Below are positions 1 through 64,000 of a stretch of DNA of 64,000 bases, piece after piece. How positions within the stretch are numbered: position 1 is the first letter of the stretch; the number at the start of each line of letters is the position of its first letter. Source of the stretch: Cupriavidus sp. (lineage in GTDB: Bacteria > Pseudomonadota > Gammaproteobacteria > Burkholderiales > Burkholderiaceae); the NCBI GenBank assembly GCA_031180665.1, contig JAPSLP010000001.1:295259-359258 (forward strand), written 5' to 3'. The notes under the pieces were generated by a model. That model was not told the origin of the DNA, did no database searches, and saw nothing but the letters and a program-made list of their open reading frames with translations. A program made the translations under genes and the position numbers.

Positions 1-560
1 GCATCGTATTCGGCGTGCCCGTATCGGCGGATTGCCGCCAGCATCCCGCGCAGCGGCGCCAATGCCCGCCGCGCCGACCAGCCGATGCCGGCGAACAGCA
101 GCACGCTGTACAGCATCAACGTAGCCAGTTGGCCGGCAAAGGTGTTCAGCGCCTCGCTTTCCTCGCTGCGCGGGTTCCAGTCCAGCGTCACGCGGTATCC
201 GGCGCCATCGGCCGCGGGGATGGTCCACGACGCGGCCGGCTCGCCGGGCGCCTCGCTGCCGGCCGGCACGGCCTGCGGGACCAGGACCACGCCGCGATCG
301 TCCCGCAGTGTCAGCTGCAGATGGCGCAGCGCGCCGGAGGCGGCGATATCCCGCAAGGCGCGCAAATGTCCGTCGCGCGCTTCCGCGTGATCGGCCTGCA
401 GTCCGGCGAGATGCCGAAACATTCTGGCCGTGGCATCGGCGCCGCGTCGTTCGCTGCGGATATCGCCGGCGGCGGTGGCCAGCGCGAACAGCGTGGCGAC
501 GATCAGGCTGAGCACCGCGATCGGCGCGGCCCGAAGCAGAAGGTGGCGGGACAGGGGCAT
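1..560 (-). CDS. Membrane sensor histidine kinase, N-terminal part (MoxY/PedS2-like periplasmic domain, TM, start of HAMP); runs off the left edge
   Basis: Not in the ORF track. Manual translation from ATG 560 (GAGGAG RBS upstream) is open to the edge: MPLSRHLLLRAAPIAVLSLIVATLFALA...DIRSE...LRHLQLTL...WNPRSEESEA...LLFAGIGWSARRALAPLRGMLAAIRRY. Two TM segments followed by a HAMP-like start. Confidence 0.65.
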   Translation of the reverse strand, partial: MPLSRHLLLRAAPIAVLSLIVATLFALATAAGDIRSERRGADATARMFRHLAGLQADHAEARDGHLRALRDIAASGALRHLQLTLRDDRGVVLVPQAVPAGSEAPGEPAASWTIPAADGAGYRVTLDWNPRSEESEALNTFAGQLATLMLYSVLLFAGIGWSARRALAPLRGMLAAIRRYGHAEYD

Positions 561-757
561 GGCAGTGCGTCTCCTCGTATTCGTCGAGGCGGCCCGGCGC
601 TCTGGTGGCGTGGCTGCGTGGCGCGACGATCCCGGCACGGCAGGGACCGACCTTGTCCTCAGGTCGGGAGTTTTTCCCGGCCGTCGGGGTACGGAACCTG
701 CTCGACGGGATCGTGCGGCCCGACAGAGGTCCGCTCGATACCAGGAGGAGATGCAAG

Positions 758-3196
758 ATGTCAGCCAACCGGACCGCTGCGGCCCCCGGCGGCCAGCGCG
801 CGGCCACCGCAGCGCGCCGCGCGGGGTCCCCCGTGCCCCGCGCCATCGCCATGGCCTGTGCGATCGCCCTGTTCGGCGCCGGACGCGCTGTTGCACAACA
901 GGGCAACACTGTGTCACTACGGGACAGTTCGCTGCCGACGGTCACCATCGTTGCCGCCGCGCCGCTGCCCGGCATCGGCGTGGAACGCGATGCCTTGCCC
1001 TATTCCGTGCAGAGCGCCGACGGCGAGGCAGCGACGGGCCCGCGCGCGGGCAATCTGGTCGAATACCTGAGCCGCAATCTGGCCGGCGTCAACGTCAACG
1101 AGATCCAGGGCAGCCCGTTCCAGGCCGACGTGACCTATCGCGGCTTTCGCGCGTCGTCCATCCTCGGCGTGCCGCAGGGCCTGTCGGTCTATCTGGACGG
1201 TGTCCGTGTCAACGAGCCGTTCGGCGACGTGGTCAACTGGGACATGATCCCGGAAGCCGCGCTGGACAATATCGCGCTGGTGTCGGGCTCAAACCCGGCG
1301 TACGGCCTCAACACGCTCGGCGGCGCGCTGGCGCTGACCACCAAGTCCGGCCTGACCTCCCAGGGCTTCGGCGCCGACCTGTCCTACGGCAGCGGTGCCC
1401 GCAAGCGTGCCGATCTGTCCTTCGGCGCGCGCAGCGATGACGGCTGGCACGGCTTCATCGCCGGCACGCTGTTCAAGGAGAACGGCTGGCGCGACCATTC
1501 CGATGGGCGGCTGGGCAACCTGTTCCTGAAGGCCGGCCGCAGCAGCGGGGCGACCGAGTGGGACGTGTCGCTGCTGCACGGCAGCAGCCGGCTGGTGGGC
1601 AACGGCCTGGTACCGGACCGTCGGCTCGACGGCAACGCAGTGGTGCCCGACCTGTACGCCGCCAACCGGCGCGCAGTGTTCACCTATCCGGACCAGACGC
1701 GCAACCGCGTCACGCAGGTCATGCTCAACGGCAGCCACTGGCTCGACGACACGACCCGGATCTCCGCGATGGCCTATGTCCGCCACAGCCGGCGCGACAC
1801 CGTCAACGGCGACGTCAGCGAGGACTACGCCGAGTACGCGGAGGCCTGCGAGGATGGCTTCGATCCGGACGGCTCGCCGATCGACGACGACTGCGGCCAT
1901 ACGCGCGAACAGGGCGCCGCGTTGCATCCGGCCGTGCTGAACACCACCCATACCCGCCAGCGGGGCGAGGGCGTTGCGCTGAGCGTGGCCAAGGAGCTGG
2001 GCGCGCACCGCCTCAATATGGGCGTGACCTTCGACGCCAACCGCGTGCGCTACGCGCAGTATGAGCAGGAAGCGCTGCTGAGCGCCGACCGCGGCGTGGC
2101 CGCCGCGCCAGGGTCCGACGTCGAACTGTTCTCGGGCGCCCATGGCAAATCGCGTGCGATCGGGCTGTATCTGGCCGATCTGTGGGCGCTGACGCCGACC
2201 ACGCATCTGAACCTGTCGGCACGCTGGAACCGGCTCAAGGTCACCAGCACGCTGATCGACAGCGACGGCAGCGACAAGCCGACGGAGCGCTTCACCTACA
2301 GCAAGCTCAATCCCGCGATCGGCGTGACCCAGCAGGTCGGTGCCGGGCTGACGCTGTTCGCCAACGCCGCGCAGAGCAACCGCGTGCCGACGGTGATCGA
2401 GCTCGGTTGCGCCGATCCGGCCCAGCCATGCCGCTTGCCCGCCGGCCTGCAGGCCGATCCGTATCTGAAGCAGGTGGTCTCCCGCACCTACGAATTCGGC
2501 GCGCGTTGGCGGCCCTCGCGCGACTTCGAGCTGTCCGGCGCGGCCTACCGCACCGACAATCGCGACGACATCCTGTTCCTGCGCGCGCCGAACAGCCAGC
2601 AGGGCTACTTCTCGAATTTCGATCGGACCCGCCACCAGGGTCTGGACCTGCTGGCCAACTGGCGCCTGGACGCGGTCACGCTGCGGCTCGGCTACAGCTA
2701 CCTGCAGGCCACCTACCAGGCCCACGGCCGCATCCTGGCCGGCGAGCGCACCATCGACGTCCGGCCCGGCATGCGGCTGGCCGGACTGCCACGGCATACG
2801 CTGAAGTTCGGCGCCGACTGGCGCGTGACGCCGTCGTTTGCCGTGGGCGCCGACGTGCTGGCGGTCTCGTCCAGCGTGATCAGCGGCAACGAAGATGGCC
2901 TGGCGAGCGACCCGCGGCCGGGCAGGGCACCGGATGCGCGCCGCTGGGATACCGCAGGTTATGCCACCGTCAATCTGCGCGCCAGCTACCGGGTCAGCAA
3001 GCAGCTCGAGCTGTATGCCCGCATCGACAATCTGTTCGACCGCCGCTATGCCAGCTATGGCCAGCTGGCCGAGAACATCCTGCCGGACGGGCGACTGGTG
3101 CAGCCGCACGTCGCGCCGCAGGATGCGGGGACGTCGCGCTTCATTGCGCCCGGCGCGCCGCGCAGCCTGTTCGTCGGGCTGCGGTACCGGATGTAG
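758..3196 (+). CDS. TonB-dependent outer-membrane receptor
   Basis: AGGAGGAG RBS before ATG 758; signal peptide; plug motifs (YRGF, VYLDGVR, YGLNTLGGAL); beta-barrel strands; C-terminal RIDNLFDRRY...GAPRSLFVGLRYRM. Confidence 0.92.
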   Translation: MSANRTAAAPGGQRAATAARRAGSPVPRAIAMACAIALFGAGRAVAQQGNTVSLRDSSLPTVTIVAAAPLPGIGVERDALPYSVQSADGEAATGPRAGNLVEYLSRNLAGVNVNEIQGSPFQADVTYRGFRASSILGVPQGLSVYLDGVRVNEPFGDVVNWDMIPEAALDNIALVSGSNPAYGLNTLGGALALTTKSGLTSQGFGADLSYGSGARKRADLSFGARSDDGWHGFIAGTLFKENGWRDHSDGRLGNLFLKAGRSSGATEWDVSLLHGSSRLVGNGLVPDRRLDGNAVVPDLYAANRRAVFTYPDQTRNRVTQVMLNGSHWLDDTTRISAMAYVRHSRRDTVNGDVSEDYAEYAEACEDGFDPDGSPIDDDCGHTREQGAALHPAVLNTTHTRQRGEGVALSVAKELGAHRLNMGVTFDANRVRYAQYEQEALLSADRGVAAAPGSDVELFSGAHGKSRAIGLYLADLWALTPTTHLNLSARWNRLKVTSTLIDSDGSDKPTERFTYSKLNPAIGVTQQVGAGLTLFANAAQSNRVPTVIELGCADPAQPCRLPAGLQADPYLKQVVSRTYEFGARWRPSRDFELSGAAYRTDNRDDILFLRAPNSQQGYFSNFDRTRHQGLDLLANWRLDAVTLRLGYSYLQATYQAHGRILAGERTIDVRPGMRLAGLPRHTLKFGADWRVTPSFAVGADVLAVSSSVISGNEDGLASDPRPGRAPDARRWDTAGYATVNLRASYRVSKQLELYARIDNLFDRRYASYGQLAENILPDGRLVQPHVAPQDAGTSRFIAPGAPRSLFVGLRYRM

Positions 3197-3269
3197 CGCG
3201 CACGCGCAGGGCGGCGGGGCGTGGAGCCAATGTGCTAGGCTCCCGCACTTTGCACTGGACGCCATCGCC

Positions 3270-4031
3270 ATGCAGCCGTCGCTCGCCGCCTTTCGTGCCG
3301 CGCTTGCCAGTTTCGTCAGTTCCCGCGCCCTCAAGCTCGCCCTCGGCCCGGTCGTGGTGCTGCTGATCGCCGGCGCCATCTTTCTCGGCCTGCCGCTCGT
3401 CATGCTGATGACCGGCGTCGTGCCGCCCTGGGTTCAGGCGCTGTACGGCGGCTCAGGCGGGGTTGCCCAGACGCTGCTGGTGGTGCTGTACCAGCTCGCG
3501 CTGATCCTGTTGGTCGCGCTGTGGTCGATGCCGGGCGCGGTGGCACAGATCGGAGCCGATTACCCGGCGGCCAGCCCGTCTGCTGACGCGATGCCCGGCC
3601 TGCGCGGCGCAATGGCGCACTACATCGGCACCTATATCGTGCTGTGCGCGCTGATCCAGTTCCTCGGCACGGCGCCGCTGCTGTACGGCGTGGCCAACCT
3701 TGCGGCCCAGGGCTGGCTGGCGATGCGGCTGATGCCGTATCTGGCGTTGCGCAAGCGCGCATCGGCCAGCGAATTCGCCGCACTGACCAAACGCTGGCGC
3801 CTGCCGTTCGCCGGCGTGGCGATCGTGGGGGTCGTCCTCAGCGGCCTGATCGCCGCGGCCATCTCGGCGGCGATCGCGCTGCTGTTGCCCGGTCCGGCGG
3901 CCTTCGCCGGCGTCACCATCGGCCGTGTGCTCGGCATGCTGTTTGTCGTTTACTGGTTCGCCCATCTGTCGCTGCGGGCGCTGGCCGCCGTGCGTGGCGA
4001 TGCGCCGGGCGGCCGGCCCGCGCTGCCGTAA
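3270..4031 (+). CDS. Multi-pass membrane protein (possibly EI24/CysZ-like)
   Basis: Five to six hydrophobic segments; host-like codon usage; start at MQPSLAAF. Family is a guess. Confidence 0.55.
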   Translation: MQPSLAAFRAALASFVSSRALKLALGPVVVLLIAGAIFLGLPLVMLMTGVVPPWVQALYGGSGGVAQTLLVVLYQLALILLVALWSMPGAVAQIGADYPAASPSADAMPGLRGAMAHYIGTYIVLCALIQFLGTAPLLYGVANLAAQGWLAMRLMPYLALRKRASASEFAALTKRWRLPFAGVAIVGVVLSGLIAAAISAAIALLLPGPAAFAGVTIGRVLGMLFVVYWFAHLSLRALAAVRGDAPGGRPALP

Positions 4032-4068
4032 GCCCAAGGCGATCGGCGCGGGCCGTGGCGCCGCCCGT

Positions 4069-6432
4069 TCAGGGACGGTTGTTCCGGATCAGCGCGCCGG
4101 GCGGCCCGCTCGAGCCCCCGAACCAGGGCTCGACCCGCGCCTGGTTCTGCTCGACCAGTATCGAATAGTTGTCCTTGAAGCTGTTCGGGAAAAAGATCAT
4201 GCCGGGGCTCGCAACGCGATTGCCGCGCACCAGGATGCCGGACAGCGTCGCGCCCGGCATGCCTTGCACGGCCAGCCCGCGCGTGACGTTGCGCAGCGCG
4301 GTGCGCATCACGAAGACCGGGTCGCCATCCTCGGCGACGGTGTTATCCAGGCAATCGATATTGAAGGTCGGCAGATAGGTGTTGTCGCCATAGGGCCCAT
4401 AGGCCGCGATGGCAATGCCGTCGCCGGCGTTCATATTGAAGTTGTGGTCGATCACGCTGTCGAACACGCCGCCGAAGAACAGGATCGAATTCAGCGCACG
4501 GCCATGCATGTTGCGGAACTCGTTATAGCTGACGGTAATGCGCAGATAGCCCGTGGTGATGTTGATGACCGAGGACGAATCGGGCACCACGTCCCATGGC
4601 GCCGCCAGCTCCAGCACGCGGCCCTTGATCGATTTCAGATGCCGGTACTGGCCGACGCCCGTGCCGGCCACGATGGACATCAGCACGTTCTCCGGATTGC
4701 TGGTACCGACCATGTCCCAGTTCGGATCGCGCGCCAGCGTCACCGTACCTGCCGAACTCGCCGCGATCCTGCCCAGATAGGCGCCGCCGCCGCCGTCCGT
4801 CGTGAAGAACTGGTTGGTCGGCGTGTAGGTCATGTTGCGGAACAGGTTGTAGCCCAGATAGAAGTTGCGGGTGGCATTGGCCGTGGTGCCGCTGATCATC
4901 GGCCGGCTGGCGCCGATCACCACGCCTTCGTTGATCTCGTCCTGCGCGCCGAACAGGTTCTTGGTGACGACCACGTTCTGGCTGTTGGCGATGCCGTAGT
5001 CGCCTTTGGTCGCCCGATTGCCGGTGATCAGCACGCCGTCGCCGTAATCGATGGACAGCGTCTTGCGCGCGCTCAAGGTCGAGTTGACGATGCGCAGGTC
5101 CGGGCCGGAGATCTTGATCAACTGCGCGCCTTCCGCGCCGTTGGTGTAATCGGCCGAGACGACGAAGTTGACCCGCTGGATCAGGATATGGCCATGCGTG
5201 CGCGGATCGCTGCCGAGATCGGCGGCCCGCAGCATCGTTTCGCGATGCGGCGCGCGCAGCGTCAGCGAGGCCACGCCGAAATGGCTTTCGCCCGTGATCC
5301 ACGATGGGGGCGTCGCGGCGGCGCTGTTCGCCTTGCCGAGCAGGGTAGTCGCGTCCTCCGATTCGCCGACCAGATACTGATAGCGGCGCAAGGCGATCGT
5401 CTTCGAAATGGCGAATTGCCCGGCTGGCAACTTGAAAACGGTGCGCACGCCGTTGCTGCGGTTCCTGTCGAGACAGGCTTGCAGGGCCGAAGCGTTGTCG
5501 GTCACGCCATCGCCGGCCAGTCCCGGGCACGACACCACCGCGGGCGGTTTTGGCGCGGGCTGGATGCGAATCGGCACCGGCAGCGCGGCGGTCAGGTCCC
5601 TTTGCGGGGAGCCGAGCCAGACGTGATAAGCGCCGGGCGCCATGCCGGCGGGCACGCCGGCCACCAGCGCCGTATCGTCCGCGTGCTCGACGGTCAGCGG
5701 ATACAGCCGGTTGTCGGCCGATTGCAGATAGGCTTCCTTGCTGCCGTTGAAGTTCTTGCCGAACAGCCGCAGCTTGCCGCCCGCTTCCGCGCCGCAGCTG
5801 ACCAGTTCGTGGGCGGGCGCCTCCAGGCTGGAATCGGTGTCGGGCGTGCCGAGGATCCACTGGATTTCCGGCCGATTGACGATGCCTTCGAGCGCCGGCA
5901 CCGCGCGATCCTGGTCCTCGATGCGGTAGGCGTAGGGGCCGTATTTCAGATTGGCCGGGATCGTGAAGGTCAATCCCGTCGAGCTCATATTGACGGCCGG
6001 CACCGTGATCGCGCTGGCGCGGACCGCACTGCGCCAGTCGCTGATCCCGGAGGTCAGCGCCACCAGACGCACGGTCTTGCGGTTGGCCGTAAAGGCGCCG
6101 CTCATCAACACGCTGTGGCCGGGCCGGTTCTCCCGGGAGGTCCAGAAAACGGCGTTCTTCTCGTAGACCGGATCGCTGTCCGGCCGCATCCGGTTGACGT
6201 CGACGAACACTGCGCGCTTGCCGCTGCCGGTGTCGCCGTTCCTGCCGATCATCGGGTTGGTGCACCCGCTGAGTGTGCCGACTTCGGTGATGGGTGCCAC
6301 CGGCGTGCCCGCCGCGACCGCGGGCGCGGACGCCCCCCTGGGCTCGGCGCCGCCGGCCACTGCCTGCCAGCAGCCGAACAGCGCCAATGCGGCTGTCAAC
6401 AGGCGCTGTCGAAAGCGAAACGCTGGTGTCAT
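4069..6432 (-). CDS. Secreted pectate-lyase-like right-handed beta-helix protein with N-terminal Ig/IPT-like domains
   Basis: Signal peptide MTPAFRFRQRLLTAALALFGCWQAVAG; GLAGDGVTDNASALQACLD...VFKLPAGQFAIS is the classic Pectate_lyase_3 cap; Asn/Ile-rich repeats follow. Confidence 0.75.
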   Translation of the reverse strand: MTPAFRFRQRLLTAALALFGCWQAVAGGAEPRGASAPAVAAGTPVAPITEVGTLSGCTNPMIGRNGDTGSGKRAVFVDVNRMRPDSDPVYEKNAVFWTSRENRPGHSVLMSGAFTANRKTVRLVALTSGISDWRSAVRASAITVPAVNMSSTGLTFTIPANLKYGPYAYRIEDQDRAVPALEGIVNRPEIQWILGTPDTDSSLEAPAHELVSCGAEAGGKLRLFGKNFNGSKEAYLQSADNRLYPLTVEHADDTALVAGVPAGMAPGAYHVWLGSPQRDLTAALPVPIRIQPAPKPPAVVSCPGLAGDGVTDNASALQACLDRNRSNGVRTVFKLPAGQFAISKTIALRRYQYLVGESEDATTLLGKANSAAATPPSWITGESHFGVASLTLRAPHRETMLRAADLGSDPRTHGHILIQRVNFVVSADYTNGAEGAQLIKISGPDLRIVNSTLSARKTLSIDYGDGVLITGNRATKGDYGIANSQNVVVTKNLFGAQDEINEGVVIGASRPMISGTTANATRNFYLGYNLFRNMTYTPTNQFFTTDGGGGAYLGRIAASSAGTVTLARDPNWDMVGTSNPENVLMSIVAGTGVGQYRHLKSIKGRVLELAAPWDVVPDSSSVINITTGYLRITVSYNEFRNMHGRALNSILFFGGVFDSVIDHNFNMNAGDGIAIAAYGPYGDNTYLPTFNIDCLDNTVAEDGDPVFVMRTALRNVTRGLAVQGMPGATLSGILVRGNRVASPGMIFFPNSFKDNYSILVEQNQARVEPWFGGSSGPPGALIRNNRP

Positions 6433-6655
6433 GGCTCCCCCGGTTTGCCTTCCAATGGCCGACTCGCTATTGAAGCGGCAAAGTCCAGCCATGGACCGTT
6501 CGAAACGGCACATAAGCCGTCGCTGTACGTCGGGAAGCAGGTTCGGGCGTGATATCGGTGGTCTGGGTGCGAATGAACGACGGACGCGCGCAGCTTAAAG
6601 CAGACCTTGATCGAATGCAGTGCAATACCGCGGTACCCCACCGAGGAGCGCCAAC

Positions 6656-7083
6656 ATGTTTTTCGTGTCACCCGAAATTGTCAGTGCGGTGATGGCGCTT
6701 TCACCGCCTTGCGTCTCCTTGGCCGAATTGGACACCGTCATACGTACCGGTCTACCAATGGCGGCCCTGCGAAGCGCACGACACGTATCGCCCCTTTATC
6801 GGATCATGAGCGGCATGCTTTGATATCCCGCATTGCTCCCAACGGGACTGGCAGGCGCGGGAACGAAGTACTGACTGCCAATGAGTCGGAAAAGACGGAG
6901 CGACTGGCGCGTATTTTCGCTACAGCCGCTTTAGTTTGGGGGGACGAAGATGACGCACGGGAATTACTGTCTACGGCTCACCCCCTTCTCAGAGGCACCA
7001 GGCCGCTCGACTGGCCATGACGGAGGTAGGGGCGAGGCGCGTGCAGGAGCTTCTCTGCAAGCTTTACTTTGGCATAGCAACTC
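6656..7083 (+). pseudogene. Degraded Xre/MbcA/ParS-type antitoxin (at least two frameshifts)
   Basis: GAGGAG then ATG 6656. Pieces in three frames: SLAELDTVIRTGLP, ESEKTERLARIFATAALVWGDEDDARELLSTAHPLLRGTRPLD, LAMTEVGARRVQELLCKLYFG. Confidence 0.7.
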
Positions 7084-7120
7084 GATGGCGGGCCCGTTTC
7101 CGGGCCGCATCCAATTGGCG

Positions 7121-8122
7121 TTACTCCGCCGAAATCTTCGCCCGCTTCACCACCTCGCCATAGCGCTGCAGGCGATCGGCCATCATGCGTTCGAAGGCGG
7201 CGGGGGCCATGTCTTCCGGCGGCACCACGCCGCGCGAGCGCAGGGCGGCCTGCATCGCGGGATCGCTGGCCGCCTTGCGCACGGCCTGGTAAATCTTCTG
7301 CACCACCGGTTGCGGCGTGCCGGCCGGTGCGGCGATGCCGGTCCACGAGCTCAGGTTCAGCTCCGGATGGCCCAGCTCGGCCAGCGTCGGCACGTCGGGC
7401 AGCTGCTCGAGCCGCTGCTCGGAGGCGACCGCCAGCGCGCGCACTTTGCCGTCCTTGACGTGCGGCAGCATGATGACGAGGTTATCCAGGATGAACTGCA
7501 CCTCGTTGCTCAGCACCGCCGTGATCAGCTGCGAGCCGCCGCGGTAGGGAATATGGGTGGCGACCGCGCCGGTGCTGGCCTTGAACATTTCGACGTTGAG
7601 CTGGCCCATGCTGCCGACACCGCCGCTGCCGTAATCGAGCTTGCCGGGGTTCTTCTTCGAATAGGCGATGAACTCGGCGAAGGTGCGCACCGGCAGGCTG
7701 GAGTGCACGACCAGTGCATTGGGCTGGCGGCCGAGGATCGCGATGTTCTCGAAGTCCTTGATCGGGTCGTAGCCGATGCGCGGCTGCGTCAGCGGATTGG
7801 CCAGGTGGCTGCTCTGCGACGACACGACCAGCGTGTAACCGTCGGGCTTGCTGCGGGCCACGACCTGCGTCGCCACCGAGCCGCCTGCGCCGGGACGGTT
7901 GTCGACGACGACCGGCACACCGAGAATGCGCGACAGCGGCTCGGAATACTGGCGCGCCATGATGTCGACCGATCCGCCGGGCGGGAAGGGGACCACCAGC
8001 GTGATGGGGCGCGCCGGCCAGTTTTCCTGCGCCATGGCGCCTAGCGGCGCGGCGGCGGCAATGGCGGCGGCGCTCAGGCCAAGTCCAACGAAGCGGCGGC
8101 GGGTGAAGGGCTGGTTCTGCAT
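7121..8122 (-). CDS. Bug/TctC tripartite tricarboxylate transporter substrate-binding protein
   Basis: Tat-like signal TRRRFVGLG; WPARPITLVVPFPPGGSVD, VVDNRPGAGG, PYRGG motifs. Confidence 0.93.
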   Translation of the reverse strand: MQNQPFTRRRFVGLGLSAAAIAAAAPLGAMAQENWPARPITLVVPFPPGGSVDIMARQYSEPLSRILGVPVVVDNRPGAGGSVATQVVARSKPDGYTLVVSSQSSHLANPLTQPRIGYDPIKDFENIAILGRQPNALVVHSSLPVRTFAEFIAYSKKNPGKLDYGSGGVGSMGQLNVEMFKASTGAVATHIPYRGGSQLITAVLSNEVQFILDNLVIMLPHVKDGKVRALAVASEQRLEQLPDVPTLAELGHPELNLSSWTGIAAPAGTPQPVVQKIYQAVRKAASDPAMQAALRSRGVVPPEDMAPAAFERMMADRLQRYGEVVKRAKISAE

Positions 8123-8174
8123 GATCGGGAAGGCAGGATTGAAAAGGAATTCGTTCGATGGCGGCACATGCCGC

Positions 8175-9335
8175 TCATTGCAGTCCGAGGACGGCAAGCG
8201 CCAGGGCCTGTGCCCGCGGCACGAAGGTGGAGAGTTCGCAGTATTCGCGCTCGGTATGCGGATGGCCGCCGACCGGCCCGGTGCCGCACAGCGTCGGCGT
8301 ACCGGCCGAGCTGGTCAGGCCGCTGTCGGCCGCGCCACCGGTGAACTCGCCCTCGACGGTGAAGCCGACGCGTTCGGCGCTGCGCTGATAGAGCGAGAGC
8401 AGGGCTTCTGGCGTCGTCGCCATCGGCATCGTGCGGCGCATGTCGGTGATGCGCCCGCGCGTACGGGGAATCGACTCGGCTTCGACGATCTCGCGAATCC
8501 GGCCGTACAGCGCGTCCATATCGGTATCGGCGGTGAAGCGCACATCGAGCTGCGCCTTGGCGTGCGGCGCGACCATATTCGGCACGATGCCGCCCTGTAT
8601 GCAGCCGACATTGGTGGTGACGCCCGACGCGGCATCGGTCAGGGCATGCAGTTCCAGGATCTTGCGTGCCAACGCGTCGATCGCGCTGGCGCCATGGGCA
8701 TGGTTGATGCCGGAATGCGCCGCCACGCCGTCGACCTCGAACTCGACCACCATCGAGCCCTTGCGGCCTGTCACCAGGTTGCCGCTGACGCGGCCTGGCT
8801 CGGCATTGAAGACGGCGCGCACTTCGCGGGCAACCGCCATGATCCGCTCGCGCGTCGCAGGCGAACCGATCTCCTCGTCGCACGAGAAGAACAGCCGCAG
8901 CGGCGGCGCCTGGCGGCCCAGCCGCGCCAGCGCCTGCGCAACGAACACATTGAGCACCAGGCCGGATTTCATGTCGGCGACGCCGGGACCGTAGGCGCGC
9001 CCGTCCTCGACGCGGAAGGGCCGCCTGGCCACGGTGCCTTCGGGGTAGACCGTATCCATATGTCCCATCAGCAGGACCGGCAGGCCCTCCCCGGAGCCCG
9101 GCACCTGCGCATCGAGGCAAACGCCGTATCCGGGCACGGCATCCAGACGCACGGCGATGCCGGCGGCTTCCAGATGCGCGCGCAGGACCTCGGCGACGGC
9201 CTGCACGCCCGCTTCATGGCGGCTGCCGCTGTCGATGTCGACGATCTTCTGCAGCAAGTCCTGCATCGCCTGGCTCTGGCTGTGCAGCCAGTCCAGCAGC
9301 GCCTGCGCGCCGTGGGCTACTTCTCTATCCTGCAT
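8175..9335 (-). CDS. M20 family metallopeptidase (glutamate carboxypeptidase-like)
   Basis: LMGHMDTVY, GPGVADMKSG, DEEIGS, GGAADS motifs. Confidence 0.9.
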   Translation of the reverse strand: MQDREVAHGAQALLDWLHSQSQAMQDLLQKIVDIDSGSRHEAGVQAVAEVLRAHLEAAGIAVRLDAVPGYGVCLDAQVPGSGEGLPVLLMGHMDTVYPEGTVARRPFRVEDGRAYGPGVADMKSGLVLNVFVAQALARLGRQAPPLRLFFSCDEEIGSPATRERIMAVAREVRAVFNAEPGRVSGNLVTGRKGSMVVEFEVDGVAAHSGINHAHGASAIDALARKILELHALTDAASGVTTNVGCIQGGIVPNMVAPHAKAQLDVRFTADTDMDALYGRIREIVEAESIPRTRGRITDMRRTMPMATTPEALLSLYQRSAERVGFTVEGEFTGGAADSGLTSSAGTPTLCGTGPVGGHPHTEREYCELSTFVPRAQALALAVLGLQ

Positions 9336-9400
9336 GGGGTTCCTGTTCGCGGCGGTGGACCGTTCGCGATAAAAGACGGATGAAGCCCGCTGTGAAACGG

Positions 9401-9439
9401 GTATTGCAATAGTGGTATCATCATGCAATACGTATTGCA
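9401..9439. promoter_or_regulatory. Candidate RpiR operator (three GTATTGCA/TGCAATAC half-sites)
   Basis: GTATTGCA at 9401-9408 and the perfect palindrome TGCAATACGTATTGCA at 9424-9439, in the gap between divergent genes. Confidence 0.5.
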
Positions 9440-9449
9440 GGGTGTCAAT

Positions 9450-10358
9450 ATGACGAATTCCCGCAAGGAAACCGCCGATCATGGCGCCACGCTGCTGGAC
9501 CGGCTGGCGCGCGAAGCGGCCACGCTGACCGCGCGCGAGCGCGATCTGGCCGATGCGCTGACGCGCGGCTATCCCCATGTGCTGCTCGAATCGGCGACCG
9601 CGCTGGCCGCGCAGCACGGCACCAGCGCATCGACCGTCGTGCGCTTGTTTGCCAAGCTGGGCTATGCCAGCTATGCCGACGCCCAGCGCGAAGCGCGGGC
9701 CAGCGTGACGGCGGCGCTGCCGACCGCGGGGCAGCGTGCGCCGGCGCTGATCGGCGGCAAGCGGACCCTGCGGGCGTGCCTGGACGATGCATTCATGCAC
9801 GACCAGCACAACCTGACCGCGACGCACGAATCGCTGGATATCGCCGCCTTCGAAGCGATCGCGCGTCTGCTGGCCGGTGGCAAGGGCCGGCTGTTCATCC
9901 TGGCGCAGAAGAACAGCGCGCCGGTCAGCGCCTGGTTGGCGCTGCATCTGAACATGTGCCGGCCCAATGTGCAGGAGCTGGGGGCCGGCGCCGTGACGGC
10001 CACCGACGCCATGCTGTGGGTGCAGCCGGAAGACGTGCTGCTGACCTTCAGCGTCCGGCGCTATTCGAGCGCGCCGGTCAGCATCGCCCGTGCCTTCAGG
10101 GAGCGGGGCGCCCGCGTCGTGGCCATCTGCGACAGCCCGGCCGCGCCGCTGGTGCCGCTGGCGGACCACCATCTGCTGGTGCGCACCGCCAATGCGTCGC
10201 CATTCGACTCCTATACGGCCGCCTTCTTCCTGTGCAATGCCCTGGTATCGGCCGTCGCCCAATTGCGCCAGCCGGCCGTGATCGAGGCCCTGCAGCGGCG
10301 CGATGCGCTGTGGCAGGCCTTCGAGATGGACCCGGTGGAGGGCTTGCGCAAGGGGTAG
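9450..10358 (+). CDS. MurR/RpiR family transcriptional regulator
   Basis: HTH (SATALAAQHGTSASTVVRLFAKLGY) plus SIS domain (LLTFSVRRYS, VVAICDS). Confidence 0.92.
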   Translation: MTNSRKETADHGATLLDRLAREAATLTARERDLADALTRGYPHVLLESATALAAQHGTSASTVVRLFAKLGYASYADAQREARASVTAALPTAGQRAPALIGGKRTLRACLDDAFMHDQHNLTATHESLDIAAFEAIARLLAGGKGRLFILAQKNSAPVSAWLALHLNMCRPNVQELGAGAVTATDAMLWVQPEDVLLTFSVRRYSSAPVSIARAFRERGARVVAICDSPAAPLVPLADHHLLVRTANASPFDSYTAAFFLCNALVSAVAQLRQPAVIEALQRRDALWQAFEMDPVEGLRKG

Positions 10359-10507
10359 GGCGCGAGCACGCGGTAGCTGTCGCTGCCGCGCGCCGTGTCG
10401 GCTTCGACCGATTCCGACCGAATGTGGACACCTGCGCGTGGCTTGGCGTCGGGATTGTGTGCGCCTAAGCTAATGGTCTGGTTGGCATCCACGGGGAGAC
10501 AAGGACG

Positions 10508-11683
10508 ATGAACCGGCGTCTGGCAGGAGGGACCGGGCTGGGTATGGCGGCCGTCGCACTGGCCGCCGGCGCGGCGTGGCTGCTATCGTTGCCGCCCGCC
10601 ACCGCACCGGCCGAGCCGCCGCCCATCGCCGAAGCGGAGCAAGCCGCCACGCTGGCGGCGCTCAAGCCGCCCAAGCGGCCGCGCCCGGTCGTCGCCATCG
10701 TCGGCATCAACGATGCCACGGAAACCACCGACTATCTGATGCCTTACGGCATCCTGCGCCGCGCCGATATTGCCGAGGTGGCGGCATTGGCGACGCAGCC
10801 CGGACCGATGAAGCTCTATCCCGTGCTGCAGGTCCAGCCGGATGCGACGATCGCGCAGTTCGATGCGCGGCACCCCGAGGGCGCCGATTACGTCCTGGTG
10901 CCGGCGATGAGCCGCGACGACGATCCGACCGTGCTGCAATGGATCCGCAGCCAGGCGAACAAGGGCGCGACGGTGATCGGCATCTGCGCCGGCGCCAAGG
11001 TCGTGGCCGCGAGCGGCCTGCTCGACGGCAAGCGCGCCACCACCCATTGGTACTACCTGAACGAGCTGCTCGAGAAGCATCCCACGGTGCGCTACGTGCC
11101 CGACCGGCGCCTCGTCGTCGATGGCCGGGTCGCCACGACGACCGGCATTTCCGCTTCGATGCCGATGACGTTGACGCTGATCGAAGCCGTGGCCGGCCGC
11201 GACAGGGCAGAGGCGGTGGCGCGCGAGCTGGGCCTGCCGCATTGGGATGCGCGCCACGACAGCGACGCGTTCACGTTTACGCGGCCCTTCGCCTTGACGG
11301 CGATCGGCAATACGGTGGCGTTCTGGAACCGCGAACGGCTCGGCATCGCGCTGCGTCCCGGGGTCGACGAGGTATCGCTGGCGCTGGTGGCCGACGCGTG
11401 GTCGCGCACCTACCGTTCCCAGGCCATCTCCTTCGCCGGGCAGGCGGGGCCGATCCCGACGCGAAACGGCATGCGCCTGCTGCCCGAGCACGTCGGCAAC
11501 GACTGGGGGCGGGGACCGACCATTACCCTCGCCGCGGAACCGCAGCCGGCGAGGGCGCTGGACGCGGCCCTGAACGGCATCGGCCAACGCTACGGCGCAC
11601 GCACCGAAGCGCTCGTCGCCATGCAGCTCGAATATCCAGGCGAATACCCGCGCTCCGAGGCGCGAACCGACCCCATGCAGTAA
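10508..11683 (+). CDS. DJ-1/PfpI family protein with N-terminal membrane anchor
   Basis: ETTDYLMPYG, VIGICAGA, ATTHW, TTTGISAS motifs. Confidence 0.85.
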   Translation: MNRRLAGGTGLGMAAVALAAGAAWLLSLPPATAPAEPPPIAEAEQAATLAALKPPKRPRPVVAIVGINDATETTDYLMPYGILRRADIAEVAALATQPGPMKLYPVLQVQPDATIAQFDARHPEGADYVLVPAMSRDDDPTVLQWIRSQANKGATVIGICAGAKVVAASGLLDGKRATTHWYYLNELLEKHPTVRYVPDRRLVVDGRVATTTGISASMPMTLTLIEAVAGRDRAEAVARELGLPHWDARHDSDAFTFTRPFALTAIGNTVAFWNRERLGIALRPGVDEVSLALVADAWSRTYRSQAISFAGQAGPIPTRNGMRLLPEHVGNDWGRGPTITLAAEPQPARALDAALNGIGQRYGARTEALVAMQLEYPGEYPRSEARTDPMQ

Positions 11684-11702
11684 CACCAACGGAGGAGAGA
11701 CG

Positions 11703-12125
11703 ATGGCAAGAATGATTTTCCTGAATCTGCCGGTCCGCGATCTCGCGGCGGCAACGCGCTTCTACGAGGCGATCGGTTGTGTCAAGAACGAGCAGTTCAG
11801 CGACCATCAGACGTCGTCGATGGTGTGGTCCGACACCATCACCTTTCATCTGATGACGCACGCCTATTACGGAACCTTCACCAGCAAGCCGATCGCCGAC
11901 GGGCACCAGAGCAGCGCCATGCTGATCGCGCTGTCGATCGACAGTCGCGAGGACGTCGATGCCATCGTCCAAGCCGCACAATCGGCCGGAGGCCGCGCGG
12001 ACATTCGCGAGCCGCAGGACATGGGTTTCATGTACCTGCGCACCTTCGAAGACCCAGACGGTCACCTGTTCGAGCCGGTGTGGATGAACCCGGCGGCGAT
12101 GATGGAAGGGCAGGCGGCGCAGTAG
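11703..12125 (+). CDS. VOC/glyoxalase family protein
   Basis: MIFLNLPVRDLAAATRFY...MYLRTFEDPDGHLFE. Confidence 0.9.
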   Translation: MARMIFLNLPVRDLAAATRFYEAIGCVKNEQFSDHQTSSMVWSDTITFHLMTHAYYGTFTSKPIADGHQSSAMLIALSIDSREDVDAIVQAAQSAGGRADIREPQDMGFMYLRTFEDPDGHLFEPVWMNPAAMMEGQAAQ

Positions 12126-12153
12126 ACGACGCTCCGGCCAACGGCGCCGCCAC

Positions 12154-14271
12154 TCAGAACCGGTGATTGACCGTCAGTTCGACCCGTCGTCCGGCCCCCT
12201 GCAGCCATTGCGTCGGATTGTAGTAGGCCGTGGCGACATAGTGCCGGTCGAATACATTGAAGCCGCGCAGCGACAGCGTGGTGTGCTTGCGGGGCCGCCA
12301 TTGCAGCAGCAGATCGGTGGTGGTGTACGCCGGCATCTCCAGCGTGTTGGCCCGGTCGGCGAAGCGGCGGCCGACATAGCGGATGCCGGCGCCCGCCGTC
12401 CATTCCGGCAGGAAGCGCCAGGTCAGCCAGGCATTGGCCAGGCGCTCCGGCACGTCGGTCGGCACGTTGCCATTGCGCGAGACCGCTGTGCCGTTTACCG
12501 ATTCGGTGAATTGGTCGTAGCGCGCCTGCAGCAGCGCGGCATTGGCATCGAGCCGCCAGCCGGGCAGGAATTCGACGCCGATGCTGGCCTCGATGCCGCG
12601 CGAGGATTGTTCGCCAACCTGCACGCTTTGCGTGGCATTGACCGCATCGCGCGTGACCAGGTTCTTCTTGGCGATGTGGTAGGCGGCAACGGTCCAATCC
12701 CCTTTGCCATTCCAGAAGTCCTGCTTGATGCCGGCCTCGATCTGGCGACCGGTGGACAGGTCGAAATTGCTGTTCGACGAGGACAGCATCAGCAGCGCGC
12801 TGACCGGATCGGCCGCTTCCGAATACTGCGCGTAGATGGCCAGATTCGGCGTCAGGTTGTACACCGTCCCGGCACGCCAACCGACGTGCGAGAACGTCCT
12901 GTCGAATGCCTCCCGATTGGTCACCAGGTCGTGGCGCTCGATCCTGGCATGGTCATAGCGCAAGCCGCCCAGCACGGACCATCGGGGCGTGATTTCCAGC
13001 CGATTCTCCGCGAACAGCGCGTATTGGACAGCCTCGTTGCTGTAGCGCGGCGTGGTGCCTGCCACGTTGATGAAATTGCCGCGATCGAAGACGTAGGGAT
13101 CGACCACCGTGCTGCCCGAGTAGGGCGAATTATTGCTATGGCGAAACGATGCCCGATTGACATCGAAGCCGACCGACACGCTGTTGTTCATGCCGAACAG
13201 CGCATGGCGATAGACCACATCGGTGGTATTGCCGACCTGCCATTGATCGTGAAGGATCTCGACATAGGACGAACGCTGGATCAGGCCGCTCGCCGGCAGA
13301 TAGTCGTAGTACTCGGCGTTGCGCCAATGGCGGCTGCTGTCGATGTAGTACGCCCGCGAGCGAACGGTCAGATCGGCGGTCGGCGTCCACCGCGCGGACA
13401 ATTCGGTCCACTGGTCGTCGTACTGTATGCGGCTGTCGCTGACGTTGTAGTTTTGGGTCCGCAAGGAGGGATCCTGGCGGCCATTGACCAGCGGCACGCC
13501 GAAATAGCGTGCCGGCTGCTGCCAGCCTTTCGCATAGCTCAGCTTGATGCCGAGCTCGGGCGTCGGATCCCATTGCAGGGCGCCCGATACGGACAGATTG
13601 CGCGAATCCCCGAAATCGACCGACCCATCGATGCGATTGCCGCTCACATCGAAGCGATATGACCAGCGCTCATCGATCGCGCCGCCGCTGCCGAAGGCGA
13701 GCCGCTGGGTATTCTCCGTACCGATCGTCGCCTGGATTTCGTTCTCCACCGGTCCTCGCGTCGGCTTTTTCGGCACGACATTGACGACGCCGCCGATCGC
13801 GCCTTCACCATAGATCACCGAGGCGGGTCCGCGCAGCACCTCGATGCGGTCCACCGACCAGGTATCGAAGGGGTAGGTCACGCCGATCCCGCCGTATTGG
13901 CGCACGCCATCGTAGAGCCGCATCACCGAGGCCGCATCGGTAAAGCCGCGGGCGGACAACGAAGCGCCGCCATTGCCGGGATGGCCAAGGCCGGACAGCC
14001 CCGGCGCGCGGGTGATGGCATCGACCAGCGACGTATCGCCACGGATCTCGAGCTGATCGCGGGCGATGACATCGACGCTGGCCGGCGTTTGCATCGGCGT
14101 CATGCCGAGATTCGATCCGGTCGAAGCCGGTTCATCGAGCGCCGTCTGCCCGGCGGCATGGACCGTGACCGGTGCCAGTTCGTGGACCTCGGGAGAAGGG
14201 TCGGCCGCCTGGGCGGAAAGGCATACTGCGGCAGCGGCTAGCGCCACCTCGCGTGGAAGGAGTCGGGCCAT
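12154..14271 (-). CDS. TonB-dependent receptor (siderophore/metal-chelate type)
   Basis: Signal peptide; TPASVDVI, RIEVLRGPASVIYGEGAIGGVVN plug; C-terminal GFNVFDRHY...GRRVELTVNHRF. Confidence 0.92.
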   Translation of the reverse strand: MARLLPREVALAAAAVCLSAQAADPSPEVHELAPVTVHAAGQTALDEPASTGSNLGMTPMQTPASVDVIARDQLEIRGDTSLVDAITRAPGLSGLGHPGNGGASLSARGFTDAASVMRLYDGVRQYGGIGVTYPFDTWSVDRIEVLRGPASVIYGEGAIGGVVNVVPKKPTRGPVENEIQATIGTENTQRLAFGSGGAIDERWSYRFDVSGNRIDGSVDFGDSRNLSVSGALQWDPTPELGIKLSYAKGWQQPARYFGVPLVNGRQDPSLRTQNYNVSDSRIQYDDQWTELSARWTPTADLTVRSRAYYIDSSRHWRNAEYYDYLPASGLIQRSSYVEILHDQWQVGNTTDVVYRHALFGMNNSVSVGFDVNRASFRHSNNSPYSGSTVVDPYVFDRGNFINVAGTTPRYSNEAVQYALFAENRLEITPRWSVLGGLRYDHARIERHDLVTNREAFDRTFSHVGWRAGTVYNLTPNLAIYAQYSEAADPVSALLMLSSSNSNFDLSTGRQIEAGIKQDFWNGKGDWTVAAYHIAKKNLVTRDAVNATQSVQVGEQSSRGIEASIGVEFLPGWRLDANAALLQARYDQFTESVNGTAVSRNGNVPTDVPERLANAWLTWRFLPEWTAGAGIRYVGRRFADRANTLEMPAYTTTDLLLQWRPRKHTTLSLRGFNVFDRHYVATAYYNPTQWLQGAGRRVELTVNHRF

Positions 14272-14486
14272 TGGGAAAGAGTGCGTGTCCCAGGTAAGGC
14301 GGCAGGAATGCCGCGAGACACCGTTGTTTTTGGTGCTCGATTCTATTGGCCACGCCTTAAACGGACCATGCGACACCATGCCGCAGGACCGGCGCGGGAT
14401 TTCGTCGCAAAGTACACCTTGGCGCAAAACCGTCGCCGTCCGCTCAAGAATCAAGCCAGAAGAATCCAGTGCCAGCGCGTCCCCCG

Positions 14487-15902
14487 ATGCCCGTATCGAC
14501 TCCCCAATCTTCTCCCGCAATCGCTGCCGCCCATCGCACGCTTTGGCGCTGGCATTTCTACGCCGGCCTGTTCGTGATGCCATTCCTGATCGTGCTCGCG
14601 ATCACCGGCACCATTTACTGCTTCCAGCCGCAAATCGAGCCATTGCTGTATCCGCGGCTGTTGCGCGTGACGCCGCAGGGCGAGCCGCTTTCCGCGCAAA
14701 TGCTGCTGGAGCGGGCGAGGGCGGCGGCGCCCGCCGGCGCCGTGGCCACGACCTACACCATACGCAACGATCCGCGCGCCAGTGCGGAATTCATTTTCCG
14801 CCTGCCCTCTGGCAACAGCGAAAGCCTCTATCTGAACCCTTACTCGGGCGCGGTCCTGGGCAGCCTCAGCGTGGAAGACCGCTTGATGAAGCAGGTCCGC
14901 CTGTTGCATCGCGCCTTGCTGGCAGGCAGGCCCGGCGAATTGCTGATGGAACTGGCGGGATGCTGGACGCTGGTGATGATTGCCACGGGTTTGGCCATGT
15001 GGTGGCCGCGCTTGCGCGAATCGGGGGTTGGGGCCTTCGTGATGCGGCCAGCAAGCGGCAGACGAGGGCGGTGGAAGGAAATCCATCTGATGCTCGGCGC
15101 ATCGCTCGCCATCGGTGCGCTGGCGTTCGTCCTGTCCGGTCTGCCGTGGACCGCATTCTGGGGCAAGCAGTTCAAGGCCATCACGACCGCCGCGAATCTG
15201 GGCCGACCGGCCGATGGCGGGGCAGGGCACACGCACGCCCCGGTTCGTCATAAGGGTCATGGCGAACACCGGGGCCACGGCGCGACGATGGCGTCGCTGC
15301 CGCTGAGCGAAGTCCCGTGGGCGACGGGGTTGACCGCCGTGCCGCTCGGAACCAGCGCACCCGCCGGCCAAGCGCCGATCGGCCTGGATCGGGTGCTTGC
15401 CATCGTCGGCTCGCACGGTGCCGGCGCGGGGTGCCAGGTGGCCTTGCCGGGCACGCCGGATGCGGTCTATTCCGTGTCTTGCTTTCCCAGCGATCCCAAG
15501 GCCGAGCGAACGCTGCATATCGATCGGCACAGCGGACAGATCGTCAGCGATATCCGTTATGAGGACTACGGTCCCGTCGCCAAGGCCGTTTCGTACGGTA
15601 CCTCGCTCCATATGGGCCGGTATTTCGGCCTCGCCAATCAGATCGTATGCGCCGCGATCTCGCTCGGCCTGATGGCGCTGGCGATCACCGGCTTCATCAT
15701 GTGGATCAAGCGCAAACCGTCCAATGCCGTGGGCGCGCCGTCGCGCCCCGCAAGCGCGCCGCCGATGCGCGCATGGATTGCCGGACTCGCGGCATTGGGC
15801 GCGATATTTCCGCTGATGGGCATCACGATGCTGCTGGTCTGGATCATCGACCGGCTCGCGGCCCGAACAAGCGGTGTGCGATCGCGGCCCGCGCGGCGGT
15901 GA
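14487..15902 (+). CDS. PepSY-associated TM helix domain protein
   Basis: LWRWHFYAGL, YLNPYSG, LHRALLAG, SLHMGRYFG motifs; His-rich linker. Confidence 0.9.
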   Translation: MPVSTPQSSPAIAAAHRTLWRWHFYAGLFVMPFLIVLAITGTIYCFQPQIEPLLYPRLLRVTPQGEPLSAQMLLERARAAAPAGAVATTYTIRNDPRASAEFIFRLPSGNSESLYLNPYSGAVLGSLSVEDRLMKQVRLLHRALLAGRPGELLMELAGCWTLVMIATGLAMWWPRLRESGVGAFVMRPASGRRGRWKEIHLMLGASLAIGALAFVLSGLPWTAFWGKQFKAITTAANLGRPADGGAGHTHAPVRHKGHGEHRGHGATMASLPLSEVPWATGLTAVPLGTSAPAGQAPIGLDRVLAIVGSHGAGAGCQVALPGTPDAVYSVSCFPSDPKAERTLHIDRHSGQIVSDIRYEDYGPVAKAVSYGTSLHMGRYFGLANQIVCAAISLGLMALAITGFIMWIKRKPSNAVGAPSRPASAPPMRAWIAGLAALGAIFPLMGITMLLVWIIDRLAARTSGVRSRPARR

Positions 15903-15933
15903 TCCCGACGGGATGCTCCCAACTGGCCGGCCA

Positions 15934-16278
15934 TCAGCCCGCCCCAGCACCGGCGCTCGGCTGCAGCACGATGATCGCCATGCCGGCCAACGCGACCGCC
16001 GCGCCGAGGACGTCCCAACGCGTCAGCGGCAGCCCATCGACGATGCGAAGCCACAACAGCGCGACCGCAATATAGACGCCGCCATACGCCGCATAGGTCC
16101 GTCCCGCGGCCGTGGGATGCAAGGTCAGCAACCAGGCAAAGGCAGCCAATGCGAGCGCCGCGGGAATCAGCAGGAGCGGGGTCTTTTCCTGTTTTAATAC
16201 AAGGTACGGCAAATAGCAGCCGACGATCTCGGCCAGCGCCGTCAACACGAACAGCGCCGTATAGGCAAGGAAGGTCAC
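15934..16278 (-). CDS. ynfA: YnfA/UPF0060 small membrane protein
   Basis: [33 protein letters not shown] signature. Confidence 0.88.
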
Positions 16279-16422
16279 GGGTCGAAGCGGGCAGGGTAGC
16301 GGTGGACCGCATTGTCCCATGGCGATGCCGACGGTCCGTCGGGCTCAAGTTGCGGCCCCAGCGTAGCAATACGGATAAGGGGGATGCTAAGGTCCGGGCT
16401 GTTTGCGCCAGGAGACATCGAC

Positions 16423-16821
16423 ATGAAGAACAACGAATTGCAGCAAGACCAATCGGCCTCCGCGCTGATCGATGCACGCATCGAGGAACTGGGCGACTGG
16501 CGAGGCGAAATGCTCGCCAGGCTACGTGCCTTGATCAAGGAAGCCGACCCGGACGTCATCGAGGAATGGAAATGGCGCGGCGTTCCTGTGTGGTCGCACA
16601 ACGGCATTCTCTGCACCGGCGAAACCTACAAGAGCGTCGTCAAGATGACCTTCGCCAAAGGGGCGGCGTTGCCGGATCCGGCCGGGCTGTTCAATTCGAG
16701 TCTGGAGGGGAATACGAGACGGGCCATCGATTTCCACGAAGGCACGCAAATCGATGAGAAAGCCTTGAAGGAACTGGTGCGTGCAGCGGCGGCGCTGAAC
16801 AGCGCCAAGGCAAAAGCGTAG
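16423..16821 (+). CDS. DUF1801 (YdhG-like) protein
   Basis: LGDWRGEMLARLR, EEWKWRGVPVW, FNSSLEGNTRRAID. Confidence 0.88.
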   Translation: MKNNELQQDQSASALIDARIEELGDWRGEMLARLRALIKEADPDVIEEWKWRGVPVWSHNGILCTGETYKSVVKMTFAKGAALPDPAGLFNSSLEGNTRRAIDFHEGTQIDEKALKELVRAAAALNSAKAKA

Positions 16822-16907
16822 GCTGTCATCCGCTCGGAACGCGTCCGCGATCCTTCGATCAGCCCAGCCAACGTATTCGCGGACACATGCCAGGAAGAGG
16901 AAACAGA

Positions 16908-17201
16908 GTGCTATTCGCCGTTCGCTTTCATGATTTTCCCGGACAAACCCACCTGCGGACCAGCCACTTCAAAGCCCACATTGACTGGCTCGACCGGAAT
17001 CGGGACCGTATCCTCATCGCAGGCTCATTGAGAGAGGCCGACAGTGAAGCTCCGGTCGGAGGTCTGTGGATCGTTAGTGCGGAAAGCAGGCTTCAGGTCG
17101 AAGCACTGTTGCAGTCCGACCCATTCTGGGTCCATGGCTTGCGCGAAAGCGTGGAAATTCACTCATGGCACCGAGCGTTCCCCGAGGCCGTCACGATATG
17201 A
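16908..17201 (+). CDS. YciI family protein
   Basis: HFKAHIDWL, ILIAGSL, GGLWIV, DPFW motifs. Confidence 0.8.
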   Translation: MLFAVRFHDFPGQTHLRTSHFKAHIDWLDRNRDRILIAGSLREADSEAPVGGLWIVSAESRLQVEALLQSDPFWVHGLRESVEIHSWHRAFPEAVTI

Positions 17202-17497
17202 CGAAGTCTGAGTTGCACCAATTTTTGACCTCGACCTTCGACCTTGTCGTCGATCCTGTAGAGCGAGGCAATGGCAGGACCTACTTCCTGAAACAGGTAG
17301 ATTGGAGGCCGGGATCTACGACAAGAGTTCTTCGCGTAGAAGGCTCGGATGAAACGGTAAGTCATATCAGACTTTGTGTTTCATCCGACAACAACAACAG
17401 CGTTTTCGTACCGCACCCATTGTGCCTGGCCGGCTTGGTGAGGGTTGTGGGCGATGAAATCGGGCGTCTTTACGAGCGCGGGGGCGCATCCAGCTAG
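17198..17497 (+). CDS. Hypothetical protein (99 aa)
   Basis: ATGA overlap with the YciI stop codon; plausible globular composition. Confidence 0.55.
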   Translation: MTKSELHQFLTSTFDLVVDPVERGNGRTYFLKQVDWRPGSTTRVLRVEGSDETVSHIRLCVSSDNNNSVFVPHPLCLAGLVRVVGDEIGRLYERGGASS

Positions 17498-17538
17498 TTC
17501 GTGCCCAGTCGTTCCATTACCATTGGCCTGCTATGTCG

Positions 17539-18321
17539 CTACTCAGGCAGCCACCTGGCCCGCGCGCGGCCGAAGTCGCCCGTAGCGGTGCTCAGATGCA
17601 GCCACTGATCCACGAAGTGCTTGAACACGTCATCGCCCTGCGGCAGCAGATACGCCATCTCCGCATACTGCAGCGGCTTCTGCGGATTGACCGCGCATAG
17701 TTCCGGATGCGCCTTGCTTTGCACGATGGCCTCGGCGGCCTCTGTGACGAAGACGTCGGCATTCTTTTTGATTACCTCGTCGAAGATAGTGACGTTATCC
17801 GTATGGATGCGCAATTGCGCCCGGCCGAGATGCGTCCGTGCAAAACGCTCGTTGCTGCCGCCCGGATTGGCAATCACGCGCACCGCCGGCTGATTGATCG
17901 CCTCGATGGACTGGTACTTGGCGACATTCTCGCAGCGGGTCAGCGGCGTCTTGCCGTTGATCATGTAGGGCGCACTGTAATACGCCTGCCGCTGGCGCTC
18001 CAGCGTGACCGAAATGCCGCCCACCGCGATATCGCATTTGCCGGCAACGAAATCGGCCATCAGGTTCGACCAGCTGGTCTTGACGTATTGCGGCTTGGCT
18101 TGCAGCGCGGCAGCGAGCGTCTGCATCAGGTCGACGTCCAGCCCCTCGAACGCCCCCGGCGCCTTTTCGAAGCTGAACGGCTTGTAGTCTCCCGGCGTGC
18201 AGATCCGCAGCGTGCCGCTATCCTTGATCCGGCTCAGCGTCGAATTGGCCGGCTGAGCCAGCGCGATGCAGGGCAGGGCCGCCACGGCAAGCAAGGCAAG
18301 GACTTTGGTCGCTTTCGGCAT
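17539..18321 (-). CDS. Family-3 solute-binding protein / cyclohexadienyl dehydratase (PheC-like)
   Basis: Signal peptide; TPGDYKPFS, DIAVGGISVTLER, NPGGSNERFAR. Confidence 0.85.
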   Translation of the reverse strand: MPKATKVLALLAVAALPCIALAQPANSTLSRIKDSGTLRICTPGDYKPFSFEKAPGAFEGLDVDLMQTLAAALQAKPQYVKTSWSNLMADFVAGKCDIAVGGISVTLERQRQAYYSAPYMINGKTPLTRCENVAKYQSIEAINQPAVRVIANPGGSNERFARTHLGRAQLRIHTDNVTIFDEVIKKNADVFVTEAAEAIVQSKAHPELCAVNPQKPLQYAEMAYLLPQGDDVFKHFVDQWLHLSTATGDFGRARARWLPE

Positions 18322-18437
18322 CTCGGAAATCTCCTCGTGGACTGGTTATGTGGCCATCGAAGCGGGATTGTGCCTGATCCGTCGCGGAATCCAGAGGGCC
18401 ATACCGGCGCGCATCGGGTGCGCAACCGCCCGCCCAA

Positions 18438-19371
18438 TCAAAGCGGAGCGCGGCGCCGGCCGATCATCGCCGCCGCCATGCGCAGCCGCAACTGCAGCCG
18501 CGGCTTGTGTCCCCAGCTGCTGGTCATCGATGTGGAGAGCGGACGCCAGCCGTGCGGTTCGATTTCCTTGCTGCCCGCGCCGATCTCGAAATCGAAACCG
18601 GACGGCGTGCGTCCGTAGAACGAAAAGGTGCCATCGGGATCGGGATGCTGCCCCAGGCCCAGGCTCAACGGCACCTTCATTCGTCCCGCTCGCTCGAACG
18701 CTGCGCCGACATCCGCGAGCTCGCGCGTCTGCAGCATGAAATGATGCAGGCGCTTCTTCCACGGCAGATCGAAGATCGCCAGCGAGTGGGTGACGGCGAT
18801 TGCAGTGCAGGAATACGCCGCCGATCCTGATCGGCCCGGCCTGCGTGGTCAGCCTCTCGCTGACGCCAAAGCCCAGTGCATCGACATAGAAGCGGACCAT
18901 CTCGGCGGGATCGTGGCTGACCAGGACCGCATGGCCGAGCCCGAGTTCTCCGGTATGAAAGCCGGCCGCGACGAGCGGGGAGGTGAACGGCCTGGCGGCC
19001 GATTCCGGCCCGGTATGCAGCTCTACTGCGTTGCCGTCCGGATCGAATACCCGGACCAGCCGGCGCACGCGGCGGGCTTCTGCCAGCGCGGGCAGAGCGC
19101 GTTCGACCGAATGGCCGGCACGTTCCAGGCGTGCCACCAGCGCATCGAGCACCGCATCGCTGGCACACTCGAGCCCGATGGCACCGAGGTCGTCGGCGGC
19201 GCCGCTCCGGATCACCAGGCGCTGCGCGGCCTCGTCCAGCTGATAACCCAGGCTGCCGTCGGCATTGGTCAATGGCGCCGGTAGCCCCAGCATGCCCTGA
19301 CAGAACGGCGCCCATTTGCCGGGCTTGCGTACGTCGAACACCAGATAACCCAGCTTGATCGCGGCGTGCAT
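18438..19371 (-). pseudogene. Extradiol ring-cleavage dioxygenase (BphC/HsaC family) with a +1 frameshift
   Basis: KLGYL...GLGHAVL...FLHCNRRH, then one extra C near 18790, then HSLAIFD...LHHFMLQ...LGQH...SFYGRTPSGFDFEIG...WGHK in the next frame. Confidence 0.82.
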
Positions 19372-19465
19372 GTCGTCTCACTCCAATCGCGGTAAAATCA
19401 CATCGGCTTTTCAAATTTATAGGGACCATCTAAAAATGGATGGCATGCGAAATATAGCAGGCGGC

Positions 19466-20242
19466 ATGACGTTGTCAATGCCCTCGTTGCCGGCCGAACT
19501 GCAAGACAGCCTGGCGGCCTCGGCGACGCCGCTGCCCAAGCGCGAGCGGACCCGGCGGCAATTGATTGCCGCGGCGATTCAGGTGATGTCCGCGCGAGGC
19601 ATCGGCGCCACGACCATTCAGGAGATCGCCAGTGTCGCGGGCATGACGCCTGCCACGGTCTACAACCATTTCGAATCGCGGGGACAGATCATCGAAGCGA
19701 TTGCCCTGTGGGTTGGGCAGACGCTATGCCAGCGGATTTCGGACAGCTATGCCCATATCGCGTCGGGCGCCCAGCGCATGGCCATCGGCAATCGACGCTA
19801 CCTGTGGTTGGCCGAGCAGAGCCCGCAATGGGCACTGGTCCTGATGGACGTGGTTTCGGCATCGCCAACGCTGATCCGGCAGATCAGCAGCGACGCGCTG
19901 GAAGACCTTCGCCTCGGTGTCAAGCAGGGCAGCTTCAAGGTCGCCAGCGAAGCCGCCGCGATGGACATGATCGGCGGGACGATTTCGCAGGCGATGCGCA
20001 GCGTGGCTCACCGGTTGACGCCGGCCGGTCACGATTGCGCGGTGGCGACCACAGTGTTGTGCGGCCTGGGTATGAGATGGGAAGAGGCGCGCGAGATCGC
20101 GTCGCGGCCCTTGCCCGATTTCAAGCCGTTGCAGGCTGGGCGGGGCGCAAAGCCGGGCGACGCATCACAGGCGAGCGCGCCGCGCCGCGCCGGCAAACCG
20201 GCCAAGGCCGCCAGCGCCGCGCCGCGCCGCCGTCCTACTTGA
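19466..20242 (+). CDS. TetR/AcrR family regulator
   Basis: RERTRRQLIAAA...TTIQEIASVAGMTPATVYNHF; divergent from the dioxygenase. Confidence 0.9.
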   Translation: MTLSMPSLPAELQDSLAASATPLPKRERTRRQLIAAAIQVMSARGIGATTIQEIASVAGMTPATVYNHFESRGQIIEAIALWVGQTLCQRISDSYAHIASGAQRMAIGNRRYLWLAEQSPQWALVLMDVVSASPTLIRQISSDALEDLRLGVKQGSFKVASEAAAMDMIGGTISQAMRSVAHRLTPAGHDCAVATTVLCGLGMRWEEAREIASRPLPDFKPLQAGRGAKPGDASQASAPRRAGKPAKAASAAPRRRPT

Positions 20243-20272
20243 TCCGCCAGTTCGCCAGCCTGTCAGCCCGGC

Positions 20273-20857
20273 TCAGGTCGCCCGCTGCCCCGCATCGCGC
20301 AACGTCGTCACCAGCGACAGCAGCACCGACATCGGGATCGGCTTCGGGAATACCCGGATGCGGTCGGGCAGGCCGCCGCGGTCGGCGATCGCCTGCTTGT
20401 CCAGCGAGGTGACGACCGCGATTTCAGTGCTGGCCGACTCGGGCTCGGCATAGACTGCGCGGCACAGCCGAAAGCCGTCCATGCCGGGCATCAGCAGGTC
20501 CAGGATCACCAACTCGGGCCGGAACTTGCCGATCTGCAGCAGCCCCTCGTAACCGTCATCTGCCTCGAGGATTTCCACCGGAGGGGAGAGCGTCTCGAGC
20601 GCCATCCGGTAGATCTGCATCAGGTGCTCGTCGTCCTCGACCAGCAGCACGCGAAACGCGTGTGCCGCCTCGACCGAGGCGCTGTTGCGCTGGTCCTGCA
20701 CCAGCCGGTCGACTGCCTCGACCGGGATCCTTCGGTGTCCGCCGTCGGTCTTCCACGCGGGAAGGCGGCCGTTTTCCACCCACAGCTGCACCGTACGCAG
20801 GGACACACCCAGCATCTCGGCAGCGGTCCGCGTCGAATAGAAGCGAGTATCGCTCAT
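20273..20857 (-). CDS. Response regulator with N-terminal excisionase/MerR-like HTH
   Basis: YSTRTAAEMLGVSLRTVQLW...TDGGHRR fused to a REC domain (LLVEDD, LDLLMPGMDG). Confidence 0.88.
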   Translation of the reverse strand: MSDTRFYSTRTAAEMLGVSLRTVQLWVENGRLPAWKTDGGHRRIPVEAVDRLVQDQRNSASVEAAHAFRVLLVEDDEHLMQIYRMALETLSPPVEILEADDGYEGLLQIGKFRPELVILDLLMPGMDGFRLCRAVYAEPESASTEIAVVTSLDKQAIADRGGLPDRIRVFPKPIPMSVLLSLVTTLRDAGQRAT

Positions 20858-21251
20858 GGCTCGTCGAGTCAAGTGATGGTGATGCTAGTATCGGGTCCCC
20901 AATCTTGTGCGAAAATCTGCGAACCTGTGCGCCCAAAGAATACGAAATATGATAAACGATACCGTCGCAGCGCGCATCGCCCCGAGCACTTTTGAGCCAG
21001 TGTTGTCCTGTATCGGGGCGCCGTCCGCAGCCGTCGCCGTGCGCCATCTCGCCAGGGACCTGGCCTAGGGCCCGGCCCGACTCCGAGCCGATAGACGGCG
21101 CCGAGCTTACCCGCAGATTTTGTTCCGTGTTTCGCCAATTCCCCCGATCGCACACCATCGATTGGTGTCGTCCCTGCGCGATGGTGCGCTCCCTTGACAA
21201 CGGCAGGGTCGAAATGGGACACCGCCGGGTCCGGGGCACGATGAGCTGACC

Positions 21252-23282
21252 ATGCCGCACTGGGTATTGGAGCGCGCGGCGTTGCGCAGACGAACTGCCT
21301 TCTGGCCTGGCATTGCCATGGTGCTGAGCGTCTGGCTGGCCGTGGTGGCGTGGGGCAAGTGGGACAGGGACAACGCGCTGCAGGACATCCGCGCCGACGT
21401 CTCGCGCCTTGCCTACGCGCTTGGCCAGCATGTCCAACGCACGCTGACCGAAGCCGATCGCCTGACTTCGCTGATCGGCGGCATGGTGATCGAGCAGGGG
21501 CCGAACCTGCCGCTCGAGGCATGGCTGGGCACCAACGAGACGCATTCGCCGGCGTTCCTGCAACTGGCCGTCATCGACCGCGACGGCGTGCTGCGCAGCT
21601 CGACCAGCCCTGGTTTCGAGCCCATCGACCTGAGCGACCGCGAGCACTACCGCGTGCATGTCGACCGCCCGGTGCCAAGGCTGTTCATCAGCAAGCCCGT
21701 GGTCGGGCGAATATCCGGGCGCTGGTCGATCCAGCTGTCCAAGGGCATCGTCGACCAGGCCGGACGGTTTGCCGGCGTCGTGGTCCTCTCGCTCGATCCG
21801 GAGTACCTGACCAACCTCTACCGCAGCGTCTACCTCGGCAAGCATGGCCAGATCAACCTCGTCGGAGTCCACGACCGGGTGATACGGGCCAGCTGGAGCG
21901 GCAGCGAAAGCCAGCCCGGCCAGGTCATTCCGGCCGATTCCCCGCTCGGGCATGCCATCGCTGATCCGGCTGCGCCGATGGTCGGGGAGACCAGCCCGGT
22001 CGACCATATCACCCGCATTTTCGGCCTGCGCCGCATCCCGACGCGGGACCTGGTCATCGTCGTCGGCTACGACATCGACGAAGCGCTGCAGAACTACCGC
22101 GAGCGCCTGTTTGTCGTCATCTGCATGGCAACGGCGATCTCCGCGCTGATCGTCTTCTTCCAGATGCGGCAGGCCCGCGTGCTGCAGCGCCTGAAGGCCG
22201 TGGCCGACCACGAGGCGGCGATGAAGGACAGCCTGGAGGAAAAGCGCCGGCAATTGCATGCCCTGTTCCTCGCCATGCCCGATGGCGTCGCCCTGCTGGG
22301 GCGGGACAATCGCATCATCGAGGCCAACACGGCGCTGTGCGACATGATGGGCGTGTCGCTGACGCAGCTCAAGGGTGCGACGCCAGCCAGCTTTTCGGGG
22401 TGGCTCTACCGCGGACGCGAACCGGCCGCGCGCGCCTGCAGTGCGCGGACCCTGCTGGCGCAGATGAGCCAGCCGACGCAAGGGCGGGAGTTCGCCGCAT
22501 TGATCGAATTCGAGGGACCCGTTTCCCCGGCCTACGAGATCCGCATTGTCAGCGCCGGACGCGGCAACGGGATGGCGATCGTGCTGCGTGACGTCACCGA
22601 CCAGTTGCAGCACGACCGGATGAAATCGCACTTCGTCTCGATGGCGGCGCACGAGCTGCGCTCGCCGGTGGCCAGCATCGCAGGCTACGCGGAACTGCTG
22701 GCCACCGGCGTCGTCCCGACCGACAAGCGCACCGACATCTACCAGGGCATCCAATCGCGCGCCCGGCATCTGGATCTGCTGCTGACCGACCTGTTGGACC
22801 TGGCGCGCATCGAGATGCGCAGCGCCGGCGAGATGGCGCGCGAGCCGGTGGACCTCAATGCCTTCGTGCGCGAGACCTTGTCCAGGGAATTCCCGGACAA
22901 CGCGCGCATCCGGCTCGACGCCTGCCAGTCGGCCCCGATCGTGCTGGCCGACAAGCCTTTGCTGGCCCGGGCGTTGTGCAACCTGGTCGAGAACGCGCTC
23001 AAGTATTCCGCCCCGGAGCGCGAAGTCCGCGTCTGGCTCGACCGCCAAGCCACCGGCCAGGCCACGGTTGCCGTGTCCGATCAAGGGATCGGCATGAACC
23101 AGGAAGAAGCCGAACGGGCCTTCGACCGGTTCTACCGCGCCAACCGCAATGGGGTCGCCGGCACCGGGCTCGGCTTGGCGATCGTCAGGGAAATCGTCGC
23201 GTTGCACCAAGGTCAGATCGTGCTCGCCACCGAAGCCGGGCGGGGCACCACGGTCTCGCTCAGCCTGCCGACCATTGGCTAG
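21252..23282 (+). CDS. Sensor histidine kinase (dCache, PAS, HisKA, HATPase)
   Basis: DLSDREHY, FISKPVVGRISG; H-box AAHELRSP; NLVENALKYS, DQGIG, FDRFYR, GTGLGL. Confidence 0.93.
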   Translation: MPHWVLERAALRRRTAFWPGIAMVLSVWLAVVAWGKWDRDNALQDIRADVSRLAYALGQHVQRTLTEADRLTSLIGGMVIEQGPNLPLEAWLGTNETHSPAFLQLAVIDRDGVLRSSTSPGFEPIDLSDREHYRVHVDRPVPRLFISKPVVGRISGRWSIQLSKGIVDQAGRFAGVVVLSLDPEYLTNLYRSVYLGKHGQINLVGVHDRVIRASWSGSESQPGQVIPADSPLGHAIADPAAPMVGETSPVDHITRIFGLRRIPTRDLVIVVGYDIDEALQNYRERLFVVICMATAISALIVFFQMRQARVLQRLKAVADHEAAMKDSLEEKRRQLHALFLAMPDGVALLGRDNRIIEANTALCDMMGVSLTQLKGATPASFSGWLYRGREPAARACSARTLLAQMSQPTQGREFAALIEFEGPVSPAYEIRIVSAGRGNGMAIVLRDVTDQLQHDRMKSHFVSMAAHELRSPVASIAGYAELLATGVVPTDKRTDIYQGIQSRARHLDLLLTDLLDLARIEMRSAGEMAREPVDLNAFVRETLSREFPDNARIRLDACQSAPIVLADKPLLARALCNLVENALKYSAPEREVRVWLDRQATGQATVAVSDQGIGMNQEEAERAFDRFYRANRNGVAGTGLGLAIVREIVALHQGQIVLATEAGRGTTVSLSLPTIG

Positions 23283-23391
23283 GGGCAGGGCGCACGGAGC
23301 ACCAGGGCACTTCATGCGGTCGATGTCATAGTTGCAAACAATTGTAAATATGATAATCGACGGATCCGATTTGATAAAAATGATATATACT

Positions 23392-23480
23392 CCAACCCGT
23401 GAGCTCGTCCCCCCAGGCGGGTTCACTGACTGCAACTTCCCCGACCGGTGTCTTGGCGCGCACAAGACACCGCCTTTTTT
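23392..23480 (+). ncRNA. Candidate small RNA or leader ending in an intrinsic terminator
   Basis: TATACT at 23386-23391; AACCCG/CGGGTT hairpin; C-rich segments; 10-bp stem 23446-23455/23463-23472 followed by CCTTTTTT. Confidence 0.4.
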
Positions 23481-23667
23481 GGTCGCCAGCGGATCGGACC
23501 TGCAGTCCGCGTCAGGCCAGCGGCCTGCGCTCGGGTGATGCCATGACACAGCGTCGGCACGCAGCCCACCTCCTACGCACCGCGCGGCCAGTTGGGCCGG
23601 CGCACCATTGGCTCGTGCAGTCCTTCGACGTTCGCATCGAGCATGGCGCAACCGCCAGGTCCGTCCC

Positions 23668-26600
23668 ATGACCCGGCCCGCTTTCCCGACCTCCAGATCG
23701 CGCGCGCCGCTGCTTGCCCTGATCGTGTTCGTGACCATCACGATGGGCATGCTGGCCTGGTCGAACTACCGCTGGGAACACACGCTGGCCGAATGCCAGA
23801 TCGCGCAGGACCGGCTGGCCGATTCGCGCCGTGCGCTCATCCTGGCCGAACTGCAATTGGAGCGTCTGCTGCGCGGCGATCCCGCTTCCACGCGGGAACA
23901 GGTGGTGCGCTACCTCGCGCAGGCACGCGACAGCAGCCGGGCCCTGGCGACGGCCCACCATGGCGGCGTGCGCCTGGCCCATGGCCACGCCGAGGTCGCC
24001 GAGATGGCCGAGGCCGCCAGCCGCTACGCGGCGGCAGTCGACACCATGGCGCAGACCATGCTCGCGCGCCTGTCGGACAAGGGCAAAGGCAGGCAGCACG
24101 AGCAGCGCGGCCAGGCCCCTGCAGTGGAACAGAGCGCCGTCGCGCTCGAGAACGCCATCCTGCGCGATACCGCCGAACGCCGGCGCGCATTGCACCGGCA
24201 GGATGCCTTGAACATCGCGATCGTCGGCCTGCTGACGCTCGGTCTCTACGTGGTGCTCGCCCGCACCGAGCGGCGCCGCGCCGCGGCCCTGGCAGCGCTG
24301 GTGGACAGCGAGGCGCGCCTGCAGGCCATCGTGGCCGGGCTGCCCGGCATCGCGTTCCTGCTGGACGCCAATGGCGAGTACCTGGACGTGTTCGGCAGCA
24401 ACAGCGAACTGCTGCTCGAGCCCGCAGACTTGATGATGCGGCGCCGGATCACCGATGTACTGCCCGCGGCGGCCGTCGAAGGGTGTCTGCGTACCATCCG
24501 CCAGACCCTGGCGGCGCGGCGCACCACCACCTACGAGTACCAATTGACCGTCAATGGCCGGCAGCGGTGGTTCGATGCCCGTGTCGCGCCGGTAGGCAAT
24601 ACCGACACGGTGATCTGGCTGGCATGGGATGTCACCGAGCGGCGCCAGGCCGAACACCGCGTGCGCGAACTGTCGCGACTTTACGGATTCCTCAGCCACG
24701 TCAACCAGGCATGCATGCATGCCACGACGCCCGAAGCGCTCTACGCGCGCGCCTGCGCGGCGGCGCGGCATTTCGGTGGATTCAAGCAGGCGTGCGTGGC
24801 GCAGGCGGACGACCCCGTCCTGGCCGCGCTGCTGGCCCAGGGCCATGAGCAGATCGCCGAGGCCATACGCCCTGGCGGCGAGACCGCGGCCGAGGCCTGG
24901 GAGCAGGGCAGGGTGGTCTGCTTCACCAGGCTCGTGGGCGAAGACCACGCCCCTGCCTGGGCGGCGCTCGTGCTCAGGGACGGCATGACCGCCTGCGCGG
25001 CCATTCCGCTGCGCCGCGAGCAGCAACTGGTCGCGCTCCTGCTGCTGGCCACCGATACGCTGGACCTGCAGCGCCCCGAGGAATGCGAACTGCTGCAGGA
25101 GATCGGCGACGACATCTCGCATGCCGTCACACGGCTGGACCGGGACGCGCGGCACGCCGCGCACGTCGGGCGGATCCGGCTGCTGGCGGCCGCCCTGGAG
25201 AGTTCCCGCGACGGCATCATGATCACCCGTCTCGACGGGACCATCGTGTCGGTCAACCGCGCCTTCGTGCAGATGACGGGCTACGACGAAGCCCAAGCGG
25301 TCGGGCGCACGCCCGCGCTGCTGCGCTCCGGTGCCCATGGCGCCGATTTCTACCGGGCGCTCAACGAGGCGCTGGCACGCGACGGCTCCTGGCGCGGGGA
25401 GATCTGGAACCGCACCCGGCATGGCGCCGTGGTGCTGCATTTCCTGTCGATCAGCACCGTGCAGGGCGAAGACGGCAATCCCGACCGCTACATCGGCGTG
25501 CTGACCGACCTGACGCGCCTCAAGCAGACCGAGGATCGCCTCGACACGCTGACCTATTTCGATCCATTGACGGGACTGCCAAACCGGCTACTGCTGCGCA
25601 TGCGACTGGAGCAGCAACTGGCCGTCGCCACAGCGCATGGCGAGAGGCTTGGCATCCTGCTGATCGACCTGGATCGCTTCAAGACCGTCAACGACGGGCT
25701 CGGGCACGCCGCCGGCGACACGCTGCTGCAGGCCGTGGCCAACCGGCTGCAACAGCAGATGGGCCCACGCGACCTGCTGGGCCGCGAAGGCGGCGACGAA
25801 TTCGTCATCGTCCGCTGCGGGGCCGCCCACGCCGACGCCGGCGGCGAATTCGCCCAGCAGGTGCTGGCCGACTTCTCGCGGCCGTTCCACGTCGATGGGC
25901 AGGAGCTGTTCCTGCAGATCAGCATCGGCATGGCGCGCTACCCCGAAGACGGCGCACAGGCCGGCGAGCTGATCCGTCGCGCGCAGGCCGCGGTACACGA
26001 AGCGAAGCGCTCCGGCGGCGGCAGCCTCGGCCGCTATGCCACATCGCTGACGTCGGCAGCCAGCCACCGCCTGACGCTCGAAGCGCGCCTGCGCCGCGCG
26101 CTGCAACAGGACCGGTTTGAGCTGCACTATCAGCCGCTGGTGGACCTGCGGCGCGGCAAGGTGGTCGGCGCGGAGGCCGTGCTGCGGCTGCAGGACGAGG
26201 AGGGCGAAGCGATCGGGCCGGCGCAGTACATCCCGGTGCTCGAGGAAACCGGCATGATCCTGGAGGTCGGCCGCTGGGTCGAACTCGAGGCGTGCCGGCA
26301 AGGACGCCGCTGGCTCGACGACGGATACGACATCGAAGTGCTCGCCATCAACCTGAGCGCCTCGGAGATCCGCAGCGGCACCGTGCATGCCCAATTGCAG
26401 CAGGTGCTGGCACAGACCGGCTTTCCGCCGGAGCGGCTGGAACTGGAAGTCACGGAATCCGGGCTGATCTCACAGGGGGACCACGCCGCGGACTTCCTGC
26501 GCGGACTGAAGACTCTGGGCATCAAGCTCGCGATCGACGACTTCGGTACGGGCTATTCGTCGCTGGCCTACTTGCGCGATTTCCCTGTCGACAAGCTCAA

Positions 26601-26844
26601 GATCGACCGCGGCTTCCTCCAGCACGTCCCACTGGCAAGCTCCGATCGCCAGGTAGTGGCGACCATCGTCGCGCTGGCCAAGGAGTTGGGCCTGAAGGTG
26701 GTCGCCGAAGGCGTGGAGAACGAGGATCAGCTGGCGCTGCTGCGCTCGCTGGATTGCGACTTGTGGCAGGGCTACCTATGCAGCCCGCCATTGCCGGCCG
26801 GGCAATTCGCCGCGCGGTTCCTTGCCGGGACGGGACAGTGCTGA
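23668..26844 (+). CDS. Membrane-anchored PAS/GAF/PAS GGDEF-EAL protein
   Basis: Two TMs; PAS motifs; YFDPLTGLPNR, REGGDEF, EAVLR, DDFGTGYSS, VAEGVE. Confidence 0.94.
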   Translation: MTRPAFPTSRSRAPLLALIVFVTITMGMLAWSNYRWEHTLAECQIAQDRLADSRRALILAELQLERLLRGDPASTREQVVRYLAQARDSSRALATAHHGGVRLAHGHAEVAEMAEAASRYAAAVDTMAQTMLARLSDKGKGRQHEQRGQAPAVEQSAVALENAILRDTAERRRALHRQDALNIAIVGLLTLGLYVVLARTERRRAAALAALVDSEARLQAIVAGLPGIAFLLDANGEYLDVFGSNSELLLEPADLMMRRRITDVLPAAAVEGCLRTIRQTLAARRTTTYEYQLTVNGRQRWFDARVAPVGNTDTVIWLAWDVTERRQAEHRVRELSRLYGFLSHVNQACMHATTPEALYARACAAARHFGGFKQACVAQADDPVLAALLAQGHEQIAEAIRPGGETAAEAWEQGRVVCFTRLVGEDHAPAWAALVLRDGMTACAAIPLRREQQLVALLLLATDTLDLQRPEECELLQEIGDDISHAVTRLDRDARHAAHVGRIRLLAAALESSRDGIMITRLDGTIVSVNRAFVQMTGYDEAQAVGRTPALLRSGAHGADFYRALNEALARDGSWRGEIWNRTRHGAVVLHFLSISTVQGEDGNPDRYIGVLTDLTRLKQTEDRLDTLTYFDPLTGLPNRLLLRMRLEQQLAVATAHGERLGILLIDLDRFKTVNDGLGHAAGDTLLQAVANRLQQQMGPRDLLGREGGDEFVIVRCGAAHADAGGEFAQQVLADFSRPFHVDGQELFLQISIGMARYPEDGAQAGELIRRAQAAVHEAKRSGGGSLGRYATSLTSAASHRLTLEARLRRALQQDRFELHYQPLVDLRRGKVVGAEAVLRLQDEEGEAIGPAQYIPVLEETGMILEVGRWVELEACRQGRRWLDDGYDIEVLAINLSASEIRSGTVHAQLQQVLAQTGFPPERLELEVTESGLISQGDHAADFLRGLKTLGIKLAIDDFGTGYSSLAYLRDFPVDKLKIDRGFLQHVPLASSDRQVVATIVALAKELGLKVVAEGVENEDQLALLRSLDCDLWQGYLCSPPLPAGQFAARFLAGTGQC

Positions 26845-26875
26845 AGCCGCTCCAGGGGCGGCCGGTGGGGAAGAC

Positions 26876-26969
26876 CGGACATTACTGTTTGGCTCCAACA
26901 TCCGTCGCCCCAGCGGTTTTCGGTGGTCCGGCTTGGGGCCAAAGTCAGACGTCAGGCCGAGCGTGCTTT
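26876..26969. repeat. Relic IS1202-type terminal sequences (an IRL-like and an IRR-like copy)
   Basis: 26876-26900 matches 29684-29708 at 15/25 positions; 26925-26969 aligns with 28154-28197 with one indel, sharing CCGAGCGTGCTTT exactly. Confidence 0.5.
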
Positions 26970-27264
26970 GCACTTTGGCGGCGATGTCCCAGTACGTGCC
27001 CAAAGCCGTGGGCAAGGTCACGCCATCGGCCCATAGCTCGATCCGTCATCTGGGTATTCGGGCACCTCGATGGCGCGGGCGATCGGCTGAGGTGGGCCGG
27101 CCCGTTGGCCAGCAGTCAATTACCGATTCCGAAGAGACGACCGACATCGTGCGCGTCGCCCGCGCTGCAGAAGAGCTCCAAGCCGCCAGAGACATACTTG
27201 GCACGCTGAACTTCCCCTCTGCTATACTTGTCCCATTAGTTGAACAACTCTTTGGGAGAGGGCA

Positions 27265-27528
27265 ATGCGCACCATTCACTTCTCCGATGCCCGTAACAAC
27301 CTCAAGGCGGTCATCGACCAGGCGATCGACGATCACGACGCCATCCTGATCACGCGCCGGGACGCCCCCAACGCGGTGATCATGTCTCAAGAACAATACG
27401 ACAGCTGGATGGAGACGATGTATCTCATGAGCAATCCGGCGAATGCCAAGCGCCTGATGGAGTCGATCGAGCAATTGCGCCGCGGTGAAGGTACGGAGCG
27501 CGAACTGATCGAGCCGGACACTGAATGA
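27265..27528 (+). CDS. yefM: Phd/YefM antitoxin
   Basis: MRTIHFSDARNNLKAVIDQ...NAVIMSQEQYDSWMETMYLMSNPANAKRLMESIEQL; TATACT -10 upstream. Confidence 0.93.
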   Translation: MRTIHFSDARNNLKAVIDQAIDDHDAILITRRDAPNAVIMSQEQYDSWMETMYLMSNPANAKRLMESIEQLRRGEGTERELIEPDTE

Positions 27529-27794
27529 CGCGAAAAGTCGTCTTCACGCCCCACGCCTGGGAAGAATACGTATGGTGGCAGACGCAAGACAAGAAGATTC
27601 TCAGACGCATCAACCAGCTGGTTGGTGAGTGTCAGCGCGAACCCTTCGAAGGAATCGGCAAACCTGAGCCGCTGAAGGGAAATCTCGCCGGTATGTGGTC
27701 GCGGCGTATCGACGACGTCAATCGGCTGGTCTATGACGCCAACGATGATGCCCTGCGCGTTGTCAGCTGCCGCTACCACTACGGCGACAAATAA
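27525..27794 (+). CDS. yoeB: Txe/YoeB mRNA interferase toxin
   Basis: FTPHAWEEYVWWQ, GIGKPEPLKGNLAGMWSRRIDDVNRLVY, CRYHY; ATGA overlap with yefM. Confidence 0.93.
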   Translation: MTRKVVFTPHAWEEYVWWQTQDKKILRRINQLVGECQREPFEGIGKPEPLKGNLAGMWSRRIDDVNRLVYDANDDALRVVSCRYHYGDK

Positions 27795-28157
27795 AGCCGC
27801 CGACGCCGGATTGTCAGATAGATCATCTTCCGGCCGTCACGCATTTGGATGTACATGTGCCGGCGCTTAATGCACGTGAGCAAAGCGCTTGAACGCATCA
27901 GGGCCCTCCAGCCTATTGGTAGCGCTGACCTGGCCACATGCGCCTGCCAGAACTTCTCCACATCACTAAGGGTAGGGCCGTTGAGCCAGCGATGGTCCCT
28001 TCCCGCGATTCGACCCCTCGCGCCAACCGGTTGTGCCCGGGGCGGCCCAGTCGTCCGTTGACCAGCGAAGCCGGCCCCGCGGCCTGAAACCGACGCAGCA
28101 GCCGAACGTCTGCCGCGTCGACAGTCCCATCCGCTGTCCAGGCGGCTTTCAAAGGTC

Positions 28158-29708
28158 TGGCTTCGGCTAATTTCAAATGTCAGTCCGAGCGTGCTTTTTG
28201 TGGGGTGCCCGTAACGCAGTCAAGCTGGCCGTGGTCGATGCCGCCTCAACTGGGTGGGGCGCCGGTACTGGCAATGGCCCGCTCCAGATCCAGCCGATTG
28301 ATCTGCCACTTGCGCTTAGTGTGCGGCGCGGCTTGGGCGCGGGTTGGATCTTGGCCACTGAGCGTGCGTGACGGCCCCGCGGTTTGCCGATCGTCCCTGA
28401 GCGCCTGCACCTTGGCGGCGATCTCCAGCACGTGCCCCAGCCGCTCGTGCGCGACGATGTCCCCTTGCCGGATGGTTTCCCGCGGATCGAACACGCTGTA
28501 GGGCAGGGCAGCGCCATCGGCCCACAGCTCGATCCGGCCATCGGGGCATTCGGCCACCTCGATGGTGCGCCCGATCAGCCGGCGGTGTTCCGGCACATTG
28601 ACCAGCGATAGACGACCTTGCCGTACTGCAAAGTCAGGCTCTGCGAGACCTTGCGCCATTCGCGCCAGGTAAAGATCCGCTCGAGGTCTTCATCGGCGCG
28701 CACCGGCCGGTGCGCATTGAACTCGCTTCGGGGCACCTTGGCAAAGCGCGCATTGAACTCAGCCATGAAGCTCGCGGCAAAGCCGTTGGCGGCGGGGAGG
28801 GTGGCAATACCGCGCAACCGCAGCTCCTTGACCAGCCGGTCCTGCAGCACGCCGTGCATCCGCTCCACGCGCCCCTTGGCCTGGCTCGAATTGGCGGACA
28901 GGATGTCGATGTTCAGCTCGAACAGCGCGCGCCCAAACTGCGTATAGCCGCGCCCGTCCGGCCCGTCCTTGGCATTGACGCGGAAGATGCCGGCCTTGTC
29001 GCTGTAGAACGCCACCGGCTTGCCGTGGCGTTCCACGTAGGCCCGCGTCGCCGCAAAGTACGCGAAGGTCGATTCGGTCGGCACAAACGACAGCTGCATC
29101 AGTTGGCCGGTGGCGTCGTCGACGTAGACCAGCAGCGTGCAGGCCGGCGCGCGGTCCTCGAACCAGCGGTGATCGCTGCCATCGATCTGGATCAGCTCGC
29201 CATAGCAGGCGCGCCGGTGCCGCGGCTGGTAGACCTTGGGCGGGCGCAGCTTGCGCGGGACCCAGAAGCCGGCGTCGATCATGATCCGGCGCACGCAGGC
29301 CCTCGACAGTTCGATGCCGTGGCATTGCCGCAGCTTCTCCCAGGCCAGCGTGGGGCCGAAGTCAGCGTAGGTGTCGCGAATCAGGCCGCGTACGCGCGCT
29401 TCTAGACCGGGCGGCAACTGCCGATTGCCCGGACGACCGCGACTGCGCGAAATCAGCCCGCTAGGGCCATCTTCCTGCAATCGCAGCACCAATCGCCGGA
29501 CTTGCCGCGCGCTGATACCCAAGCGCTCAGCGGCACGCCAACGCGCCAGATGGCCGTCGGCGACCGCCTGAACGACCTTGAGTCGATCCAACTCCCGCGT
29601 GCTCATCGTCACCCATCCCTGATCGTTCACCGCTGGCTCCTCGAGAATCCAACGAGCCGTTGACGGTATCGATCATGGGCGACGTGACATTTCTATTCAT
29701 GCCTAACA
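28158..29708 (-). mobile_element. IS1202-family (ex-ISNCY) insertion sequence
   Basis: Left end reads TGTTAGGCATGAATAGAAATGTCAC on the - strand from 29708; imperfect right end TGGCTTCGGCTAATTTCAAATGTCAG at 28158-28183; DDE transposase inside. Confidence 0.78.
28246..29630 (-). pseudogene. IS1202-family DDE transposase with a 1-bp deletion near 28609
   Basis: HTH; IQIDGSDHRWFE, VYVDDATG, YSDKAGIF, AKGRVER. Frame changes at QYGKVVY/LVNVPEHRRLIG. Confidence 0.85.
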
Positions 29709-29713
29709 TCTGC

Positions 29714-29741
29714 GTCGCCGATAATGTTTGTTATGTTAAAT
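29714..29741 (+). other. dif: dif (XerC/XerD) chromosome-dimer resolution site
   Basis: GTCGCCGATAA-TGTTTG-TTATGTTAAAT. The XerD arm is identical to the E. coli consensus TTATGTTAAAT, and KOPS polarity converges here. Confidence 0.85.
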
Positions 29742-30508
29742 CAAGTGACAGGCGGCAATGGTGTCCCTCTTTACCCGTCGTTAACTTGCACAAATTTGTT
29801 ACTACTGTTTGCGTAAATTTGTTCCGCGATTCAAGCAGTGCGTTGCCGCGGGCGACCACGGGCAAAGAGAGTAGCTGCGAGTTAGTCGATGCAGTGGCCG
29901 CCGCACGCAGCTTGTGGCCTGCAAGATATGAATCTTGGCCGCGGGATTATGCTCATCTGCCTTTTTCCTCCGGACAATATGGCCGGAAACAAGGCATCAA
30001 CGGCGTTTATCTTGCGTGCGGCGCTTCAATATTGAGCGGCTGCATCCCACGCGATCTTGCGCGGGTTCTCGACGGAGCGCACCAATGACACGACTGAAGG
30101 ACCCGGTACTACAGGCTCATGGCCGGCTGGACCGCTGGCGACAGTTCGATCGGGTATCCGCCGATCTGGTCCAGGCCGGTGTGCTGTGGCCCCTCAAGGG
30201 GCATCCCGACACCCTTTCCCGTACCAATGTCCGGTGGCGGTCAAGGATGAGATGGCGTCGCACGCGCCATTCATTGGGTAGGCGCAAAGCGGCATGAGCC
30301 TGCGCTATGGAAGAAAGGGAGGTGGCAACCGACGCGCTTTCTCCTGACCGCGTGCCGATTGAAGCCATGCACCGGTTGGCCTATGAAGGACTGGACCTTA
30401 CATATGTCACCTGCTTAGCTGACGTGCTCGCCGTATAGTGCCGCCTCGATCCGTGGCGGCGCCTTAGGAGACACAGTGGTTACCGTGCCCTTTCGCAGAA
30501 CATGTGGA

Positions 30509-33500
30509 CTAGAGGCGCAACGACTGCTTCGCAGCTTCGACATCGGCACGCTCGGCATCGCGCATCCATCCTTCGGAGACGCGCATCAGCATGGCCGAGG
30601 TACGGGGGAACTCGTGCGTGGCGGCGGCCCAATCGCGAGCCTGCTTTGCCAATTCGCGCTCTTGGTCCCCGCCCTCCCCAATGCCTTTGCTATAGACCCC
30701 CCTCATGTTGAAGCGCTCAACTGCCAGTCCATTCTCTAACTCGTCTGACGCGATGCACTCGATGGCATGCCGTACGGCCTCATGCGGCCATGCACCGTCG
30801 AGTTGACTTGCCGGTGCATGAGCCAGCAAGTGCCCAATCCTACTGTCCGTGACATCCACCCGGTCCATTTCCTTAGCCAAATCGCGCACTTCACCGCACC
30901 ATTGCAGAAGAATCTTTCCATCAACATCATTACCAACTTGCCCAGGTAGTAGCTGAAGGCTCCCAAGCAGGTCGTATGCCGCTACTGCCAGACGGCGTTC
31001 GTTTTCCGACACCTCTCTCCCTTCTGTGTTGGCCGCCTTAAAGACAGCACAAATTGCATCCATAAACCACCCCGCTCGCTCTACCATCAGTCGATGCAAT
31101 GTGAGAGGCTTTTTTCTTCGGCCGAAGATCGGGAGGTATGTAAACTCCCGCTTGGCAAGTTCTTCGGAAGCAACATCGTTTCTGGTCTCCAGTTCCTCGA
31201 ATACCTGTTCAAGATAGTACGCGGTCATGGTTCCTCCCCGACCTCCAGATGTGTTGATTTCTAGAATCGCAGAATCCAGAAGGTGCAAAAGCGTTTCCGA
31301 TTTGACCTCTTTCAGGCGACCGACGGCAGTTTCAATTGCCGCCATCGGGCGCCCACGCGACGCGTAGTTTTCGATGGCAAAGAAAAGTTCCTCGGTATTT
31401 CCCTTTATCGAGTATGAGTGCTTCTGTGCCCAGAACGCTTCGTTGACCTCTCGCCCAAACGAACTGACCACTTCCCAGGCCCGCATGTTCTCGTCCAGCG
31501 CAGTTAACAGGCGCGCCGTTCGGCTTGGTTCTACTTCAAATGCGGCAACGATATCTTGAACATCGATGGCGAAACTGTCGCCAAACCGCGTCAAGCCTTC
31601 GGCGATAATTGTCGCGCTCGCGACATCAAGTCCGTCCCCCGCTTCTACCGCCAGCCGTAAAAGCGTCGCCAGTTGTTCTCTTGGTAACCGCAGAGCCTGT
31701 GCTGCCACAGCTACACTGTGTGGCAGCTTTACGCGCTTTGCCAAATCAATTAGTCCCTGCGGACCGCTACTTGCGGCAATCGCTTGAATGGCCTCGCAGC
31801 GTGCTACTTCAACCGGCGCCATAGGGTCGCCTGATGTGGCACCTAAGCCCGGTACCGTCGGCAACCAGTCATCAAAGAGCCAGATATGCTGAAGCAACGG
31901 GTCATCCGGCTTGAATTTCTCAATAACAGCATCGACCCGGGTCAACGCATCAGGCCTCAGAGCCCAGTCTGTATCTGCAAAGGTTCGGTGCCGATTCGCT
32001 TCGCGCCGCAATGCGTCCCATATCGGAAATCGGATTCCGCTAGTAACTTCTGCAAGCACGGTATCCAGCGCACTGAGCATACTGTCCAAAGACTCTGCGG
32101 GAAATTCGCTCATTGCACCAATGAGCGTTGCCCATCGCTCCGGGTCCTGCCCAACGTGCTCCAGCGCGAGGCGAACGACTGCGGTCTGGCTCTCCCAAAC
32201 CACGCCATAAGTCAGCGCCTCCTCCTCGGCATCACCGAACTCGCGGAATTTCGGCGTAGCCGTTGGGCTCGATGTGTCATGCGAGCGAGGCAGCAGCTTC
32301 GTGAGCAACGGCCAAGCAATGGCAGGTACCGCCTTGACGATATGTGCAAGAACCGCCGTTCTCTGTTTCGCACGGGCGCTGGTATTGGGTGACCACGAAA
32401 GAAAGATGGCGCGCAAGCTGTTGATGGGGCGATTGGAGAGCGACCCTCCCGGATCGACCGCTGCCAGACGCGCGAGACACATGGCAGAACGAAGCAGAAG
32501 CTTCCGGTCCCAGGCAAGCGTCTCCAGTGCCCACAGCAGCCCGACGTGGTAGGTCTGGGGAGTGAGAAAGCCCCTATGTTCGTCGAAGATCGGTTTGATT
32601 GCCGCAGGGTCGCCCTCAAGCAGGCGCTCGAGGGCCTCAAGAAAAGGGATGGGAGCGGCCTCCGCGAGCAGGGCGAGGTTATCTTGCAGACTCGCAAGTA
32701 ACCTATAGTCATTTGACAGACCCGGCAGGCCTCGGACGATACCGTTCACGAATTCTTGAGGTGTCGAGCCCTGCACGGTGAAATCAGCCTGCTTGTGCAA
32801 CACTGCCATATGCAAGAGCATGGTCATCATCCCTTCACGAAGCCAGCTGCTATGGGTATCCTGCCTCTCCGACCTCGGCCTGAACAGATCATCCTCTTTC
32901 GGCGCCGGCGGAATGTAGGAGAAAACCTTTGTTGCCGCGGCAGAGAACTGACGCAGGTGCTCTGGCCCGATGAGATGACCGAGGTGGACAAACGCGTCCA
33001 CAGATGAACGCATGGTCCACACGTCACCCACGTGGTCCACTGGCGGATCTTTCAACTTCGCGAGCTGCCGTAGTGGAGCCTCGACCATCTCATATTCGGC
33101 ACACCTAGCAAGCGTGCAGAGTATCGCCCGGTCCGAGTCGCTGGAGGTTGCCCAGGCGCCCGCGAACAATGCGGGCAACAGTGGCTCCGCACGGTCCATC
33201 CATTCCGGCCTTTCAGCGGTACCGCTTGGCCTCTGGCGTGCCAGCACGGCCAGACTCCGCCCGCAGTGCCGCGCAATTTCGTATCCCTGCTCCTCAGTGA
33301 ATCCCATGGCAACGAACGCCTTGCCGAGAGCTGAGCTGTGCGGTCGGTTGAGCAGGACATGAGTCGACCGCCTTTCGTCCGCGCCTGCACTGACGATGGT
33401 GGGACCGTATTGGGAAAGCAGCCCCGCGAAGCCCCGTGCCTGTCCTCGGGGCAGGAAGATAAGTCCTTTCTTGCCGACAAGTGCTCGCGCGGCTTCCTCG

Positions 33501-34264
33501 GTATCCACGATTAAGGTACGCGCTTCGAGAAAAAAGCGTACGGACGGTTCAGCCCGACGAATCGCTGCGACGGCGAAAGCCAGAACTTCGTCCGGAGAAT
33601 CGGCCGCGTAAGCAAGGCTAGCAGTAGCTTCATTGAGTCCGCGCAAAAGCTCTTCGCCTTGCGGCTCCCGACCGGCAAGCAGAACTTCCTCAACAAGAGC
33701 CGGGGAAAATCTGTTTGAGAACTCTTCCCAGAACTCATCAATGCTCCGCGCCCCTACTGAAGGCATCAGCCTCAGCTCGTATCTCGCCCAGCGGGCGGCA
33801 ACTGCTGGGCATGCGCTCAACCATTCTTCCAGCATCGCACCATCGATGTACCTGACATCCTTCCACTCTCCTTGCTCGCGCTTCGCCCGCACCCAATCTG
33901 GCAACTTCACCGTGGGGTTATCCCAAGTCCTTGGAGAAACGAAAACAAATGTCGTTTCTTTCCGCGCAGCCTCGTCAACCTGCTTTGTTCGCTTCTCGTA
34001 GTCACTGGTAGCCTTTCCGGCTGCGCCCTCAGTAACGCCGAACTCCCAGATTGACCTCCCATCCGGCACGTATGGAGGCATCCCAGCCGCTTCCAGCACG
34101 CCGTCGAAGCCCCGAACCTGCCCCTTGTCACCGCTTGGGAAGCGGATGTCGGTGATGTTCGCCGCGGTTGCTCGCACTAAGTCGGCGACCAGCGCCGGGA
34201 AACTGGTTCTAGCTTGAAGTGTATCTGCCCACTGTTGGAGGTTTGTCGCTGTGACCCAACGCAT
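30509..34264 (-). CDS. Uncharacterised 1251-aa protein: REase/Mrr-like N-terminus, degenerate STAND-like region, long helical C-terminus (candidate defence protein)
   Basis: Long clean ORF in lower-GC DNA with AAGGGG RBS. GFDG...SIWEFG...KATSDYEKR...FVFVSPR...VRYIDGAMLEEWL; no intact Walker A. Confidence 0.8.
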   Translation of the reverse strand: MRWVTATNLQQWADTLQARTSFPALVADLVRATAANITDIRFPSGDKGQVRGFDGVLEAAGMPPYVPDGRSIWEFGVTEGAAGKATSDYEKRTKQVDEAARKETTFVFVSPRTWDNPTVKLPDWVRAKREQGEWKDVRYIDGAMLEEWLSACPAVAARWARYELRLMPSVGARSIDEFWEEFSNRFSPALVEEVLLAGREPQGEELLRGLNEATASLAYAADSPDEVLAFAVAAIRRAEPSVRFFLEARTLIVDTEEAARALVGKKGLIFLPRGQARGFAGLLSQYGPTIVSAGADERRSTHVLLNRPHSSALGKAFVAMGFTEEQGYEIARHCGRSLAVLARQRPSGTAERPEWMDRAEPLLPALFAGAWATSSDSDRAILCTLARCAEYEMVEAPLRQLAKLKDPPVDHVGDVWTMRSSVDAFVHLGHLIGPEHLRQFSAAATKVFSYIPPAPKEDDLFRPRSERQDTHSSWLREGMMTMLLHMAVLHKQADFTVQGSTPQEFVNGIVRGLPGLSNDYRLLASLQDNLALLAEAAPIPFLEALERLLEGDPAAIKPIFDEHRGFLTPQTYHVGLLWALETLAWDRKLLLRSAMCLARLAAVDPGGSLSNRPINSLRAIFLSWSPNTSARAKQRTAVLAHIVKAVPAIAWPLLTKLLPRSHDTSSPTATPKFREFGDAEEEALTYGVVWESQTAVVRLALEHVGQDPERWATLIGAMSEFPAESLDSMLSALDTVLAEVTSGIRFPIWDALRREANRHRTFADTDWALRPDALTRVDAVIEKFKPDDPLLQHIWLFDDWLPTVPGLGATSGDPMAPVEVARCEAIQAIAASSGPQGLIDLAKRVKLPHSVAVAAQALRLPREQLATLLRLAVEAGDGLDVASATIIAEGLTRFGDSFAIDVQDIVAAFEVEPSRTARLLTALDENMRAWEVVSSFGREVNEAFWAQKHSYSIKGNTEELFFAIENYASRGRPMAAIETAVGRLKEVKSETLLHLLDSAILEINTSGGRGGTMTAYYLEQVFEELETRNDVASEELAKREFTYLPIFGRRKKPLTLHRLMVERAGWFMDAICAVFKAANTEGREVSENERRLAVAAYDLLGSLQLLPGQVGNDVDGKILLQWCGEVRDLAKEMDRVDVTDSRIGHLLAHAPASQLDGAWPHEAVRHAIECIASDELENGLAVERFNMRGVYSKGIGEGGDQERELAKQARDWAAATHEFPRTSAMLMRVSEGWMRDAERADVEAAKQSLRL

Positions 34265-34437
34265 CTAACGTCCCCTTATTGTTAAAAACGCAAACTTGCA
34301 AGCCCGAGGGTCCCGCCGATTACCTGTGCGGTTCCGCGGACTGCAAGAAACCCCTTGATACCGTTAGCTTCGCCAGATGCATTTGGGGCTCCCCGTTGCT
34401 CGCGGTTCTTGCCGACCTTCTTGTGTCAGTCGACATG

Positions 34438-36684
34438 TTACAGGGCCGGATTTGCTTCCTCGACCGCCTTTTGCACATCTGATATCGCCGACGTGAGAAG
34501 TGACTTGACCTCTTCCATAAATTCGAGCGCAGAAGCATCACCACGCGCATCGGGTACCGGAATCCATCGCTCGTAAATCCCCTCCACTCGCATTTTGCGG
34601 TCAAATGTGCTTCCCGTCCCTCGCAACGCATACGCACCAAGCCAAATTGGCTGCGGCAGTTCACGCAGACGCCGGTGGCTCAGCTTGGGCAATTGTTGTG
34701 CGACCGCCGCCTTGACTCGGTCAATGGTTTCACGTTTTTGCTCGGGCGTCGGATTGCCCGACCAGGCAATGGGACTCTCGAGAAATCTGGATAGGGACGA
34801 CGAAAGCGCAGCAATAAGATTAGAAGTTGGCTGAAGCACAAAGCCATCGTCCCAGCCTTCCGCGTAGCGTCGCGTCAGTGCCTTCACAGTCTGCCAAGGA
34901 CGCGGTTTGAAATGCGGATGCGGCGACAAGCCAAGTAGACCCTGCCATTGTTGGCGAAAATCACGTGCGGCCTCTTGGATTGCAAGAACGAGGTTGTCCA
35001 TGCTGTACTGCGGGAATGCGACTGGCTCAAACACCGGCGGTTGTGCGGCCACCAGCATTGCGAGCAACCTATTCAGTTCAGGCTTTGCCGGCTTCGGGTC
35101 GAGCTCATGAATTTTGCCGACGTAAAACGTGTTGCGCTCGAGGTGTTCCAACAGATAGCGCGCGGCGTCCCCGGAGACATTCTTGGCCAACTGATTCTCG
35201 GCAATATTGCGCAGGCCGCCGAAGACATGGTCTAGCTTCGCCTGCCCCCTGAGGTTATCGCCCCGGACCGTGTCCATATGTGTGAAGACTACGGCAAGCT
35301 TACGCGTGTAGCCCGAGTTCACGACGCTTTCGAGAGCCTTGCCTGCGGCGAAGCTGGTCATTCCGTTCTTCGCGCTATCAACCAGCAGTACAACGTCCGC
35401 GTCGTGGAGTAGCGACAAGACTCCCTCCGGTAGGTCGGCCGTCGCGTTTGCCTTGTGCCCCAAGCCTTCTGTGTCGACCAAAACAAGCCGGGGCTTATCT
35501 TCCGCCCATATTGGCCGAAAGGGGCCTGCTACCCTCAGACCCGTCACCAGCGGAGTGAGCAGTTTGCCAAATGCCTGATAAGCATTGCCCGAGAATAGGC
35601 GGACCAACCGCAGAAACGCCTCCCGCCCGTCCGCACCTGACTTGAGATGCCATGCGGTCGGCCAGCCCGTGGTGGTCTTTTCAAAGCGACCGACAGAAAC
35701 GCCTTCGAATTTGGTCTTGACCTCATCCAGCACGTCCGAGACCAATTCAAGATAGGCATCTGAACTGACGGCCTGCTCCTCGATCAGGTCGAGTGCCACG
35801 CCACGGTCCTCGGCATTCATGTCAGCAATCACGCCGTGGGCAGCCTCAACTTCCGCCTTGGCGGAAATGGCAAGCGACTGAATGCGCGTTAGAAAGCCCT
35901 CAAGCGTCTGCTGCAACGTAGCATGTTCGTCCGGAAGCAACGTGGGGGCGTCGTCCGAGTCGGTCGCCGCTTCTTCGTCGACATCCTCATAAGGGTCAAT
36001 GTCGCCATCATCGTCGAGGTCTCCTAGCAGATACTTGAGCCGGAAGCGCATATCGCTCTTTTCCAGGAACGCTCGCGCAACCTGCCGTGTATCGCCTTGC
36101 ACGGCCTCAACAATGGCAGCGGAAATCGACTCCTCTATCTCGAAGCGAGCTTCATGTTCCGACATGAACGTGACAACGGCTTCATACTCGCCGTCGCGCA
36201 GCACCAATTCGGAGGGAAACGTAGTAGTGCGATTAACCGAGGTCGACGGAAACCGCTCGGTCTTCGGATTCGTACCCATCAGCTGTCGCACAAGGGTGGT
36301 CTTTCCTGCCCCCGGCGCGCCCATCAGCACGACACGCGCATATCCTTCGGCACTCGTTGGCAATGGCAATAGCTTGTCGCAGAGCTGCCGCGCCGTTGTC
36401 ACGCGAGGCTCAATCTCGCTATAGAAGATGTCGACAACGCGGGGGTCAAAGCGCCGGGCGGCTTCGCCGCGGGCACCCAGCGACCACAACGCCTCGTCCC
36501 TCAGTAGTTCGTTGAGTTCGCTGACGAGTCGTTGTGCGAGCGCCTCATCTTCGGTTCCAAGCCCCTTGCGAGTTTTCTTGCCTGGCCGGTTGCTCGTGTC
36601 GCTTTTGAGCGGATGCCGGAATTCCACCAACCAGCCCTTTCGTCCTGGATTGCGCTTTGCGGCTGCCGTGTAGGGACCCGCCAT
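34438..36684 (-). CDS. Dynamin-like GTPase with N-terminal integrase-arm-like DNA-binding domain (candidate defence protein)
   Basis: G1 GAPGAGKTT, G2 STSVNRTTT, G3 DTEG, G4 THMD; N-terminal GWLVEFRHP...GKKTRKGLGTEDEALA; GGAG RBS before ATG 36684. Confidence 0.8.
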   Translation of the reverse strand: MAGPYTAAAKRNPGRKGWLVEFRHPLKSDTSNRPGKKTRKGLGTEDEALAQRLVSELNELLRDEALWSLGARGEAARRFDPRVVDIFYSEIEPRVTTARQLCDKLLPLPTSAEGYARVVLMGAPGAGKTTLVRQLMGTNPKTERFPSTSVNRTTTFPSELVLRDGEYEAVVTFMSEHEARFEIEESISAAIVEAVQGDTRQVARAFLEKSDMRFRLKYLLGDLDDDGDIDPYEDVDEEAATDSDDAPTLLPDEHATLQQTLEGFLTRIQSLAISAKAEVEAAHGVIADMNAEDRGVALDLIEEQAVSSDAYLELVSDVLDEVKTKFEGVSVGRFEKTTTGWPTAWHLKSGADGREAFLRLVRLFSGNAYQAFGKLLTPLVTGLRVAGPFRPIWAEDKPRLVLVDTEGLGHKANATADLPEGVLSLLHDADVVLLVDSAKNGMTSFAAGKALESVVNSGYTRKLAVVFTHMDTVRGDNLRGQAKLDHVFGGLRNIAENQLAKNVSGDAARYLLEHLERNTFYVGKIHELDPKPAKPELNRLLAMLVAAQPPVFEPVAFPQYSMDNLVLAIQEAARDFRQQWQGLLGLSPHPHFKPRPWQTVKALTRRYAEGWDDGFVLQPTSNLIAALSSSLSRFLESPIAWSGNPTPEQKRETIDRVKAAVAQQLPKLSHRRLRELPQPIWLGAYALRGTGSTFDRKMRVEGIYERWIPVPDARGDASALEFMEEVKSLLTSAISDVQKAVEEANPAL

Positions 36685-36694
36685 GTTATTCTCC

Positions 36695-36789
36695 AATGTT
36701 CCAGAATGTTCCACAAACTCTGCTTGAGCCTAATAATAACGCGGCCAGCCGAAATGTCAACGAATTTGCGGAACATCATGGAACATCAT
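36695..36789 (-). promoter_or_regulatory. Sigma70-type promoter of the GTPase gene flanked by inverted tandem GGAACAT repeats
   Basis: -35 TTGACA (36760-36755), 16-bp spacer, -10 TATTAT (36738-36733); AATGTTCCA twice at 36695 and 36705; GGAACATCAT twice at 36770 and 36780. Confidence 0.65.
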
Positions 36790-36856
36790 TCAGGTCGTCG
36801 GTGTCAGAAACCAGAGGACCTTTGGAGAGAAGCTTGACTGCGACAGACTCGGGGAA

Positions 36857-38622
36857 TCACGGTACGAGGGGCATGCGGCTTGACGACCCGATTCCATCGG
36901 AGAATGCCTCCCCGATTTGCCGTGCCCGCTTCACTTCATCGCTGTGCAAATATACGGAAGTTGTGGACACCGACGCATGTCGCAGATTGTCCCGAACACT
37001 GGTCAATTCCACGCCTCGGCCTAGAGCATGCGTGGCATGCGTATGCCGCATCCAGTGCGGACTGGCCCGGCGCAGCTTATCCGCCGCCGCGGGATGGTCC
37101 GCACCAATGACCTCCGCGGCCAGCTTGAAGAACCGCTTCACCACATGCCATAGCCGCGTACTGGTGATGCCGATATCCGGCTCGCCGGTCAGGTCACCGA
37201 CCAGGGCAATCTCCGGGCGCCACAGCCTCCGGCTGATCGGCAGCCCGCGTTCCGTCAGATGGCACTCCAACGCCCGCCGCGCCAACGGCGGCAATGCCAC
37301 CTTGCCGCTGCGCCCGCCCTTCCCTGTCAACTTGAGCCATTCGTCCCCCTGTCCGTCGGTCTCGATATCGCCGAGCCTTGCCGCGATCAATTCGCTAGCC
37401 CGCAGTCCGGTGGCATAGCCGAAATCCAGCACAAAGCGCAGGCGCTGCGCGGCGGCCTCCTCCCAACCGTAGGACCACTCCAGCCCGTCGGCGATGGTCC
37501 GCACCAGCTTCCATTCGCCTTCGGTGAAGGCGCGTGAATTGTCCAGCGCCGCCGTGCGGCCACCGCCGCGGACCTTGATGCCCGCGAACGGATTGGCGAG
37601 GACGTACCGCTGCTGCACCAGCCAGCGGAACATCGCACCAAGAATCGAGAGCGCATGGGCGACCGAGCGTGCCGATAGTGCGCCGCTGAATGGCCGCCAG
37701 TCCGGCGACGAACGCGGGCGTGGCGGACCGACCCACCGCTCGCGCGGCGTGGGCCGACGCAGGAAGGCGCGATAGGCGACGGCGTCCTCGGTGGTCAGCG
37801 ACGACAACGGCCGTTGCCGCTCGACGATCGCCCACAGGATCAGCCGTTCCGCTTCCTTGCGGTAGGTGCGATGGGTGGCGGGCGATTCGTGCAGCGCCAG
37901 CCAGCCCTGCACCGCCTCGTAGTCGTTGTCCGCGGTCAACGTGCAACTCTCACGCGGCGCGCGAAACCGCCCTCGCGAGCCGTCCACTTGATAAGGCAGG
38001 CGCAACTGCTCCCATGGCACGACGACACTGCGCCGCTCCTGCACGATCAGCGCGCGTGCGCGCTCGGTCAATTCGGGATGCGCGGCGAAGAACGCCTCGA
38101 TCTGCCTGGCGCTCGTGGCGCCCAGCCTCGGGATGGCCGTCCACCAGCGGCGGCGCCTGGGCACGCGCACGGTCAGCGCCGCGAGCGTATCGATACCGTG
38201 GGCGCGCAAGGCGGCGACGGCGCGCGCCGGTAGCCAGCGACCGATGTCGTCGGTGATCGCGGGCCGCGGCGGCGGGAGCGTGCGCAAGACCTCAATGGCA
38301 CGGCCGGCAGCCCTGCCCTGCTCCACCCGCTCGGACGCCGGCATCTCGAACAATGCGGCCAGATCTTCGCGGCCGCGCTCGCGTGCGAGCGAAGCAAGCC
38401 GGCGGCGAATGCGGCCAAGCACGGCGCGCGAGATTGGCCGCGCGCCCTCTCCTCACCCAGGTATTGCGCCACGGCTTGCCGGGAGCTAAGGCCGGCATGC
38501 CAGGCGCGCAGCGCGGCCAGGGAGGCGGCATCGGGGAATGCCGTGGAAGCATCGGCGGAGGACGTATCCATACCCGTGCTGGAGGCGGAGGCGGAGTCCG
38601 GTAGGGTCAGTCGCGCTTTCAT
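36857..38622 (-). pseudogene. Tyrosine recombinase (DUF3701-type phage integrase family) with a 1-bp deletion near 38432
   Basis: N-part FPDAASLAALRAWHAGL...GQS joins RAVLGRIRRRL in another frame. Catalytic GLRASEL, GKGG, HWMRHT, LRHASV, TTSVY are intact. Confidence 0.85.
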
Positions 38623-38649
38623 GGGCGCCAGTTTAGCGCATCGAAATGG

Positions 38650-38679
38650 CTATTACGATAAGGATACTTATCGTAATAG
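38650..38679. other. Perfect palindromic recombinase core site (11-bp arms, 6-bp spacer)
   Basis: CTATTACGATAA-GGATAC-TTATCGTAATAG, 28 bp upstream of the recombinase start. Confidence 0.7.
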
Positions 38680-38700
38680 AAGTGCCAAATTGATAAGTAG

Positions 38701-38961
38701 CTACGGCTCGGCGTACCAACTCTGTGGCCATCCCGGAATGAGAAGGATCGGATCGCCCTTTGCATCCGTTCCGCCTTCCACGAAATGCAGCCTGACGCCG
38801 TTCACGAGCGCAACGCCGTGATCAAGCGTTGCATGGACAGCGGCTGCGTCCGCTCCGGAAGGAAAACGGCCGGCTGCGGCCGAAGCTGAAGCTGTAGCGA
38901 TGCCGGCGGCCGCGCAGGCCGCGAGCAAGGAACGGAACAATCCGGACTTGGGGTACGACAT
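38701..38961 (-). pseudogene. Truncated alpha/beta hydrolase (N-terminal fragment only)
   Basis: Signal-like start, VNGVRLHFVEGG...PILLIPGWPQSWYA, then an abrupt stop at the recombinase-site region. Confidence 0.75.
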
Positions 38962-39055
38962 GATGATCCTTTGTTGTTTGAAGAGAAGCGCTGTACCAAT
39001 CGGGCCGCTAACAGCAATATTTAGGACCGAATCGGTTCCCAAATAGGGAAAAAAA

Positions 39056-39667
39056 TCAGCCGAGGAGCTTCATGGCCTGCTGAGCCACTGCCTTGAAGCC
39101 AGCCTTGCCATGCACGTCGCTCTTGCCGACCAGGCGCATGCCCTGCATCAGGCATAACAATGAGCGTGCCGTCGCCTGGCGGTCTTCCAGGATGCCGATC
39201 GAGCCGTCCTCTTCTGCCTGGCGCAGCAATTCGCAGAGCAACGTTTCGGTGCTCTGCCAGGACGCGATGACGCGGCGTGCAATATCCCGGTCATGGACCG
39301 ACAATTCGACGGCCGTCGCAACAACCAGGCAGCCGCATTTTCCGTCGCGGCCTCGGGAAAGTTCGGCATACAACTCAAGGATCCGTGCAATACGGTCGCG
39401 GCCGGTTCCCGGCGTGCGTGCCACGGCCTTGAGACGTTCCGCCCCTTCGGCGGCATACAGGTCATAGGCGGCTGCAAACACGGATTTCTTGTCGTGAAAT
39501 GCCTTGTAAAAGCTGCCTCGCGAGAGCTTCATGCCCTCCATCAGCTCGACAATGGAAGTTGCCGTATAGCCGCGTTGACGAAACACCTCGATGGCCAGCC
39601 GCAACGCGTCTTCCAGGTCGAATTCGCGTGGTCGGCCGCGAGATTGAGTGGGTCGTTGGTGGTACAT
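39056..39667 (-). CDS. TetR/AcrR family regulator (ComR/NemR-like)
   Basis: RGRPREFD...GYTATSIVELMEGMKLSRGSFYKAFHDK...GKCGCLVV. Confidence 0.9.
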   Translation of the reverse strand: MYHQRPTQSRGRPREFDLEDALRLAIEVFRQRGYTATSIVELMEGMKLSRGSFYKAFHDKKSVFAAAYDLYAAEGAERLKAVARTPGTGRDRIARILELYAELSRGRDGKCGCLVVATAVELSVHDRDIARRVIASWQSTETLLCELLRQAEEDGSIGILEDRQATARSLLCLMQGMRLVGKSDVHGKAGFKAVAQQAMKLLG

Positions 39668-40066
39668 GAAACCATTTTGGATCAAATTGGTTCCCAATTC
39701 TACATGAGGCGGATGGGAACAGCCAGAGCCGAAGCGCCCGCAATCCACCGGGCCCAAGCGCGCGTGACCGATTCGGTTTGCCTCGTATGTCTCGCGATCC
39801 GAAGCTCCACATCAGTCATCAAGACCACGTGCGCGCACGAGGCGCGGGCGAACTTCCTTGCGCCGCGATCCGGCCGTTCAGCAAGACGAACATCGCGGCG
39901 GAGATGCCGATGAACACACCGCCCGCAAGCGACGGCCACGGCGTAAAGGAATTCCAGTCGATTGTCATGGGGCGACGCCTTGGGAAACAGCGCCGATACT
40001 GGTCGCCAGGGTCTGGGGCGGATCAGCGTCCGTCAGGCTGTAGTCGCGGGCGGTGGTCTCGGGTTG

Positions 40067-40642
40067 CTAGGCTGGCAAGAGACCGGCCTTCCGATAGCTG
40101 TCGATCAGTGAGTCGTAGACCGAGATGTCGGACTGGCTCCTGGCAATGAGCTGGGCGCCGGCGATCGCGGCAAAGATCGCGCGAGCCCGCGCTCTCCCTT
40201 CCTTGCCCGAGACCACACCAGCAGCGGCCAGCACCTTGGTCAGCCAGGCAATATTGACGTCGACAAAAGTTTGGACCTCCTTCCTTACCACCTCGGGCAG
40301 ATCGTCGGTTTCCGCGGCCATGAAGCTGCATAGGCAGATGCGATTGCTGCTCTGGAGCGCCTTGCGGAACATGTCGGGATAACGGTGCAGGCTGTCCAGG
40401 GGGCTCTTCGATTTGGCCAGTGAGGCGTCCAGATGCGCCGCTGCGGTTTCCCAATAGCGCCTGGCTACCGCTGCGCCCAGGTCCGCCTTGCTGTCGAAAT
40501 GGTGGTAGATGCTGGCCGCCCTGATGCCGACCGCCTCGGCCAGATCGCGGTAATTCAGCCCGCCGTAGCCATGGGCCTGCGCAATGGTGGTGGCGGCCGC
40601 CAGGATTTTCTCTCTGGAGTTCTGTCTCACGTCATTGGTCAT
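40067..40642 (-). CDS. TetR/AcrR family regulator
   Basis: SREKILAAA...GLNYRDLAEAVGIRAASIYHHFDSK...ICLCSFMAAE. Confidence 0.9.
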   Translation of the reverse strand: MTNDVRQNSREKILAAATTIAQAHGYGGLNYRDLAEAVGIRAASIYHHFDSKADLGAAVARRYWETAAAHLDASLAKSKSPLDSLHRYPDMFRKALQSSNRICLCSFMAAETDDLPEVVRKEVQTFVDVNIAWLTKVLAAAGVVSGKEGRARARAIFAAIAGAQLIARSQSDISVYDSLIDSYRKAGLLPA

Positions 40643-40689
40643 GACTCCCACCTTCTGAGGCCGGAATGGATGTTGACGCCGCATATTGT

Positions 40690-40721
40690 ACCTTGTAAGG
40701 TTAACCTAACGGACGTTAGGT
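40690..40721. promoter_or_regulatory. Candidate TetR operators between the divergent tetR and GST genes
   Basis: ACCTT-GT-AAGGT at 40690-40701 and ACCTAACG-GA-CGTTAGGT at 40704-40721. Confidence 0.5.
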
Positions 40722-40793
40722 AGTCTCATGGATCGACGTACATCACGACCGACCTGGTTCCGTGCCCCTTCCACCCGCCCAGGAGCTACAGGA

Positions 40794-41486
40794 ATGAACG
40801 CCAATGCGGGCAGTGCTCAAGCAAGCCAGCCCATCACGATGACGATCCATGACTTTCCGACGGGGCCCTATCCGACCCGCGTCCGCATTGCCTTGGCGGA
40901 AAAGAACCTGCAATCGCACGTTCGATTCGTCACGGTCGATCTTTACAAGGGCGAGCACAAGGATCCCGAATTCCTCGCCAACAAGAACTATTCGGGCACG
41001 CTGCCGGTCCTCGAACTCGAGGATGGCACGTGCATCGCGGAATGCACGGCCATTACCGAATATCTCGACGCGCTGGACGGCGCCCCGATCCTCACCGGCC
41101 GCACCGCGCGGGAAAAAGGCGTGATCCATATGATGAGCAAGCGTGCGGAACTGGAGCTGCTCGATCCCATCAGTGTCTACTTCCACCACGGCACGCCGGG
41201 ATTGGGTCCCAAGGTCGAGATTTATCAGAACCCTGAGTGGGGCGCCCGGCAACGCGACAAGGCACTGCGCGGCATGCGGTACTTCGATGCGGTTCTGAAG
41301 CAACAACCGTATGTGGCCGGCAAATCGTTTTCGATGGCAGATATCACAGTCATCGGCGGATTGATCTTTGCGTCGCTGGTGAAGCTCCCGGTTCCCGCGG
41401 AATACGAGGCCCTTGCGGCCTGGTACCGACGAATGCTCGAGCGCGACAGCGTAAGAAGCCAACCGGTGTTTCGGGTCATCACTTAG
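40794..41486 (+). CDS. Glutathione S-transferase family protein
   Basis: GPYPTRVRIALAEK, GTLPVLELEDG, IAECTAITEYLD, FSMADIT. Confidence 0.9.
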   Translation: MNANAGSAQASQPITMTIHDFPTGPYPTRVRIALAEKNLQSHVRFVTVDLYKGEHKDPEFLANKNYSGTLPVLELEDGTCIAECTAITEYLDALDGAPILTGRTAREKGVIHMMSKRAELELLDPISVYFHHGTPGLGPKVEIYQNPEWGARQRDKALRGMRYFDAVLKQQPYVAGKSFSMADITVIGGLIFASLVKLPVPAEYEALAAWYRRMLERDSVRSQPVFRVIT

Positions 41487-43037
41487 CTACGCCAACCGCG
41501 GCGCTCGACGATGCCGCGTCGCCGCCTCGTAATCGCGCGCGATGCCGAGCAGCAGGCGCTCGTCGCCGGGCCGGCCCAGCACGGACAGTCCTGCAGGCAC
41601 GCCGGCCTCGGTCCAGCCCATCGGCACACTGATCTCCGGAAAACCGGCCGCGCTGGCCATGTGCATCGGCGCCAGAGGATTGGCAACCCGGCAGCGGTAG
41701 CTCGGATCGCCCAGATCGAAGCGCGGCGACGCCGGACACGCCAGCGTGGGAAAGACCAGCGCGGCGCAGCGGTTCGACTGCATCAGGCCGGCAAGCGCGG
41801 CGCCGAACGCGCGGGCTGCGGACAGGCCCGGACGGGCGGGCTCGTCGCGCGTTTCCACCGCATGGCGCAGCGCGGCGATCGTCAGCGGATTTGGTGCGCG
41901 CCCTGCTCCATCGCTCGAACCATCACTCGAACCATCGCGCCATCCATCGGCCAATCCATCGGCCAGTTGCGCATCGATGCGCGCCAATAACGCTGCCGAA
42001 TCCCTCGGGCAAGGCGACGGCAACGCGGCCAGATAGCGGTCGAGTTGCACCGCCCATTCGCTGCGCGCGATATCGCCCAGCACCCGCTCGTACAGATGCC
42101 GCGCATCGGCGGGCAATGCGACCGGCACGGTCTGCGCACCGGCGTCGGCCAGGTCCACGCACGCCCGCGAAAACAGCGCGTCGATCTCATCATTGCCACC
42201 GTGGAAGTCCATCACGATGCCAAGACGGCGGCCGGCAAGGCGTTCCTTCGTGCTATCGATGCCCGCCTCCGGAACCAGCGCCGCGAGCACCAGGGCCGCG
42301 TCGTCGACCGTGCGCGCCAGCGGCCCCACCGTATCGAAGGACTGCGCGAGCGGCAGCACGCCGGCCGCATCGAGCAAGCCGTGGGTCGGCCTGATCCCGA
42401 CGAGGGCATGCACACAGGCCGGTCCGCGCACCGAGCCAAACGAATCGGTGCCAAGCCCGAACACCGCAAAACCGGCCGCCACCGCCGCGCCCGTGCCGCT
42501 GCTGGACCCGCTGGCGTTGCGGGAGAGCCGATAAGGATTCAAGGTCAGGCCGCTTGCCGAGCTGTAGCCGAAGCGCCCACTGGACGCGGCGAGCTCCGAC
42601 ATATTGGCCTTGCCCAGCACGATCGCGCCCGCGGCGCGCAACCGCGCCACCACCGGCGCATCGGCGGCGGGCAGCGCGTCGCGCAGCGCGGCGCAACCGG
42701 CCGTGGTCGGCAATCCCACGGTGTCGATATTGTCCTTGACCACCATCGGAATGCCGTGGAGCGGACCCCTGGCCCCACGCAGCCGGCGCTCGCGGTCGAG
42801 CCGCACCGCGTCATGCAGCGCATCGGGATGCAACTGGCTGACCGCGTTGATCGACGGTCCGGAACGGTCGAATGCCTCGATACGCGCAAGATGCCCCGAC
42901 ACGAGCGCTTCGGCCGTCAGCATGCCGGCGTCCATGCGGCGCGCCAATTCGGCGATCGGCAATTCGAACACGTCGCATGCTGGCGCGAGCTCGCCGGGGG
43001 ACGCCGGCGCCGCCGGCGTGGTCGTACGATCGATCAT
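41487..43037 (-). CDS. Amidase signature family protein
   Basis: HGIPMVVKDNIDT, ASGSSSGTGAA, GTDSFGSVRGPA (Ser-cisSer-Lys triad). Confidence 0.9.
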   Translation of the reverse strand: MIDRTTTPAAPASPGELAPACDVFELPIAELARRMDAGMLTAEALVSGHLARIEAFDRSGPSINAVSQLHPDALHDAVRLDRERRLRGARGPLHGIPMVVKDNIDTVGLPTTAGCAALRDALPAADAPVVARLRAAGAIVLGKANMSELAASSGRFGYSSASGLTLNPYRLSRNASGSSSGTGAAVAAGFAVFGLGTDSFGSVRGPACVHALVGIRPTHGLLDAAGVLPLAQSFDTVGPLARTVDDAALVLAALVPEAGIDSTKERLAGRRLGIVMDFHGGNDEIDALFSRACVDLADAGAQTVPVALPADARHLYERVLGDIARSEWAVQLDRYLAALPSPCPRDSAALLARIDAQLADGLADGWRDGSSDGSSDGAGRAPNPLTIAALRHAVETRDEPARPGLSAARAFGAALAGLMQSNRCAALVFPTLACPASPRFDLGDPSYRCRVANPLAPMHMASAAGFPEISVPMGWTEAGVPAGLSVLGRPGDERLLLGIARDYEAATRHRRAPRLA

Positions 43038-43131
43038 CGCGTTGCTTTCCCTCACGGAATACATGAACGACAATGGCGCACGCAGTGCCTGCCTTCCAAC
43101 GATGCCCGACGACCGCCCGAAGGATGCCCCG

Positions 43132-44037
43132 ATGAAAAGCACCACCAGCCGGAACCTGCCCGCCCTTGCCAACCTGGTCGCGCTCGAAGCCACCGTGCGC
43201 AAGGGAAGCGTGACCGAAGCGGCCGAGGAACTGTGCCTGACGCAGAGCGCTGTCAGCAAGCAATTGACGGAACTGGAGACTTTTCTCGGCGTGCGGCTGC
43301 TGGACCGGCGCAAGGGTGGCGTCGTGGCGACGGCGACCGGCGTGGAATACCTCAAGCGCGTCAGGCAGGCGCTGAATCTCCTCGAGGAAGCCACGCTGGA
43401 AGTCCTGACCGGCCGCGGGTCCGGCGGCCGCCTCGATGTGTCGGTGCCGGTCTCGCTGGGCAATATCTGGCTGCTGCCACGCATGCTGCAATTCGCCAAG
43501 CAGCATCCGCAGATCCAACTGAACATCACCACCAAGGTCGGCCCGGTCGACCTGCCCCACAGCGGCCTGGACGCAGCCATCATGTACTGCGGCGGGCCGC
43601 CGCCGGGGCACTTCGGCGTCGAAGTCATGCCGCTCGAGCTGTTCCCCGTATGCGCACCGGACAAGCTGCCCCGCGGCGGTACGCTCGCCCAGGCCCTGCG
43701 CCAAATGCCCCTGCTCCATCAACATACGGCGCTGGACGCGTGGCCGGCCTATCTCGCACAGATCGGTGCCAAGGTGGCCAGGCCAGGCGACGGCCCGCGC
43801 TATGGCCTGCTGACCATGGGCCTGCAGGCCGCCATCAGCGGCATGGGCGTGGCGCTGCTGCCGGAATTCGTGGCCGGCGACGATCTTCGGGCCGGCCGGC
43901 TGATACAGCTGTCGGACACCAGCTATCTGTCGCCGAAGTCGTACTACTTCGTCTGCCTCGACGAGAAGCGCGCCAACCCTACGCTGGTCACCTTCCTGGA
44001 CTGGCTGCTGCAGACAGCCAGAGCCGACGGGAACTGA
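43132..44037 (+). CDS. LysR family regulator (GcvA-like)
   Basis: LEATVRKGSVTEAAEELCLTQSAVSKQLTELE, WLLPRM, QAAISGMGVALLP. Confidence 0.92.
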   Translation: MKSTTSRNLPALANLVALEATVRKGSVTEAAEELCLTQSAVSKQLTELETFLGVRLLDRRKGGVVATATGVEYLKRVRQALNLLEEATLEVLTGRGSGGRLDVSVPVSLGNIWLLPRMLQFAKQHPQIQLNITTKVGPVDLPHSGLDAAIMYCGGPPPGHFGVEVMPLELFPVCAPDKLPRGGTLAQALRQMPLLHQHTALDAWPAYLAQIGAKVARPGDGPRYGLLTMGLQAAISGMGVALLPEFVAGDDLRAGRLIQLSDTSYLSPKSYYFVCLDEKRANPTLVTFLDWLLQTARADGN

Positions 44038-44050
44038 GCCCGGCATCGGC

Positions 44051-45508
44051 TCACGCCGGCACGCCCGACCTGACGAGGGTCGACGTCACGAAGCGTCCGG
44101 GCCGATTGCCGGTCGGCGTGCCGCCGCGCAGCGTGGCCTGCCCGGCCACGAACACGTCGCGCACGCCGACCGACGGTTGTGTGGGCGCGTCGAAGGTAGC
44201 GCAATCGCGGATCGTCGCCGGGTCGAACACCGTGATATCGGCGACCTTGCCCACGGCCAGATGCCCCCTTCTCTCGAGCCCGAAGCGCGCTGCCGGCAGG
44301 CCGGTCATCTTGTGGACGGCGCGCTCGAGGGGAAACAGGCCCAGGTCCCGGGAGTAAAGGCCGAGCACGCGCGGAAAGGTGCCCCACAGTCGGGGATGCG
44401 GCGTTTCGTCGGACGGAATACCGTCCGAGCCGATCATTGTGTCCGGATAGCCGAGGATGTCGCGCACATCGCCCTCGTCCATGATGAAGTACACCGCGCC
44501 GCCCGGCAGCAAGGCCTGCGCCACCTCGCGCCGCGAGCGCTGCCATTCCTGCGCCAGATCCTCCAGATAGCGGCCGGCCGCTTCCGGATGCGGGGCCGAC
44601 CACGTGATCAGGATCCGGTCGCACTGGTCCACCCGTTCCGGACGCAGCATGGTGGACGACGCCGCGTACGGATAGCAGTCCATGCAAAGCGGCATGGTGC
44701 GCGAGAGCTCGCGCACCTGCGCCAGCGTCTCGCGACTGCGGCCGTGATTACGCTTGCCGACCAGCTTGTGGTGCGAAATCACGGTCGGCACGTTGAGCGC
44801 CTTGCCCAGGCGCGCGGTCTCGTCGATGGCCTCGGCGACCTTGTCGCTTTCGTCGCGCATATGCGAAACCAGCACGCCGCCCAGCCGCTGCATCGGCTCG
44901 CACATGCGCAGTATCTCCTGTTCCGGCGCGGCGGCCGACGGCGGATAGAAGGTGCCGGTGGAGACGCCGATGGCGCCCTCCAGCAAGGCTTGCTCGACGT
45001 CGCGCCGCATGCTGTCGATCTCAGCGTCGTTCGCGGCGCGTCCGAGCTGCGCGACGCGGCGCGCGCGCAGCGTCGATTGGCCGACGAGCACCGATACGTT
45101 CACGGTGGCGGGCCTGGCGGCGAATGCCTCGCGGTAAGCCCGCACCGACTCGAACACGAACCCGCCGCGCATGATGTCGAGCGGCGCGGGCGGGATGGAA
45201 TCGGTGAGGAGCGGGAACAGGCTGATGCCACAGTTGCCCGCGATGATGGTGGTGACCCCCTGCGTGACCTTGGGCAGCATCTGCGGGGATTGGAACACCA
45301 TCCAGTCGTCGTGCGTATGGGTGTCGATGAATCCCGGCGCGACGACCATGCCGGTGGCATCGACGACCTCGTCGGCGGTGGCCTCCGGCCCGATGCCGAT
45401 CGCAACGATCACGCCGTCGCGCACTGCCACATCGGCGGCGCGCCGCGGCGCGCCGCTGCCGTCGATCAGGTCGCCATGCCGAATGATCAGGTCGAAATGA
45501 GATGGCAC
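44051..45508 (-). CDS. N-acyl-D-amino-acid deacylase (D-aminoacylase)
   Basis: PGFIDTHTHDD, GVTTIIAGNCG, SHMRDE, SHHK, GSDG...PHPRLWGTFPRVLG. Confidence 0.92.
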   Translation of the reverse strand: MPSHFDLIIRHGDLIDGSGAPRRAADVAVRDGVIVAIGIGPEATADEVVDATGMVVAPGFIDTHTHDDWMVFQSPQMLPKVTQGVTTIIAGNCGISLFPLLTDSIPPAPLDIMRGGFVFESVRAYREAFAARPATVNVSVLVGQSTLRARRVAQLGRAANDAEIDSMRRDVEQALLEGAIGVSTGTFYPPSAAAPEQEILRMCEPMQRLGGVLVSHMRDESDKVAEAIDETARLGKALNVPTVISHHKLVGKRNHGRSRETLAQVRELSRTMPLCMDCYPYAASSTMLRPERVDQCDRILITWSAPHPEAAGRYLEDLAQEWQRSRREVAQALLPGGAVYFIMDEGDVRDILGYPDTMIGSDGIPSDETPHPRLWGTFPRVLGLYSRDLGLFPLERAVHKMTGLPAARFGLERRGHLAVGKVADITVFDPATIRDCATFDAPTQPSVGVRDVFVAGQATLRGGTPTGNRPGRFVTSTLVRSGVPA

Positions 45509-45519
45509 GCGCTTCGCCC

Positions 45520-46485
45520 TCAATCGACCTTGGCGCCGCTCTTGCGCACCAGTTCGCCGAACTTCACGGTCTCGGATGTCACCAGCGCCTGGAAATCGCG
45601 CGGCGATCCACCCAGCGGCTCGAAGGAAAGCCGGTCCAGTTGCGCACGGAAACCGGGGTCGCGGATGACGGCATTGACCTCGCGATTGAGCCGGTCCACC
45701 ACCTCGGCCGGCATGCCCGGCGCGCCGACCAGCCCGGCCCAAGCGGTCAATTCGTAGCCCTTGAGCCCCGCTTCGTCCATGGTCGGGACCTGCGGGAAAT
45801 GCGGCGAGCGCCGGGTCGATGTCACCGCCAGCGCGCGGACCTTGTTGCTGCTGACGTAGGGCCCGATCGACGGCACGTTGTCGAACATCAGGTGCACGTT
45901 GTTGCCGACCAGGTCCTGCAGCGCCGGGGTACTGCCCTTGTATGGCACGTGCTCGATGTTGAGATGGGCCAGCGTCTTGAACAGCTCGCCGCCCAGATGG
46001 CTGGTCGTGCCGTTGCCGGCGGAGCCCATCGACAGCTTGCCGGGATTGGCCTGCGCGTAAGCGATCAGTTCGCGCACCGACTTGACCGGCAGCGCGTTGT
46101 TGACCGCGAGGATATTGAAGGTGGTCACCAGCCCGACAATGGGTACCAGCTTGTCGGGGTCGTACGGCAGCCGGCTATAGAGGAAACGGTTGGTCGCCAG
46201 CGTGGCGTTGTTGCCGTAGGCGATGGTATAGCCATCGGCGGGGGCCTGCAGCAATGCCTGCATGCCGATATTGCCGCCGGCGCCGGGCCGGTTCTCCACC
46301 ACGATGGCCTGGCCCAGCCGCTTGGACAAGGCATCGCCGAACAGGCGTGCCACGATGTCTGGCGCGCCGCCGGCCGCTGTGGGCACGATCAGCTTGATCG
46401 GCTTTTCCGGCCACGCGGCCTGTGCCGACGGCATCGACATGCCGATCGCCCCTGCCACCCACATGCATGCGAATGCAATCCTCAC
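45520..46485 (-). CDS. Bug/TctC substrate-binding protein
   Basis: WPEKPIKLIVP, VENRPGAGGNIG, SAGNGTTSHL, HVPYKG. Confidence 0.92.
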   Translation of the reverse strand: MRIAFACMWVAGAIGMSMPSAQAAWPEKPIKLIVPTAAGGAPDIVARLFGDALSKRLGQAIVVENRPGAGGNIGMQALLQAPADGYTIAYGNNATLATNRFLYSRLPYDPDKLVPIVGLVTTFNILAVNNALPVKSVRELIAYAQANPGKLSMGSAGNGTTSHLGGELFKTLAHLNIEHVPYKGSTPALQDLVGNNVHLMFDNVPSIGPYVSSNKVRALAVTSTRRSPHFPQVPTMDEAGLKGYELTAWAGLVGAPGMPAEVVDRLNREVNAVIRDPGFRAQLDRLSFEPLGGSPRDFQALVTSETVKFGELVRKSGAKVD

Positions 46486-46598
46486 GGTACTCCTCCCTGA
46501 TCGCTGCGGTCCAATGATGAAGCGAGTATGGAGGAGCGCGACGCGCGCGGCGTGAAGTTTTGTCGGCAAAGTATTCCAGGACGGAATGAACCTGGGGA

Positions 46599-47066
46599 TC
46601 AACCTGCCCGCGCCATCTGCGGCGGCCAGTTGTGCGTCTCTCCCTGGCCGTGCTTGCACCATGCATAGAGGGCGTCGTAGACGACCATGCCGTGCTCTAG
46701 CATCTCGTGGTCGTCGGAGAACACCCGCGACAACCCCAGTGAAATGGCATAGAGCCCGCTCGACTGCGGCGTCAGGTCGAGCCGGGATGTATCGGCGCCG
46801 CGCACGATGCGCGCCAATTGCTGCAAGGCGGGATCGCCGCCGAGCCGGTACCTGGACAGGAACGCATCGAAGCTGCACAGCTCGCCCACGTGCGTGAGTT
46901 CCACGCCCGGAATGTCGTACGGAATGGCGCCGGTCTCGCCGGCGATGCGTACGACGTCGCCCGGCGGTACGTACAGGAACTCCGGCATCTCGTCGATGAA
47001 GCGGGCGATCACCCAGGGGCAGGCAATGCGGTCGATCTTCGGGCGTTCACGGGTAATCCACTTCAT
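46599..47066 (-). CDS. chrF: Chromate resistance protein ChrF (ChrB C-terminal-like)
   Basis: MKWITRERPKIDRIACPWVIARFID...THVGELCSFD; directly downstream of chrA. Confidence 0.8.
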   Translation of the reverse strand: MKWITRERPKIDRIACPWVIARFIDEMPEFLYVPPGDVVRIAGETGAIPYDIPGVELTHVGELCSFDAFLSRYRLGGDPALQQLARIVRGADTSRLDLTPQSSGLYAISLGLSRVFSDDHEMLEHGMVVYDALYAWCKHGQGETHNWPPQMARAG

Positions 47067-47124
47067 GGCAGTCTCCACGACGGTTCGCTGACAACGGGAA
47101 CTCGCCACCACCCGTGCGTCAGCA

Positions 47125-48332
47125 TCAGGGATGCAACAGCGGATATGCCACCAGGCCGATCACGGCAGCGCCGGCGACAATCACGGGTTCCGTCAGCCTC
47201 TTGAACTTGAGCAGCAATGCGACGGTCATCAGCGCGACCAGCGCGGTGGGCACATCGACGATCGAGCGCTTGGCCAGCACGATGACCGCGCCGGAAATGG
47301 CGCCGATCGCCGCGGCCGTCACGCCGTCGACGAAGGCCAGGATCGCCGGCAACCTGCCGTATTTCTTGAAGTACGGCGCCGGCAGGATCGTGAACAGGTA
47401 GCACGGGAAGAAGGTGGCAAGCGCGGCCACGCTGGCGCCGGGCAGTCCGGCAATCAGGTATCCGATAAAGCCGACGGTGATGACGACAGGTCCCGGCGTG
47501 ATCATCGCCACGGCCACCGCATCGACGAACTGCCTCTCGTCGAGCCACTGGTGTTCGGTGACCACACCGCCGTAGAGGAACGGCACGATGGCCAGTCCCG
47601 AGCCGAAAATGAAGGCCCCCGCCTTGGCGAAGAACAGCCCGATCTGCGAAAGCAGCGGCCAGTCGATCGTACTCAGGATGCCGCTGCCGACCGGAATCGG
47701 AACCGCAGCCACGGCGTTCAACCCGTTCGATCGGATCCACCGGGGCGGCGCGCGCCAGAACCAGACCAGCACGCCCGCTGCCAGAAACAGCCACGCCATC
47801 TCGGACTCCGTGACGACCGTCACCACCGCCAGCACGAGGTAGATGGCCCACAGCAGCTTGTCCTTGCCGACGCTCCTGGTGGTCAGCTTGTAGGCGCTGA
47901 TGGCGATGATGCCGATCACGGCCGCGCTGACCCCATAAAACACGGACTGCATCCACGTCAGCCCGCCGAAGCGCACGTACGCGTAACCCAGCGCGACCAC
48001 CATCAGGAACGATGGCAGCACGAAGGCGATGCCGATCAGCGTGGCGCCGGCAATGCGGTAATGCACGTAGCCCAGATAGATGGCCAACTGCGCGGCGAGC
48101 GGCCCCGGGGCCAGCTGGGCCAGCGCGAGGCCCTCCTTGTAATCCGCCTCGGTAATCCATTGCCTGGTCTCCACCAGATCGCGGTGCATGTAACCGGCCA
48201 ACGCGACGGGCCCGCCGAAGCCAAGCGTGCCCAGGCGCAGGAAGTAGCGCACCAGTTGCCAGAGGGTGTAGCCGGGCCCGTGCGCGCCGGGCTGCGGTGC
48301 AGGCGTCGTCATCGAGGGATTCTGAAGTGAAG

Positions 48333-48336
<4 letters not shown>
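47125..48336 (-). CDS. chrA: Chromate efflux transporter
   Basis: LGTLGFGGPVAL, QLAPGP, FGSGLAIVP, MITPGP duplicated CHR domains. Confidence 0.95.
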
Positions 48337-50618
<2,282 letters not shown>

Positions 50619-50854
50619 ATTGCAGGGCTCTGCGGCAGGCGCCGATCCGGTCTGCGGACCAAGCTTGCAGACGCGCCGCACCGGGCAGGATCGTCCTGCC
50701 GGCGCGCTGCGGCCACGAGGCGTGCAGAAAGTCACGCGCGCGTCCGGATTCCGACGTACTCTGATCCAAAGCACGGCAGTGCCTGCAACACGTCCGTCGC
50801 CTTGCCGGAGCCTCGCGCAATGGGCGGCCGATCGAAAACGAGACGGAGACAGCG

Positions 50855-51103
50855 ATGACCAGGCAGATCAAGAACAAGGCGGAAATCCGCGCCATGATCC
50901 GGGCCGAGCAGGCCAAATGGCCCGAGTGCAACGAAGCGTGCTTCGGCGATATCTGCGTGCAGGCGCCCGACGCTACAGGTTGTAACTGGGGGCTCTCGAA
51001 GATGGAAGGCAAGCATGCCGAGGCTTGCATGGCAAAAATCCAGCCGTTCATCGAATCGATGAAGGCGCAGTTCAGTGTTCCCGAGGAAGAGAAACGGGGC
51101 TGA
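50855..51103 (+). CDS. Hypothetical small Cys-containing protein
   Basis: GGAG RBS; 82 aa; CNW motif; globular composition. Confidence 0.55.
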   Translation: MTRQIKNKAEIRAMIRAEQAKWPECNEACFGDICVQAPDATGCNWGLSKMEGKHAEACMAKIQPFIESMKAQFSVPEEEKRG

Positions 51104-51109
51104 CCTGGG

Positions 51110-51598
51110 TCACCGCGGCGAATCCTCGGCGGAAAGCAGCCGCACCGCCGTCTCCTGGTCGATGTCGAGCCGATACTTGGTCGCCAGGTAGCGCGCCAGA
51201 TTGGCAATGCGGGACGGCGTCCTTCCCGCCGCCTGCAATTGCGCCCGGTAGGCCTCGACCTCGCAGGCCTGGCGATAGGCCTTCGACAGCAGATATCGCG
51301 GCCCGTGGGTGAACGGCCGGCGCCAGAACTGGCGCACGTGAACCAGTTCGTGCGCGATCAGCCCGGCCGACACGCCGGGGCGAAGCAGCACGATCGGGCC
51401 GAGACTGATGCCGTCGAAATGCCGGGGGACAAGCCAGCGGCTTTCCAGCAGCAGGCACCTGGGATTGCGCAACGCCTTCATCGGGATCGGGAACGTACGG
51501 TAATACGGCAAACCTTCGGGAATGCGGGCCCCGACGCTGACGCGCCATGGGCGCAAAAAACCGCGGCGCGGGCGCCCCGCAATGTCGGAGGTAGACAT
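51110..51598 (-). CDS. Hypothetical HExxH zincin-like protein
   Basis: LIAHELVHVRQF followed by CEVEAY. Confidence 0.65.
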   Translation of the reverse strand: MSTSDIAGRPRRGFLRPWRVSVGARIPEGLPYYRTFPIPMKALRNPRCLLLESRWLVPRHFDGISLGPIVLLRPGVSAGLIAHELVHVRQFWRRPFTHGPRYLLSKAYRQACEVEAYRAQLQAAGRTPSRIANLARYLATKYRLDIDQETAVRLLSAEDSPR

Positions 51599-51644
51599 CG
51601 CGGGTGTCGCCAAAGTTCGAAGCCGGTGCGTGGCGCCGGCTCGA

Positions 51645-51815
51645 TCAGCCTTGCGGACCCGATCCTGAATCGCGGTCCAGCGCGTCGCGGATCAAGGCAC
51701 GCCCCTTCGGCGGCGCGGCCAGGTACGCCAGGTACATCGACGCGGCCAAAGCCAGCCCGGCCACGGCAAAGGCGATAAAAGTCGTGCCGGCGATACCGAG
51801 TTTTCCGTCGGACAT
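51645..51815 (-). CDS. Small single-TM protein
   Basis: MSDGKLGIAGTTFIAFAVAGLALAASMYLAYLAAP; one hydrophobic helix. Confidence 0.4.
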   Translation of the reverse strand: MSDGKLGIAGTTFIAFAVAGLALAASMYLAYLAAPPKGRALIRDALDRDSGSGPQG

Positions 51816-52006
51816 ATTGGTCTCCCGTGAAGGTCTCGAAGGTAATCGAATGAGCGGAATCCAATGACGCCAAGCAAGCCTTGCGCCACCGCTGGAATCC
51901 CGTGACATCCGTTGTGCGAGCTGAACCGGGCGGTAAAGATTGCCCCACCCCGAAAAAATGGCGCTCTATCGCGGGGGCCGCCGGACGGCGCGATAATGGA
52001 CACGCC

Positions 52007-52516
52007 ATGCTGCCCAATACGCCGACTATTCCCTCGTTCGAATCCCCGATCGAATTGCTGACCGCCTGCCACGACAAGGTCCGGCGTTTTGCCTCGTTGT
52101 GCGGCCGCCTTGCCGAACACACCGCCCGGCATGGCGCGGACGACCAGGCGCGCACCGCCGCGGCCGGCATCGTCCGATACTTCACGATCGCCGCACCCTT
52201 GCATCACGAGGATGAGGAGGCGGACCTGTTTCCCGCCCTGCGACGGCTTGGCGAGGACGCGCCGATGGCCACGATGCAGGCCCTGGAGGACGACCACGAC
52301 GCGCTCGATGCGCTGTGGGAACAGGCCCGACCCTGGCTGGAGGCCGTGCAGCAGGGCTCGGCCGGCGCTGCGCCGGAAGCCCTGGCCCTGTTCGCCGCGC
52401 GCTACCTGCGGCATATCGAGCGCGAGGAGCGGGAGGTCTTTCCCTTCGCCGCGTGGCTGCCGGAACCGACCTTGCGCGCCATCGGCCAACGGATGGCACA
52501 GCGCCGCGGGGGTTGA
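52007..52516 (+). CDS. Hemerythrin domain protein
   Basis: LLTACHDKV, PLHHEDEEADLFP, DH, HIEREEREVFP. Confidence 0.88.
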   Translation: MLPNTPTIPSFESPIELLTACHDKVRRFASLCGRLAEHTARHGADDQARTAAAGIVRYFTIAAPLHHEDEEADLFPALRRLGEDAPMATMQALEDDHDALDALWEQARPWLEAVQQGSAGAAPEALALFAARYLRHIEREEREVFPFAAWLPEPTLRAIGQRMAQRRGG

Positions 52517-52540
52517 AGGCCGCTCCCCACCGGGCTTGCT

Positions 52541-52580
52541 CGGTTTCCATGTTTCGACTATATTGGAAACATGGAAACCG
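52541..52580. promoter_or_regulatory. Candidate ArsR operator (perfect 15-bp inverted repeat)
   Basis: CGGTTTCCATGTTTC-N10-GAAACATGGAAACCG overlapping the arsR start codon. Confidence 0.7.
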
Positions 52581-52906
52581 ATACCGCGCTCGAAGCACTC
52601 TCCGCCCTCGCCCATTCGGTGCGGCTGGCCGTCTTCCGCATGCTGGTCCAGGCCGGCCCGGAAGGCCTGCCGGCGGGGCGGATCGCCGAATCGATGGAAA
52701 TGCCGGCCTCGTCGCTGTCCTTCCACCTGAAAGAGCTGCATCGCGCCGGCCTGTTGCGCAGCCGCCAGGATGGCCGCTCGATCATCTACATGGCCCGCTT
52801 CGAGACCATGAACGCCTTGCTCGGCTATCTGACGGAGAACTGCTGCGGCGGCAATCCGTGCTCCCCTGTGTCCGGCTGCTCGACCGTGTTGGAGTCGTCG
52901 CGATGA
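52571..52906 (+). CDS. arsR: ArsR repressor (C-terminal CC type)
   Basis: LAHSVRLAVFRML, SSLSFHLKEL, LTENCCGGNPC. Confidence 0.92.
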   Translation: METDTALEALSALAHSVRLAVFRMLVQAGPEGLPAGRIAESMEMPASSLSFHLKELHRAGLLRSRQDGRSIIYMARFETMNALLGYLTENCCGGNPCSPVSGCSTVLESSR

Positions 52907-52986
52907 GGCGCGTGCTTATCCACCGCGGCGTCGCCGACCTGGCGGAGACCCGCCCCGGCCGACCCGACCGACCCGACCGAGCCTGA
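52903..52986 (+). pseudogene. Possible relic of arsI (VOC-family C-As lyase)
   Basis: ATGA-coupled to arsR; MRRVLIHRGVADLAET resembles the ArsI/CadI N-terminus; collapses into a 9-bp tandem repeat. Confidence 0.4.
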
Positions 52987-53048
52987 TCGTTTCCACCCTG
53001 TGCCGGACCGGCTGCGGTCCGGCGCCTCACTGCTTCCCGAGTCTCCCC

Positions 53049-53561
53049 ATGTCCGACAAGACCTTCAACGTGCTGGTGCTGTGCACCGGCAATTCGGCAC
53101 GCAGCGTCATGGCCGAAGCCCTGTTCAACGTGCTCGGCAAGGGCCGCTTCCGGGCCTATAGCGCCGGCAGCCATCCGTCCGGCAAAGTCAACCCGTTCGC
53201 CGCGGAGCGATGCCAGTCGATCGGCTACGACGTGTCGGCGCTGCGCAGCAAGAGCTGGGACGAATTCGCCGCGGCGGATGCGCCGAAGATGGACTTCGTC
53301 ATCACCGTGTGCGACCAGGCCGCCGGCGAGGTCTGCCCGATCTGGCCGGGCACGCCCATCACGGCCCATTGGGGATTCCAGGATCCGGCCGCCTTCGAAG
53401 GATCGGACGAGGAGAAACGCAAGCTCTTCGACAAGGTCTTCCGCCAGATCATGGGCCGCGTCGGCCAGTTCGCGAACCTGCCGCTCCACGTGCTGGACCG
53501 CAACGCGATCCAGCAGGAAATGCGCGCAATCGGCGGACAGGCGGTGGAGCCGAAGGCATGA
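53049..53561 (+). CDS. arsC: Arsenate reductase, LMW-PTP/thioredoxin type
   Basis: VLCTGNSARS, ITVCDQAAGEVCP, HWGFQDP. Confidence 0.92.
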   Translation: MSDKTFNVLVLCTGNSARSVMAEALFNVLGKGRFRAYSAGSHPSGKVNPFAAERCQSIGYDVSALRSKSWDEFAAADAPKMDFVITVCDQAAGEVCPIWPGTPITAHWGFQDPAAFEGSDEEKRKLFDKVFRQIMGRVGQFANLPLHVLDRNAIQQEMRAIGGQAVEPKA

Positions 53562-54634
53562 CGGCGGCGGAGCGGACTACGCAACGGACGGCGACGATAT
53601 CGCCGGCGAGCGGCATCGGTTTTTTCGAGCGCTACCTGACGATCTGGGTCGCGCTGTGCATCGTCGCCGGGATCCTGCTGGGCCAGTGGTTTCCTGGCGT
53701 CTTCCAGGCGATCGGCGCGATGGAAGTCGCGCAGGTCAATCTGCCGGTCGGGCTGCTGATCTGGGTGATGATCATCCCGATGCTGATGAAGATCGACTTT
53801 GGCGCGATGGGCCAGGTCGCGGGCCACTGGCGCGGCATCGGCGTGACGCTGTTCGTCAACTGGCTGGTCAAGCCGTTCTCGATGGCGCTGCTGGCGTGGA
53901 TTTTCGTGCGGCATCTGTTTGCGCCCTGGCTGCCGGCCGAACAGCTGGACAGCTATGTGGCGGGCCTGATCCTGCTGGCGGCGGCGCCCTGCACCGCGAT
54001 GGTTTTCGTCTGGTCGCAGCTGTGCAAGGGCGATCCGTATTTCACGCTGTCGCAGGTCGCGGTCAACGACGCCATCATGGTGGTGGCATTCGCGCCGGTG
54101 GTCGGGCTGCTGCTCGGGCTGTCGTCGATCACGGTGCCGTGGGACACGCTCATCGTCTCGGTGGTGCTGTACATCGTCATCCCGGTCTTGATCGCCCAGG
54201 CCATCCGCAAGGTGTTGCTGGCGCGCGGCGAAGCGACCTATCGGCGCGTGACCGGCGCGCTGGGCCCGTATTCGATCGCCGCGCTGCTGGCGACGCTGGT
54301 GCTGCTGTTCGGCTTCCAGGGCAATGCGATCGTCGAGCAGCCGCTGATCATCCTGCTGCTGGCAGTGCCGATCCTGATCCAGGTCGTGCTGAACTCGGGC
54401 CTGGCCTATTTCCTGAACCGCAAGCTGGGCGTGGCGCATTGTGTCGCCGGCCCGTCCGCGCTGATCGGCGCCAGCAACTTCTTCGAGCTGGCCGTCGCCA
54501 CGGCAATCAGCCTGTTCGGCTTCGAATCCGGCGCGGCGCTGGCCACCGTGGTTGGCGTGCTGATCGAGGTGCCGATCATGCTGCTGGTCGTCGGCGTGGT
54601 CAATCGCTCGCAACGCTGGTACGAAGCCTCCTGA
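53558..54634 (+). CDS. acr3: Acr3 arsenite efflux transporter
   Basis: FFERYLTIWV, NWLVKPFSM, AAAPCTAMVFVW, GASNFFELAVA. Confidence 0.95.
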   Translation: MTAAERTTQRTATISPASGIGFFERYLTIWVALCIVAGILLGQWFPGVFQAIGAMEVAQVNLPVGLLIWVMIIPMLMKIDFGAMGQVAGHWRGIGVTLFVNWLVKPFSMALLAWIFVRHLFAPWLPAEQLDSYVAGLILLAAAPCTAMVFVWSQLCKGDPYFTLSQVAVNDAIMVVAFAPVVGLLLGLSSITVPWDTLIVSVVLYIVIPVLIAQAIRKVLLARGEATYRRVTGALGPYSIAALLATLVLLFGFQGNAIVEQPLIILLLAVPILIQVVLNSGLAYFLNRKLGVAHCVAGPSALIGASNFFELAVATAISLFGFESGAALATVVGVLIEVPIMLLVVGVVNRSQRWYEAS

Positions 54635-54654
54635 ACAACGCCATGTCCGCCGTC

Positions 54655-55083
54655 ATGTCCACTGTCACGATCTATCACAACCCCGCCTGCGGCACGTCCC
54701 GCAACACACTGGCAATGATTCGCAACGCCGGCATCGAACCGACGGTGATCGAGTACCTGAAGACGCCGCCGACACGCGCCGAACTCGAAGGCATGATCCG
54801 GCAGGCCGGCCTGGCCGTGCGCGAAGCCATTCGCGAAAACGGCACGCCCTATGCCCAGCTGGGACTCGACAACCCGTCGCTGACCGATGATCAGCTGCTC
54901 GACGCGATGATGGCGCACCCGATCCTGATCAATCGTCCCTTCGTGGTCACCGCGCTCGGCGTTCGGCTCTGCAGGCCCTCCGAGGTGGTGCTCGACATCC
55001 TGCCGTCGCCGCAACAAGGGCCGTTTGCCAAGGAGGATGGCGAGGTGGTCGTCGACGCCAGCGGCCGGAAAGTCAGCCGATGA
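54655..55083 (+). CDS. arsC: Arsenate reductase, glutaredoxin type
   Basis: [29 protein letters not shown]. Confidence 0.93.
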
Positions 55084-55844
55084 GCGCCGACCTGCCCAAC
55101 GTCGTGCCGTCGCTGCTCGACGTCCCCGATCCGCGCAAGCTCGAACCGGCCAAGACCAGCACCCACGCGCCGCGCATCCTGCTGCTCTACGGGTCGCTGC
55201 GCCCGACCTCGTACAGCCGGCTGCTGACGCTGGAGGCCGAACGCATCCTCAAGCGCCTGGGCGCCGAAACGCGCGTGTTCGATCCGCACGCGCTGCCGAT
55301 CGCCGACAGCGTGCCGGCGGACCACCCCAAGGTCGCCGAACTGCGCAAGCTGTCCGAATGGTCGGAAGGACAGGTCTGGTGCAGCCCGGAACGCCACGGC
55401 ACGTTGACCGCGGTCTTCAAGAACCAGATCGACTGGCTGCCGCTGGAGAGCGGCGGTATTCGCCCGACCCAGGGCCGCACGCTGGCGGTGATGCAGGTCT
55501 GCGGCGGCTCGCAATCCTTCAACGCGGTCAATGCGCTGCGCGTACTGGGCCGCTGGATGCGGATGATCACGATCCCGAACCAGTCGTCGGTCCCGAAGGC
55601 GTATCAGGAATTCGACGCGGATGGCCGCATGAAGCCGTCGCCGTATTACGACCGCGTGGTCGACGTCATGGAGGAACTGATCAAGTTCACGCTGCTGACG
55701 CGCGACCGCTCGGACTATCTGACCGATCGCTACAGCGAGCGCAAGGAGGCCGCGCCGCCGGTCGCGACGACGCTCGCCGCGGCGGCGATGCGCCACGAGC
55801 AGGACGCCAAGGCGGGCGACACCGACGACGGCGAGGTCGAATGA
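55080..55844 (+). CDS. arsH: NADPH-dependent FMN reductase ArsH
   Basis: [41 protein letters not shown]. Confidence 0.95.
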
Positions 55845-55916
55845 GGCGGCTTCACGGGCGGAAGGAATGCGATACCGCCCGCTCTGCCTGGCCGGATCCT
55901 GCAACGCGACCGTCCG

Positions 55917-56372
55917 CTACTGCGCCAGCGCGGCCTGCGGCGTATTGCGAAAGCTGATCGCCATGCGGTTGTACAGGTTCATCACGCCAATCGCGATGGT
56001 CAGGTCGACGAGTTCCCGTTCGTCGAATACCGCCCGCGCGGCCTGGTAGTCCGCATCCGGCACACCGGTCTGCGCCACGCGCGTCACCGATTCGGCCCAC
56101 GCCAGCGCGGCACGCTCGCGCTCGTCGAACAGATCGCCCGCCTCGGCCCAAGCCTGGACCAATGCAAGCTTCTCGACCTTCACGCCCTTCTTCAGCAGGT
56201 CGCGCGTATGCATGTCGAGGCAGTAGGCGCAATTGTTGATCTGCGACACGCGCAGATAGACCAGGTCGACCAGCACCGGCGACAGCTCGGTCTGCATCAC
56301 GTAGCCGTAGGCACCGCCCAGGGCCTTCATCCCGGCCGGGGCAATCTGGTTGTAGTCGAGGCGCTTGCTCAT
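55917..56372 (-). CDS. Carboxymuconolactone decarboxylase/AhpD family protein
   Basis: LVYLRVSQINNCAYCLDMH; ERERAALAWAE; MNLYNRM. Confidence 0.9.
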   Translation of the reverse strand: MSKRLDYNQIAPAGMKALGGAYGYVMQTELSPVLVDLVYLRVSQINNCAYCLDMHTRDLLKKGVKVEKLALVQAWAEAGDLFDERERAALAWAESVTRVAQTGVPDADYQAARAVFDERELVDLTIAIGVMNLYNRMAISFRNTPQAALAQ

Positions 56373-56824
56373 GGCATGGACTCCTTGTTCGCAGAGGTAT
56401 GGATCGGGGTGGTCAGTATCTTGTCGTCGGTGTCGACGACGAACACGGCCAGCAGCTTCGCCGGCTCGGTCGCGCTGGCATTGCGGCTGACCGGATGACG
56501 CGAGCCCGGCGACTCGCTGAAGCTTTCGCCCGCCCGATAGATGCGCTTCGGTCCGTCGTTGACCTGCGACTCGACGGCGCCCGAAACGACATAGCCGTAG
56601 ATGAACGCGGATTTCGCATGCACATGCGAGGGCGACGCGGCGCCGGGCGCGTAGTCGACCACCACGGCCACCAATGACTTGCCCGGAATGTTGGGGATCG
56701 GCTGGTTGAAGTTTGGGGTAACGGTTTCCCCCGCTGCGTGGCCGAAGGCCGGCATGGCCCAGGCGAAGGCAGCGGCGGCATAAGCGGCGGCACAGGCGAC
56801 GCCGATCACAGATCGGATATTCAT
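56369..56824 (-). CDS. Cupin domain protein (signal peptide)
   Basis: SPSHVHAKSAFIYGYVVSG, GESFSESPGSRH. Confidence 0.88.
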   Translation of the reverse strand: MNIRSVIGVACAAAYAAAAFAWAMPAFGHAAGETVTPNFNQPIPNIPGKSLVAVVVDYAPGAASPSHVHAKSAFIYGYVVSGAVESQVNDGPKRIYRAGESFSESPGSRHPVSRNASATEPAKLLAVFVVDTDDKILTTPIHTSANKESMP

Positions 56825-56937
56825 GAGGCTCTCCAGATGGGTGTTCCCATTCTGGCCTTGCGCTGGTACAAATAAAAGAACCAAGAATCATCGATTTTTA
56901 TGTACCACGGGAGAACAGACGTACCACGGAGCCAGCC

Positions 56938-58353
56938 ATGACCCAGCCCCTGCATCTCGCCCTGGACCGGTCCGCCAGGACGCCGCTGGCCGAACAGATC
57001 CGCAGCGGCATCAGCACGGCCATCGAGAGCGGCGTGCTGGCGCCCGGCGCGCGCTTGCCCTCCTGGCAGGACCTTGCCACCCAGCTCGGCGTCGCGCGCG
57101 GCACCGTGAAGACGGCCTACGAAAAGCTGGCGGACGCGCAACTCGTGGTCGCATCGCGCGCCAACGGCACCCGGGTTGCCGAACGGCCTGCGCTGCGGGC
57201 CGATGCCGACGACCGGCCCGATCCCGGCTCGTTCATGGACCGGTATCTGGAATTCATGGCCGGGCCGGCCATCTTCCAGATGGGTGTACCCGCCCAGCAG
57301 AGCCTGCCGGCGAAGCTGTTCTCGCGGGTGCGCGCCCACGCGGCGCGCGCGGAACTGGGCGCCGCCTCGCTCTACCCCGACCCGCGCGGCGAACCGGCGC
57401 TGCGGCGCGAAATCGCCGCCTACCTCGCCATCGCGCGCGGCATCCCGTGTTTGCCCTCGCAGATCCTGATCACCGGCGGATTTGCCGGCGGCCTGGGCCT
57501 GGCTTTGCGCGTGCTCGGCATCGACGGGCGCAAGGCGTGGACCGAAGACCCCGGGTTTCCGTACACGCGCCGAGGGCTGGAGCTGGCGGGGTTGTCGCTG
57601 GTGCCGGTGCCGGTGGACGCAGATGGCATCGATGTCGACTACGGCCTGGAGCACGCCGCGGACGCGGCGTTGGTCGTGCTGACGCCCGGGCAACAGGCCC
57701 CGCTCGGCGGCACGCTGTCGTTGCCTCGGCGCCTGCAGTTGCTCGATTGGGCCGCGGCGCAAGGCGCCTGGGTTATCGAAGACGACTACCTCAGCGAGCT
57801 GCGGCTGGAAGGTCGCGCCGCGCCCGCCCTCGCCTCGCTGGACCGCGCCGGACGCGTGATTCACATCGGCTCGTTCAGCAAGACCATCAGCCCGGCATTG
57901 CGCCTGGGTTTTGTGGTCGCGCCCTTGTCGCTGGTGCCCCGGTTCGCGGAAATGGCGGCCTGCCTGGCCCCCGCACCGGCGCCGTCCATCCAGCTCGCGA
58001 CCGCCGAGTTCATGCACGATGGCCATTATCTGCGGCACCTGCGGCGCACCAAGCGGCTATATGCATCGCAACGCGATGGGCTGCTGGCGTACCTGCGGCC
58101 GCGCGTCGGCGCCGCGGTGGACCCCACCGGGCTGGCCGTGCTGCTGCGGCTGCCGGACGGCACCGACGACGTATCGATCGTGAAGGAAACGGCGAGCTTC
58201 GGCATCGCGCCCTCGCCGCTGTCGGTCTGGTATCCGTCCGCCGCAGGCGCGCGTTCGGGGCTGTTGCTCGGTATTGCAACTGCGCCGCCGAAGCAGGTCG
58301 CGGCGTCCTGCGATCGTCTGCTCGAGGTCGTCGAGCGCTTTCGGCAGCGGTAG
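56938..58353 (+). CDS. MocR/GabR family PLP-dependent regulator
   Basis: GntR HTH (RLPSWQDLATQLGVARGTV) plus aminotransferase domain (EDPG, IEDDY, GSFSKT). Confidence 0.93.
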   Translation: MTQPLHLALDRSARTPLAEQIRSGISTAIESGVLAPGARLPSWQDLATQLGVARGTVKTAYEKLADAQLVVASRANGTRVAERPALRADADDRPDPGSFMDRYLEFMAGPAIFQMGVPAQQSLPAKLFSRVRAHAARAELGAASLYPDPRGEPALRREIAAYLAIARGIPCLPSQILITGGFAGGLGLALRVLGIDGRKAWTEDPGFPYTRRGLELAGLSLVPVPVDADGIDVDYGLEHAADAALVVLTPGQQAPLGGTLSLPRRLQLLDWAAAQGAWVIEDDYLSELRLEGRAAPALASLDRAGRVIHIGSFSKTISPALRLGFVVAPLSLVPRFAEMAACLAPAPAPSIQLATAEFMHDGHYLRHLRRTKRLYASQRDGLLAYLRPRVGAAVDPTGLAVLLRLPDGTDDVSIVKETASFGIAPSPLSVWYPSAAGARSGLLLGIATAPPKQVAASCDRLLEVVERFRQR

Positions 58354-58611
58354 TGTGACGGCGCTACGACCACGGCCACCGAGATCAAGCCCACGCGAGA
58401 TAGCGACTAATTAGGCACTTTTGGAACCGCGTTAGCCGACGTATGTATAATTCCGGGCTTTCCGGTGCCGGCGGCGTCCACTCGCGTTGGCTGCGACGCC
58501 CCGTCATGGCCTTGCCCACTCCCTCGCGGCATGGCGCGACGCCCGGCACGCATCGGATGACCCACGGCAACGTCCGGCGCCCGCAGGCGCCGGCTCAAAG
58601 GTGCTCCCCTC

Positions 58612-61041
58612 ATGCGTCGATTTCCCGGAATGGCGTTCAGCCTGCTGCTGATCGTCTTTTTGCATCTGTTACCTGCGGCGGCGCCGGTGGCCTTCGGCGC
58701 GGACGAGCCGTCCCAGACCGAGGACAAGCCCGCCGCCCCGTTTTCCGCCGCGGCGGCGAGCGCGGAACTGAAGCGGCTGCAGACCGAACAGGACCGCATC
58801 AAGCAGCAAGCCTCCAAGGACACCAGCGGCAACCAGCTGACCGAGCTCGACGACGCCGTCCACCGGCTGCTGGCGGACGTCGATACGCTGAGCGGCACGC
58901 TGGTAGCCGAGCGCGCCAAGGTGCAGGCACAGATCGATCTGCTGGGCCCGCCGCCGGCCGACGGCAGCGGGTCGGAGGCGCCCGCCGTGGCCCGCCAGCG
59001 CGCCGAACTGAACGGGCGCGCCAAGGCGCTCGACGAGCAGTTGAAGAAGGCCGAGGAGGACAAGGAAAGCCTGGGCAACCTGACCGAGCAGATCGCCAAG
59101 CTGCAGCGCGGGCATCTGAAGGACCAGGTTGCCCTGCGCTCCAACAGCATCCTCAGCGGCGACTTCTGGATGCCGGCACTGGACCCGAGCCGGCAGGACC
59201 GGCAGCGCTTCGAGTCGCTGCGCTCGCTTCTGACGCCGATGGCGAAACAGGCCTGGGACGCCGAGCACCGGACCGGCACGGTGATGCTGCTGGCGCTGGC
59301 CTTCGCCATCTGGTCGCTGGGACGCCGGCTGATCGAGCGCGGCATGGCGCGGGTTTGCCTGCACCGGCTGCCGGAGCACCGGCTGCGGCGCAGCGCGCTG
59401 GCGCTGTCGACCGCGCTGGCCACGGTGCTGACGACCGCGCTGGCGGTGCGCATCGTGCTGTTCGCTTTCACCCGCGACTACGAGCTGTCCGAGCCCATGC
59501 GCGACCTGGCCGACGAGCTGATCAAGCTGACCATGACCAGCGCGCTGATCGCCGGCCTGGGCCGGGCGCTGCTGTGCACGCGCCATCCGACCTGGCGCCT
59601 GCCGTCGCTGCACGACGACATCGCCCGCGCACTGCGCCCCTTCCCGATCGTGCTGGCCGGCCTGCTGTTGCTGGCAGGCACCATCGAGCAGCTGAACCGC
59701 ACCATCGATACCAGCGTCCAGGTCACGCTGTTCGGCCGCGGCCTGGTCTCGCTGGTGGTGACGCTGACGATCGGCGCCGCGCTGCTGCGCGCCAACCGCG
59801 TGCGCGCCGCGCTGGTCGCCGCCGGCGAGCGGCCCGGCAGCGGTTCGACGCTGACCGGCATCGTGCTGGCAGGCCTGACCGCCACCATCGTGGTGACGCT
59901 GGCGGCCCTGGTGACCGGCTATATCACGTTCGCGCGCTTCCTGACCTACGAGATCGTCTGGTTCGACATCGTGCTGTGCAGCCTGTATCTGCTGACCAAG
60001 CTGACGCGCGATGCCTGCGAGAGCCTGTTCTCGGTCAACTATTCGAGCGGCCGCATCATCAAGCAGCTGTTCGGGCTCGGCGACAGCCATCTGGACCAGG
60101 TGTCGACCGTGTTGTCGGGGCTGGGCTCGAGCCTGCTGCTGTTACTGGCGGTGATCGCGCTGCTGACCGGGGGCTTCGGCACCACGCCCAAGGACCTGCT
60201 CGACAGCCTGCTGATGGTGCTGGGCGGCGAGCGGCTGCGGGCGATGAACATCATGCCCGAGCGCATCCTGAACGCGGTGATCGCCACCGGCGTGGGCGTC
60301 TATATCCTGCGCTCGGTGCGCCGCTGGCTCGATGCGGACCTGCTGCCCAAGACCGGCATGGAGCCCGGCATGCGGGCCTCGCTGGTGACGCTGTTCAGCA
60401 ATATCGGCTATGTGCTGCTGGTGCTGATGACGCTGTCGCTGCTGGGCGTGCGCTGGGACAACCTGGCCTGGATCGTCAGCGCGCTGTCGGTCGGCATCGG
60501 CTTCGGCCTGCAGGAGATCGTCAAGAACTTTATCTCGGGGCTGATCCTGCTGACGGAGCGCCCGGTCAAGGTCGGCGACATGGTCAATATCGGCGGCGTC
60601 GAGGGCGACATCCGCCGCATCAGCGTGCGGGCCACCGAGATCCAGCTGGGCGACCGCTCGACGATGATCGTGCCGAACTCGCAGCTGATCTCGCAGAGCG
60701 TGCGCAACGTGACGATGAACAACAGCACGCTGGGCGTGGCGTCGCTGACGCTGACCTTCCCGCTGAACATCGACCCGGAGGAGGTACGCGACATGCTGCT
60801 CGCCGCCTACGCGGACAACGAGGCCATCCTGGACTATCCCGCGCCGTCGGTGACCTTCAGCCAGCTGGCACCGAACGGCATCACGCTGACCGTGACCGGT
60901 TTCGTCTCCAGCCCGCGCATTGCCGGCGGCACCAAGAGCGATCTGCTGTTCGACATCCTGAAGCGGCTGCGCGCGGCGGAGATTCCGCTGACGCATCCGC
61001 AGACGCTGCGGCTGGTCAATTCGGAGGTACTGGCGGCCTGA
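58612..61041 (+). CDS. MscS/MscK-family mechanosensitive channel (DUF3772 type)
   Basis: Signal peptide, coiled coil, many TMs; ALSVGIGFGLQEIVKNFISGLILLTERPVKVGD. Confidence 0.92.
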   Translation: MRRFPGMAFSLLLIVFLHLLPAAAPVAFGADEPSQTEDKPAAPFSAAAASAELKRLQTEQDRIKQQASKDTSGNQLTELDDAVHRLLADVDTLSGTLVAERAKVQAQIDLLGPPPADGSGSEAPAVARQRAELNGRAKALDEQLKKAEEDKESLGNLTEQIAKLQRGHLKDQVALRSNSILSGDFWMPALDPSRQDRQRFESLRSLLTPMAKQAWDAEHRTGTVMLLALAFAIWSLGRRLIERGMARVCLHRLPEHRLRRSALALSTALATVLTTALAVRIVLFAFTRDYELSEPMRDLADELIKLTMTSALIAGLGRALLCTRHPTWRLPSLHDDIARALRPFPIVLAGLLLLAGTIEQLNRTIDTSVQVTLFGRGLVSLVVTLTIGAALLRANRVRAALVAAGERPGSGSTLTGIVLAGLTATIVVTLAALVTGYITFARFLTYEIVWFDIVLCSLYLLTKLTRDACESLFSVNYSSGRIIKQLFGLGDSHLDQVSTVLSGLGSSLLLLLAVIALLTGGFGTTPKDLLDSLLMVLGGERLRAMNIMPERILNAVIATGVGVYILRSVRRWLDADLLPKTGMEPGMRASLVTLFSNIGYVLLVLMTLSLLGVRWDNLAWIVSALSVGIGFGLQEIVKNFISGLILLTERPVKVGDMVNIGGVEGDIRRISVRATEIQLGDRSTMIVPNSQLISQSVRNVTMNNSTLGVASLTLTFPLNIDPEEVRDMLLAAYADNEAILDYPAPSVTFSQLAPNGITLTVTGFVSSPRIAGGTKSDLLFDILKRLRAAEIPLTHPQTLRLVNSEVLAA

Positions 61042-61171
61042 TCCCGCGGCCGCCCGCGCGGCCCGGGCCGGCCGTTATTTCCTGCCAGTTAGCCTTGTGT
61101 TGCCTGGCAGGCGCCCAATCCCCCGGCGCCAACGCACTAGAATGGCGCGATTCCCGTTCCGAGATCGCGCC

Positions 61172-62065
61172 GTGGACCTTTCCCTCTTTCCGCAATTCCG
61201 CAGCATCGACGTCGACACCGACGGCGAAGTCAAGATCCATGCCGTCGTCGGGGGCGACGGGCCGCCGCTGCTGCTGCTGCATGGCCATCCGCAGACGCAT
61301 GCGATCTGGCACAAGGTCGCGCCGACGCTGGCGCAACGGTTCACCGTGGTGGCTTGCGATCTGCGCGGCTACGGCGATTCTTCCAAGCCGGCCGGCACCG
61401 GTGACCACGGCAACTACAGCAAGCGCACGATGGCGCGCGACGCGCTGCGCGTGATGCAGTCGCTGGGCTTCGAGCGCTTTCGCGTGCTGGCGCACGACCG
61501 CGGCGCGCGCGTGGCGCACCGGCTCGGCATGGATCATCCCGCCGCGGTCGAGGGGATGGTGCTGCTCGATATCGCGCCGACGCTGGCGATGTACGAGCAG
61601 ACCACCGAGGCCTTCGCCCGCGCGTATTGGCACTGGTTCTTCCTGATCCAGCCGGCGCCCCTGCCCGAGCGGCTGATCGAGGCCGATCCGTCGCGCTATA
61701 TCCGCGACCTGATGGGCGGCCGCAGCGCCGGCCTGAGCCCCTTCGATCCGCGCGCGCTGCGCGAGTACGAACGCTGCGCCGCCCTGCCCGGTGCCGCGCA
61801 TGGCGTCTGCGAAGACTACCGCGCGGCGGCCGGCATCGATCTCGAGCACGACCGCGCCGATCGCGAGGCCGGCAAGCGGCTGACGATGCCGCTGCTGGTG
61901 CTGTGGGGCGAACAGGGCGTGGTCCACCGCTGCTTCCAGCCGCTGCAGGAATGGCAGCGGGTGGCGGCCGATGTCGACGGCGGCCCGCTGCCGTGCGGGC
62001 ACTACATTGCCGAGGAAGCGCCCGACGCGCTGCTGGCGCGCGCGCTGCCGTTCCTCGAGAAATAG
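61172..62065 (+). CDS. Alpha/beta hydrolase, haloacetate/fluoroacetate dehalogenase-like
   Basis: LLHGHPQTH, DLRGYGDS, AHDRGARV, LLDI, YWHWFF, CEDYRA, CGHY. Start may instead be ATG 61142. Confidence 0.85.
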   Translation: MDLSLFPQFRSIDVDTDGEVKIHAVVGGDGPPLLLLHGHPQTHAIWHKVAPTLAQRFTVVACDLRGYGDSSKPAGTGDHGNYSKRTMARDALRVMQSLGFERFRVLAHDRGARVAHRLGMDHPAAVEGMVLLDIAPTLAMYEQTTEAFARAYWHWFFLIQPAPLPERLIEADPSRYIRDLMGGRSAGLSPFDPRALREYERCAALPGAAHGVCEDYRAAAGIDLEHDRADREAGKRLTMPLLVLWGEQGVVHRCFQPLQEWQRVAADVDGGPLPCGHYIAEEAPDALLARALPFLEK

Positions 62066-62233
62066 GGTCCCGCGGCGTCCCGGCCATCAGCGGCGATAAG
62101 CCGCGCTTATGGCCGTAGTCGCAGATTGAATTTCCCGCCAGGGTTCTCCTTCGGTAAAGTCGCTCGCGCATTGGACTGGGTCAATGGCATTTGGCGCCAC
62201 GACCCGCGTGCACGACAACAAGGAGGAGATCTC

Positions 62234-63208
62234 ATGCAAGGCATTCGCCAGGCCCTGGCCTGCGTCGTTTCCGCCGTGGCATTGCTCGGCGCCACGCAGG
62301 CACGGGCCGACAGCTGGCCCAGCAAGCCGATTCAGATGATCGTGCCGCAGGCACCGGGCGGGACCAACGATATCGTGGCCCGGTTGGTGGCGGCGGACCT
62401 GTCGCAACGCCTCGGTCAGCAGGTCGTGGTCGAGAACCGGCCCGGCGCCGGCGGCAATATCGGCACGCAGTTCGCAGCGCGCGCGACGCCGAACGGTTAT
62501 ACGCTGCTGATGACGATCAGCAGCACGCAGGCGATCAACCCCTCGCTGTACCGCCAGGTTCCGTTCGATCCAATCAAGGACTTCGAGCCGATCGCGCTGG
62601 TCGCGACCGTGCCGAACGTACTGGTGGTCAATCCCGCCTTTCCCGCCAAGACACTGCCCGAACTGATCTCGATGGCGAAGGCCAAGCCCGGCCAGTATCG
62701 CTTTGCATCGGCGGGCAACGGCACGCTGAACCATCTGCTCGGCGAGATGCTGAACAGCATGGCCGGTATCGAGCTCGAGCATGTCCCGTACAAGGGCGTG
62801 GCGCCGGCCCTGAACGATGTGCTCGGCAACCAGGTGCCAATGGCGTTCGCGAGCCTGCCCTCGGTGCTGCCGCACATCAAGGCCGGCAAGGTCCGCGCGC
62901 TCGGCGTGAGCTCGGCCAGGCGCTCGCCCTTCGCGCCCGACATCCCGGCCATCGGCGAGACCGTGCCCGGCTATAGCGGCGATCTGTGGGTCGGCCTGTT
63001 CGCGGTCAAGGGGACGCCGAAGGAGATCACGCAGAAGCTGGCGCAGACCATGCAGACCGCGCTGGCGGACCCCGCGCTGCGCGAAAAGCTCGGCGCGCAA
63101 GGTGCCGAAGCGCTGTCGGCCACGCCGCAGCAGTTCGCCACCCAGCTCAAGGGCGATATCGACAAGTGGGCGCGCATCGTCAAGGCATCGGGCGCACAGG
63201 TGGACTAA
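62234..63208 (+). CDS. Bug/TctC substrate-binding protein
   Basis: AGGAGG RBS; WPSKPIQMIVP, VENRPGAGGNIG, HVPYKG. Confidence 0.93.
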   Translation: MQGIRQALACVVSAVALLGATQARADSWPSKPIQMIVPQAPGGTNDIVARLVAADLSQRLGQQVVVENRPGAGGNIGTQFAARATPNGYTLLMTISSTQAINPSLYRQVPFDPIKDFEPIALVATVPNVLVVNPAFPAKTLPELISMAKAKPGQYRFASAGNGTLNHLLGEMLNSMAGIELEHVPYKGVAPALNDVLGNQVPMAFASLPSVLPHIKAGKVRALGVSSARRSPFAPDIPAIGETVPGYSGDLWVGLFAVKGTPKEITQKLAQTMQTALADPALREKLGAQGAEALSATPQQFATQLKGDIDKWARIVKASGAQVD

Positions 63209-63280
63209 AAAAACTGACCCGTCCGCGCGGTGCGCCGGACGGGCCGGTTGGCGCCTCGCGGCGCCCATGTTGTGTACCGC

Positions 63281-63892
63281 TTAGTGGGCGGCCGAGCCGG
63301 CCATTGCCTGTTCCGCCTGGGCCTGCATGAACTCCCGGGCCGCGTTGACGGCCTGCATCGCCTCCTGATTGCCGCCCTTGTCGGGATGGGCCTTGAGCGA
63401 TGCGGCCTTGAAGGCCTTGCCGATCTTCGCCACATCCGTCTCGCCAGCATTCAGCCCCAGGATTTCGTGCGGCAGACGGTCGAAGCTCCATCCGTCTGGC
63501 GCGTGGGGATTGACCGCAGCGGCGGGGCTCTGCGGCGGCCGCGCGCTGTGCGTCGGTTCGGGCCGATGACGCTGCTGCCTCGCGCGCTCGCTTTGCCGAT
63601 CGTCGCGACGCTTCGATTCGGGTTCGGGATCGCGCACCGGCCACAGCACCACGATCGCCGCCGACAGCCTGCCGGCATTGTCGACCAGCACGATCGCATG
63701 GATCTGGAGCGGTGCCACTGTCCGCGGGGCGAACGTGTCGACGTTCAGGTTGGCGAGCAGCAGGCTCATCAACAGCGCGTTGGCGGCATCCTGCGGCGAC
63801 ATCGAGTACTGCTGCTCGGGGAACTTCGCCTGCGGCAGGGTCGACGGGATGTCGATGGGCCGCTGGGCGTGGATGGCGGAGATGGACGACAT
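63281..63892 (-). CDS. Protein with a C-terminal J-domain
   Basis: GGAG RBS; PHEILGL...KAFKAASLKAHPDKGGNQEAMQAVNAARE. Confidence 0.72.
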   Translation of the reverse strand: MSSISAIHAQRPIDIPSTLPQAKFPEQQYSMSPQDAANALLMSLLLANLNVDTFAPRTVAPLQIHAIVLVDNAGRLSAAIVVLWPVRDPEPESKRRDDRQSERARQQRHRPEPTHSARPPQSPAAAVNPHAPDGWSFDRLPHEILGLNAGETDVAKIGKAFKAASLKAHPDKGGNQEAMQAVNAAREFMQAQAEQAMAGSAAH

Positions 63893-64000
63893 TGGCAACT
63901 CCTTGGAGACACGGAGGCGCCATCGTTGCGCGATGACCGCACGGGCGCCACCGCTGAAACCAACTGGCTTTCGCTTTTGCGTCACGTGACGCATCGCAAG

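What the first reader, a model, noticed from the sequence alone, without database searches (positions are those of the whole stretch)
30509..36789. Candidate undescribed anti-phage system: arm-domain dynamin-like GTPase plus REase/degenerate-STAND protein, in an island at dif
Seen: two large co-oriented genes (748 aa and 1251 aa, 173-bp gap) behind one near-consensus promoter. The DNA is visibly lower in GC; my hand count gave 31/60 at line 31021 versus 40/60 at line 59461. The pair lies between a dif site and a tyrosine recombinase with its core site. Established: dynamin-like GTPases (Eleos/LeoABC) and nuclease-STAND-solenoid proteins (Avs/AVAST) each act in phage defence, and such genes are common cargo of integrated elements. 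Inference: this pairing is not a system I can name. It may be a sensor-effector unit in which the helical protein senses a phage component and the REase fold cleaves DNA, with the DNA-binding GTPase acting as partner or regulator.
Basis: partly seen in the sequence, partly recalled or inferred. Interest (0 to 1): 0.9.

Follow-up and report, generated by a model that had tools for sequence, protein, structure and literature searches.

The report
Two unrelated single-gene cassettes, not a pair
The two large genes are real and sit in foreign, low-GC DNA, but relatives elsewhere almost never occur together, so they are two independently mobile, uncharacterised single-gene cassettes (both probably phage-defence genes) that happen to lie side by side, not a two-gene system.

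Summary
There are two co-oriented minus-strand genes (748 aa and 1251 aa, 173-bp gap), one near-consensus promoter, GC of 0.54-0.60 against about 0.67, a dif-like site on one side and a tyrosine recombinase on the other.

None of 61 loci with a GTPase homologue carries the 1251-aa gene. Only 1 of about 29 loci with a 1251-aa homologue has the GTPase nearby, and there it is antiparallel. The closest relatives (93% and 86% identity) also lack the partner. DNA homology defines two separate modules, 30280-34329 and 34426-36787, joined by about 97 unique bases.

The GTPase is a self-contained cassette. It has an integrase-arm-like (DUF6538-like) N-terminal domain, a dynamin-like GTPase and a helical stalk. 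Its own promoter is bracketed by four conserved TGTTCC/GGAACA sites in 37 of 48 loci, and the site sequence covaries with residue 21 of the N-terminal domain.

The 1251-aa protein belongs to a very large family (3318 clusters at 50% identity) with no Pfam, NCBIfam, PADLOC or PDB match. It has a small N-terminal alpha/beta domain with invariant D54, E74 and K84, a central alpha/beta domain with no Walker A motif, and a long HEAT-like solenoid with a variable segment.

Both genes recur in defence islands and integrative elements. Defence function is inferred, not shown.

The parts
34426..36787 (-). GTPase cassette: operator, promoter and gene, which travel together as one module
   Evidence: blastn to L102 (86% aa relative, different context) is 78% identical over exactly window 36787-34426. 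Homology ends 12 bp after the stop codon and starts at the first operator repeat.
36770..36785 (-). Operator sites 1 and 2: TGTTCC-N4-TGTTCC (36785-36780 and 36775-36770), about 10 bp upstream of the -35
   Evidence: Read. The same pair lies 23-25 bp upstream of TTGAC in 39 of 48 non-identical homologue upstream regions.
36733..36760 (-). Sigma-70-type promoter TTGACA-16-TATTAT
   Evidence: 11 of 12 consensus matches. A TTGAC at the same relative position is conserved in homologues.
36697..36712 (-). Operator sites 3 and 4: GGAACA-N4-GGAACA (36712-36707 and 36702-36697), inverted relative to sites 1 and 2, just upstream of the GGAG ribosome-binding site
   Evidence: Read. The pair is present in 45 of 48 homologue upstream regions, against a background of 0.04 per kb.
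34438..36684 (-). GTPase gene, 748 aa. Arm/DUF6538-like DNA-binding domain at aa 1-62, dynamin-like GTPase at about aa 106-520 (P-loop GAPGAGKTT, DTEG, THMD) with a helical insert at 251-326, and a helical stalk at 533-743
34330..34425 (.). Junction between the two modules, with no homology to the relatives of either
   Evidence: Lies between the end points of the blastn matches.
30280..34329 (-). 1251-aa gene module: the gene, about 65 bp upstream and 229 bp downstream
   Evidence: blastn gives 92.8% to L101 over 34274-30280, 91.5% to L009 over 34329-30280, and 84% to L010 over 34321-30515. None of these loci has a GTPase. The X4 metagenome contig covers only 30280-34274.
30509..34264 (-). 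1251-aa protein. N-terminal alpha/beta domain at aa 1-165 (invariant D54, E74, K84, R92); central alpha/beta plus helical/winged-helix-like region at about aa 170-460 with no Walker A; alpha-solenoid at about aa 470-1190 with a variable stretch at 700-1050; conserved C-terminal motif ERFNMRG...EGG.QE
30270..30427 (+). Remnant (last ~52 codons, frameshifted) of a DUF6538-type tyrosine integrase, convergent with the 1251-aa gene
   Evidence: tblastn of the L101 integrase gives 67-79% identity for residues 537-588. The full integrase is present at this position in L101 and L009.
29714..29741 (+). dif-like XerC/XerD site
   Evidence: and the GC-skew turnover.
36857..38422 (-). Tyrosine recombinase (DUF3701 + Phage_integrase). 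Its N-terminal ~60 codons are out of frame upstream of 38431
   Evidence: A related metagenome contig has an extra G at 38431.
38652..38677 (.). Perfect palindrome ATTACGATAAG-GATA-CTTATCGTAAT next to a truncated epoxide-hydrolase-like ORF. Probable recombinase core site and island edge

Best explanation
The region is a mosaic of two independent, horizontally mobile single-gene cassettes that landed next to each other in variable DNA beside a replicon's dif site.

Cassette 1 (34426-36787) encodes a stand-alone dynamin-like GTPase. Its integrase-arm-like N-terminal domain most likely binds the four TGTTCC/GGAACA sites that bracket its own strong promoter, so the gene autoregulates. The GTPase and stalk are the working part.

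Cassette 2 (30280-34329) encodes a stand-alone 1251-aa protein. It is built like a one-protein effector-sensor: a small conserved N-terminal catalytic-looking domain, a central alpha/beta switch-like domain without an NTP-binding loop, and a long HEAT-like solenoid with a variable central segment that probably recognises a target.

Both are most likely single-gene anti-phage or anti-mobile-element functions, because both recur in defence islands and integrase-bearing elements in many phyla.

What is shown: independence of the two genes, module boundaries, the operator, fold classes and neighbourhoods. What is inferred: DNA binding by the N-terminal domain, autoregulation, nuclease activity, target sensing and defence itself.
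For: No co-occurrence:
- 0 of 58 metagenome loci plus 3 genome loci with a GTPase homologue have the 1251-aa gene.
- Of 24 genome-collection loci and 4 looked up earlier with a 1251-aa homologue, only L018 has the GTPase. There it is downstream and antiparallel, and it is absent from the syntenic locus L024.
- The nearest relatives lack the partner. P0003 (93%) is preceded by a 281-aa gene and a UvrD-like helicase. P0124 (86%) is followed by small HTH genes.
- Neither gene has a recurrent neighbour family.

Separate modules:
- Boundaries come from blastn and from metagenome contig X4.
- A remnant of a second integrase lies at 30270-30427.

Operator:
- 37 of 48 upstream regions have both site pairs in the same order and spacing.
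- Residue 21 E-to-D goes with GGCACA instead of GGAACA at site 4, in 5 of 7 against 0 of 39 loci.

Folds.

Neighbourhoods:
- Around the GTPase: BREX BrxC, type I RM, MADS mad2/3, PbeA, Dnd/Ssp, pAgo, HEC-01, PD-Lambda-2, PD-T7-5, AbiEi, integrases, resolvases.
- Around the 1251-aa gene: Wadjet JetC/D, CBASS cyclase + 2TM, type I RM, PD-Lambda-4, PDC-S68, five integrases. On a Rhizobium plasmid there is an RT-SLATT pair and a Shedu fragment.

Family sizes: more than 1684 and more than 753 clusters at 90% identity, and 3318 clusters at 50% identity for the N-terminal domain.
Against: - No phenotype data exist. Defence is inferred from neighbourhood only, and the neighbour tallies are not normalised against a genomic background.
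- The two genes are co-oriented with no predicted terminator between them, so in this strain they may be co-transcribed.
- The nuclease assignment for the N-terminal domain has no sequence or structure match, and its motif is not a canonical (D/E)xK.
- Similarity of the GTPase N-terminus to DUF6538 is weak (best E 0.0097; hhalign probability 19%).
- The covariation rests on only two independent E-to-D lineages.
Confidence: 0.8

Rival explanations
1. The two genes form a genuine, recently assembled two-gene sensor-effector system. The helical protein senses a target and cleaves, and the GTPase acts as partner or regulator.
For: The genes are co-oriented with a 173-bp gap, one strong promoter and no terminator-like site between them. 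Identical 11.9-kb contigs with both genes occur in two metagenome studies.
Against: The partner is present in 0 of 61 and 1 of about 29 (antiparallel) homologue loci. The closest relatives of each gene lack the other. Module boundaries are separate. The two metagenome contigs are identical in sequence, so they represent one strain and are not independent support.
Confidence: 0.05
2. The GTPase is a DNA-binding sensor-regulator, used like BrxR/CapW-type regulators. It controls whatever cargo lies downstream of its promoter, which here is the 1251-aa gene.
For: It has a conserved DNA-binding-like domain and an operator at its own promoter. The first downstream gene is co-oriented in about 23 of 34 informative loci and differs every time. 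No terminator was found in this window.
Against: About 11 of 34 loci have a convergent gene directly downstream, so the cassette is complete on its own. A co-orientation rate near two thirds is ordinary for bacterial neighbours. Cassette homology ends 12 bp after the stop codon. A 750-aa dynamin-like machine is unusual for a mere regulator. Relatives of the 1251-aa gene function without it.
Confidence: 0.1
3. One or both genes serve the mobile element itself (integration or excision control, maintenance or exclusion) rather than phage defence.
For: The N-terminal domain of the GTPase resembles an integrase arm-type domain. Integrases lie directly beside the GTPase in the window, L006 and L008, and beside the 1251-aa gene in L101 and L009. 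Both genes occur on plasmids.
Against: Only 3 of 134 neighbours of the GTPase and 5 of 120 neighbours of the 1251-aa gene are integrases. The repeats sit at the gene's own promoter, not at element ends. Neighbours are dominated by known defence systems.
Confidence: 0.1

Closest known systems
Bacterial dynamin-like proteins (SynDLP, BDLP, Campylobacter DynA/B, B. subtilis DynA, LeoA of Eleos/LeoABC)
   Same: A large GTPase domain with G1, G3 and G4 motifs, followed by a helical stalk. These proteins are the top Foldseek hits. DynA and Eleos are linked to phage defence in the literature (listing; Eleos from my own knowledge).
   Different: This protein has an N-terminal integrase-arm-like DNA-binding domain, is encoded as a single gene without LeoB/LeoC-type partners, and carries its own four-site operator. 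The Pfam Dynamin_N match is below the gathering score (25.3 against 27). The PADLOC LeoA match is not significant (E 0.026). No membrane-binding element was identified.
Integrase arm-type N-terminal domains (Pfam DUF6538; Arm-DNA-bind families)
   Same: A three-stranded sheet plus a helix. The motif GRK.W.V.FR...GKK.R.LGT.D..EA aligns with the DUF6538 N-terminus of the integrase next to the L006 homologue. The putative binding sites are short direct repeats phased by 10 bp, as arm sites are.
   Different: The domain is fused to a GTPase rather than a recombinase. The sites flank a promoter rather than an att site. Sequence similarity is weak.
Single-protein effector-sensor defence proteins (Avs/AVAST; Dsr2, which is SIR2 + HEAT-like solenoid)
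   Same: Overall layout of the 1251-aa protein: a small N-terminal effector-like domain, a central alpha/beta module, and a long C-terminal alpha-solenoid with a variable stretch. It also shares the defence-island context.
   Different: There is no Walker A/B STAND NTPase in any member, no SIR2 domain, and no hit to any Avs, Dsr or other PADLOC/NCBIfam model. The N-terminal domain has no detectable relative.
PD-(D/E)xK nuclease fold
   Same: The N-terminal domain has an alpha-beta-beta-alpha-beta-type secondary structure, with invariant D54 at a strand start, E74 in the next strand and K84 in the following helix.
   Different: The motif is WEFG followed by K ten residues later, not (D/E)xK. 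No Pfam or PDB match exists, and the isolated domain could not be searched by fold.

Membership tests
   The partner is present in 0 of 61 GTPase loci and in 1 of about 29 loci of the 1251-aa gene (antiparallel, and absent from the syntenic relative). Nearest relatives lack the partner.
   Homology blocks are separate, 30280-34329 and 34426-36787, with a unique junction between them.
Dynamin superfamily | GTPase domain with G1 (GxxxxGK[ST]), G3 (DxxG) and G4 ([TN]KxD-like) motifs | tested here: met
   GAPGAGKTT, DTEG and THMD are invariant in 20 homologues. MMR_HSR1 matches at 2.1e-7.
Dynamin superfamily | Match to the curated family model (Pfam Dynamin_N) above the gathering score | tested here: not met
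   25.3 bits against a cut-off of 27.
Dynamin superfamily | Fold: enlarged GTPase domain plus helical stalk/bundle | tested here: met
   Model pLDDT is 77. Foldseek hits are SynDLP 2e-7, DynA/B 2.4e-4, MxA, Drp1, dynamin, BDLP and LeoA.
Dynamin superfamily | Membrane binding and nucleotide-dependent self-assembly | not testable with these tools
   Needs biochemistry.
Eleos / LeoABC | LeoA-type GTPase with LeoB/LeoC partner genes | tested here: not met
   The PADLOC LeoA match has E 0.026 over the P-loop only. No conserved partner exists.
MADS (mad1-mad8) | Membership of the Mad8 family within an eight-gene operon | tested here: not met
   The mad8 match has E 8.6e-4 over about 100 P-loop residues only. 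The operon is absent in the window. mad2 and mad3 appear only as neighbours in 2 loci. The MADS description comes from PMC13662399.
Avs/AVAST (STAND NTPase defence proteins) | Central STAND NTPase with Walker A and Walker B motifs | tested here: not met
   No P-loop at the strand-helix junction (AADSPDEV) in any of 14 members down to 26% identity. No NACHT, NB-ARC or AAA Pfam hit and no Avs PADLOC hit.
Avs/AVAST (STAND NTPase defence proteins) | C-terminal repeat or solenoid sensor | tested here: met
   An alpha-solenoid at about aa 470-1190. Foldseek hits importin-beta, CAND1 and Pds5 at E about 1e-4.
PD-(D/E)xK nucleases | Core fold with a D...(D/E)xK catalytic motif | tested here: inconclusive
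   Secondary structure and invariant D54/E74/K84 are compatible. The motif is non-canonical, and no Pfam or PDB match was found. The isolated domain could not be fold-searched.
Integrase arm-type DNA-binding domain (DUF6538) | Sequence match to the family model | tested here: inconclusive
   Nine of 26 members match DUF6538, but only at E 0.0097 or weaker. hhalign to an integrase N-terminus gives E 0.0012 and probability 19%.
Integrase arm-type DNA-binding domain (DUF6538) | Binds short phased direct repeats | not testable with these tools
   Indirect support only. Four conserved 6-bp sites have 10-bp phasing in 37 of 48 loci, and residue 21 covaries with site sequence.
Chromosomal dif site | 28-bp XerC arm, 6-bp spacer and XerD arm, one per replicon, at the GC-skew switch | tested here: met
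   The XerD arm TTATGTTAAAT is present. Only two such sites exist in the assembly, on different contigs. Cumulative GC skew turns over at about 17-27 kb of the window.

The most novel reading that the evidence does not exclude
Each cassette is a new kind of single-gene immunity.
1. The GTPase would be an autoregulated dynamin-like GTPase that uses a domesticated integrase arm domain to read DNA. It reads its own operator and possibly invading DNA.
2. The 1251-aa protein would be an NTPase-free effector-solenoid sensor, from a family of thousands of clusters with no described domain.

A still bolder reading, not excluded, is that the GTPase cassette acts as a portable inducible promoter-sensor that also drives whatever defence gene lies downstream, here the 1251-aa gene.
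Probability: 0.4. Interest if true: 0.8.

Novelty: new variant of a known kind. Interest (0 to 1): 0.55.

Why it matters
The proposed two-gene system should not be pursued as a unit, and cloning the genes only together would mislead. What remains is still useful.

Both protein families are large, phylogenetically wide and unnamed. Both sit repeatedly among known defence systems. Neither has a model in Pfam, NCBIfam or PADLOC that recognises it as a defence gene.

The GTPase cassette offers a compact, testable case of an integrase DNA-binding domain recruited to a dynamin-like motor. It comes with a defined four-site operator and a natural specificity switch: E21/GGAACA against D21/GGCACA.

The 1251-aa family would extend the effector-plus-solenoid design of Avs and Dsr2 to a protein without an NTPase.

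Tried and rejected
- Pfam, NCBIfam and PADLOC scans of both proteins gave only generic P-loop/GTPase hits for the GTPase and nothing for the 1251-aa protein.
- PDB sequence-profile searches with the full-length and N-terminal profiles gave nothing useful.
- Foldseek of the 1200-residue model against PDB and against viral structures returned only solenoid matches, which mask the N-terminal and central domains.
- A Pfam scan of the 21 N-terminal domains at E up to 10 gave no consistent family.
- I looked for an empty site by searching 30 relatives with the right flank. The flank is not conserved at species-representative level, so the island limits could not be set that way.
- No direct repeats flank the island.
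- I looked for a conserved regulatory region upstream of the 1251-aa gene. Only the closest relatives share about 65 bp, and no clear promoter was found.
- I looked for RNA-seq to test co-transcription. Only DNA metagenome runs hold the sequence.
- The weak mad8 hit was followed up and is generic P-loop similarity.
- Literature searches found no paper describing either family.

Full report
**1. Observation**

The window has two large co-oriented ORFs on the minus strand. One is at 30509-34264 (1251 aa). The other is at 34438-36714 (758 aa from GTG). The gap is 173 bp.

A TTGACA-16-TATTAT promoter (11 of 12 consensus positions) lies at 36760-36733. No terminator-like hairpin was found in the gap. 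GC is 0.54-0.60 across 30-37 kb against about 0.65-0.70 around it.

A dif-like site, GTCGCCGATAA-TGTTTG-TTATGTTAAAT, is at 29714-29741. It is one of two in the 5.47-Mb, 94-contig assembly, and the cumulative GC skew turns over in this part of the window. A tyrosine recombinase (DUF3701 + Phage_integrase) is at 36857-38422.

**2. The pairing test**

I collected loci for each family separately.

- For the 1251-aa family, a genome-collection scan gave 24 loci from Beta-, Gamma-, Alpha- and Deltaproteobacteria, a Cyanobium and an acidobacterial MAG. Four more came from exact-protein look-ups.
- tblastn with the GTPase found a homologue within 10 kb in only one of them, L018 from Ottowia. There it lies downstream on the opposite strand. 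It is absent from the otherwise syntenic locus L024.
- Paraburkholderia lycopersici (86% identical protein) has no GTPase.
- The 93%-identical protein P0003 is preceded by a 281-aa gene and a UvrD-like helicase.
- For the GTPase family, a metagenome scan gave 58 loci and look-ups gave 3 more. None contains a 1251-aa homologue. The 86%-identical relative is followed by small HTH genes.
- All-against-all BLAST of neighbours found no recurrent partner family for either gene, apart from near-identical loci.
- About a third of GTPase loci have a convergent gene directly downstream. Many 1251-aa loci have a divergent gene directly upstream.

Both are therefore stand-alone genes.

**3. Module boundaries**

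blastn of the closest relatives against the window gives sharp limits.

- The 1251-aa module is 30280-34329. It matches L101 at 92.8%, L009 at 91.5% and L010 at 84% over 30515-34321.
- The GTPase cassette is 34426-36787. It matches L102 at 78%. The match starts at the first operator repeat and ends 12 bp after the stop codon.
- About 97 bp (34330-34425) belong to neither module.
- Metagenome contigs agree. One run (X4) holds only 30280-34274. Two runs (X1, X2) hold identical 11.9-kb contigs with the whole arrangement, which means one strain seen twice and not independent support.
- At 30270-30427 on the plus strand, the window keeps the last ~52 codons of a DUF6538-type integrase (67-79% identity, frameshifted). 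In L101 and L009 that integrase is complete and convergent with the 1251-aa gene.

So the 1251-aa gene arrived with a different integrase from the one now next to the GTPase. The 'island' is a patchwork of at least two element remnants.

**4. The GTPase cassette**

Pfam sees only the P-loop and a sub-threshold Dynamin_N match. The AlphaFold model (pLDDT 77) has three parts:

- a three-stranded sheet plus helix at residues 7-62;
- a GTPase domain with a helical insert;
- a long helical stalk.

Foldseek's best PDB matches are all dynamin-like proteins: SynDLP 2e-7, Campylobacter DynA/B, MxA, Drp1, dynamin, BDLP and LeoA. G1 (GAPGAGKTT), G3 (DTEG) and G4 (THMD) are invariant.

The N-terminal 60 residues are among the most conserved parts of the protein. 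Nine of 26 family members hit Pfam DUF6538, an integrase N-terminal domain, though only at E 0.0097 or weaker. hhalign aligns residues 14-53 with the N-terminus of the integrase next to the L006 homologue (E 0.0012, low probability).

The strongest new result concerns the promoter.

- In 37 of 48 non-identical upstream regions, from proteins 40-100% identical in unrelated contexts, TGTTCC-N4-TGTTCC lies 23-25 bp upstream of a TTGAC -35 element.
- In the same regions an inverted pair, GGAACA-N4-GGAACA, lies between the -10 element and the ribosome-binding site.
- Such pairs occur at 0.04 per kb in all fetched loci, the GTPase upstream regions included, so most of the occurrences counted are these operator sites themselves.
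- In the window the sites are at 36785-36780, 36775-36770, 36712-36707 and 36702-36697.
- Proteins with D instead of E at residue 21, in the second strand, have GGCACA instead of GGAACA at site 4 in 5 of 7 cases against 0 of 39. The D21 group is one clade plus one separate locus.

The only protein that travels with these sites is the GTPase itself. Binding by its own N-terminal domain, and hence autoregulation, is the most economical reading. This is inferred, not shown. An earlier agent in this scan reached the same reading on another genome. I saw that note only after my own analysis.

**5. The 1251-aa protein**

No Pfam, NCBIfam, PADLOC or PDB sequence match exists at any useful threshold. 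The model of residues 1-1200 is good (pLDDT 87).

- Residues 1-165 form a small alpha/beta domain. In relatives down to 26% identity, the invariant polar residues are D54 (GFDG), E74 (WEFG), K84 and R92. D28 is not invariant. This is compatible with a PD-(D/E)xK-like site whose lysine has moved to the next helix. No family or structure match supports it.
- Residues about 200-300 form a five-strand alpha/beta domain. Helices and a hairpin that could be a winged helix follow. The strand-helix junction where a P-loop would sit reads AADSPDEV or similar in every member, so there is no Walker A anywhere in the family. 'Degenerate STAND' is possible but untested.
- Residues about 470-1190 form an alpha-solenoid. 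Foldseek finds only importin-beta, CAND1, Pds5 and the like, and nothing significant among viral proteins.
- Column conservation is about 0.7 up to residue 700, falls to 0.44-0.57 between 700 and 1050, and rises again at the C-terminus. The C-terminus has a strongly conserved motif, ERFNMRG...EGG.QE.
- A profile of the N-terminal domain finds 3318 clusters at 50% identity. The 150 best hits that are listed are about 1250 aa long or shorter; the shorter ones may be fragments, which I did not check.
- Distant relatives on Rhizobium plasmids carry an extra N-terminal HTH and are annotated as transcriptional regulators.

The layout resembles one-protein effector-sensors such as Avs or Dsr2, but it fails the defining features of both.

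**6. Context**

Neighbours of the 1251-aa gene (120 proteins, 22 loci) include:

- five integrases, Wadjet JetC/JetD, PD-Lambda-4 and a CBASS cyclase with a 2TM effector;
- type I restriction enzymes, PDC-S68 and a subtilase.

Neighbours of the GTPase (134 proteins, about 40 loci) include:

- integrases, resolvases, PIN and RES domains;
- BrxC, type I RM subunits, MADS mad2/mad3, PbeA and DndA/SspA;
- a pAgo-associated protein, HEC-01, PD-Lambda-2, PD-T7-5 and AbiEi.

Both genes also occur on plasmids. This is the usual signature of defence-island cargo. I could not normalise it against a background, so it stays qualitative.

**7. Mechanism**

My best estimate is as follows.

- Cassette 1 makes a dynamin-like GTPase that represses its own strong promoter through its arm-like domain. 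On a trigger it assembles and hydrolyses GTP to interfere with infection. What it acts on (membrane or DNA) is unknown.
- Cassette 2 makes a protein whose variable solenoid binds a foreign component and releases the activity of the conserved N-terminal domain.
- The two act independently.

The rivals are a true pair (0.05), the GTPase as a portable regulator of downstream cargo (0.1), and element-maintenance functions (0.1).

**8. Verdict**

The proposed system is not supported. What is there is two uncharacterised single-gene cassettes. One has a well-defined conserved operator. Both are good candidates for separate experimental tests.

Noticed in passing
window 30270-30427 (+): Frameshifted remnant of the C-terminal ~52 codons of a DUF6538-type integrase, convergent with the 1251-aa gene. 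The complete integrase sits at this position in the closest relatives (L101, L009).
   Followed up: yes
window 38431 and 36857-38650 (-): The DUF3701-type recombinase appears frameshifted. The upstream ~60 codons (MKARLTLPD...GQS) are in another frame, and a related low-depth metagenome contig (X3) has an extra G after 38431. Two metagenome contigs (X1, X2) identical to the window, at least one of which may be the sample the window was assembled from, lack that G, so the frameshift is probably not an assembly error.
   Followed up: partly
window 38652-38677 and 38701-39042 (-): A perfect palindrome, ATTACGATAAG-GATA-CTTATCGTAAT, lies directly beside an ORF that starts like an epoxide hydrolase (weak EHN hit, GWPQSWY) and stops abruptly. 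This looks like the insertion point and core site of the recombinase-bearing element. The rest of the hydrolase gene was not found in the window.
   Followed up: partly
window 27265-27794 (+): An intact YefM (Phd_YefM, 4.7e-27) / YoeB (4e-39) toxin-antitoxin pair lies just left of the IS element.
   Followed up: no
window 26930-27090 and 28165-28580: Two stretches are 82-90% identical about 1.2-1.5 kb apart (repeat families D1-D3 and D11). This looks like a partial second copy of part of the IS-like element (HTH transposase ORF 28575-29630) that abuts the dif-like site.
   Followed up: no
GTPase loci L059, L068, L069, L073, L085, L088, L081: Specificity covariation. Proteins with D at residue 21 (LIVDF or WLADF) have GGCACA/TGTGCC half-sites where E21 proteins have GGAACA/TGTTCC. 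In many E21 loci, site 3 alone is GCCACA or GGCACA.
   Followed up: partly
plasmid hits H19-H23 (Rhodococcus): Actinobacterial plasmid homologues of the GTPase (31-32% identity) align only from residue ~95-103 onward. They seem to lack the arm-like N-terminal domain.
   Followed up: no
L099 (Rhizobium tropici pRtrCIAT899b) 6713-10783: A 1356-aa distant homologue of the 1251-aa protein has an extra N-terminal HTH and is annotated as a transcriptional regulator. It lies near a reverse transcriptase + SLATT pair and a Shedu fragment.
   Followed up: partly
L001/L002 (Cupriavidus) and L003 (Stenotrophomonas): In both, the 1251-aa gene lies in an island next to the comM (Mg-chelatase-like)/BMFP/glnK-amtB region. 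In Cupriavidus the comM product is shortened (433 aa against 499 aa), which suggests insertion into comM.
   Followed up: no
plasmid NZ_CP096257.1 (Bradyrhizobium barranii): This plasmid carries distant homologues of both genes, but about 70 kb apart and on opposite strands.
   Followed up: no

What the first reader, a model, noticed from the sequence alone, without database searches (positions are those of the whole stretch)
30509..34264. 1251-aa protein with REase-fold N-terminus and an apparently inactivated STAND NTPase
Seen: the N-terminal ~165 aa carry GFDG...WEFG (a PD-(D/E)xK-like D...E pair with G in place of K), KATSDYEKR, and an Mrr-like ending VRYIDGAMLEEWL. Then LLAGRE...LAYAADSPDEVLAF occupies the position expected for Walker A, ARTLIVD for Walker B, followed by a winged-helix-like IARHCGRSLAVL and ~800 aa of helical sequence. 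Established: Avs/NLR-like proteins have an effector-STAND-repeat layout. Inference: an NLR-like receptor whose P-loop has decayed, which may explain the need for a partner NTPase next door.
Basis: partly seen in the sequence, partly recalled or inferred. Interest (0 to 1): 0.75.

Follow-up and report, generated by a model that had tools for sequence, protein, structure and literature searches.

The report
Avs-like nuclease sensor without P-loop
This 1251-residue gene is an intact, stand-alone member of a very large uncharacterised bacterial family built like the Avs/NLR antiviral receptors (nuclease head, switch domain, big helical sensor), but the whole family lacks the ATP-binding loop, and the GTPase next door is not its partner.

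Summary
The ORF is real. It lies on the minus strand at 30509-34264, has a good ribosome-binding site and is under purifying selection (dN/dS about 0.15).

- **Family:** it has more than 3,600 clusters at 50% identity, almost all about 1250 aa long. There is no Pfam, NCBIfam or PADLOC hit, only PHROG 18693, of unknown function.
- **Structure:** two AlphaFold2 models (pLDDT 92 and 91) give a PD-(D/E)xK-type alpha-beta-beta-beta-alpha-beta head. After it come an AAA+/STAND-like alpha/beta domain with a helical lid, a winged helix and an ~820-aa HEAT-like solenoid. The best PDB match of the first 360 aa is Avs4.
- **Catalytic site:** D54 and E74 are invariant. The catalytic lysine sits at K84 in 260 representatives and at the canonical ExK position in 4, never both or neither.
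- **No P-loop:** none of about 290 relatives has a Walker A, so its absence is a family trait and not decay of this copy.
- **Context:** the gene is patchy (about 2% of genomes) and is carried on islands, plasmids, an integrative conjugative element (ICE) and prophages beside R-M, Lamassu and AbiE genes. It has no conserved neighbour.
- **GTPase neighbour:** the adjacent 748-aa GTPase belongs to a separate family and is linked to the gene only in this strain.

My reading is a single-gene, probably ATP-independent, Avs-like abortive-infection nuclease. The function is untested.

The parts
30509..34264 (-). Complete gene for the 1251-aa Avs-like protein (stop codon 30509-30511)
   Evidence: ORF and translation. 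Full-length homologues at 53-93% identity. dN/dS 0.12-0.17. Full-length hit to phrog_18693.
34271..34277 (-). Shine-Dalgarno-like AAGGGGA, 6 nt before the ATG at 34264
   Evidence: Read directly from the sequence.
33770..34264 (-). aa 1-165: PD-(D/E)xK-type nuclease head. Its order is alpha 16-33, beta 37-41, beta 55-59, beta 69-75, alpha 81-95, beta 104-109. The codons are D54 at 34103-34105, E74 at 34043-34045 and K84 at 34013-34015.
   Evidence: AF2 secondary structure. D54 is 261/261 and E74 is 264/264. The lysine is at position 84 or 76 in 264/264, and the two are mutually exclusive. Weak Foldseek hits to an Mrr-like protein and to endonuclease I. Avs4 aligns over 343 columns. No Pfam or PDB sequence hit.
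33365..33769 (-). aa 166-300: AAA+/STAND-like alpha/beta domain without a P-loop. It contains the LAGR motif (R199). The strand 216-220 is followed by 'DSPDE', where Walker A would be (33584-33607). The Walker-B-like strand is TLIVD (33503-33517). R273 follows strand 269-272.
   Evidence: AF2 model. Foldseek hits to Avs4, SAMD9, ClpB, ClpC1, RFC, NSF, p97 and RuvB. No GxxxxGK[ST] in any relative. R199 is 266/268, E226 is 260/268, and position 254 is D or E in 228/267.
33221..33364 (-). aa 301-348: helical lid (HD) with the conserved 'CGRSLAVLAR' (R343)
   Evidence: Helices 310-320, 324-333 and 338-344 in the model. R343 is 255/262.
32975..33220 (-). aa 349-430: winged-helix domain, made of two helices and a beta-hairpin at about aa 409-418 that carries the conserved W416
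   Evidence: Second AF2 model: H31-41, H47-57, E64-67 and E70-73 of the fragment that starts at aa 346. Conservation.
30512..32974 (-). aa 431-1251: HEAT/ARM-like alpha-solenoid, the putative sensor. The most conserved block is aa 526-625 (LAEAAP..., IDPGGxxxNRPINSLR). The most variable block is aa 701-1000.
   Evidence: AF2 pLDDT 90.8, all-helical. Foldseek hits to FANCI, karyopherins, CAND1 and DNA-PKcs. Conservation profile. dN/dS is highest at aa 701-1000.

Best explanation
The gene encodes a stand-alone, horizontally mobile immune-type receptor-effector, organised like the nuclease-headed antiviral STAND proteins (Avs4-like).

**Domain order.**
1. An N-terminal PD-(D/E)xK nuclease with catalytic D54, E74 and K84.
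2. An NBD-lid-winged-helix module of the STAND/AAA+ fold that has no P-loop anywhere in the family.
3. An ~820-aa HEAT-like solenoid.

**Most likely mechanism (inferred, not shown).**
1. In the resting state the solenoid and the pseudo-NTPase module hold the nuclease heads apart.
2. The solenoid binds a phage-derived molecule, most likely a conserved phage protein.
3. Binding changes the conformation of the pseudo-NBD/WHD module.
4. That change drives oligomerisation without ATP binding or hydrolysis, or with a non-canonical ligand in the 'ADSxxE' pocket.
5. Oligomerisation brings the nuclease heads together.
6. The heads cut DNA non-specifically and abort the infection.

**Shown here.**
- The gene is intact and under selection.
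- The predicted folds and their order.
- An invariant catalytic triad with a migrating lysine.
- Family-wide absence of Walker A.
- Patchy, island-, plasmid- and prophage-borne distribution.
- No conserved partner gene.

**Inferred.** The defence function, the nature of the trigger, oligomerisation, ATP independence and the DNA target.
For: **Gene and selection.**

**Family size and uniform architecture.**
- More than 500 homologues were found.
- There are 3,609 clusters, nearly all 1240-1280 aa.

**Fold.**
- AF2 of aa 1-360: pLDDT 92.3, pTM 0.89.
- AF2 of aa 346-1251: pLDDT 90.8.
- Foldseek against the PDB puts Avs4 8dgf first (E 3.7e-4, 343 columns). SAMD9 and AAA+ ATPases follow; ClpB has probability 1.00 and rmsd 4.9 A over 236 columns.
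- The C-terminus matches HEAT solenoids.

**Active site.**
- D54 and E74 are invariant.
- The lysine is at 84 in 260 sequences and at 76 (canonical ExK) in 4 sequences that then carry E or D at 84. No sequence has both or neither.

**No Walker A.** No relative has one. The pseudo-NBD is nonetheless constrained, with omega 0.08-0.25.

**Sensor-like variability.** The variable patch is aa 701-1000: 20-24% pairwise identity against 39-41% for the head and for aa 561-700. It also has the highest omega.

**Accessory distribution.** The gene is in 9 of 401 genomes of the order and 11 of 401 of the phylum.

**Contexts.**
- Lamassu, Mrr and QueC.
- Type I R-M.
- AbiEii and an SNF2 helicase.
- A DEAD-YjiV-MZB helicase with an integrase.
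- A UvrD-like helicase with an integrase.
- A conjugative plasmid with RT-SLATT and Shedu.
- An ICE and a P2-like element.
- A prophage integrase-proximal region.
- 25 plasmid records.

**No conserved neighbour**.

**Precedents in the literature.**
- KpAvs8 has degenerate Walker motifs (bioRxiv 10.64898/2026.01.04.697583).
- Upx is a sensor plus PD-(D/E)xK nuclease without a STAND domain and is triggered by terminase (PMC13601566).
Against: - No experiment exists on any member that I could find.
- No sequence-level homology links either the head or the middle domain to any Pfam, NCBIfam, PADLOC or PDB family. The nuclease and STAND assignments therefore rest on predicted structure and motifs.
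- The Foldseek E-values are modest (3.7e-4 to 1e-2), and TM-scores are low because several domains are aligned at once.
- I could not search the head alone. The direct REase-fold hits are weak (E 0.04-0.12).
- The solenoid is on the whole well conserved, with invariant polar residues (E535, E581, D604, N611, R612, E1040, H1161, N1186, R1188, E1202). That would also fit a conserved ligand or a second activity rather than a fast-evolving sensor.
- In this window no promoter or terminator was detected between the GTPase gene and this gene. Co-transcription here cannot be excluded.
Confidence: 0.6

Rival explanations
1. It forms a two-gene system with the upstream 748-aa dynamin/MMR_HSR1-like GTPase. 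The GTPase would supply the nucleotide switch that the P-loop-less receptor lacks. This is the first reader's idea, and also that of another first-stage note on this stretch.
For: - The two genes are on the same strand, 173 nt apart.
- A strong sigma-70-like promoter lies upstream of the GTPase gene. No promoter or terminator was detected between the two genes.
- Both lie in the low-GC stretch at 30-36 kb.
- The same arrangement is seen in a near-identical contig, L047.
Against: - No GTPase lies next to the homologue in any of the 13 other loci compared, in the Rhizobium plasmid locus L033, or in L046.
- The 93%-identical relative in L046 has a UvrD-like helicase upstream instead. The relatives at 86-87% identity have other neighbours.
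- Only 1 of 8 other carrier genomes has a GTPase homologue at all, and it is on another contig.
- The GTPase family has more than 1,684 hits of its own. In the three independent contexts examined (four loci, two of them the same arrangement) it stands alone, with no relative of this gene nearby.
Confidence: 0.06
2. It is not an antiviral sensor. Instead it is a DNA-directed nuclease used by mobile elements, for example for exclusion of plasmids or competing elements, or for recombination or repair. The HEAT solenoid would clamp DNA directly, as in FANCI or DNA-PKcs, rather than bind a phage protein.
For: - The top Foldseek hit of the solenoid is the FANCI-DNA complex. DNA-PKcs, condensin CAP-G, Scc2 and Pds5 are also listed.
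- The solenoid has strongly conserved polar motifs.
- The gene travels on ICEs, plasmids and prophages.
- Many relatives carry an N-terminal HTH_3 DNA-binding head.
Against: - HEAT-repeat hits are generic: karyopherins and CAND1 score equally well.
- The order head, NBD-like domain, WHD, repeats is the signature of NLR/Avs receptors.
- The neighbours are typical defence genes rather than repair genes.
- A variable patch at aa 701-1000 fits a protein-binding sensor.
Confidence: 0.15
3. The head is a catalytically dead or purely DNA-binding REase-fold domain, and the protein is a large regulator or scaffold. RefSeq annotates the HTH-fused relatives as 'helix-turn-helix transcriptional regulator'.
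For: - RefSeq gives that annotation to several plasmid homologues.
- The canonical ExK lysine is replaced by glycine in most members.
- There is no sequence hit to any nuclease family.
Against: - D54 and E74 are invariant in every sequence that covers them (261 and 264).
- One lysine is always available, at position 84 or 76, in a mutually exclusive pattern. That pattern is hard to explain without catalysis.
- The HTH annotation comes from a ~100-aa XRE-type extension that this protein lacks.
Confidence: 0.05
4. The middle domain still binds and perhaps hydrolyses a nucleotide through a non-canonical pocket formed by R199, D222-S223, E226, D254 and R273. The protein would then be a true, if aberrant, STAND switch and not ATP-independent.
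For: - These residues are conserved at 72-99% and sit where the P-loop, Walker B and sensor 1 lie in AAA+/STAND folds.
- The domain is under purifying selection.
Against: - No glycine-rich loop and no Lys/Ser-Thr pair exists in any of about 290 relatives.
- An acidic DSxxE loop is electrostatically unsuited to holding phosphates without a metal.
- No test with these tools was possible.
Confidence: 0.14

Closest known systems
Avs4 (antiviral STAND type 4; PDB 8dgf, bound to the phage PhiV-1 portal)
   Same: - It is a single polypeptide with an N-terminal REase-fold (Mrr-like) nuclease, then an NBD-HD-WHD module, then a large helical repeat sensor.
- It is the best Foldseek match of aa 1-360, aligned over 343 columns.
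- It has the same accessory, island-borne lifestyle.
   Different: - No sequence similarity is detectable.
- There is no Walker A anywhere in this family.
- The head is a different sequence family whose lysine has moved to the helix after beta3.
- The sensor is HEAT/ARM-like, and its best matches are karyopherins and FANCI rather than Avs sensors.
- PADLOC Avs models do not hit.
Avs8 / PD-lambda-4, in particular KpAvs8
   Same: It is a nuclease-headed Avs whose Walker A and B motifs are degenerate in one tested homologue, 'suggesting a lack of ATPase activity' (bioRxiv 10.64898/2026.01.04.697583). This is a precedent for an Avs-type receptor that works without ATP hydrolysis.
   Different: - In Avs8 the degeneracy is in some homologues (EcAvs8 keeps the motifs). 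Here the whole family of thousands of clusters lacks the P-loop.
- PADLOC-DB 2.0 gave no hit at all for this protein. I did not check that this release carries PD-lambda-4 models, so this is weak evidence against membership.
- The trigger of Avs8 is the major capsid protein. The trigger here is unknown.
Upx (single-protein terminase sensor with a PD-(D/E)xK nuclease and no STAND NTPase; PMC13601566)
   Same: It is a large single protein that couples an unannotated sensor to a PD-(D/E)xK nuclease without a functional NTPase. It acts by toxicity on sensing a phage protein.
   Different: - Upx has its sensor at the N-terminus and its nuclease at the C-terminus, and no NBD-HD-WHD module.
- Its sensor works by beta-augmentation and is not a HEAT solenoid.
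- PADLOC-DB 2.0 gave no hit of any kind for this protein. I did not check that this release carries a Upx model.
phrog_18693 (PHROGs v4, unknown function)
   Same: It matches over the full length (aa 1-1250 against profile positions 1-1255 of 1258; 1237 bits). This is the same family as catalogued from (pro)phage genomes.
   Different: The PHROG carries no annotation, no domain analysis and no function. It only shows that the family was seen before.

Membership tests
PD-(D/E)xK nuclease superfamily (head, aa 1-165) | alpha-beta-beta-beta-alpha-beta core fold | tested here: met
   The AF2 model (pLDDT about 90 in this part) gives H16-33, E37-41, E55-59, E69-75, H81-95 and E104-109. This is a predicted structure, not an experimental one.
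PD-(D/E)xK nuclease superfamily (head, aa 1-165) | Conserved acidic residue at the start of beta2 and a (D/E)xK motif in beta3 | tested here: met
   D54 is 261/261 and E74 is 264/264. The lysine is at the ExK position (76) in 4 sequences and has moved to K84 in the next helix in 260. The two patterns are mutually exclusive.
PD-(D/E)xK nuclease superfamily (head, aa 1-165) | Detectable similarity to a known nuclease family or structure | tested here: inconclusive
   - There is no Pfam or PDB sequence hit.
- Foldseek gives only weak hits to an Mrr-like protein (E 0.04) and to endonuclease I (E 0.12).
- Avs4 aligns across the head and the NBD.
- The head could not be searched on its own.
Mrr-type nuclease (Pfam Mrr_cat) | Match to the Mrr_cat profile | tested here: not met
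   No hit at E up to 10 in 33 family members.
STAND NTPase | Walker A (GxxxxGK[ST]) P-loop | tested here: not met
   It is absent from this protein and from all of the roughly 290 relatives examined. The position holds A-D-S-x-x-E.
STAND NTPase | Walker B (hydrophobic strand ending in D/E) | tested here: inconclusive
   TLIVD254 is present. Position 254 is D or E in 228 of 267 sequences. Without a P-loop its role is unclear.
STAND NTPase | NBD, helical domain and winged-helix domain in that order, followed by repeats | tested here: met
   AF2 models. Foldseek hits to Avs4, SAMD9 and AAA+ proteins.
STAND NTPase | Sequence-profile membership (NACHT, NB-ARC, AAA_16, nSTAND and similar) | tested here: not met
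   - Pfam, NCBIfam and PADLOC give nothing on the whole protein.
- Pfam run on 16 diverse middle domains at E up to 10 gives nothing relevant.
- The PDB profile search gives nothing relevant.
Avs (antiviral STAND) defence proteins | Protection against phage and activation by a phage protein | not testable with these tools
   Only contextual evidence is available: defence islands, prophages and plasmids.
Avs (antiviral STAND) defence proteins | Single-gene unit with no obligate partner | tested here: met
   All-against-all comparison of the neighbours in 13 loci found no shared neighbour. The GTPase is not linked.

The most novel reading that the evidence does not exclude
The family may be a very widespread class of NLR/Avs-type immune receptors that has dispensed with nucleotide binding altogether. 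It counts thousands of 50%-identity clusters across Proteobacteria and beyond, on chromosomal islands, plasmids, ICEs and prophages.

In this reading the NBD-HD-WHD module is kept only as a ligand-driven conformational and oligomerisation scaffold. It fires a PD-(D/E)xK nuclease whose catalytic lysine has migrated. Alternatively, the acidic 'ADSxxE' pocket reads a different small molecule.

Sister lineages attach an XRE-type HTH head, or another nuclease head, to the same WHD-solenoid sensor.
Probability: 0.35. Interest if true: 0.75.

Novelty: new variant of a known kind. Interest (0 to 1): 0.55.

Why it matters
STAND/NLR receptors from bacteria to humans are thought to depend on a nucleotide switch. 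Here a large, strongly conserved and clearly selected family keeps the whole NLR architecture but has no P-loop. It would be a natural test of whether the NBD-HD-WHD module can act as a pure ligand-driven assembly scaffold.

The family is also common enough to be a sizeable unannotated part of bacterial defence islands. It is in about 2% of sampled genomes and is catalogued only as a PHROG of unknown function. Current tools (Pfam, NCBIfam, PADLOC) miss it, and STAND surveys seeded on NTPase motifs would probably miss it too.

The migrating-lysine pattern gives ready-made mutants for testing.

Tried and rejected
**Searches that found nothing.**
- Pfam, PADLOC and NCBIfam on the whole protein gave no hit.
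- Profile searches of the whole family, the head and the middle domain against PDB sequences gave only chance-level hits.
- Per-member Pfam scans at E up to 10 of 33 heads and 16 middle domains showed no recurring family.

**Calls limited by the tools.**
It was redone with aa 1-560.
- The genome-contig scan with the single protein returned only 2 loci. I should have used an alignment. Whole-genome searches made up for this.

**Ideas tested and rejected.**
- The GTPase as partner was tested from both sides and rejected.
- The head of the 1183-aa sister family was compared with this head by hhalign. It is not significantly similar (E 0.36, 8 columns around GFD), so I do not claim that the two heads are homologous.

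**Other negative results.**
- The search for island ends found no tRNA gene and no convincing flanking direct repeats.
- The phage GenBank collection gave only one partial match.
- Literature searches for a P-loop-less STAND defence family found no description of this family.

Full report
**1. The observation**

The ORF listing and translation show one uninterrupted 1251-codon ORF at 30509-34264. It is on the minus strand, which the finding did not say.
- The ATG at 34264 is preceded by AAGGGGA at a 6-nt spacing.
- The region has 57-59% G+C, against about 66% for the rest of the window.
- The ORF is not a chance frame. It has more than 500 full-length homologues of 53-93% identity and almost identical length.
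- Pairwise dN/dS against four relatives of 85-93% identity is 0.12-0.17 overall and below 0.3 in every domain.

**2. What the protein is**

No curated library names it. Pfam, PADLOC and NCBIfam give nothing. PHROGs contains the family as phrog_18693, of unknown function, with a full-length match.

A phmmer search of aa 1-560 against 1.84 billion representatives found 3,609 clusters at E<1e-3 and 1,556 at E<1e-30. Nearly all are 1240-1280 aa long.

Two AlphaFold2 models were built on a 48-sequence alignment spanning 27-85% identity. Both are confident:
- aa 1-360: pLDDT 92.3, pTM 0.89.
- aa 346-1251: pLDDT 90.8, pTM 0.78.

They give this domain order:
- **(i) aa 1-165, the head.** Helix 16-33, strands 37-41, 55-59 and 69-75, helix 81-95, strand 104-109. 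This is the PD-(D/E)xK core.
- **(ii) aa 166-300, an alpha/beta domain.** Strand 216-220 leads into helix 224-236, followed by strands 250-253, 269-272 and 289-293.
- **(iii) aa 301-348, a three-helix lid.**
- **(iv) aa ~349-430, a winged helix** with a beta-hairpin.
- **(v) aa ~431-1251, an all-helical solenoid.**

That alignment covers both the head and the NTPase-like domain. SAMD9 follows, then many AAA+ ATPases: ClpB (probability 1.00, rmsd 4.9 A over 236 columns), ClpC1, RFC/Elg1, NSF, p97, ATAD2 and RuvB.

Against viral models the hits are weak. They are AAA+/RFC-like proteins, an Mrr-like protein (E 0.04) and an endonuclease I (E 0.12).

The second model matches HEAT/ARM solenoids: FANCI, karyopherins, CAND1, DNA-PKcs and condensin or cohesin HEAT subunits.

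**3. The nuclease site**

I aligned 270 family members to a family HMM.
- D54 is D in all 261 sequences that cover it.
- E74 is E in all 264.
- G52, G55 and W73 are almost as constant.
- The canonical ExK lysine position (76) is Gly in 244, Ser in 16 and Lys in 4.
- K84, on the helix that follows, is Lys in 260 and Glu or Asp in exactly the 4 sequences that carry K76.
- No sequence has both lysines and none has neither.

This is known behaviour in the superfamily (my own knowledge). The exclusive pattern argues for a working active site. How many independent events it represents was not determined.

**4. The P-loop-less domain**

The sequence where a Walker A would sit, between strand 216-220 and helix 224-236, is A-D-S-P-D-E in this protein.
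- The consensus across the family is A-D-S-x-x-E-x-x-A-F.
- No relative has GxxxxGK[ST]. This holds for the 48 diverse sequences, the 270 and 16 loci down to 21% identity.
- Conserved around it are R199 (266/268), D222, E226 (260/268), an acidic residue at 254 after the TLIV strand (228/267), R/K273 after the next strand (193/267) and R343 in the lid.
- Omega for aa 170-430 is 0.08-0.25.

The domain is thus a maintained pseudo-NTPase, and the missing P-loop is a property of the whole family. 'Apparently inactivated' is right; 'decayed' is not.

At sequence level there is no link to STAND or AAA+ profiles. The assignment rests on fold and domain order.

**5. Surroundings and the 'partner NTPase'**

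In the window the gene lies between:
- an ISNCY transposase at 28575-29630;
- a GTPase-like gene at 34438-36714, which is 748 aa as called elsewhere;
- a DUF3701 tyrosine integrase at 36857-38422.

Host-type genes flank this block: a histidine kinase and a GGDEF-EAL protein on one side, and TetR and GST genes on the other.

A strong sigma-70-like promoter precedes the GTPase gene. Nothing promoter- or terminator-like separates the two genes, so co-transcription here is possible.

The link does not hold elsewhere.
- tblastn and all-against-all blastp over 13 loci with flanks found no GTPase and no other shared neighbour.
- The 93%-identical relative has a UvrD-like helicase upstream and a DUF6538 integrase downstream.
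- The 87% relative has a DEAD-YjiV-MZB helicase.
- The 85% relative sits after a Lamassu operon.
- Of 8 other carrier genomes, one has a GTPase homologue, and it is on another contig.
- The GTPase family is large in its own right, with more than 1,684 hits at about 750 aa.
- In the three independent contexts I looked at (four loci, L029 to L032; L031 and L032 show the same arrangement), it stands alone among other defence- or MGE-type genes, with no relative of this gene nearby.
- Only a near-identical contig repeats the window's arrangement.

**6. Distribution**

The gene is found in 9 of 401 genomes of the same order and 11 of 401 of the phylum. It also occurs in:
- 25 plasmid records, 11 of them conjugative;
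- an ICE context (DUF3438), next to a P2-type replication gene, and next to type I R-M and AbiEii;
- the Rhizobium tropici plasmid pRtrCIAT899b, beside RT-SLATT and a Shedu fragment;
- the integrase-proximal accessory region of a predicted prophage.

This is the pattern of an accessory, horizontally moving defence-type gene.

**7. Relatives with other heads**

- Five of seven full-length hits in the phylum sample, and the Rhizobium plasmid copy, carry an extra ~100-aa XRE-type HTH_3 domain in front of the nuclease. This explains RefSeq's 'helix-turn-helix transcriptional regulator' label.
- A 1183-aa sister family is seen in seven IMG/VR contigs and, split in two, in one genome. It shares only the winged helix and solenoid (27% identity from aa ~365).
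- That sister family has a different head with E...D...QxK-like motifs and, again, no Walker A.
- hhalign finds no significant similarity between the two heads.

**8. Mechanism**

By analogy with Avs3/Avs4 and the newer Avs families (papers read), the most economical reading has four steps:
1. The solenoid binds a phage component. Its variable stretch at aa 701-1000 is a candidate contact surface.
2. The pseudo-NBD/WHD module changes conformation.
3. The protein oligomerises.
4. The nuclease heads, brought together, degrade DNA and abort the infection.

Because no P-loop exists, this would happen without canonical ATP binding. KpAvs8, with degenerate Walker motifs, and Upx, a sensor-nuclease without a STAND domain, show that this is feasible. 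None of these steps has been tested for this family.

**9. Novelty**

I found no paper that describes this family. The closest described things are Avs4 (fold and layout), KpAvs8 (degenerate motifs) and Upx (no NTPase).

Earlier AI notes of this scan reached similar readings for HTH-headed relatives. I treat them as leads. I re-derived the HTH heads and the absence of a P-loop independently.

I class the finding as a new variant of a known kind. The gene itself is an ordinary member of a large, unnamed family. The family is what is of interest.

Noticed in passing
[not shown]
   Followed up: partly
window 36733-36760 (-): A near-consensus sigma-70 promoter (TTGACA, 16 nt, TATTAT; 11 of 12 matches) lies just upstream of the GTPase gene. 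No promoter or terminator was detected in the 173-nt gap before the 1251-aa gene, so the two may be co-transcribed in this strain.
   Followed up: no
window 36857-38422 (-) and 28575-29630 (-): A DUF3701-type tyrosine integrase and an ISNCY-family transposase bracket the two large genes. The low-GC stretch (57-59%) covers 30-36 kb. No tRNA gene and no clear att-like direct repeats were found, so the island ends are undefined.
   Followed up: partly
window 26937-27087 and 28165-28579: Several co-linear segments of 21-41 nt at 82-90% identity are repeated 1.2-1.5 kb apart, just outside the transposase. They look like a diverged partial duplication of a small gene at the island edge.
   Followed up: no
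L033:6713-10783, L035, L037, L039, L040: A large subfamily of relatives (1350-1410 aa) carries an N-terminal XRE-type HTH_3 domain in front of the nuclease head. RefSeq therefore names them 'helix-turn-helix transcriptional regulator'.
   Followed up: partly
L051:3884-7432 (also L052-L055 and L057; split copy in L041/L045): A 1183-aa sister family in predicted prophage contigs shares the winged helix and solenoid (27% identity). It has a different PD-(D/E)xK-like head (GGGGVHFE ... GFDTDD ... GQIKHS) and a shorter middle domain that also lacks a P-loop.
   Followed up: partly
L002 and L017/L018: In Stenotrophomonas and Cupriavidus the homologue lies in the same chromosomal neighbourhood, next to a Mg-chelatase/ComM-like gene, BMFP and glnK (P-II). 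This suggests a recurrent integration hot spot.
   Followed up: no
window 20556-23750 (-): A 1064-aa ORF with no family hit overlaps, on the opposite strand, a well-supported histidine kinase gene (21252-23282 +). It is most likely a spurious high-GC shadow frame.
   Followed up: no

What the first reader, a model, noticed from the sequence alone, without database searches (positions are those of the whole stretch)
36695..36789. GTPase promoter is bracketed by two inverted pairs of 10-bp-phased GGAACAT repeats
Seen: AATGTTCCA twice (36695-36703, 36705-36713) just upstream of the RBS, and GGAACATCAT twice (36770-36789) just upstream of the -35. The two pairs are inverted relative to each other and enclose TTGACA-N16-TATTAT. 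Established: integrase arm domains bind short direct repeats spaced about one helical turn apart. Inference: these are the sites for the GTPase's own arm-like domain, giving autorepression or DNA looping that could be released on infection. They could instead be arm sites for the neighbouring recombinase.
Basis: partly seen in the sequence, partly recalled or inferred. Interest (0 to 1): 0.7.

Follow-up and report, generated by a model that had tools for sequence, protein, structure and literature searches.

The report
Self-operator of a solitary GTPase gene
Four 8-bp repeats bracketing the promoter of an uncharacterised 748-residue GTPase gene are a conserved operator that travels and co-varies with the protein's own small N-terminal domain, so the protein most likely controls (probably represses) its own transcription; the neighbouring recombinase has nothing to do with them.

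Summary
On the - strand, GATGTTCC-NN-GATGTTCC (36770-36787) lies 9 bp upstream of TTGACA-N16-TATTAT. GGAACATT-NN-GGAACATT (36695-36712) lies between the -10 and the RBS of the GTPase gene (34438-36684).

All 18 independently fetched homologues that keep the N-terminal domain have the same layout, at 33-79% protein identity. They come from Alpha-, Beta- and Gammaproteobacteria, Chloroflexota, plasmids and one viral contig, in unrelated gene neighbourhoods.

- Half-site positions carry 1.7-2.0 bits of information; flanks and spacers carry 0-0.3 bits.
- Half-site variants (TGTGCC, GTTGTTCC, GTTGTACC) change in concert at all four sites. They follow the protein clade, not the host.
- Three Rhodococcus plasmid homologues lack the N-domain and lack the repeats.
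- 24 loci with homologues of the neighbouring recombinase have neither the repeats nor the GTPase.

The N-domain is predicted as a three-stranded sheet plus a helix. It shows only weak similarity to an integrase N-terminal domain (DUF6538), so "arm-like" remains inconclusive.

Best reading: a self-contained autoregulatory module, probably repressive, because the proximal pair covers the transcription start in most relatives. Binding and the direction of regulation are inferred, not shown. It is a new variant of a known kind and moderately interesting.

The parts
36780..36787 (-). Distal outer half-site D1, GATGTTCC
   Evidence: GATGTTCC at this position in 40 of 46 unique operator versions, but most of those were found with a pattern that fixed ATGTTCC here; among 18 protein-found loci 11 have GATGTTCC and 7 a clade variant. 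About 1.7-2.0 bits per position in the pooled set.
36770..36777 (-). Distal inner half-site D2, GATGTTCC, 10-bp phase with D1, 9 bp upstream of the -35
   Evidence: The gap to the -35 is 7-9 bp in 39 of 40 relatives.
36755..36760 (-). -35 hexamer TTGACA
   Evidence: TTGAC was part of the scan pattern, so its presence in pattern-found loci is circular; TTGAC is present in all 18 protein-found loci.
36733..36738 (-). -10 hexamer TATTAT, 16-nt spacer
   Evidence: 11 of 12 consensus positions. TAnnnT-like hexamers at 16-18 nt in relatives.
36705..36712 (-). Proximal inner half-site P1, GGAACATT. Begins 20 nt after the -10, against 0-3 nt in most relatives
36695..36702 (-). Proximal outer half-site P2, GGAACATT, directly abutting the RBS
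   Evidence: GGAACATC in 35 of 46 relatives.
36689..36694 (-). Ribosome-binding site GGAGAA
   Evidence: A GGAG-type RBS follows P2 in most relatives.
36484..36684 (-). Codons 1-67 of the GTPase: the N-terminal domain and proposed operator-binding module
   Evidence: AlphaFold2 model: strands 7-11, 18-28 and 34-41, helix 47-62, pLDDT 89. Invariant G14 R15 F22 R23 H24 P25 L26 G35 K37 G41 L42 G43. Profile finds only 323 proteins among 1.84 billion representatives; nearly all of the 148 examined are this family.
34438..36684 (-). GTPase gene, 748 aa (P0003)
   Evidence: MMR_HSR1 31.5 bits at the P-loop; Dynamin_N 25.4 bits, below its cut-off. 1,682 or more relatives of about 750 aa.

Best explanation
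The four 8-bp repeats are the operator of the GTPase gene's own sigma-70-type promoter. They are read by the protein's own N-terminal ~65-residue domain, a three-stranded sheet plus a helix rich in invariant Arg/Lys/His.

Shown:
- The layout is [GATGTTCC-NN-GRTGTTCC]-7 to 9 bp-TTGACA-16 to 18 bp-(-10)-[GGMACAYC-NN-GGAACATC]-RBS-ATG.
- It is conserved wherever a homologue keeps the N-domain, absent where the N-domain is absent, and independent of neighbouring genes.
- Half-site variants change in concert and follow the protein clade.

Inferred:
- Each tandem pair takes two N-domains head to tail, one helical turn apart. The two pairs face each other across the promoter, so up to four protomers could be engaged if one N-domain reads one half-site.
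- In most relatives the proximal pair covers about -6 to +12. In this window it covers about +14 to +31. Occupancy should therefore block RNA polymerase or promoter escape, holding the solitary, possibly toxic, defence-island GTPase at a low self-limited level.
- The distal pair, at about -60 to -44, would add cooperativity or interfere with upstream promoter contacts.

Speculative: nucleotide-dependent oligomerisation of the GTPase may link its activity state to promoter occupancy.
For: 1. All 18 protein-found loci with the N-domain have the operator. These are the window, L003-L008, L009, L010 and L012, L141, L142-L144 and the plasmid loci L145-L148.

2. A metagenome scan for the distal pair plus TTGAC returned 127 matches. 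43 have a GTPase homologue starting 83-117 nt downstream (one, L114, is only a C-terminal remnant). Every version with at least 120 nt of upstream sequence, 42 unique, also has the proximal inverted pair, which the search pattern did not include.

3. In 46 unique versions the half-site positions carry about 1.7-2.0 bits; flanks and the NN spacers carry 0-0.3 bits.

4. Neighbouring genes differ: AbiEii, HEPN_AbiU2/HigB, type IV secretion genes, methyltransferase/helicase genes, prophage-like genes, housekeeping genes. The GTPase is the only constant gene.

5. In L146 the operator sits in front of a DUF4258 gene that precedes the GTPase by 42 bp. It marks the likely shared promoter (co-transcription assumed from the 42-bp gap), not the gene's 5' end.

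6. Rhodococcus plasmid homologues L149-L151 have no N-domain (no profile hit in six frames). They lie inside apparent operons and have no such repeats in about 1.9 kb upstream.

7. Concerted variation:
- L007 and L141 have TGTGCC at all four sites and share a two-residue insertion in the N-domain.
- L146, L147 and L148 have T at half-site position 2 in 12 of 13 sites, and they alone replace the otherwise invariant N12.
- The variant follows the protein clade, not the host. Mesorhizobium (GATGTTCC) differs from Bradyrhizobium (GTTGTACC); Cupriavidus (GATGTTCC) differs from Caballeronia (GTTGTTCC).

8. The proximal pair begins 0-3 nt after the -10 in 29 of 40 versions, a classical repressor position.

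9. Precedent: the KplE1 integrase IntS represses its own promoter through arm-type sites that overlap it (PMC2951348).

10. No other tandem site exists in the host assembly, so the promoter is the only such tandem target in the assembly.
Against: - No binding or expression data.
- The N-domain has no significant match to any solved DNA-binding domain (Foldseek against PDB, best E 0.24-0.25). Its similarity to integrase N-domains is weak: Pfam DUF6538 E 0.1-0.2 in 3 of 7 members; hhalign 63% probability; BFVD integrases E 0.06-0.2.
- The same N-domain tolerates GGAACA, GGCACA and GCCACA at the inner proximal site. L142 and L143 have near-identical domains but different sites. There is therefore no simple recognition code.
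- The N-domain-less clade is one lineage, so it counts as a single independent observation.
- Pair-to-pair spacing is not quantised by helical turns (45-74 bp). This weakens any rigid looping model.
- In this window the proximal pair lies 20 nt downstream of the -10, so simple occlusion of the promoter is less obvious here.
- Distal-pair conservation in the pattern-found loci is circular, because it was the search pattern. Only the 18 protein-found loci count for it.
Confidence: 0.7

Rival explanations
1. The GTPase's N-domain binds the repeats but the net effect is activation or a mixed switch. The distal pair at about -60 to -44 would recruit RNA polymerase, giving positive feedback rather than homeostatic repression.
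For: - The distal pair sits 7-9 bp upstream of the -35 in 39 of 40 versions, where class I activators and the alpha-subunit C-terminal domain act.
- An A-rich tract follows it (consensus CCAaAa).
- In this window and in L092 the proximal pair is displaced to +14 or beyond, so it does not cover the start site.
Against: - The -35 and -10 hexamers are already near consensus (11 of 12 in the window), so an activator seems unnecessary.
- In 29 of 40 versions the proximal pair starts 0-3 nt after the -10 and covers the start site.
- The strongest and best-conserved half-sites are the two outer ones (D1 and P2). That fits a clamp around the promoter.
Confidence: 0.12
2. The repeats are bound by a factor that is not the GTPase, such as a host global regulator or a LexA-like SOS repressor. 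The N-domain would then do something else.
For: - Direct GTTC repeats recall the alphaproteobacterial SOS box GTTC-N7-GTTC (recalled from memory, not tested here).
- No binding data exist.
- The N-domain has no significant match to a known DNA-binding fold.
Against: - Spacing is GTTC-N6-GTTC, a strict 10-bp phase, in every version.
- The same layout occurs in Alpha-, Beta- and Gammaproteobacteria and in Chloroflexota.
- Half-site variants follow the protein clade, not the host class.
- Homologues without the N-domain lack the sites.
- No conserved neighbouring regulator gene exists.
Confidence: 0.08
3. The inverted repeat acts as a nucleic-acid structure. A long RNA hairpin would form in transcripts reading through from the recombinase gene and act as an insulator, a processing site or a translational element.
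For: The 121-nt stretch folds at -44.5 kcal/mol, z = -4.5. No terminator-like site lies between the recombinase stop (36857) and the repeats.
Against: - The distal arm lies upstream of the -35, so it is not in the gene's own transcript.
- Across 46 versions, 57 one-sided changes break pairing, against 19 double changes and 23 wobble changes.
- The NN spacers pair at about chance level (46 of 92). Only 15 of 46 versions could pair at all 16 site positions.
- Arm separation varies from 45 to 74 nt.
- The RBS is left unpaired in the fold.
- Most relatives have no co-directional gene directly upstream.
Confidence: 0.04
4. The repeats are arm-type sites for the neighbouring DUF3701 tyrosine recombinase (36857-38422).
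For: The repeats begin 67 bp downstream of the recombinase gene. Direct repeats at about 10-bp phase are typical of arm sites.
Against: - 24 loci with homologues of this recombinase (3 at 66-72% identity, 21 at 33-40%) have no such repeats within 1.5 kb on either side, and no GTPase.
- 15 of 18 operator-bearing loci have no recombinase next to them (next-door genes only; the neighbour was not typed in every locus).
- The three that do have recombinases of different architecture: DUF3701 (521 aa), DUF6538 (577 aa) and a 298-aa catalytic-domain-only protein.
- No further copy of the tandem lies elsewhere in the assembly, as a second att arm would require.
Confidence: 0.02

Closest known systems
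Integrase arm-type sites that overlap the integrase promoter (KplE1 IntS; PMC2951348)
   Same: Short direct repeats about one helical turn apart. They overlap or flank the -35 and -10 of the gene that encodes the protein that binds them through a small N-terminal domain. The result is negative autoregulation.
   Different: Here the protein is a P-loop GTPase, not a recombinase. There is no core site or att region. The sites form two inverted tandem pairs symmetric about the promoter. Homology of the N-domain to arm-binding domains is only weakly indicated.
Type Ia partition ATPases (P1 ParA, F SopA), from general knowledge; not tested here
   Same: A P-loop NTPase carries an N-terminal DNA-binding domain that binds repeated short motifs in its own promoter and represses it. 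The nucleotide state modulates operator binding.
   Different: ParA and SopA use a helix-turn-helix domain, belong to the SIMIBI class, and work with ParB and a centromere. This protein is a solitary TRAFAC-like GTPase with a beta-sheet domain and no partner.
Autoregulated defence and toxin-antitoxin modules (type II antitoxins, AbiEi, BrxR/CapW-type regulators), from general knowledge
   Same: A horizontally mobile defence-island gene carries its own promoter-operator, so expression is set independently of the host.
   Different: In those systems the DNA-binding function lies in a separate antitoxin or regulator protein, usually HTH, RHH or WYL. Here it is fused to the presumed effector or sensor itself.
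DUF6538 (PF20172), the N-terminal domain of a class of tyrosine integrases
   Same: Shares the motif FR-x6-10-GKK-x-RxSLGTxDxxEA. hhalign gives 63% probability, E 7e-5. Pfam gives E 0.1-0.2 in 3 of 7 members.
   Different: Below every significance threshold. DUF6538 itself has no tested function, and none of the open papers searched mentions it.
Bacterial dynamin-like proteins and DO-GTPases of conflict systems (PMC7159879)
   Same: Large GTPases found in defence contexts.
   Different: Dynamin_N scores below its cut-off. DO-GTPases come as paralogue pairs with zinc ribbons and a GAP1 partner, and none of these features is present here. No PADLOC family fits.

Membership tests
Integrase arm-type site / arm-binding domain system | Short direct repeats phased about one helical turn apart | tested here: met
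   Exact 10-bp phase in both pairs in the window and in all 46 unique versions.
Integrase arm-type site / arm-binding domain system | Binding domain is an N-terminal three-stranded beta-sheet packed on a helix | tested here: met
   AlphaFold2 models: strands 7-11, 18-28 and 34-41, helix 47-62; pLDDT 84 and 89. This is predicted topology only.
Integrase arm-type site / arm-binding domain system | Significant sequence or fold similarity to a known arm-binding domain | tested here: inconclusive
   - Pfam DUF6538: E 0.1-0.2 in 3 of 7 members.
- hhalign against DUF6538 integrase N-termini: 63% probability, E 7e-5.
- Foldseek against PDB: no match with E <= 0.001 and no integrase among the top 50.
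- BFVD: three integrases among the top 10 at E 0.06-0.2.
- The HMM profile finds only 323 proteins in 1.84 billion representatives; nearly all of the 148 examined are this GTPase family.
Integrase arm-type site / arm-binding domain system | Coupled to a tyrosine-recombinase catalytic domain and a core/att site | tested here: not met
   The protein carries a GTPase, not a recombinase. The repeats do not accompany recombinase homologues (0 of 24 loci).
Negatively autoregulated promoter-operator | Operator overlaps or brackets the core promoter or the transcription start | tested here: met
   The distal pair lies 7-9 bp upstream of the -35. The proximal pair starts 0-3 nt after the -10 in 29 of 40 versions, and 20 nt after it in the window.
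Negatively autoregulated promoter-operator | The regulator is the product of the regulated gene | tested here: inconclusive
   Comparative support only: 18 of 18 loci with the N-domain have the operator; 3 of 3 without it do not; the sites vary in concert with the protein clade. No binding assay.
Negatively autoregulated promoter-operator | Expression rises when the regulator or the sites are removed | not testable with these tools
   Needs reporter fusions.
LexA/SOS box of the direct-repeat type (GTTC-N7-GTTC) | GTTC direct repeat with a 7-nt spacer, host-specific motif | tested here: not met
   The spacer is 6 nt in every version. The motif is the same across host classes and varies with the protein clade instead.
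Dynamin family (PF00350) | Dynamin_N domain above the Pfam gathering score | tested here: not met
   25.4 bits against a cut-off of 27, covering residues 394-452 only.
Known anti-phage defence systems (PADLOC-DB 2.0) | Match to a system protein model | tested here: not met
   Only mad8 at E 8.4e-4, 16.9 bits, over the P-loop region.

The most novel reading that the evidence does not exclude
The N-domain and operator pair may be an infection-responsive switch, not just a thermostat. When the GTPase is activated or sequestered, it would leave its operator and the gene would be induced in a feed-forward way. Sequestration could come from oligomerising on a phage target, or from its integrase-like N-domain being titrated by similar phased repeats on incoming phage or ICE DNA. 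In the boldest form, the integrase-like domain lets the GTPase recognise arm-type repeat arrays of invading integrative elements, and its own promoter carries a copy of that target.
Probability: 0.12. Interest if true: 0.8.

Novelty: new variant of a known kind. Interest (0 to 1): 0.55.

Why it matters
The result defines a compact, portable expression module: promoter, four-site operator and a fused DNA-reading domain. This module explains how a solitary GTPase gene can be dropped into very different genomes, plasmids and islands and still be expressed at a controlled level.

It gives an uncharacterised family of at least 1,682 clusters (90% identity) a first testable molecular activity: sequence-specific binding to GATGTTCC arrays.

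It also offers candidate specificity determinants. N12 may read half-site position 2, and the QG insertion clade pairs with TGTGCC sites. These could be tested by swap experiments.

If the N-domain really derives from an integrase arm-binding domain, this would be a case of that module being reused as a transcription-factor domain on a non-recombinase. The operator can also serve as a cheap genomic marker for finding members of the family and their promoters.

Tried and rejected
- **Foldseek.** The 110-residue and 67-residue N-domain models were searched against PDB and the 110-residue model against BFVD. Nothing was significant, so the arm-domain assignment could not be settled.
- **Helical phasing.** Pair-to-pair offsets peak at 53-54 bp (17 of 40) but span 45-74 bp, with many at 56-59. 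A rigid in-phase loop was dropped.
- **Simple recognition code.** This fails, because near-identical N-domains (L142, L143) sit next to different inner sites.
- **Pattern matches without a GTPase.** These are unrelated recurrent sequences that lack the second pair. Examples are the marine viral-contig families at L135 and L137, which lie in or beside short ORFs, and a low-complexity repeat region in L116. There is no sign of phage att sites with this motif.
- **Search of 400 genomes of the same class.** Only one further, truncated homologue was found. The gene is rare and patchy.
- **Generic 7-mer clustering.** It is not rare on its own (74 of 300 simulations) and was replaced by a geometry-specific simulation (1 of 600).
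- **Literature.** No description of this family or operator was found in the open papers searched. DO-GTPases are a different family.

Full report
**1. The observation**

Read on the - strand, the stretch 36791-36682 is ATGATGTTCC ATGATGTTCC GCAAATTCG TTGACA-N16-TATTAT-N20-GGAACATTCT GGAACATT GGAGAATAAC ATG.

The two pairs are inverted relative to each other and belong to a 25-nt imperfect inverted repeat.
- TTGACA-N16-TATTAT matches 11 of 12 consensus positions. It is the best promoter-like site in 34000-39000.
- The gene served is 34438-36684 on the - strand. It encodes a 748-residue protein (P0003) with a P-loop at 122-130 (MMR_HSR1, 31.5 bits). A weak Dynamin_N stretch scores below the Pfam cut-off, and no PADLOC family fits.
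- Upstream on the same strand lies a 521-residue tyrosine recombinase with DUF3701 and Phage_integrase domains (P0001, 36857-38422). Downstream lies a 1,251-residue protein with no Pfam match.
- G+C drops to 0.54-0.60 across 30-37 kb, against 0.65-0.70 around it.

**2. Is it more than chance?**

- Four of the window's eight GGAACAT copies lie in these 95 bp.
- The tandem ATGTTCC-N3-ATGTTCC, with up to one mismatch, occurs nowhere else in the 5.47-Mb assembly.
- Any 7-mer occurring four times within 100 nt is not rare in simulated sequence of this composition (74 of 300).
- The specific geometry is rare. A non-overlapping inverted pair of 10-bp-phased 7-mers within 150 nt appeared in 1 of 600 simulations.
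- The decisive evidence is comparative, as follows.

**3. Conservation with the gene**

The GTPase belongs to a large family. At least 1,682 clusters match, nearly all of the listed members about 750 residues long. The family is rare in any one lineage: 1-2 of 400 genomes of the same class.

I fetched homologous loci by protein only, which is unbiased with respect to the repeats.
- Six came from a species-representative genome collection (L003-L008, 48-68% identity, including a Chloroflexota MAG).
- Three came by exact look-up (L009 Cupriavidus, L010 Mesorhizobium, L012).
- One came from a viral-contig collection (L141).
- Three more were distant members (L142-L144).
- Four were plasmid copies at 33-37% identity (L145 Agrobacterium, L146 Azospirillum, L147 Bradyrhizobium, L148 Caballeronia).

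All 17, plus the window, carry the same layout: tandem pair, 7-9 bp, TTGAC(A), a -10, an inverted tandem pair, RBS and start codon.

Conversely, I scanned 241 million metagenome records for the distal pair plus TTGAC.
- The scan gave 127 matches. 43 have a GTPase homologue starting 83-117 nt downstream (one, L114, is only a C-terminal remnant).
- Every version with at least 120 nt of upstream sequence, 42 unique, also has the proximal inverted pair, which was not in the pattern.
- The remaining matches lack a second pair and are unrelated sequences, apart from four cut off by a contig end before a gene could be scored (L019, L058, L077, L118).

Over 46 unique versions the consensus is GATGTTCC-NN-GRTGTTCC ... 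GGMACAYC-NY-GGAACATC. Half-site positions carry 1.7-2.0 bits. The flanks and the two-base spacers carry 0-0.3 bits.

**4. Whose sites are they?**

Gene neighbourhoods differ from locus to locus. They include an AbiEii toxin pair, HEPN_AbiU2 plus HigB/BrnT toxins, type IV secretion genes, a methyltransferase/helicase cluster, prophage-like genes, a patatin/nucleotidyltransferase pair and plain housekeeping genes. The GTPase is the only constant gene.

A tyrosine recombinase is next door in only three loci, and the three have different architectures. In the reciprocal test, 24 loci holding homologues of the window's recombinase contain neither the repeats nor the GTPase. Three of those homologues are 66-72% identical to it. 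The recombinase-arm-site alternative is therefore rejected.

Three results tie the sites to the protein's own N-terminal domain.

- **Loss together.** Rhodococcus plasmid homologues (671-683 residues) begin at about residue 95 of the window protein. They give no hit to the N-domain profile in any frame, lie directly behind co-directional genes, and have no such repeats within about 1.9 kb upstream.
- **Promoter association.** In L146 a DUF4258 gene sits between promoter and GTPase. The operator, here with three proximal copies, lies at the promoter in front of the DUF4258 gene and not next to the GTPase start.
- **Concerted variation.**
  - L007 and L141 have TGTGCC at all four sites and share a two-residue insertion in the beta2-beta3 loop.
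  - L146-L148 have T at half-site position 2 in 12 of 13 sites, which none of the other half-sites examined shows. They are also the only loci that replace the otherwise invariant N12.
  - These variants follow the protein clade, not the host. Mesorhizobium differs from Bradyrhizobium within the Alphaproteobacteria. Cupriavidus differs from Caballeronia within the Burkholderiales.
  - A shared host factor would not produce this pattern.

**5. The N-domain**

- AlphaFold2 with 34-38 family sequences gives strands 7-11, 18-28 and 34-41 and helix 47-62, at pLDDT 84-89. This is the strand-strand-strand-helix order known for integrase arm-binding and AP2-type domains (from general knowledge).
- Invariant residues include R15, F22-R23-H24-P25-L26, K37 and G41-L42-G43.
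- Formal similarity to known domains is weak.
  - Pfam DUF6538 gives E 0.1-0.2 in 3 of 7 members.
  - hhalign against 55 DUF6538 integrase N-termini gives 63% probability, E 7e-5, over 35 columns.
  - Foldseek against PDB finds nothing.
  - Foldseek against BFVD puts three integrases in the top ten, at non-significant E-values.
- A profile search of 1.84 billion representative proteins finds only 323 hits. Nearly all of the 148 hits examined are this GTPase family or fragments of it, apart from one histidine-kinase fusion.
- 'Integrase-arm-like' is therefore a reasonable description of shape and motif, not an established membership.

**6. How it probably works**

- The proximal pair begins 0-3 nt after the -10 in 29 of 40 versions, so it spans about -6 to +12. 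That is a repressor position.
- The window and its closest relative L092 are exceptions, with the pair 19-20 nt further downstream, at about +14 to +31.
- The distal pair spans about -60 to -44.
- The outer half-sites (D1, P2) are the best conserved. The inner proximal site is often weakened to GCCACA or GGCACA.
- I infer that N-domains bind each tandem pair head to tail, and that up to four protomers clamp the promoter and repress it. This would hold a possibly harmful solitary defence-island protein at a self-limited level.
- Pair-to-pair spacing (mode 53-54 bp, range 45-74) is not locked to the helical repeat. Any bridging must pass through flexible linkers; residues 95-110 have low confidence.
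- A precedent for the logic exists. The KplE1 integrase represses its own promoter through arm-type sites that overlap it (PMC2951348).
- The closest analogues in logic are the type Ia ParA/SopA ATPases, which bind repeats in their own promoter through an N-terminal domain (general knowledge).

**7. Rivals**

- **RNA hairpin.** One would form only in read-through transcripts (-44.5 kcal/mol, z -4.5). Across versions, 57 one-sided changes break pairing against 19 double changes, the spacers pair at chance, and the distal arm lies outside the gene's own transcript.
- **LexA-type direct-repeat box.** The spacing does not fit, and the clade-specific variation argues against it.
- **Activation instead of repression.** This remains possible, mainly because of the distal pair's position and the displaced proximal pair in this window.

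**8. Novelty**

None of the open papers searched describes this family or its operator. The DO-GTPases of conflict systems are paired, carry zinc ribbons and need GAP1. The principle, autoregulation by a fused DNA-binding domain at phased repeats, is known. The combination is not: a solitary TRAFAC-like GTPase, a beta-sheet integrase-like domain, and a symmetric four-site operator that is conserved and co-varies across phyla. I rate it a new variant of a known kind, of moderate interest.

An earlier agent's note on the gene itself (e1-5258723) reached the same reading. I treated it as a lead and re-derived the evidence here.

**Limits**

- There are no binding or expression data.
- The N-domain-less clade is a single lineage.
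- Distal-pair conservation in the pattern-found loci is circular.

Noticed in passing
L146:2060-2165 (Azospirillum plasmid NZ_CP022368.1): Here the operator has three proximal copies (GGAACAAC-GC, three times). It precedes a DUF4258 gene that sits 42 bp upstream of the GTPase, so the two genes may form an operon under the same operator.
   Followed up: partly
L149-L151 (Rhodococcus plasmids), about 60 nt upstream of the first gene of each operon (L149:956, L150:948): GTPase homologues without the N-domain lie at the end of three- or four-gene operons of unknown proteins. A different 10-bp-phased repeat, GGTTTCC-N3-GGTTTC, sits upstream of the first gene and may be the operator of some other regulator.
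   Followed up: no
Protein P0351 (469 aa, from the representative library): The same N-domain (residues 4-69) is fused to a HisKA + HATPase_c histidine-kinase core instead of the GTPase. This suggests the domain is a portable module, unless the record is a chimeric assembly.
   Followed up: partly
L010:10476-14418 and L143:631-4544: The same four-gene cluster (about 340, 139, 493 [SNF2 helicase] and 336 aa, beside a DndB-like gene) lies next to the GTPase in two unrelated loci, in different arrangements. It is probably a separate defence system that shares islands with the GTPase.
   Followed up: no
L114 (metagenome contig, - strand from 1415): An intact operator and RBS are followed directly by sequence matching only residues 709-742 of the GTPase. 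This looks like a deletion remnant of the gene that has kept its promoter.
   Followed up: no
window 36675-36795, - strand: If transcription reads through from the recombinase gene, the two repeat pairs would form a 25-bp-stem hairpin (-44.5 kcal/mol, z -4.5). No terminator-like site separates the two genes.
   Followed up: partly
G664 (same genus as the window's genome): This genome has four copies of the DUF3701 tyrosine recombinase (three at 65-72% identity to P0001, one at 36%). The recombinase is therefore a multi-copy mobile-element gene in this genus, independent of the GTPase.
   Followed up: no
L141 (IMG/VR contig IMGVR_UViG_3300048574_000266): One GTPase homologue (47% identity) with a complete TGTGCC-type operator lies on a contig classified as viral. 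This was the only protein match in 2.9 million viral contigs.
   Followed up: no
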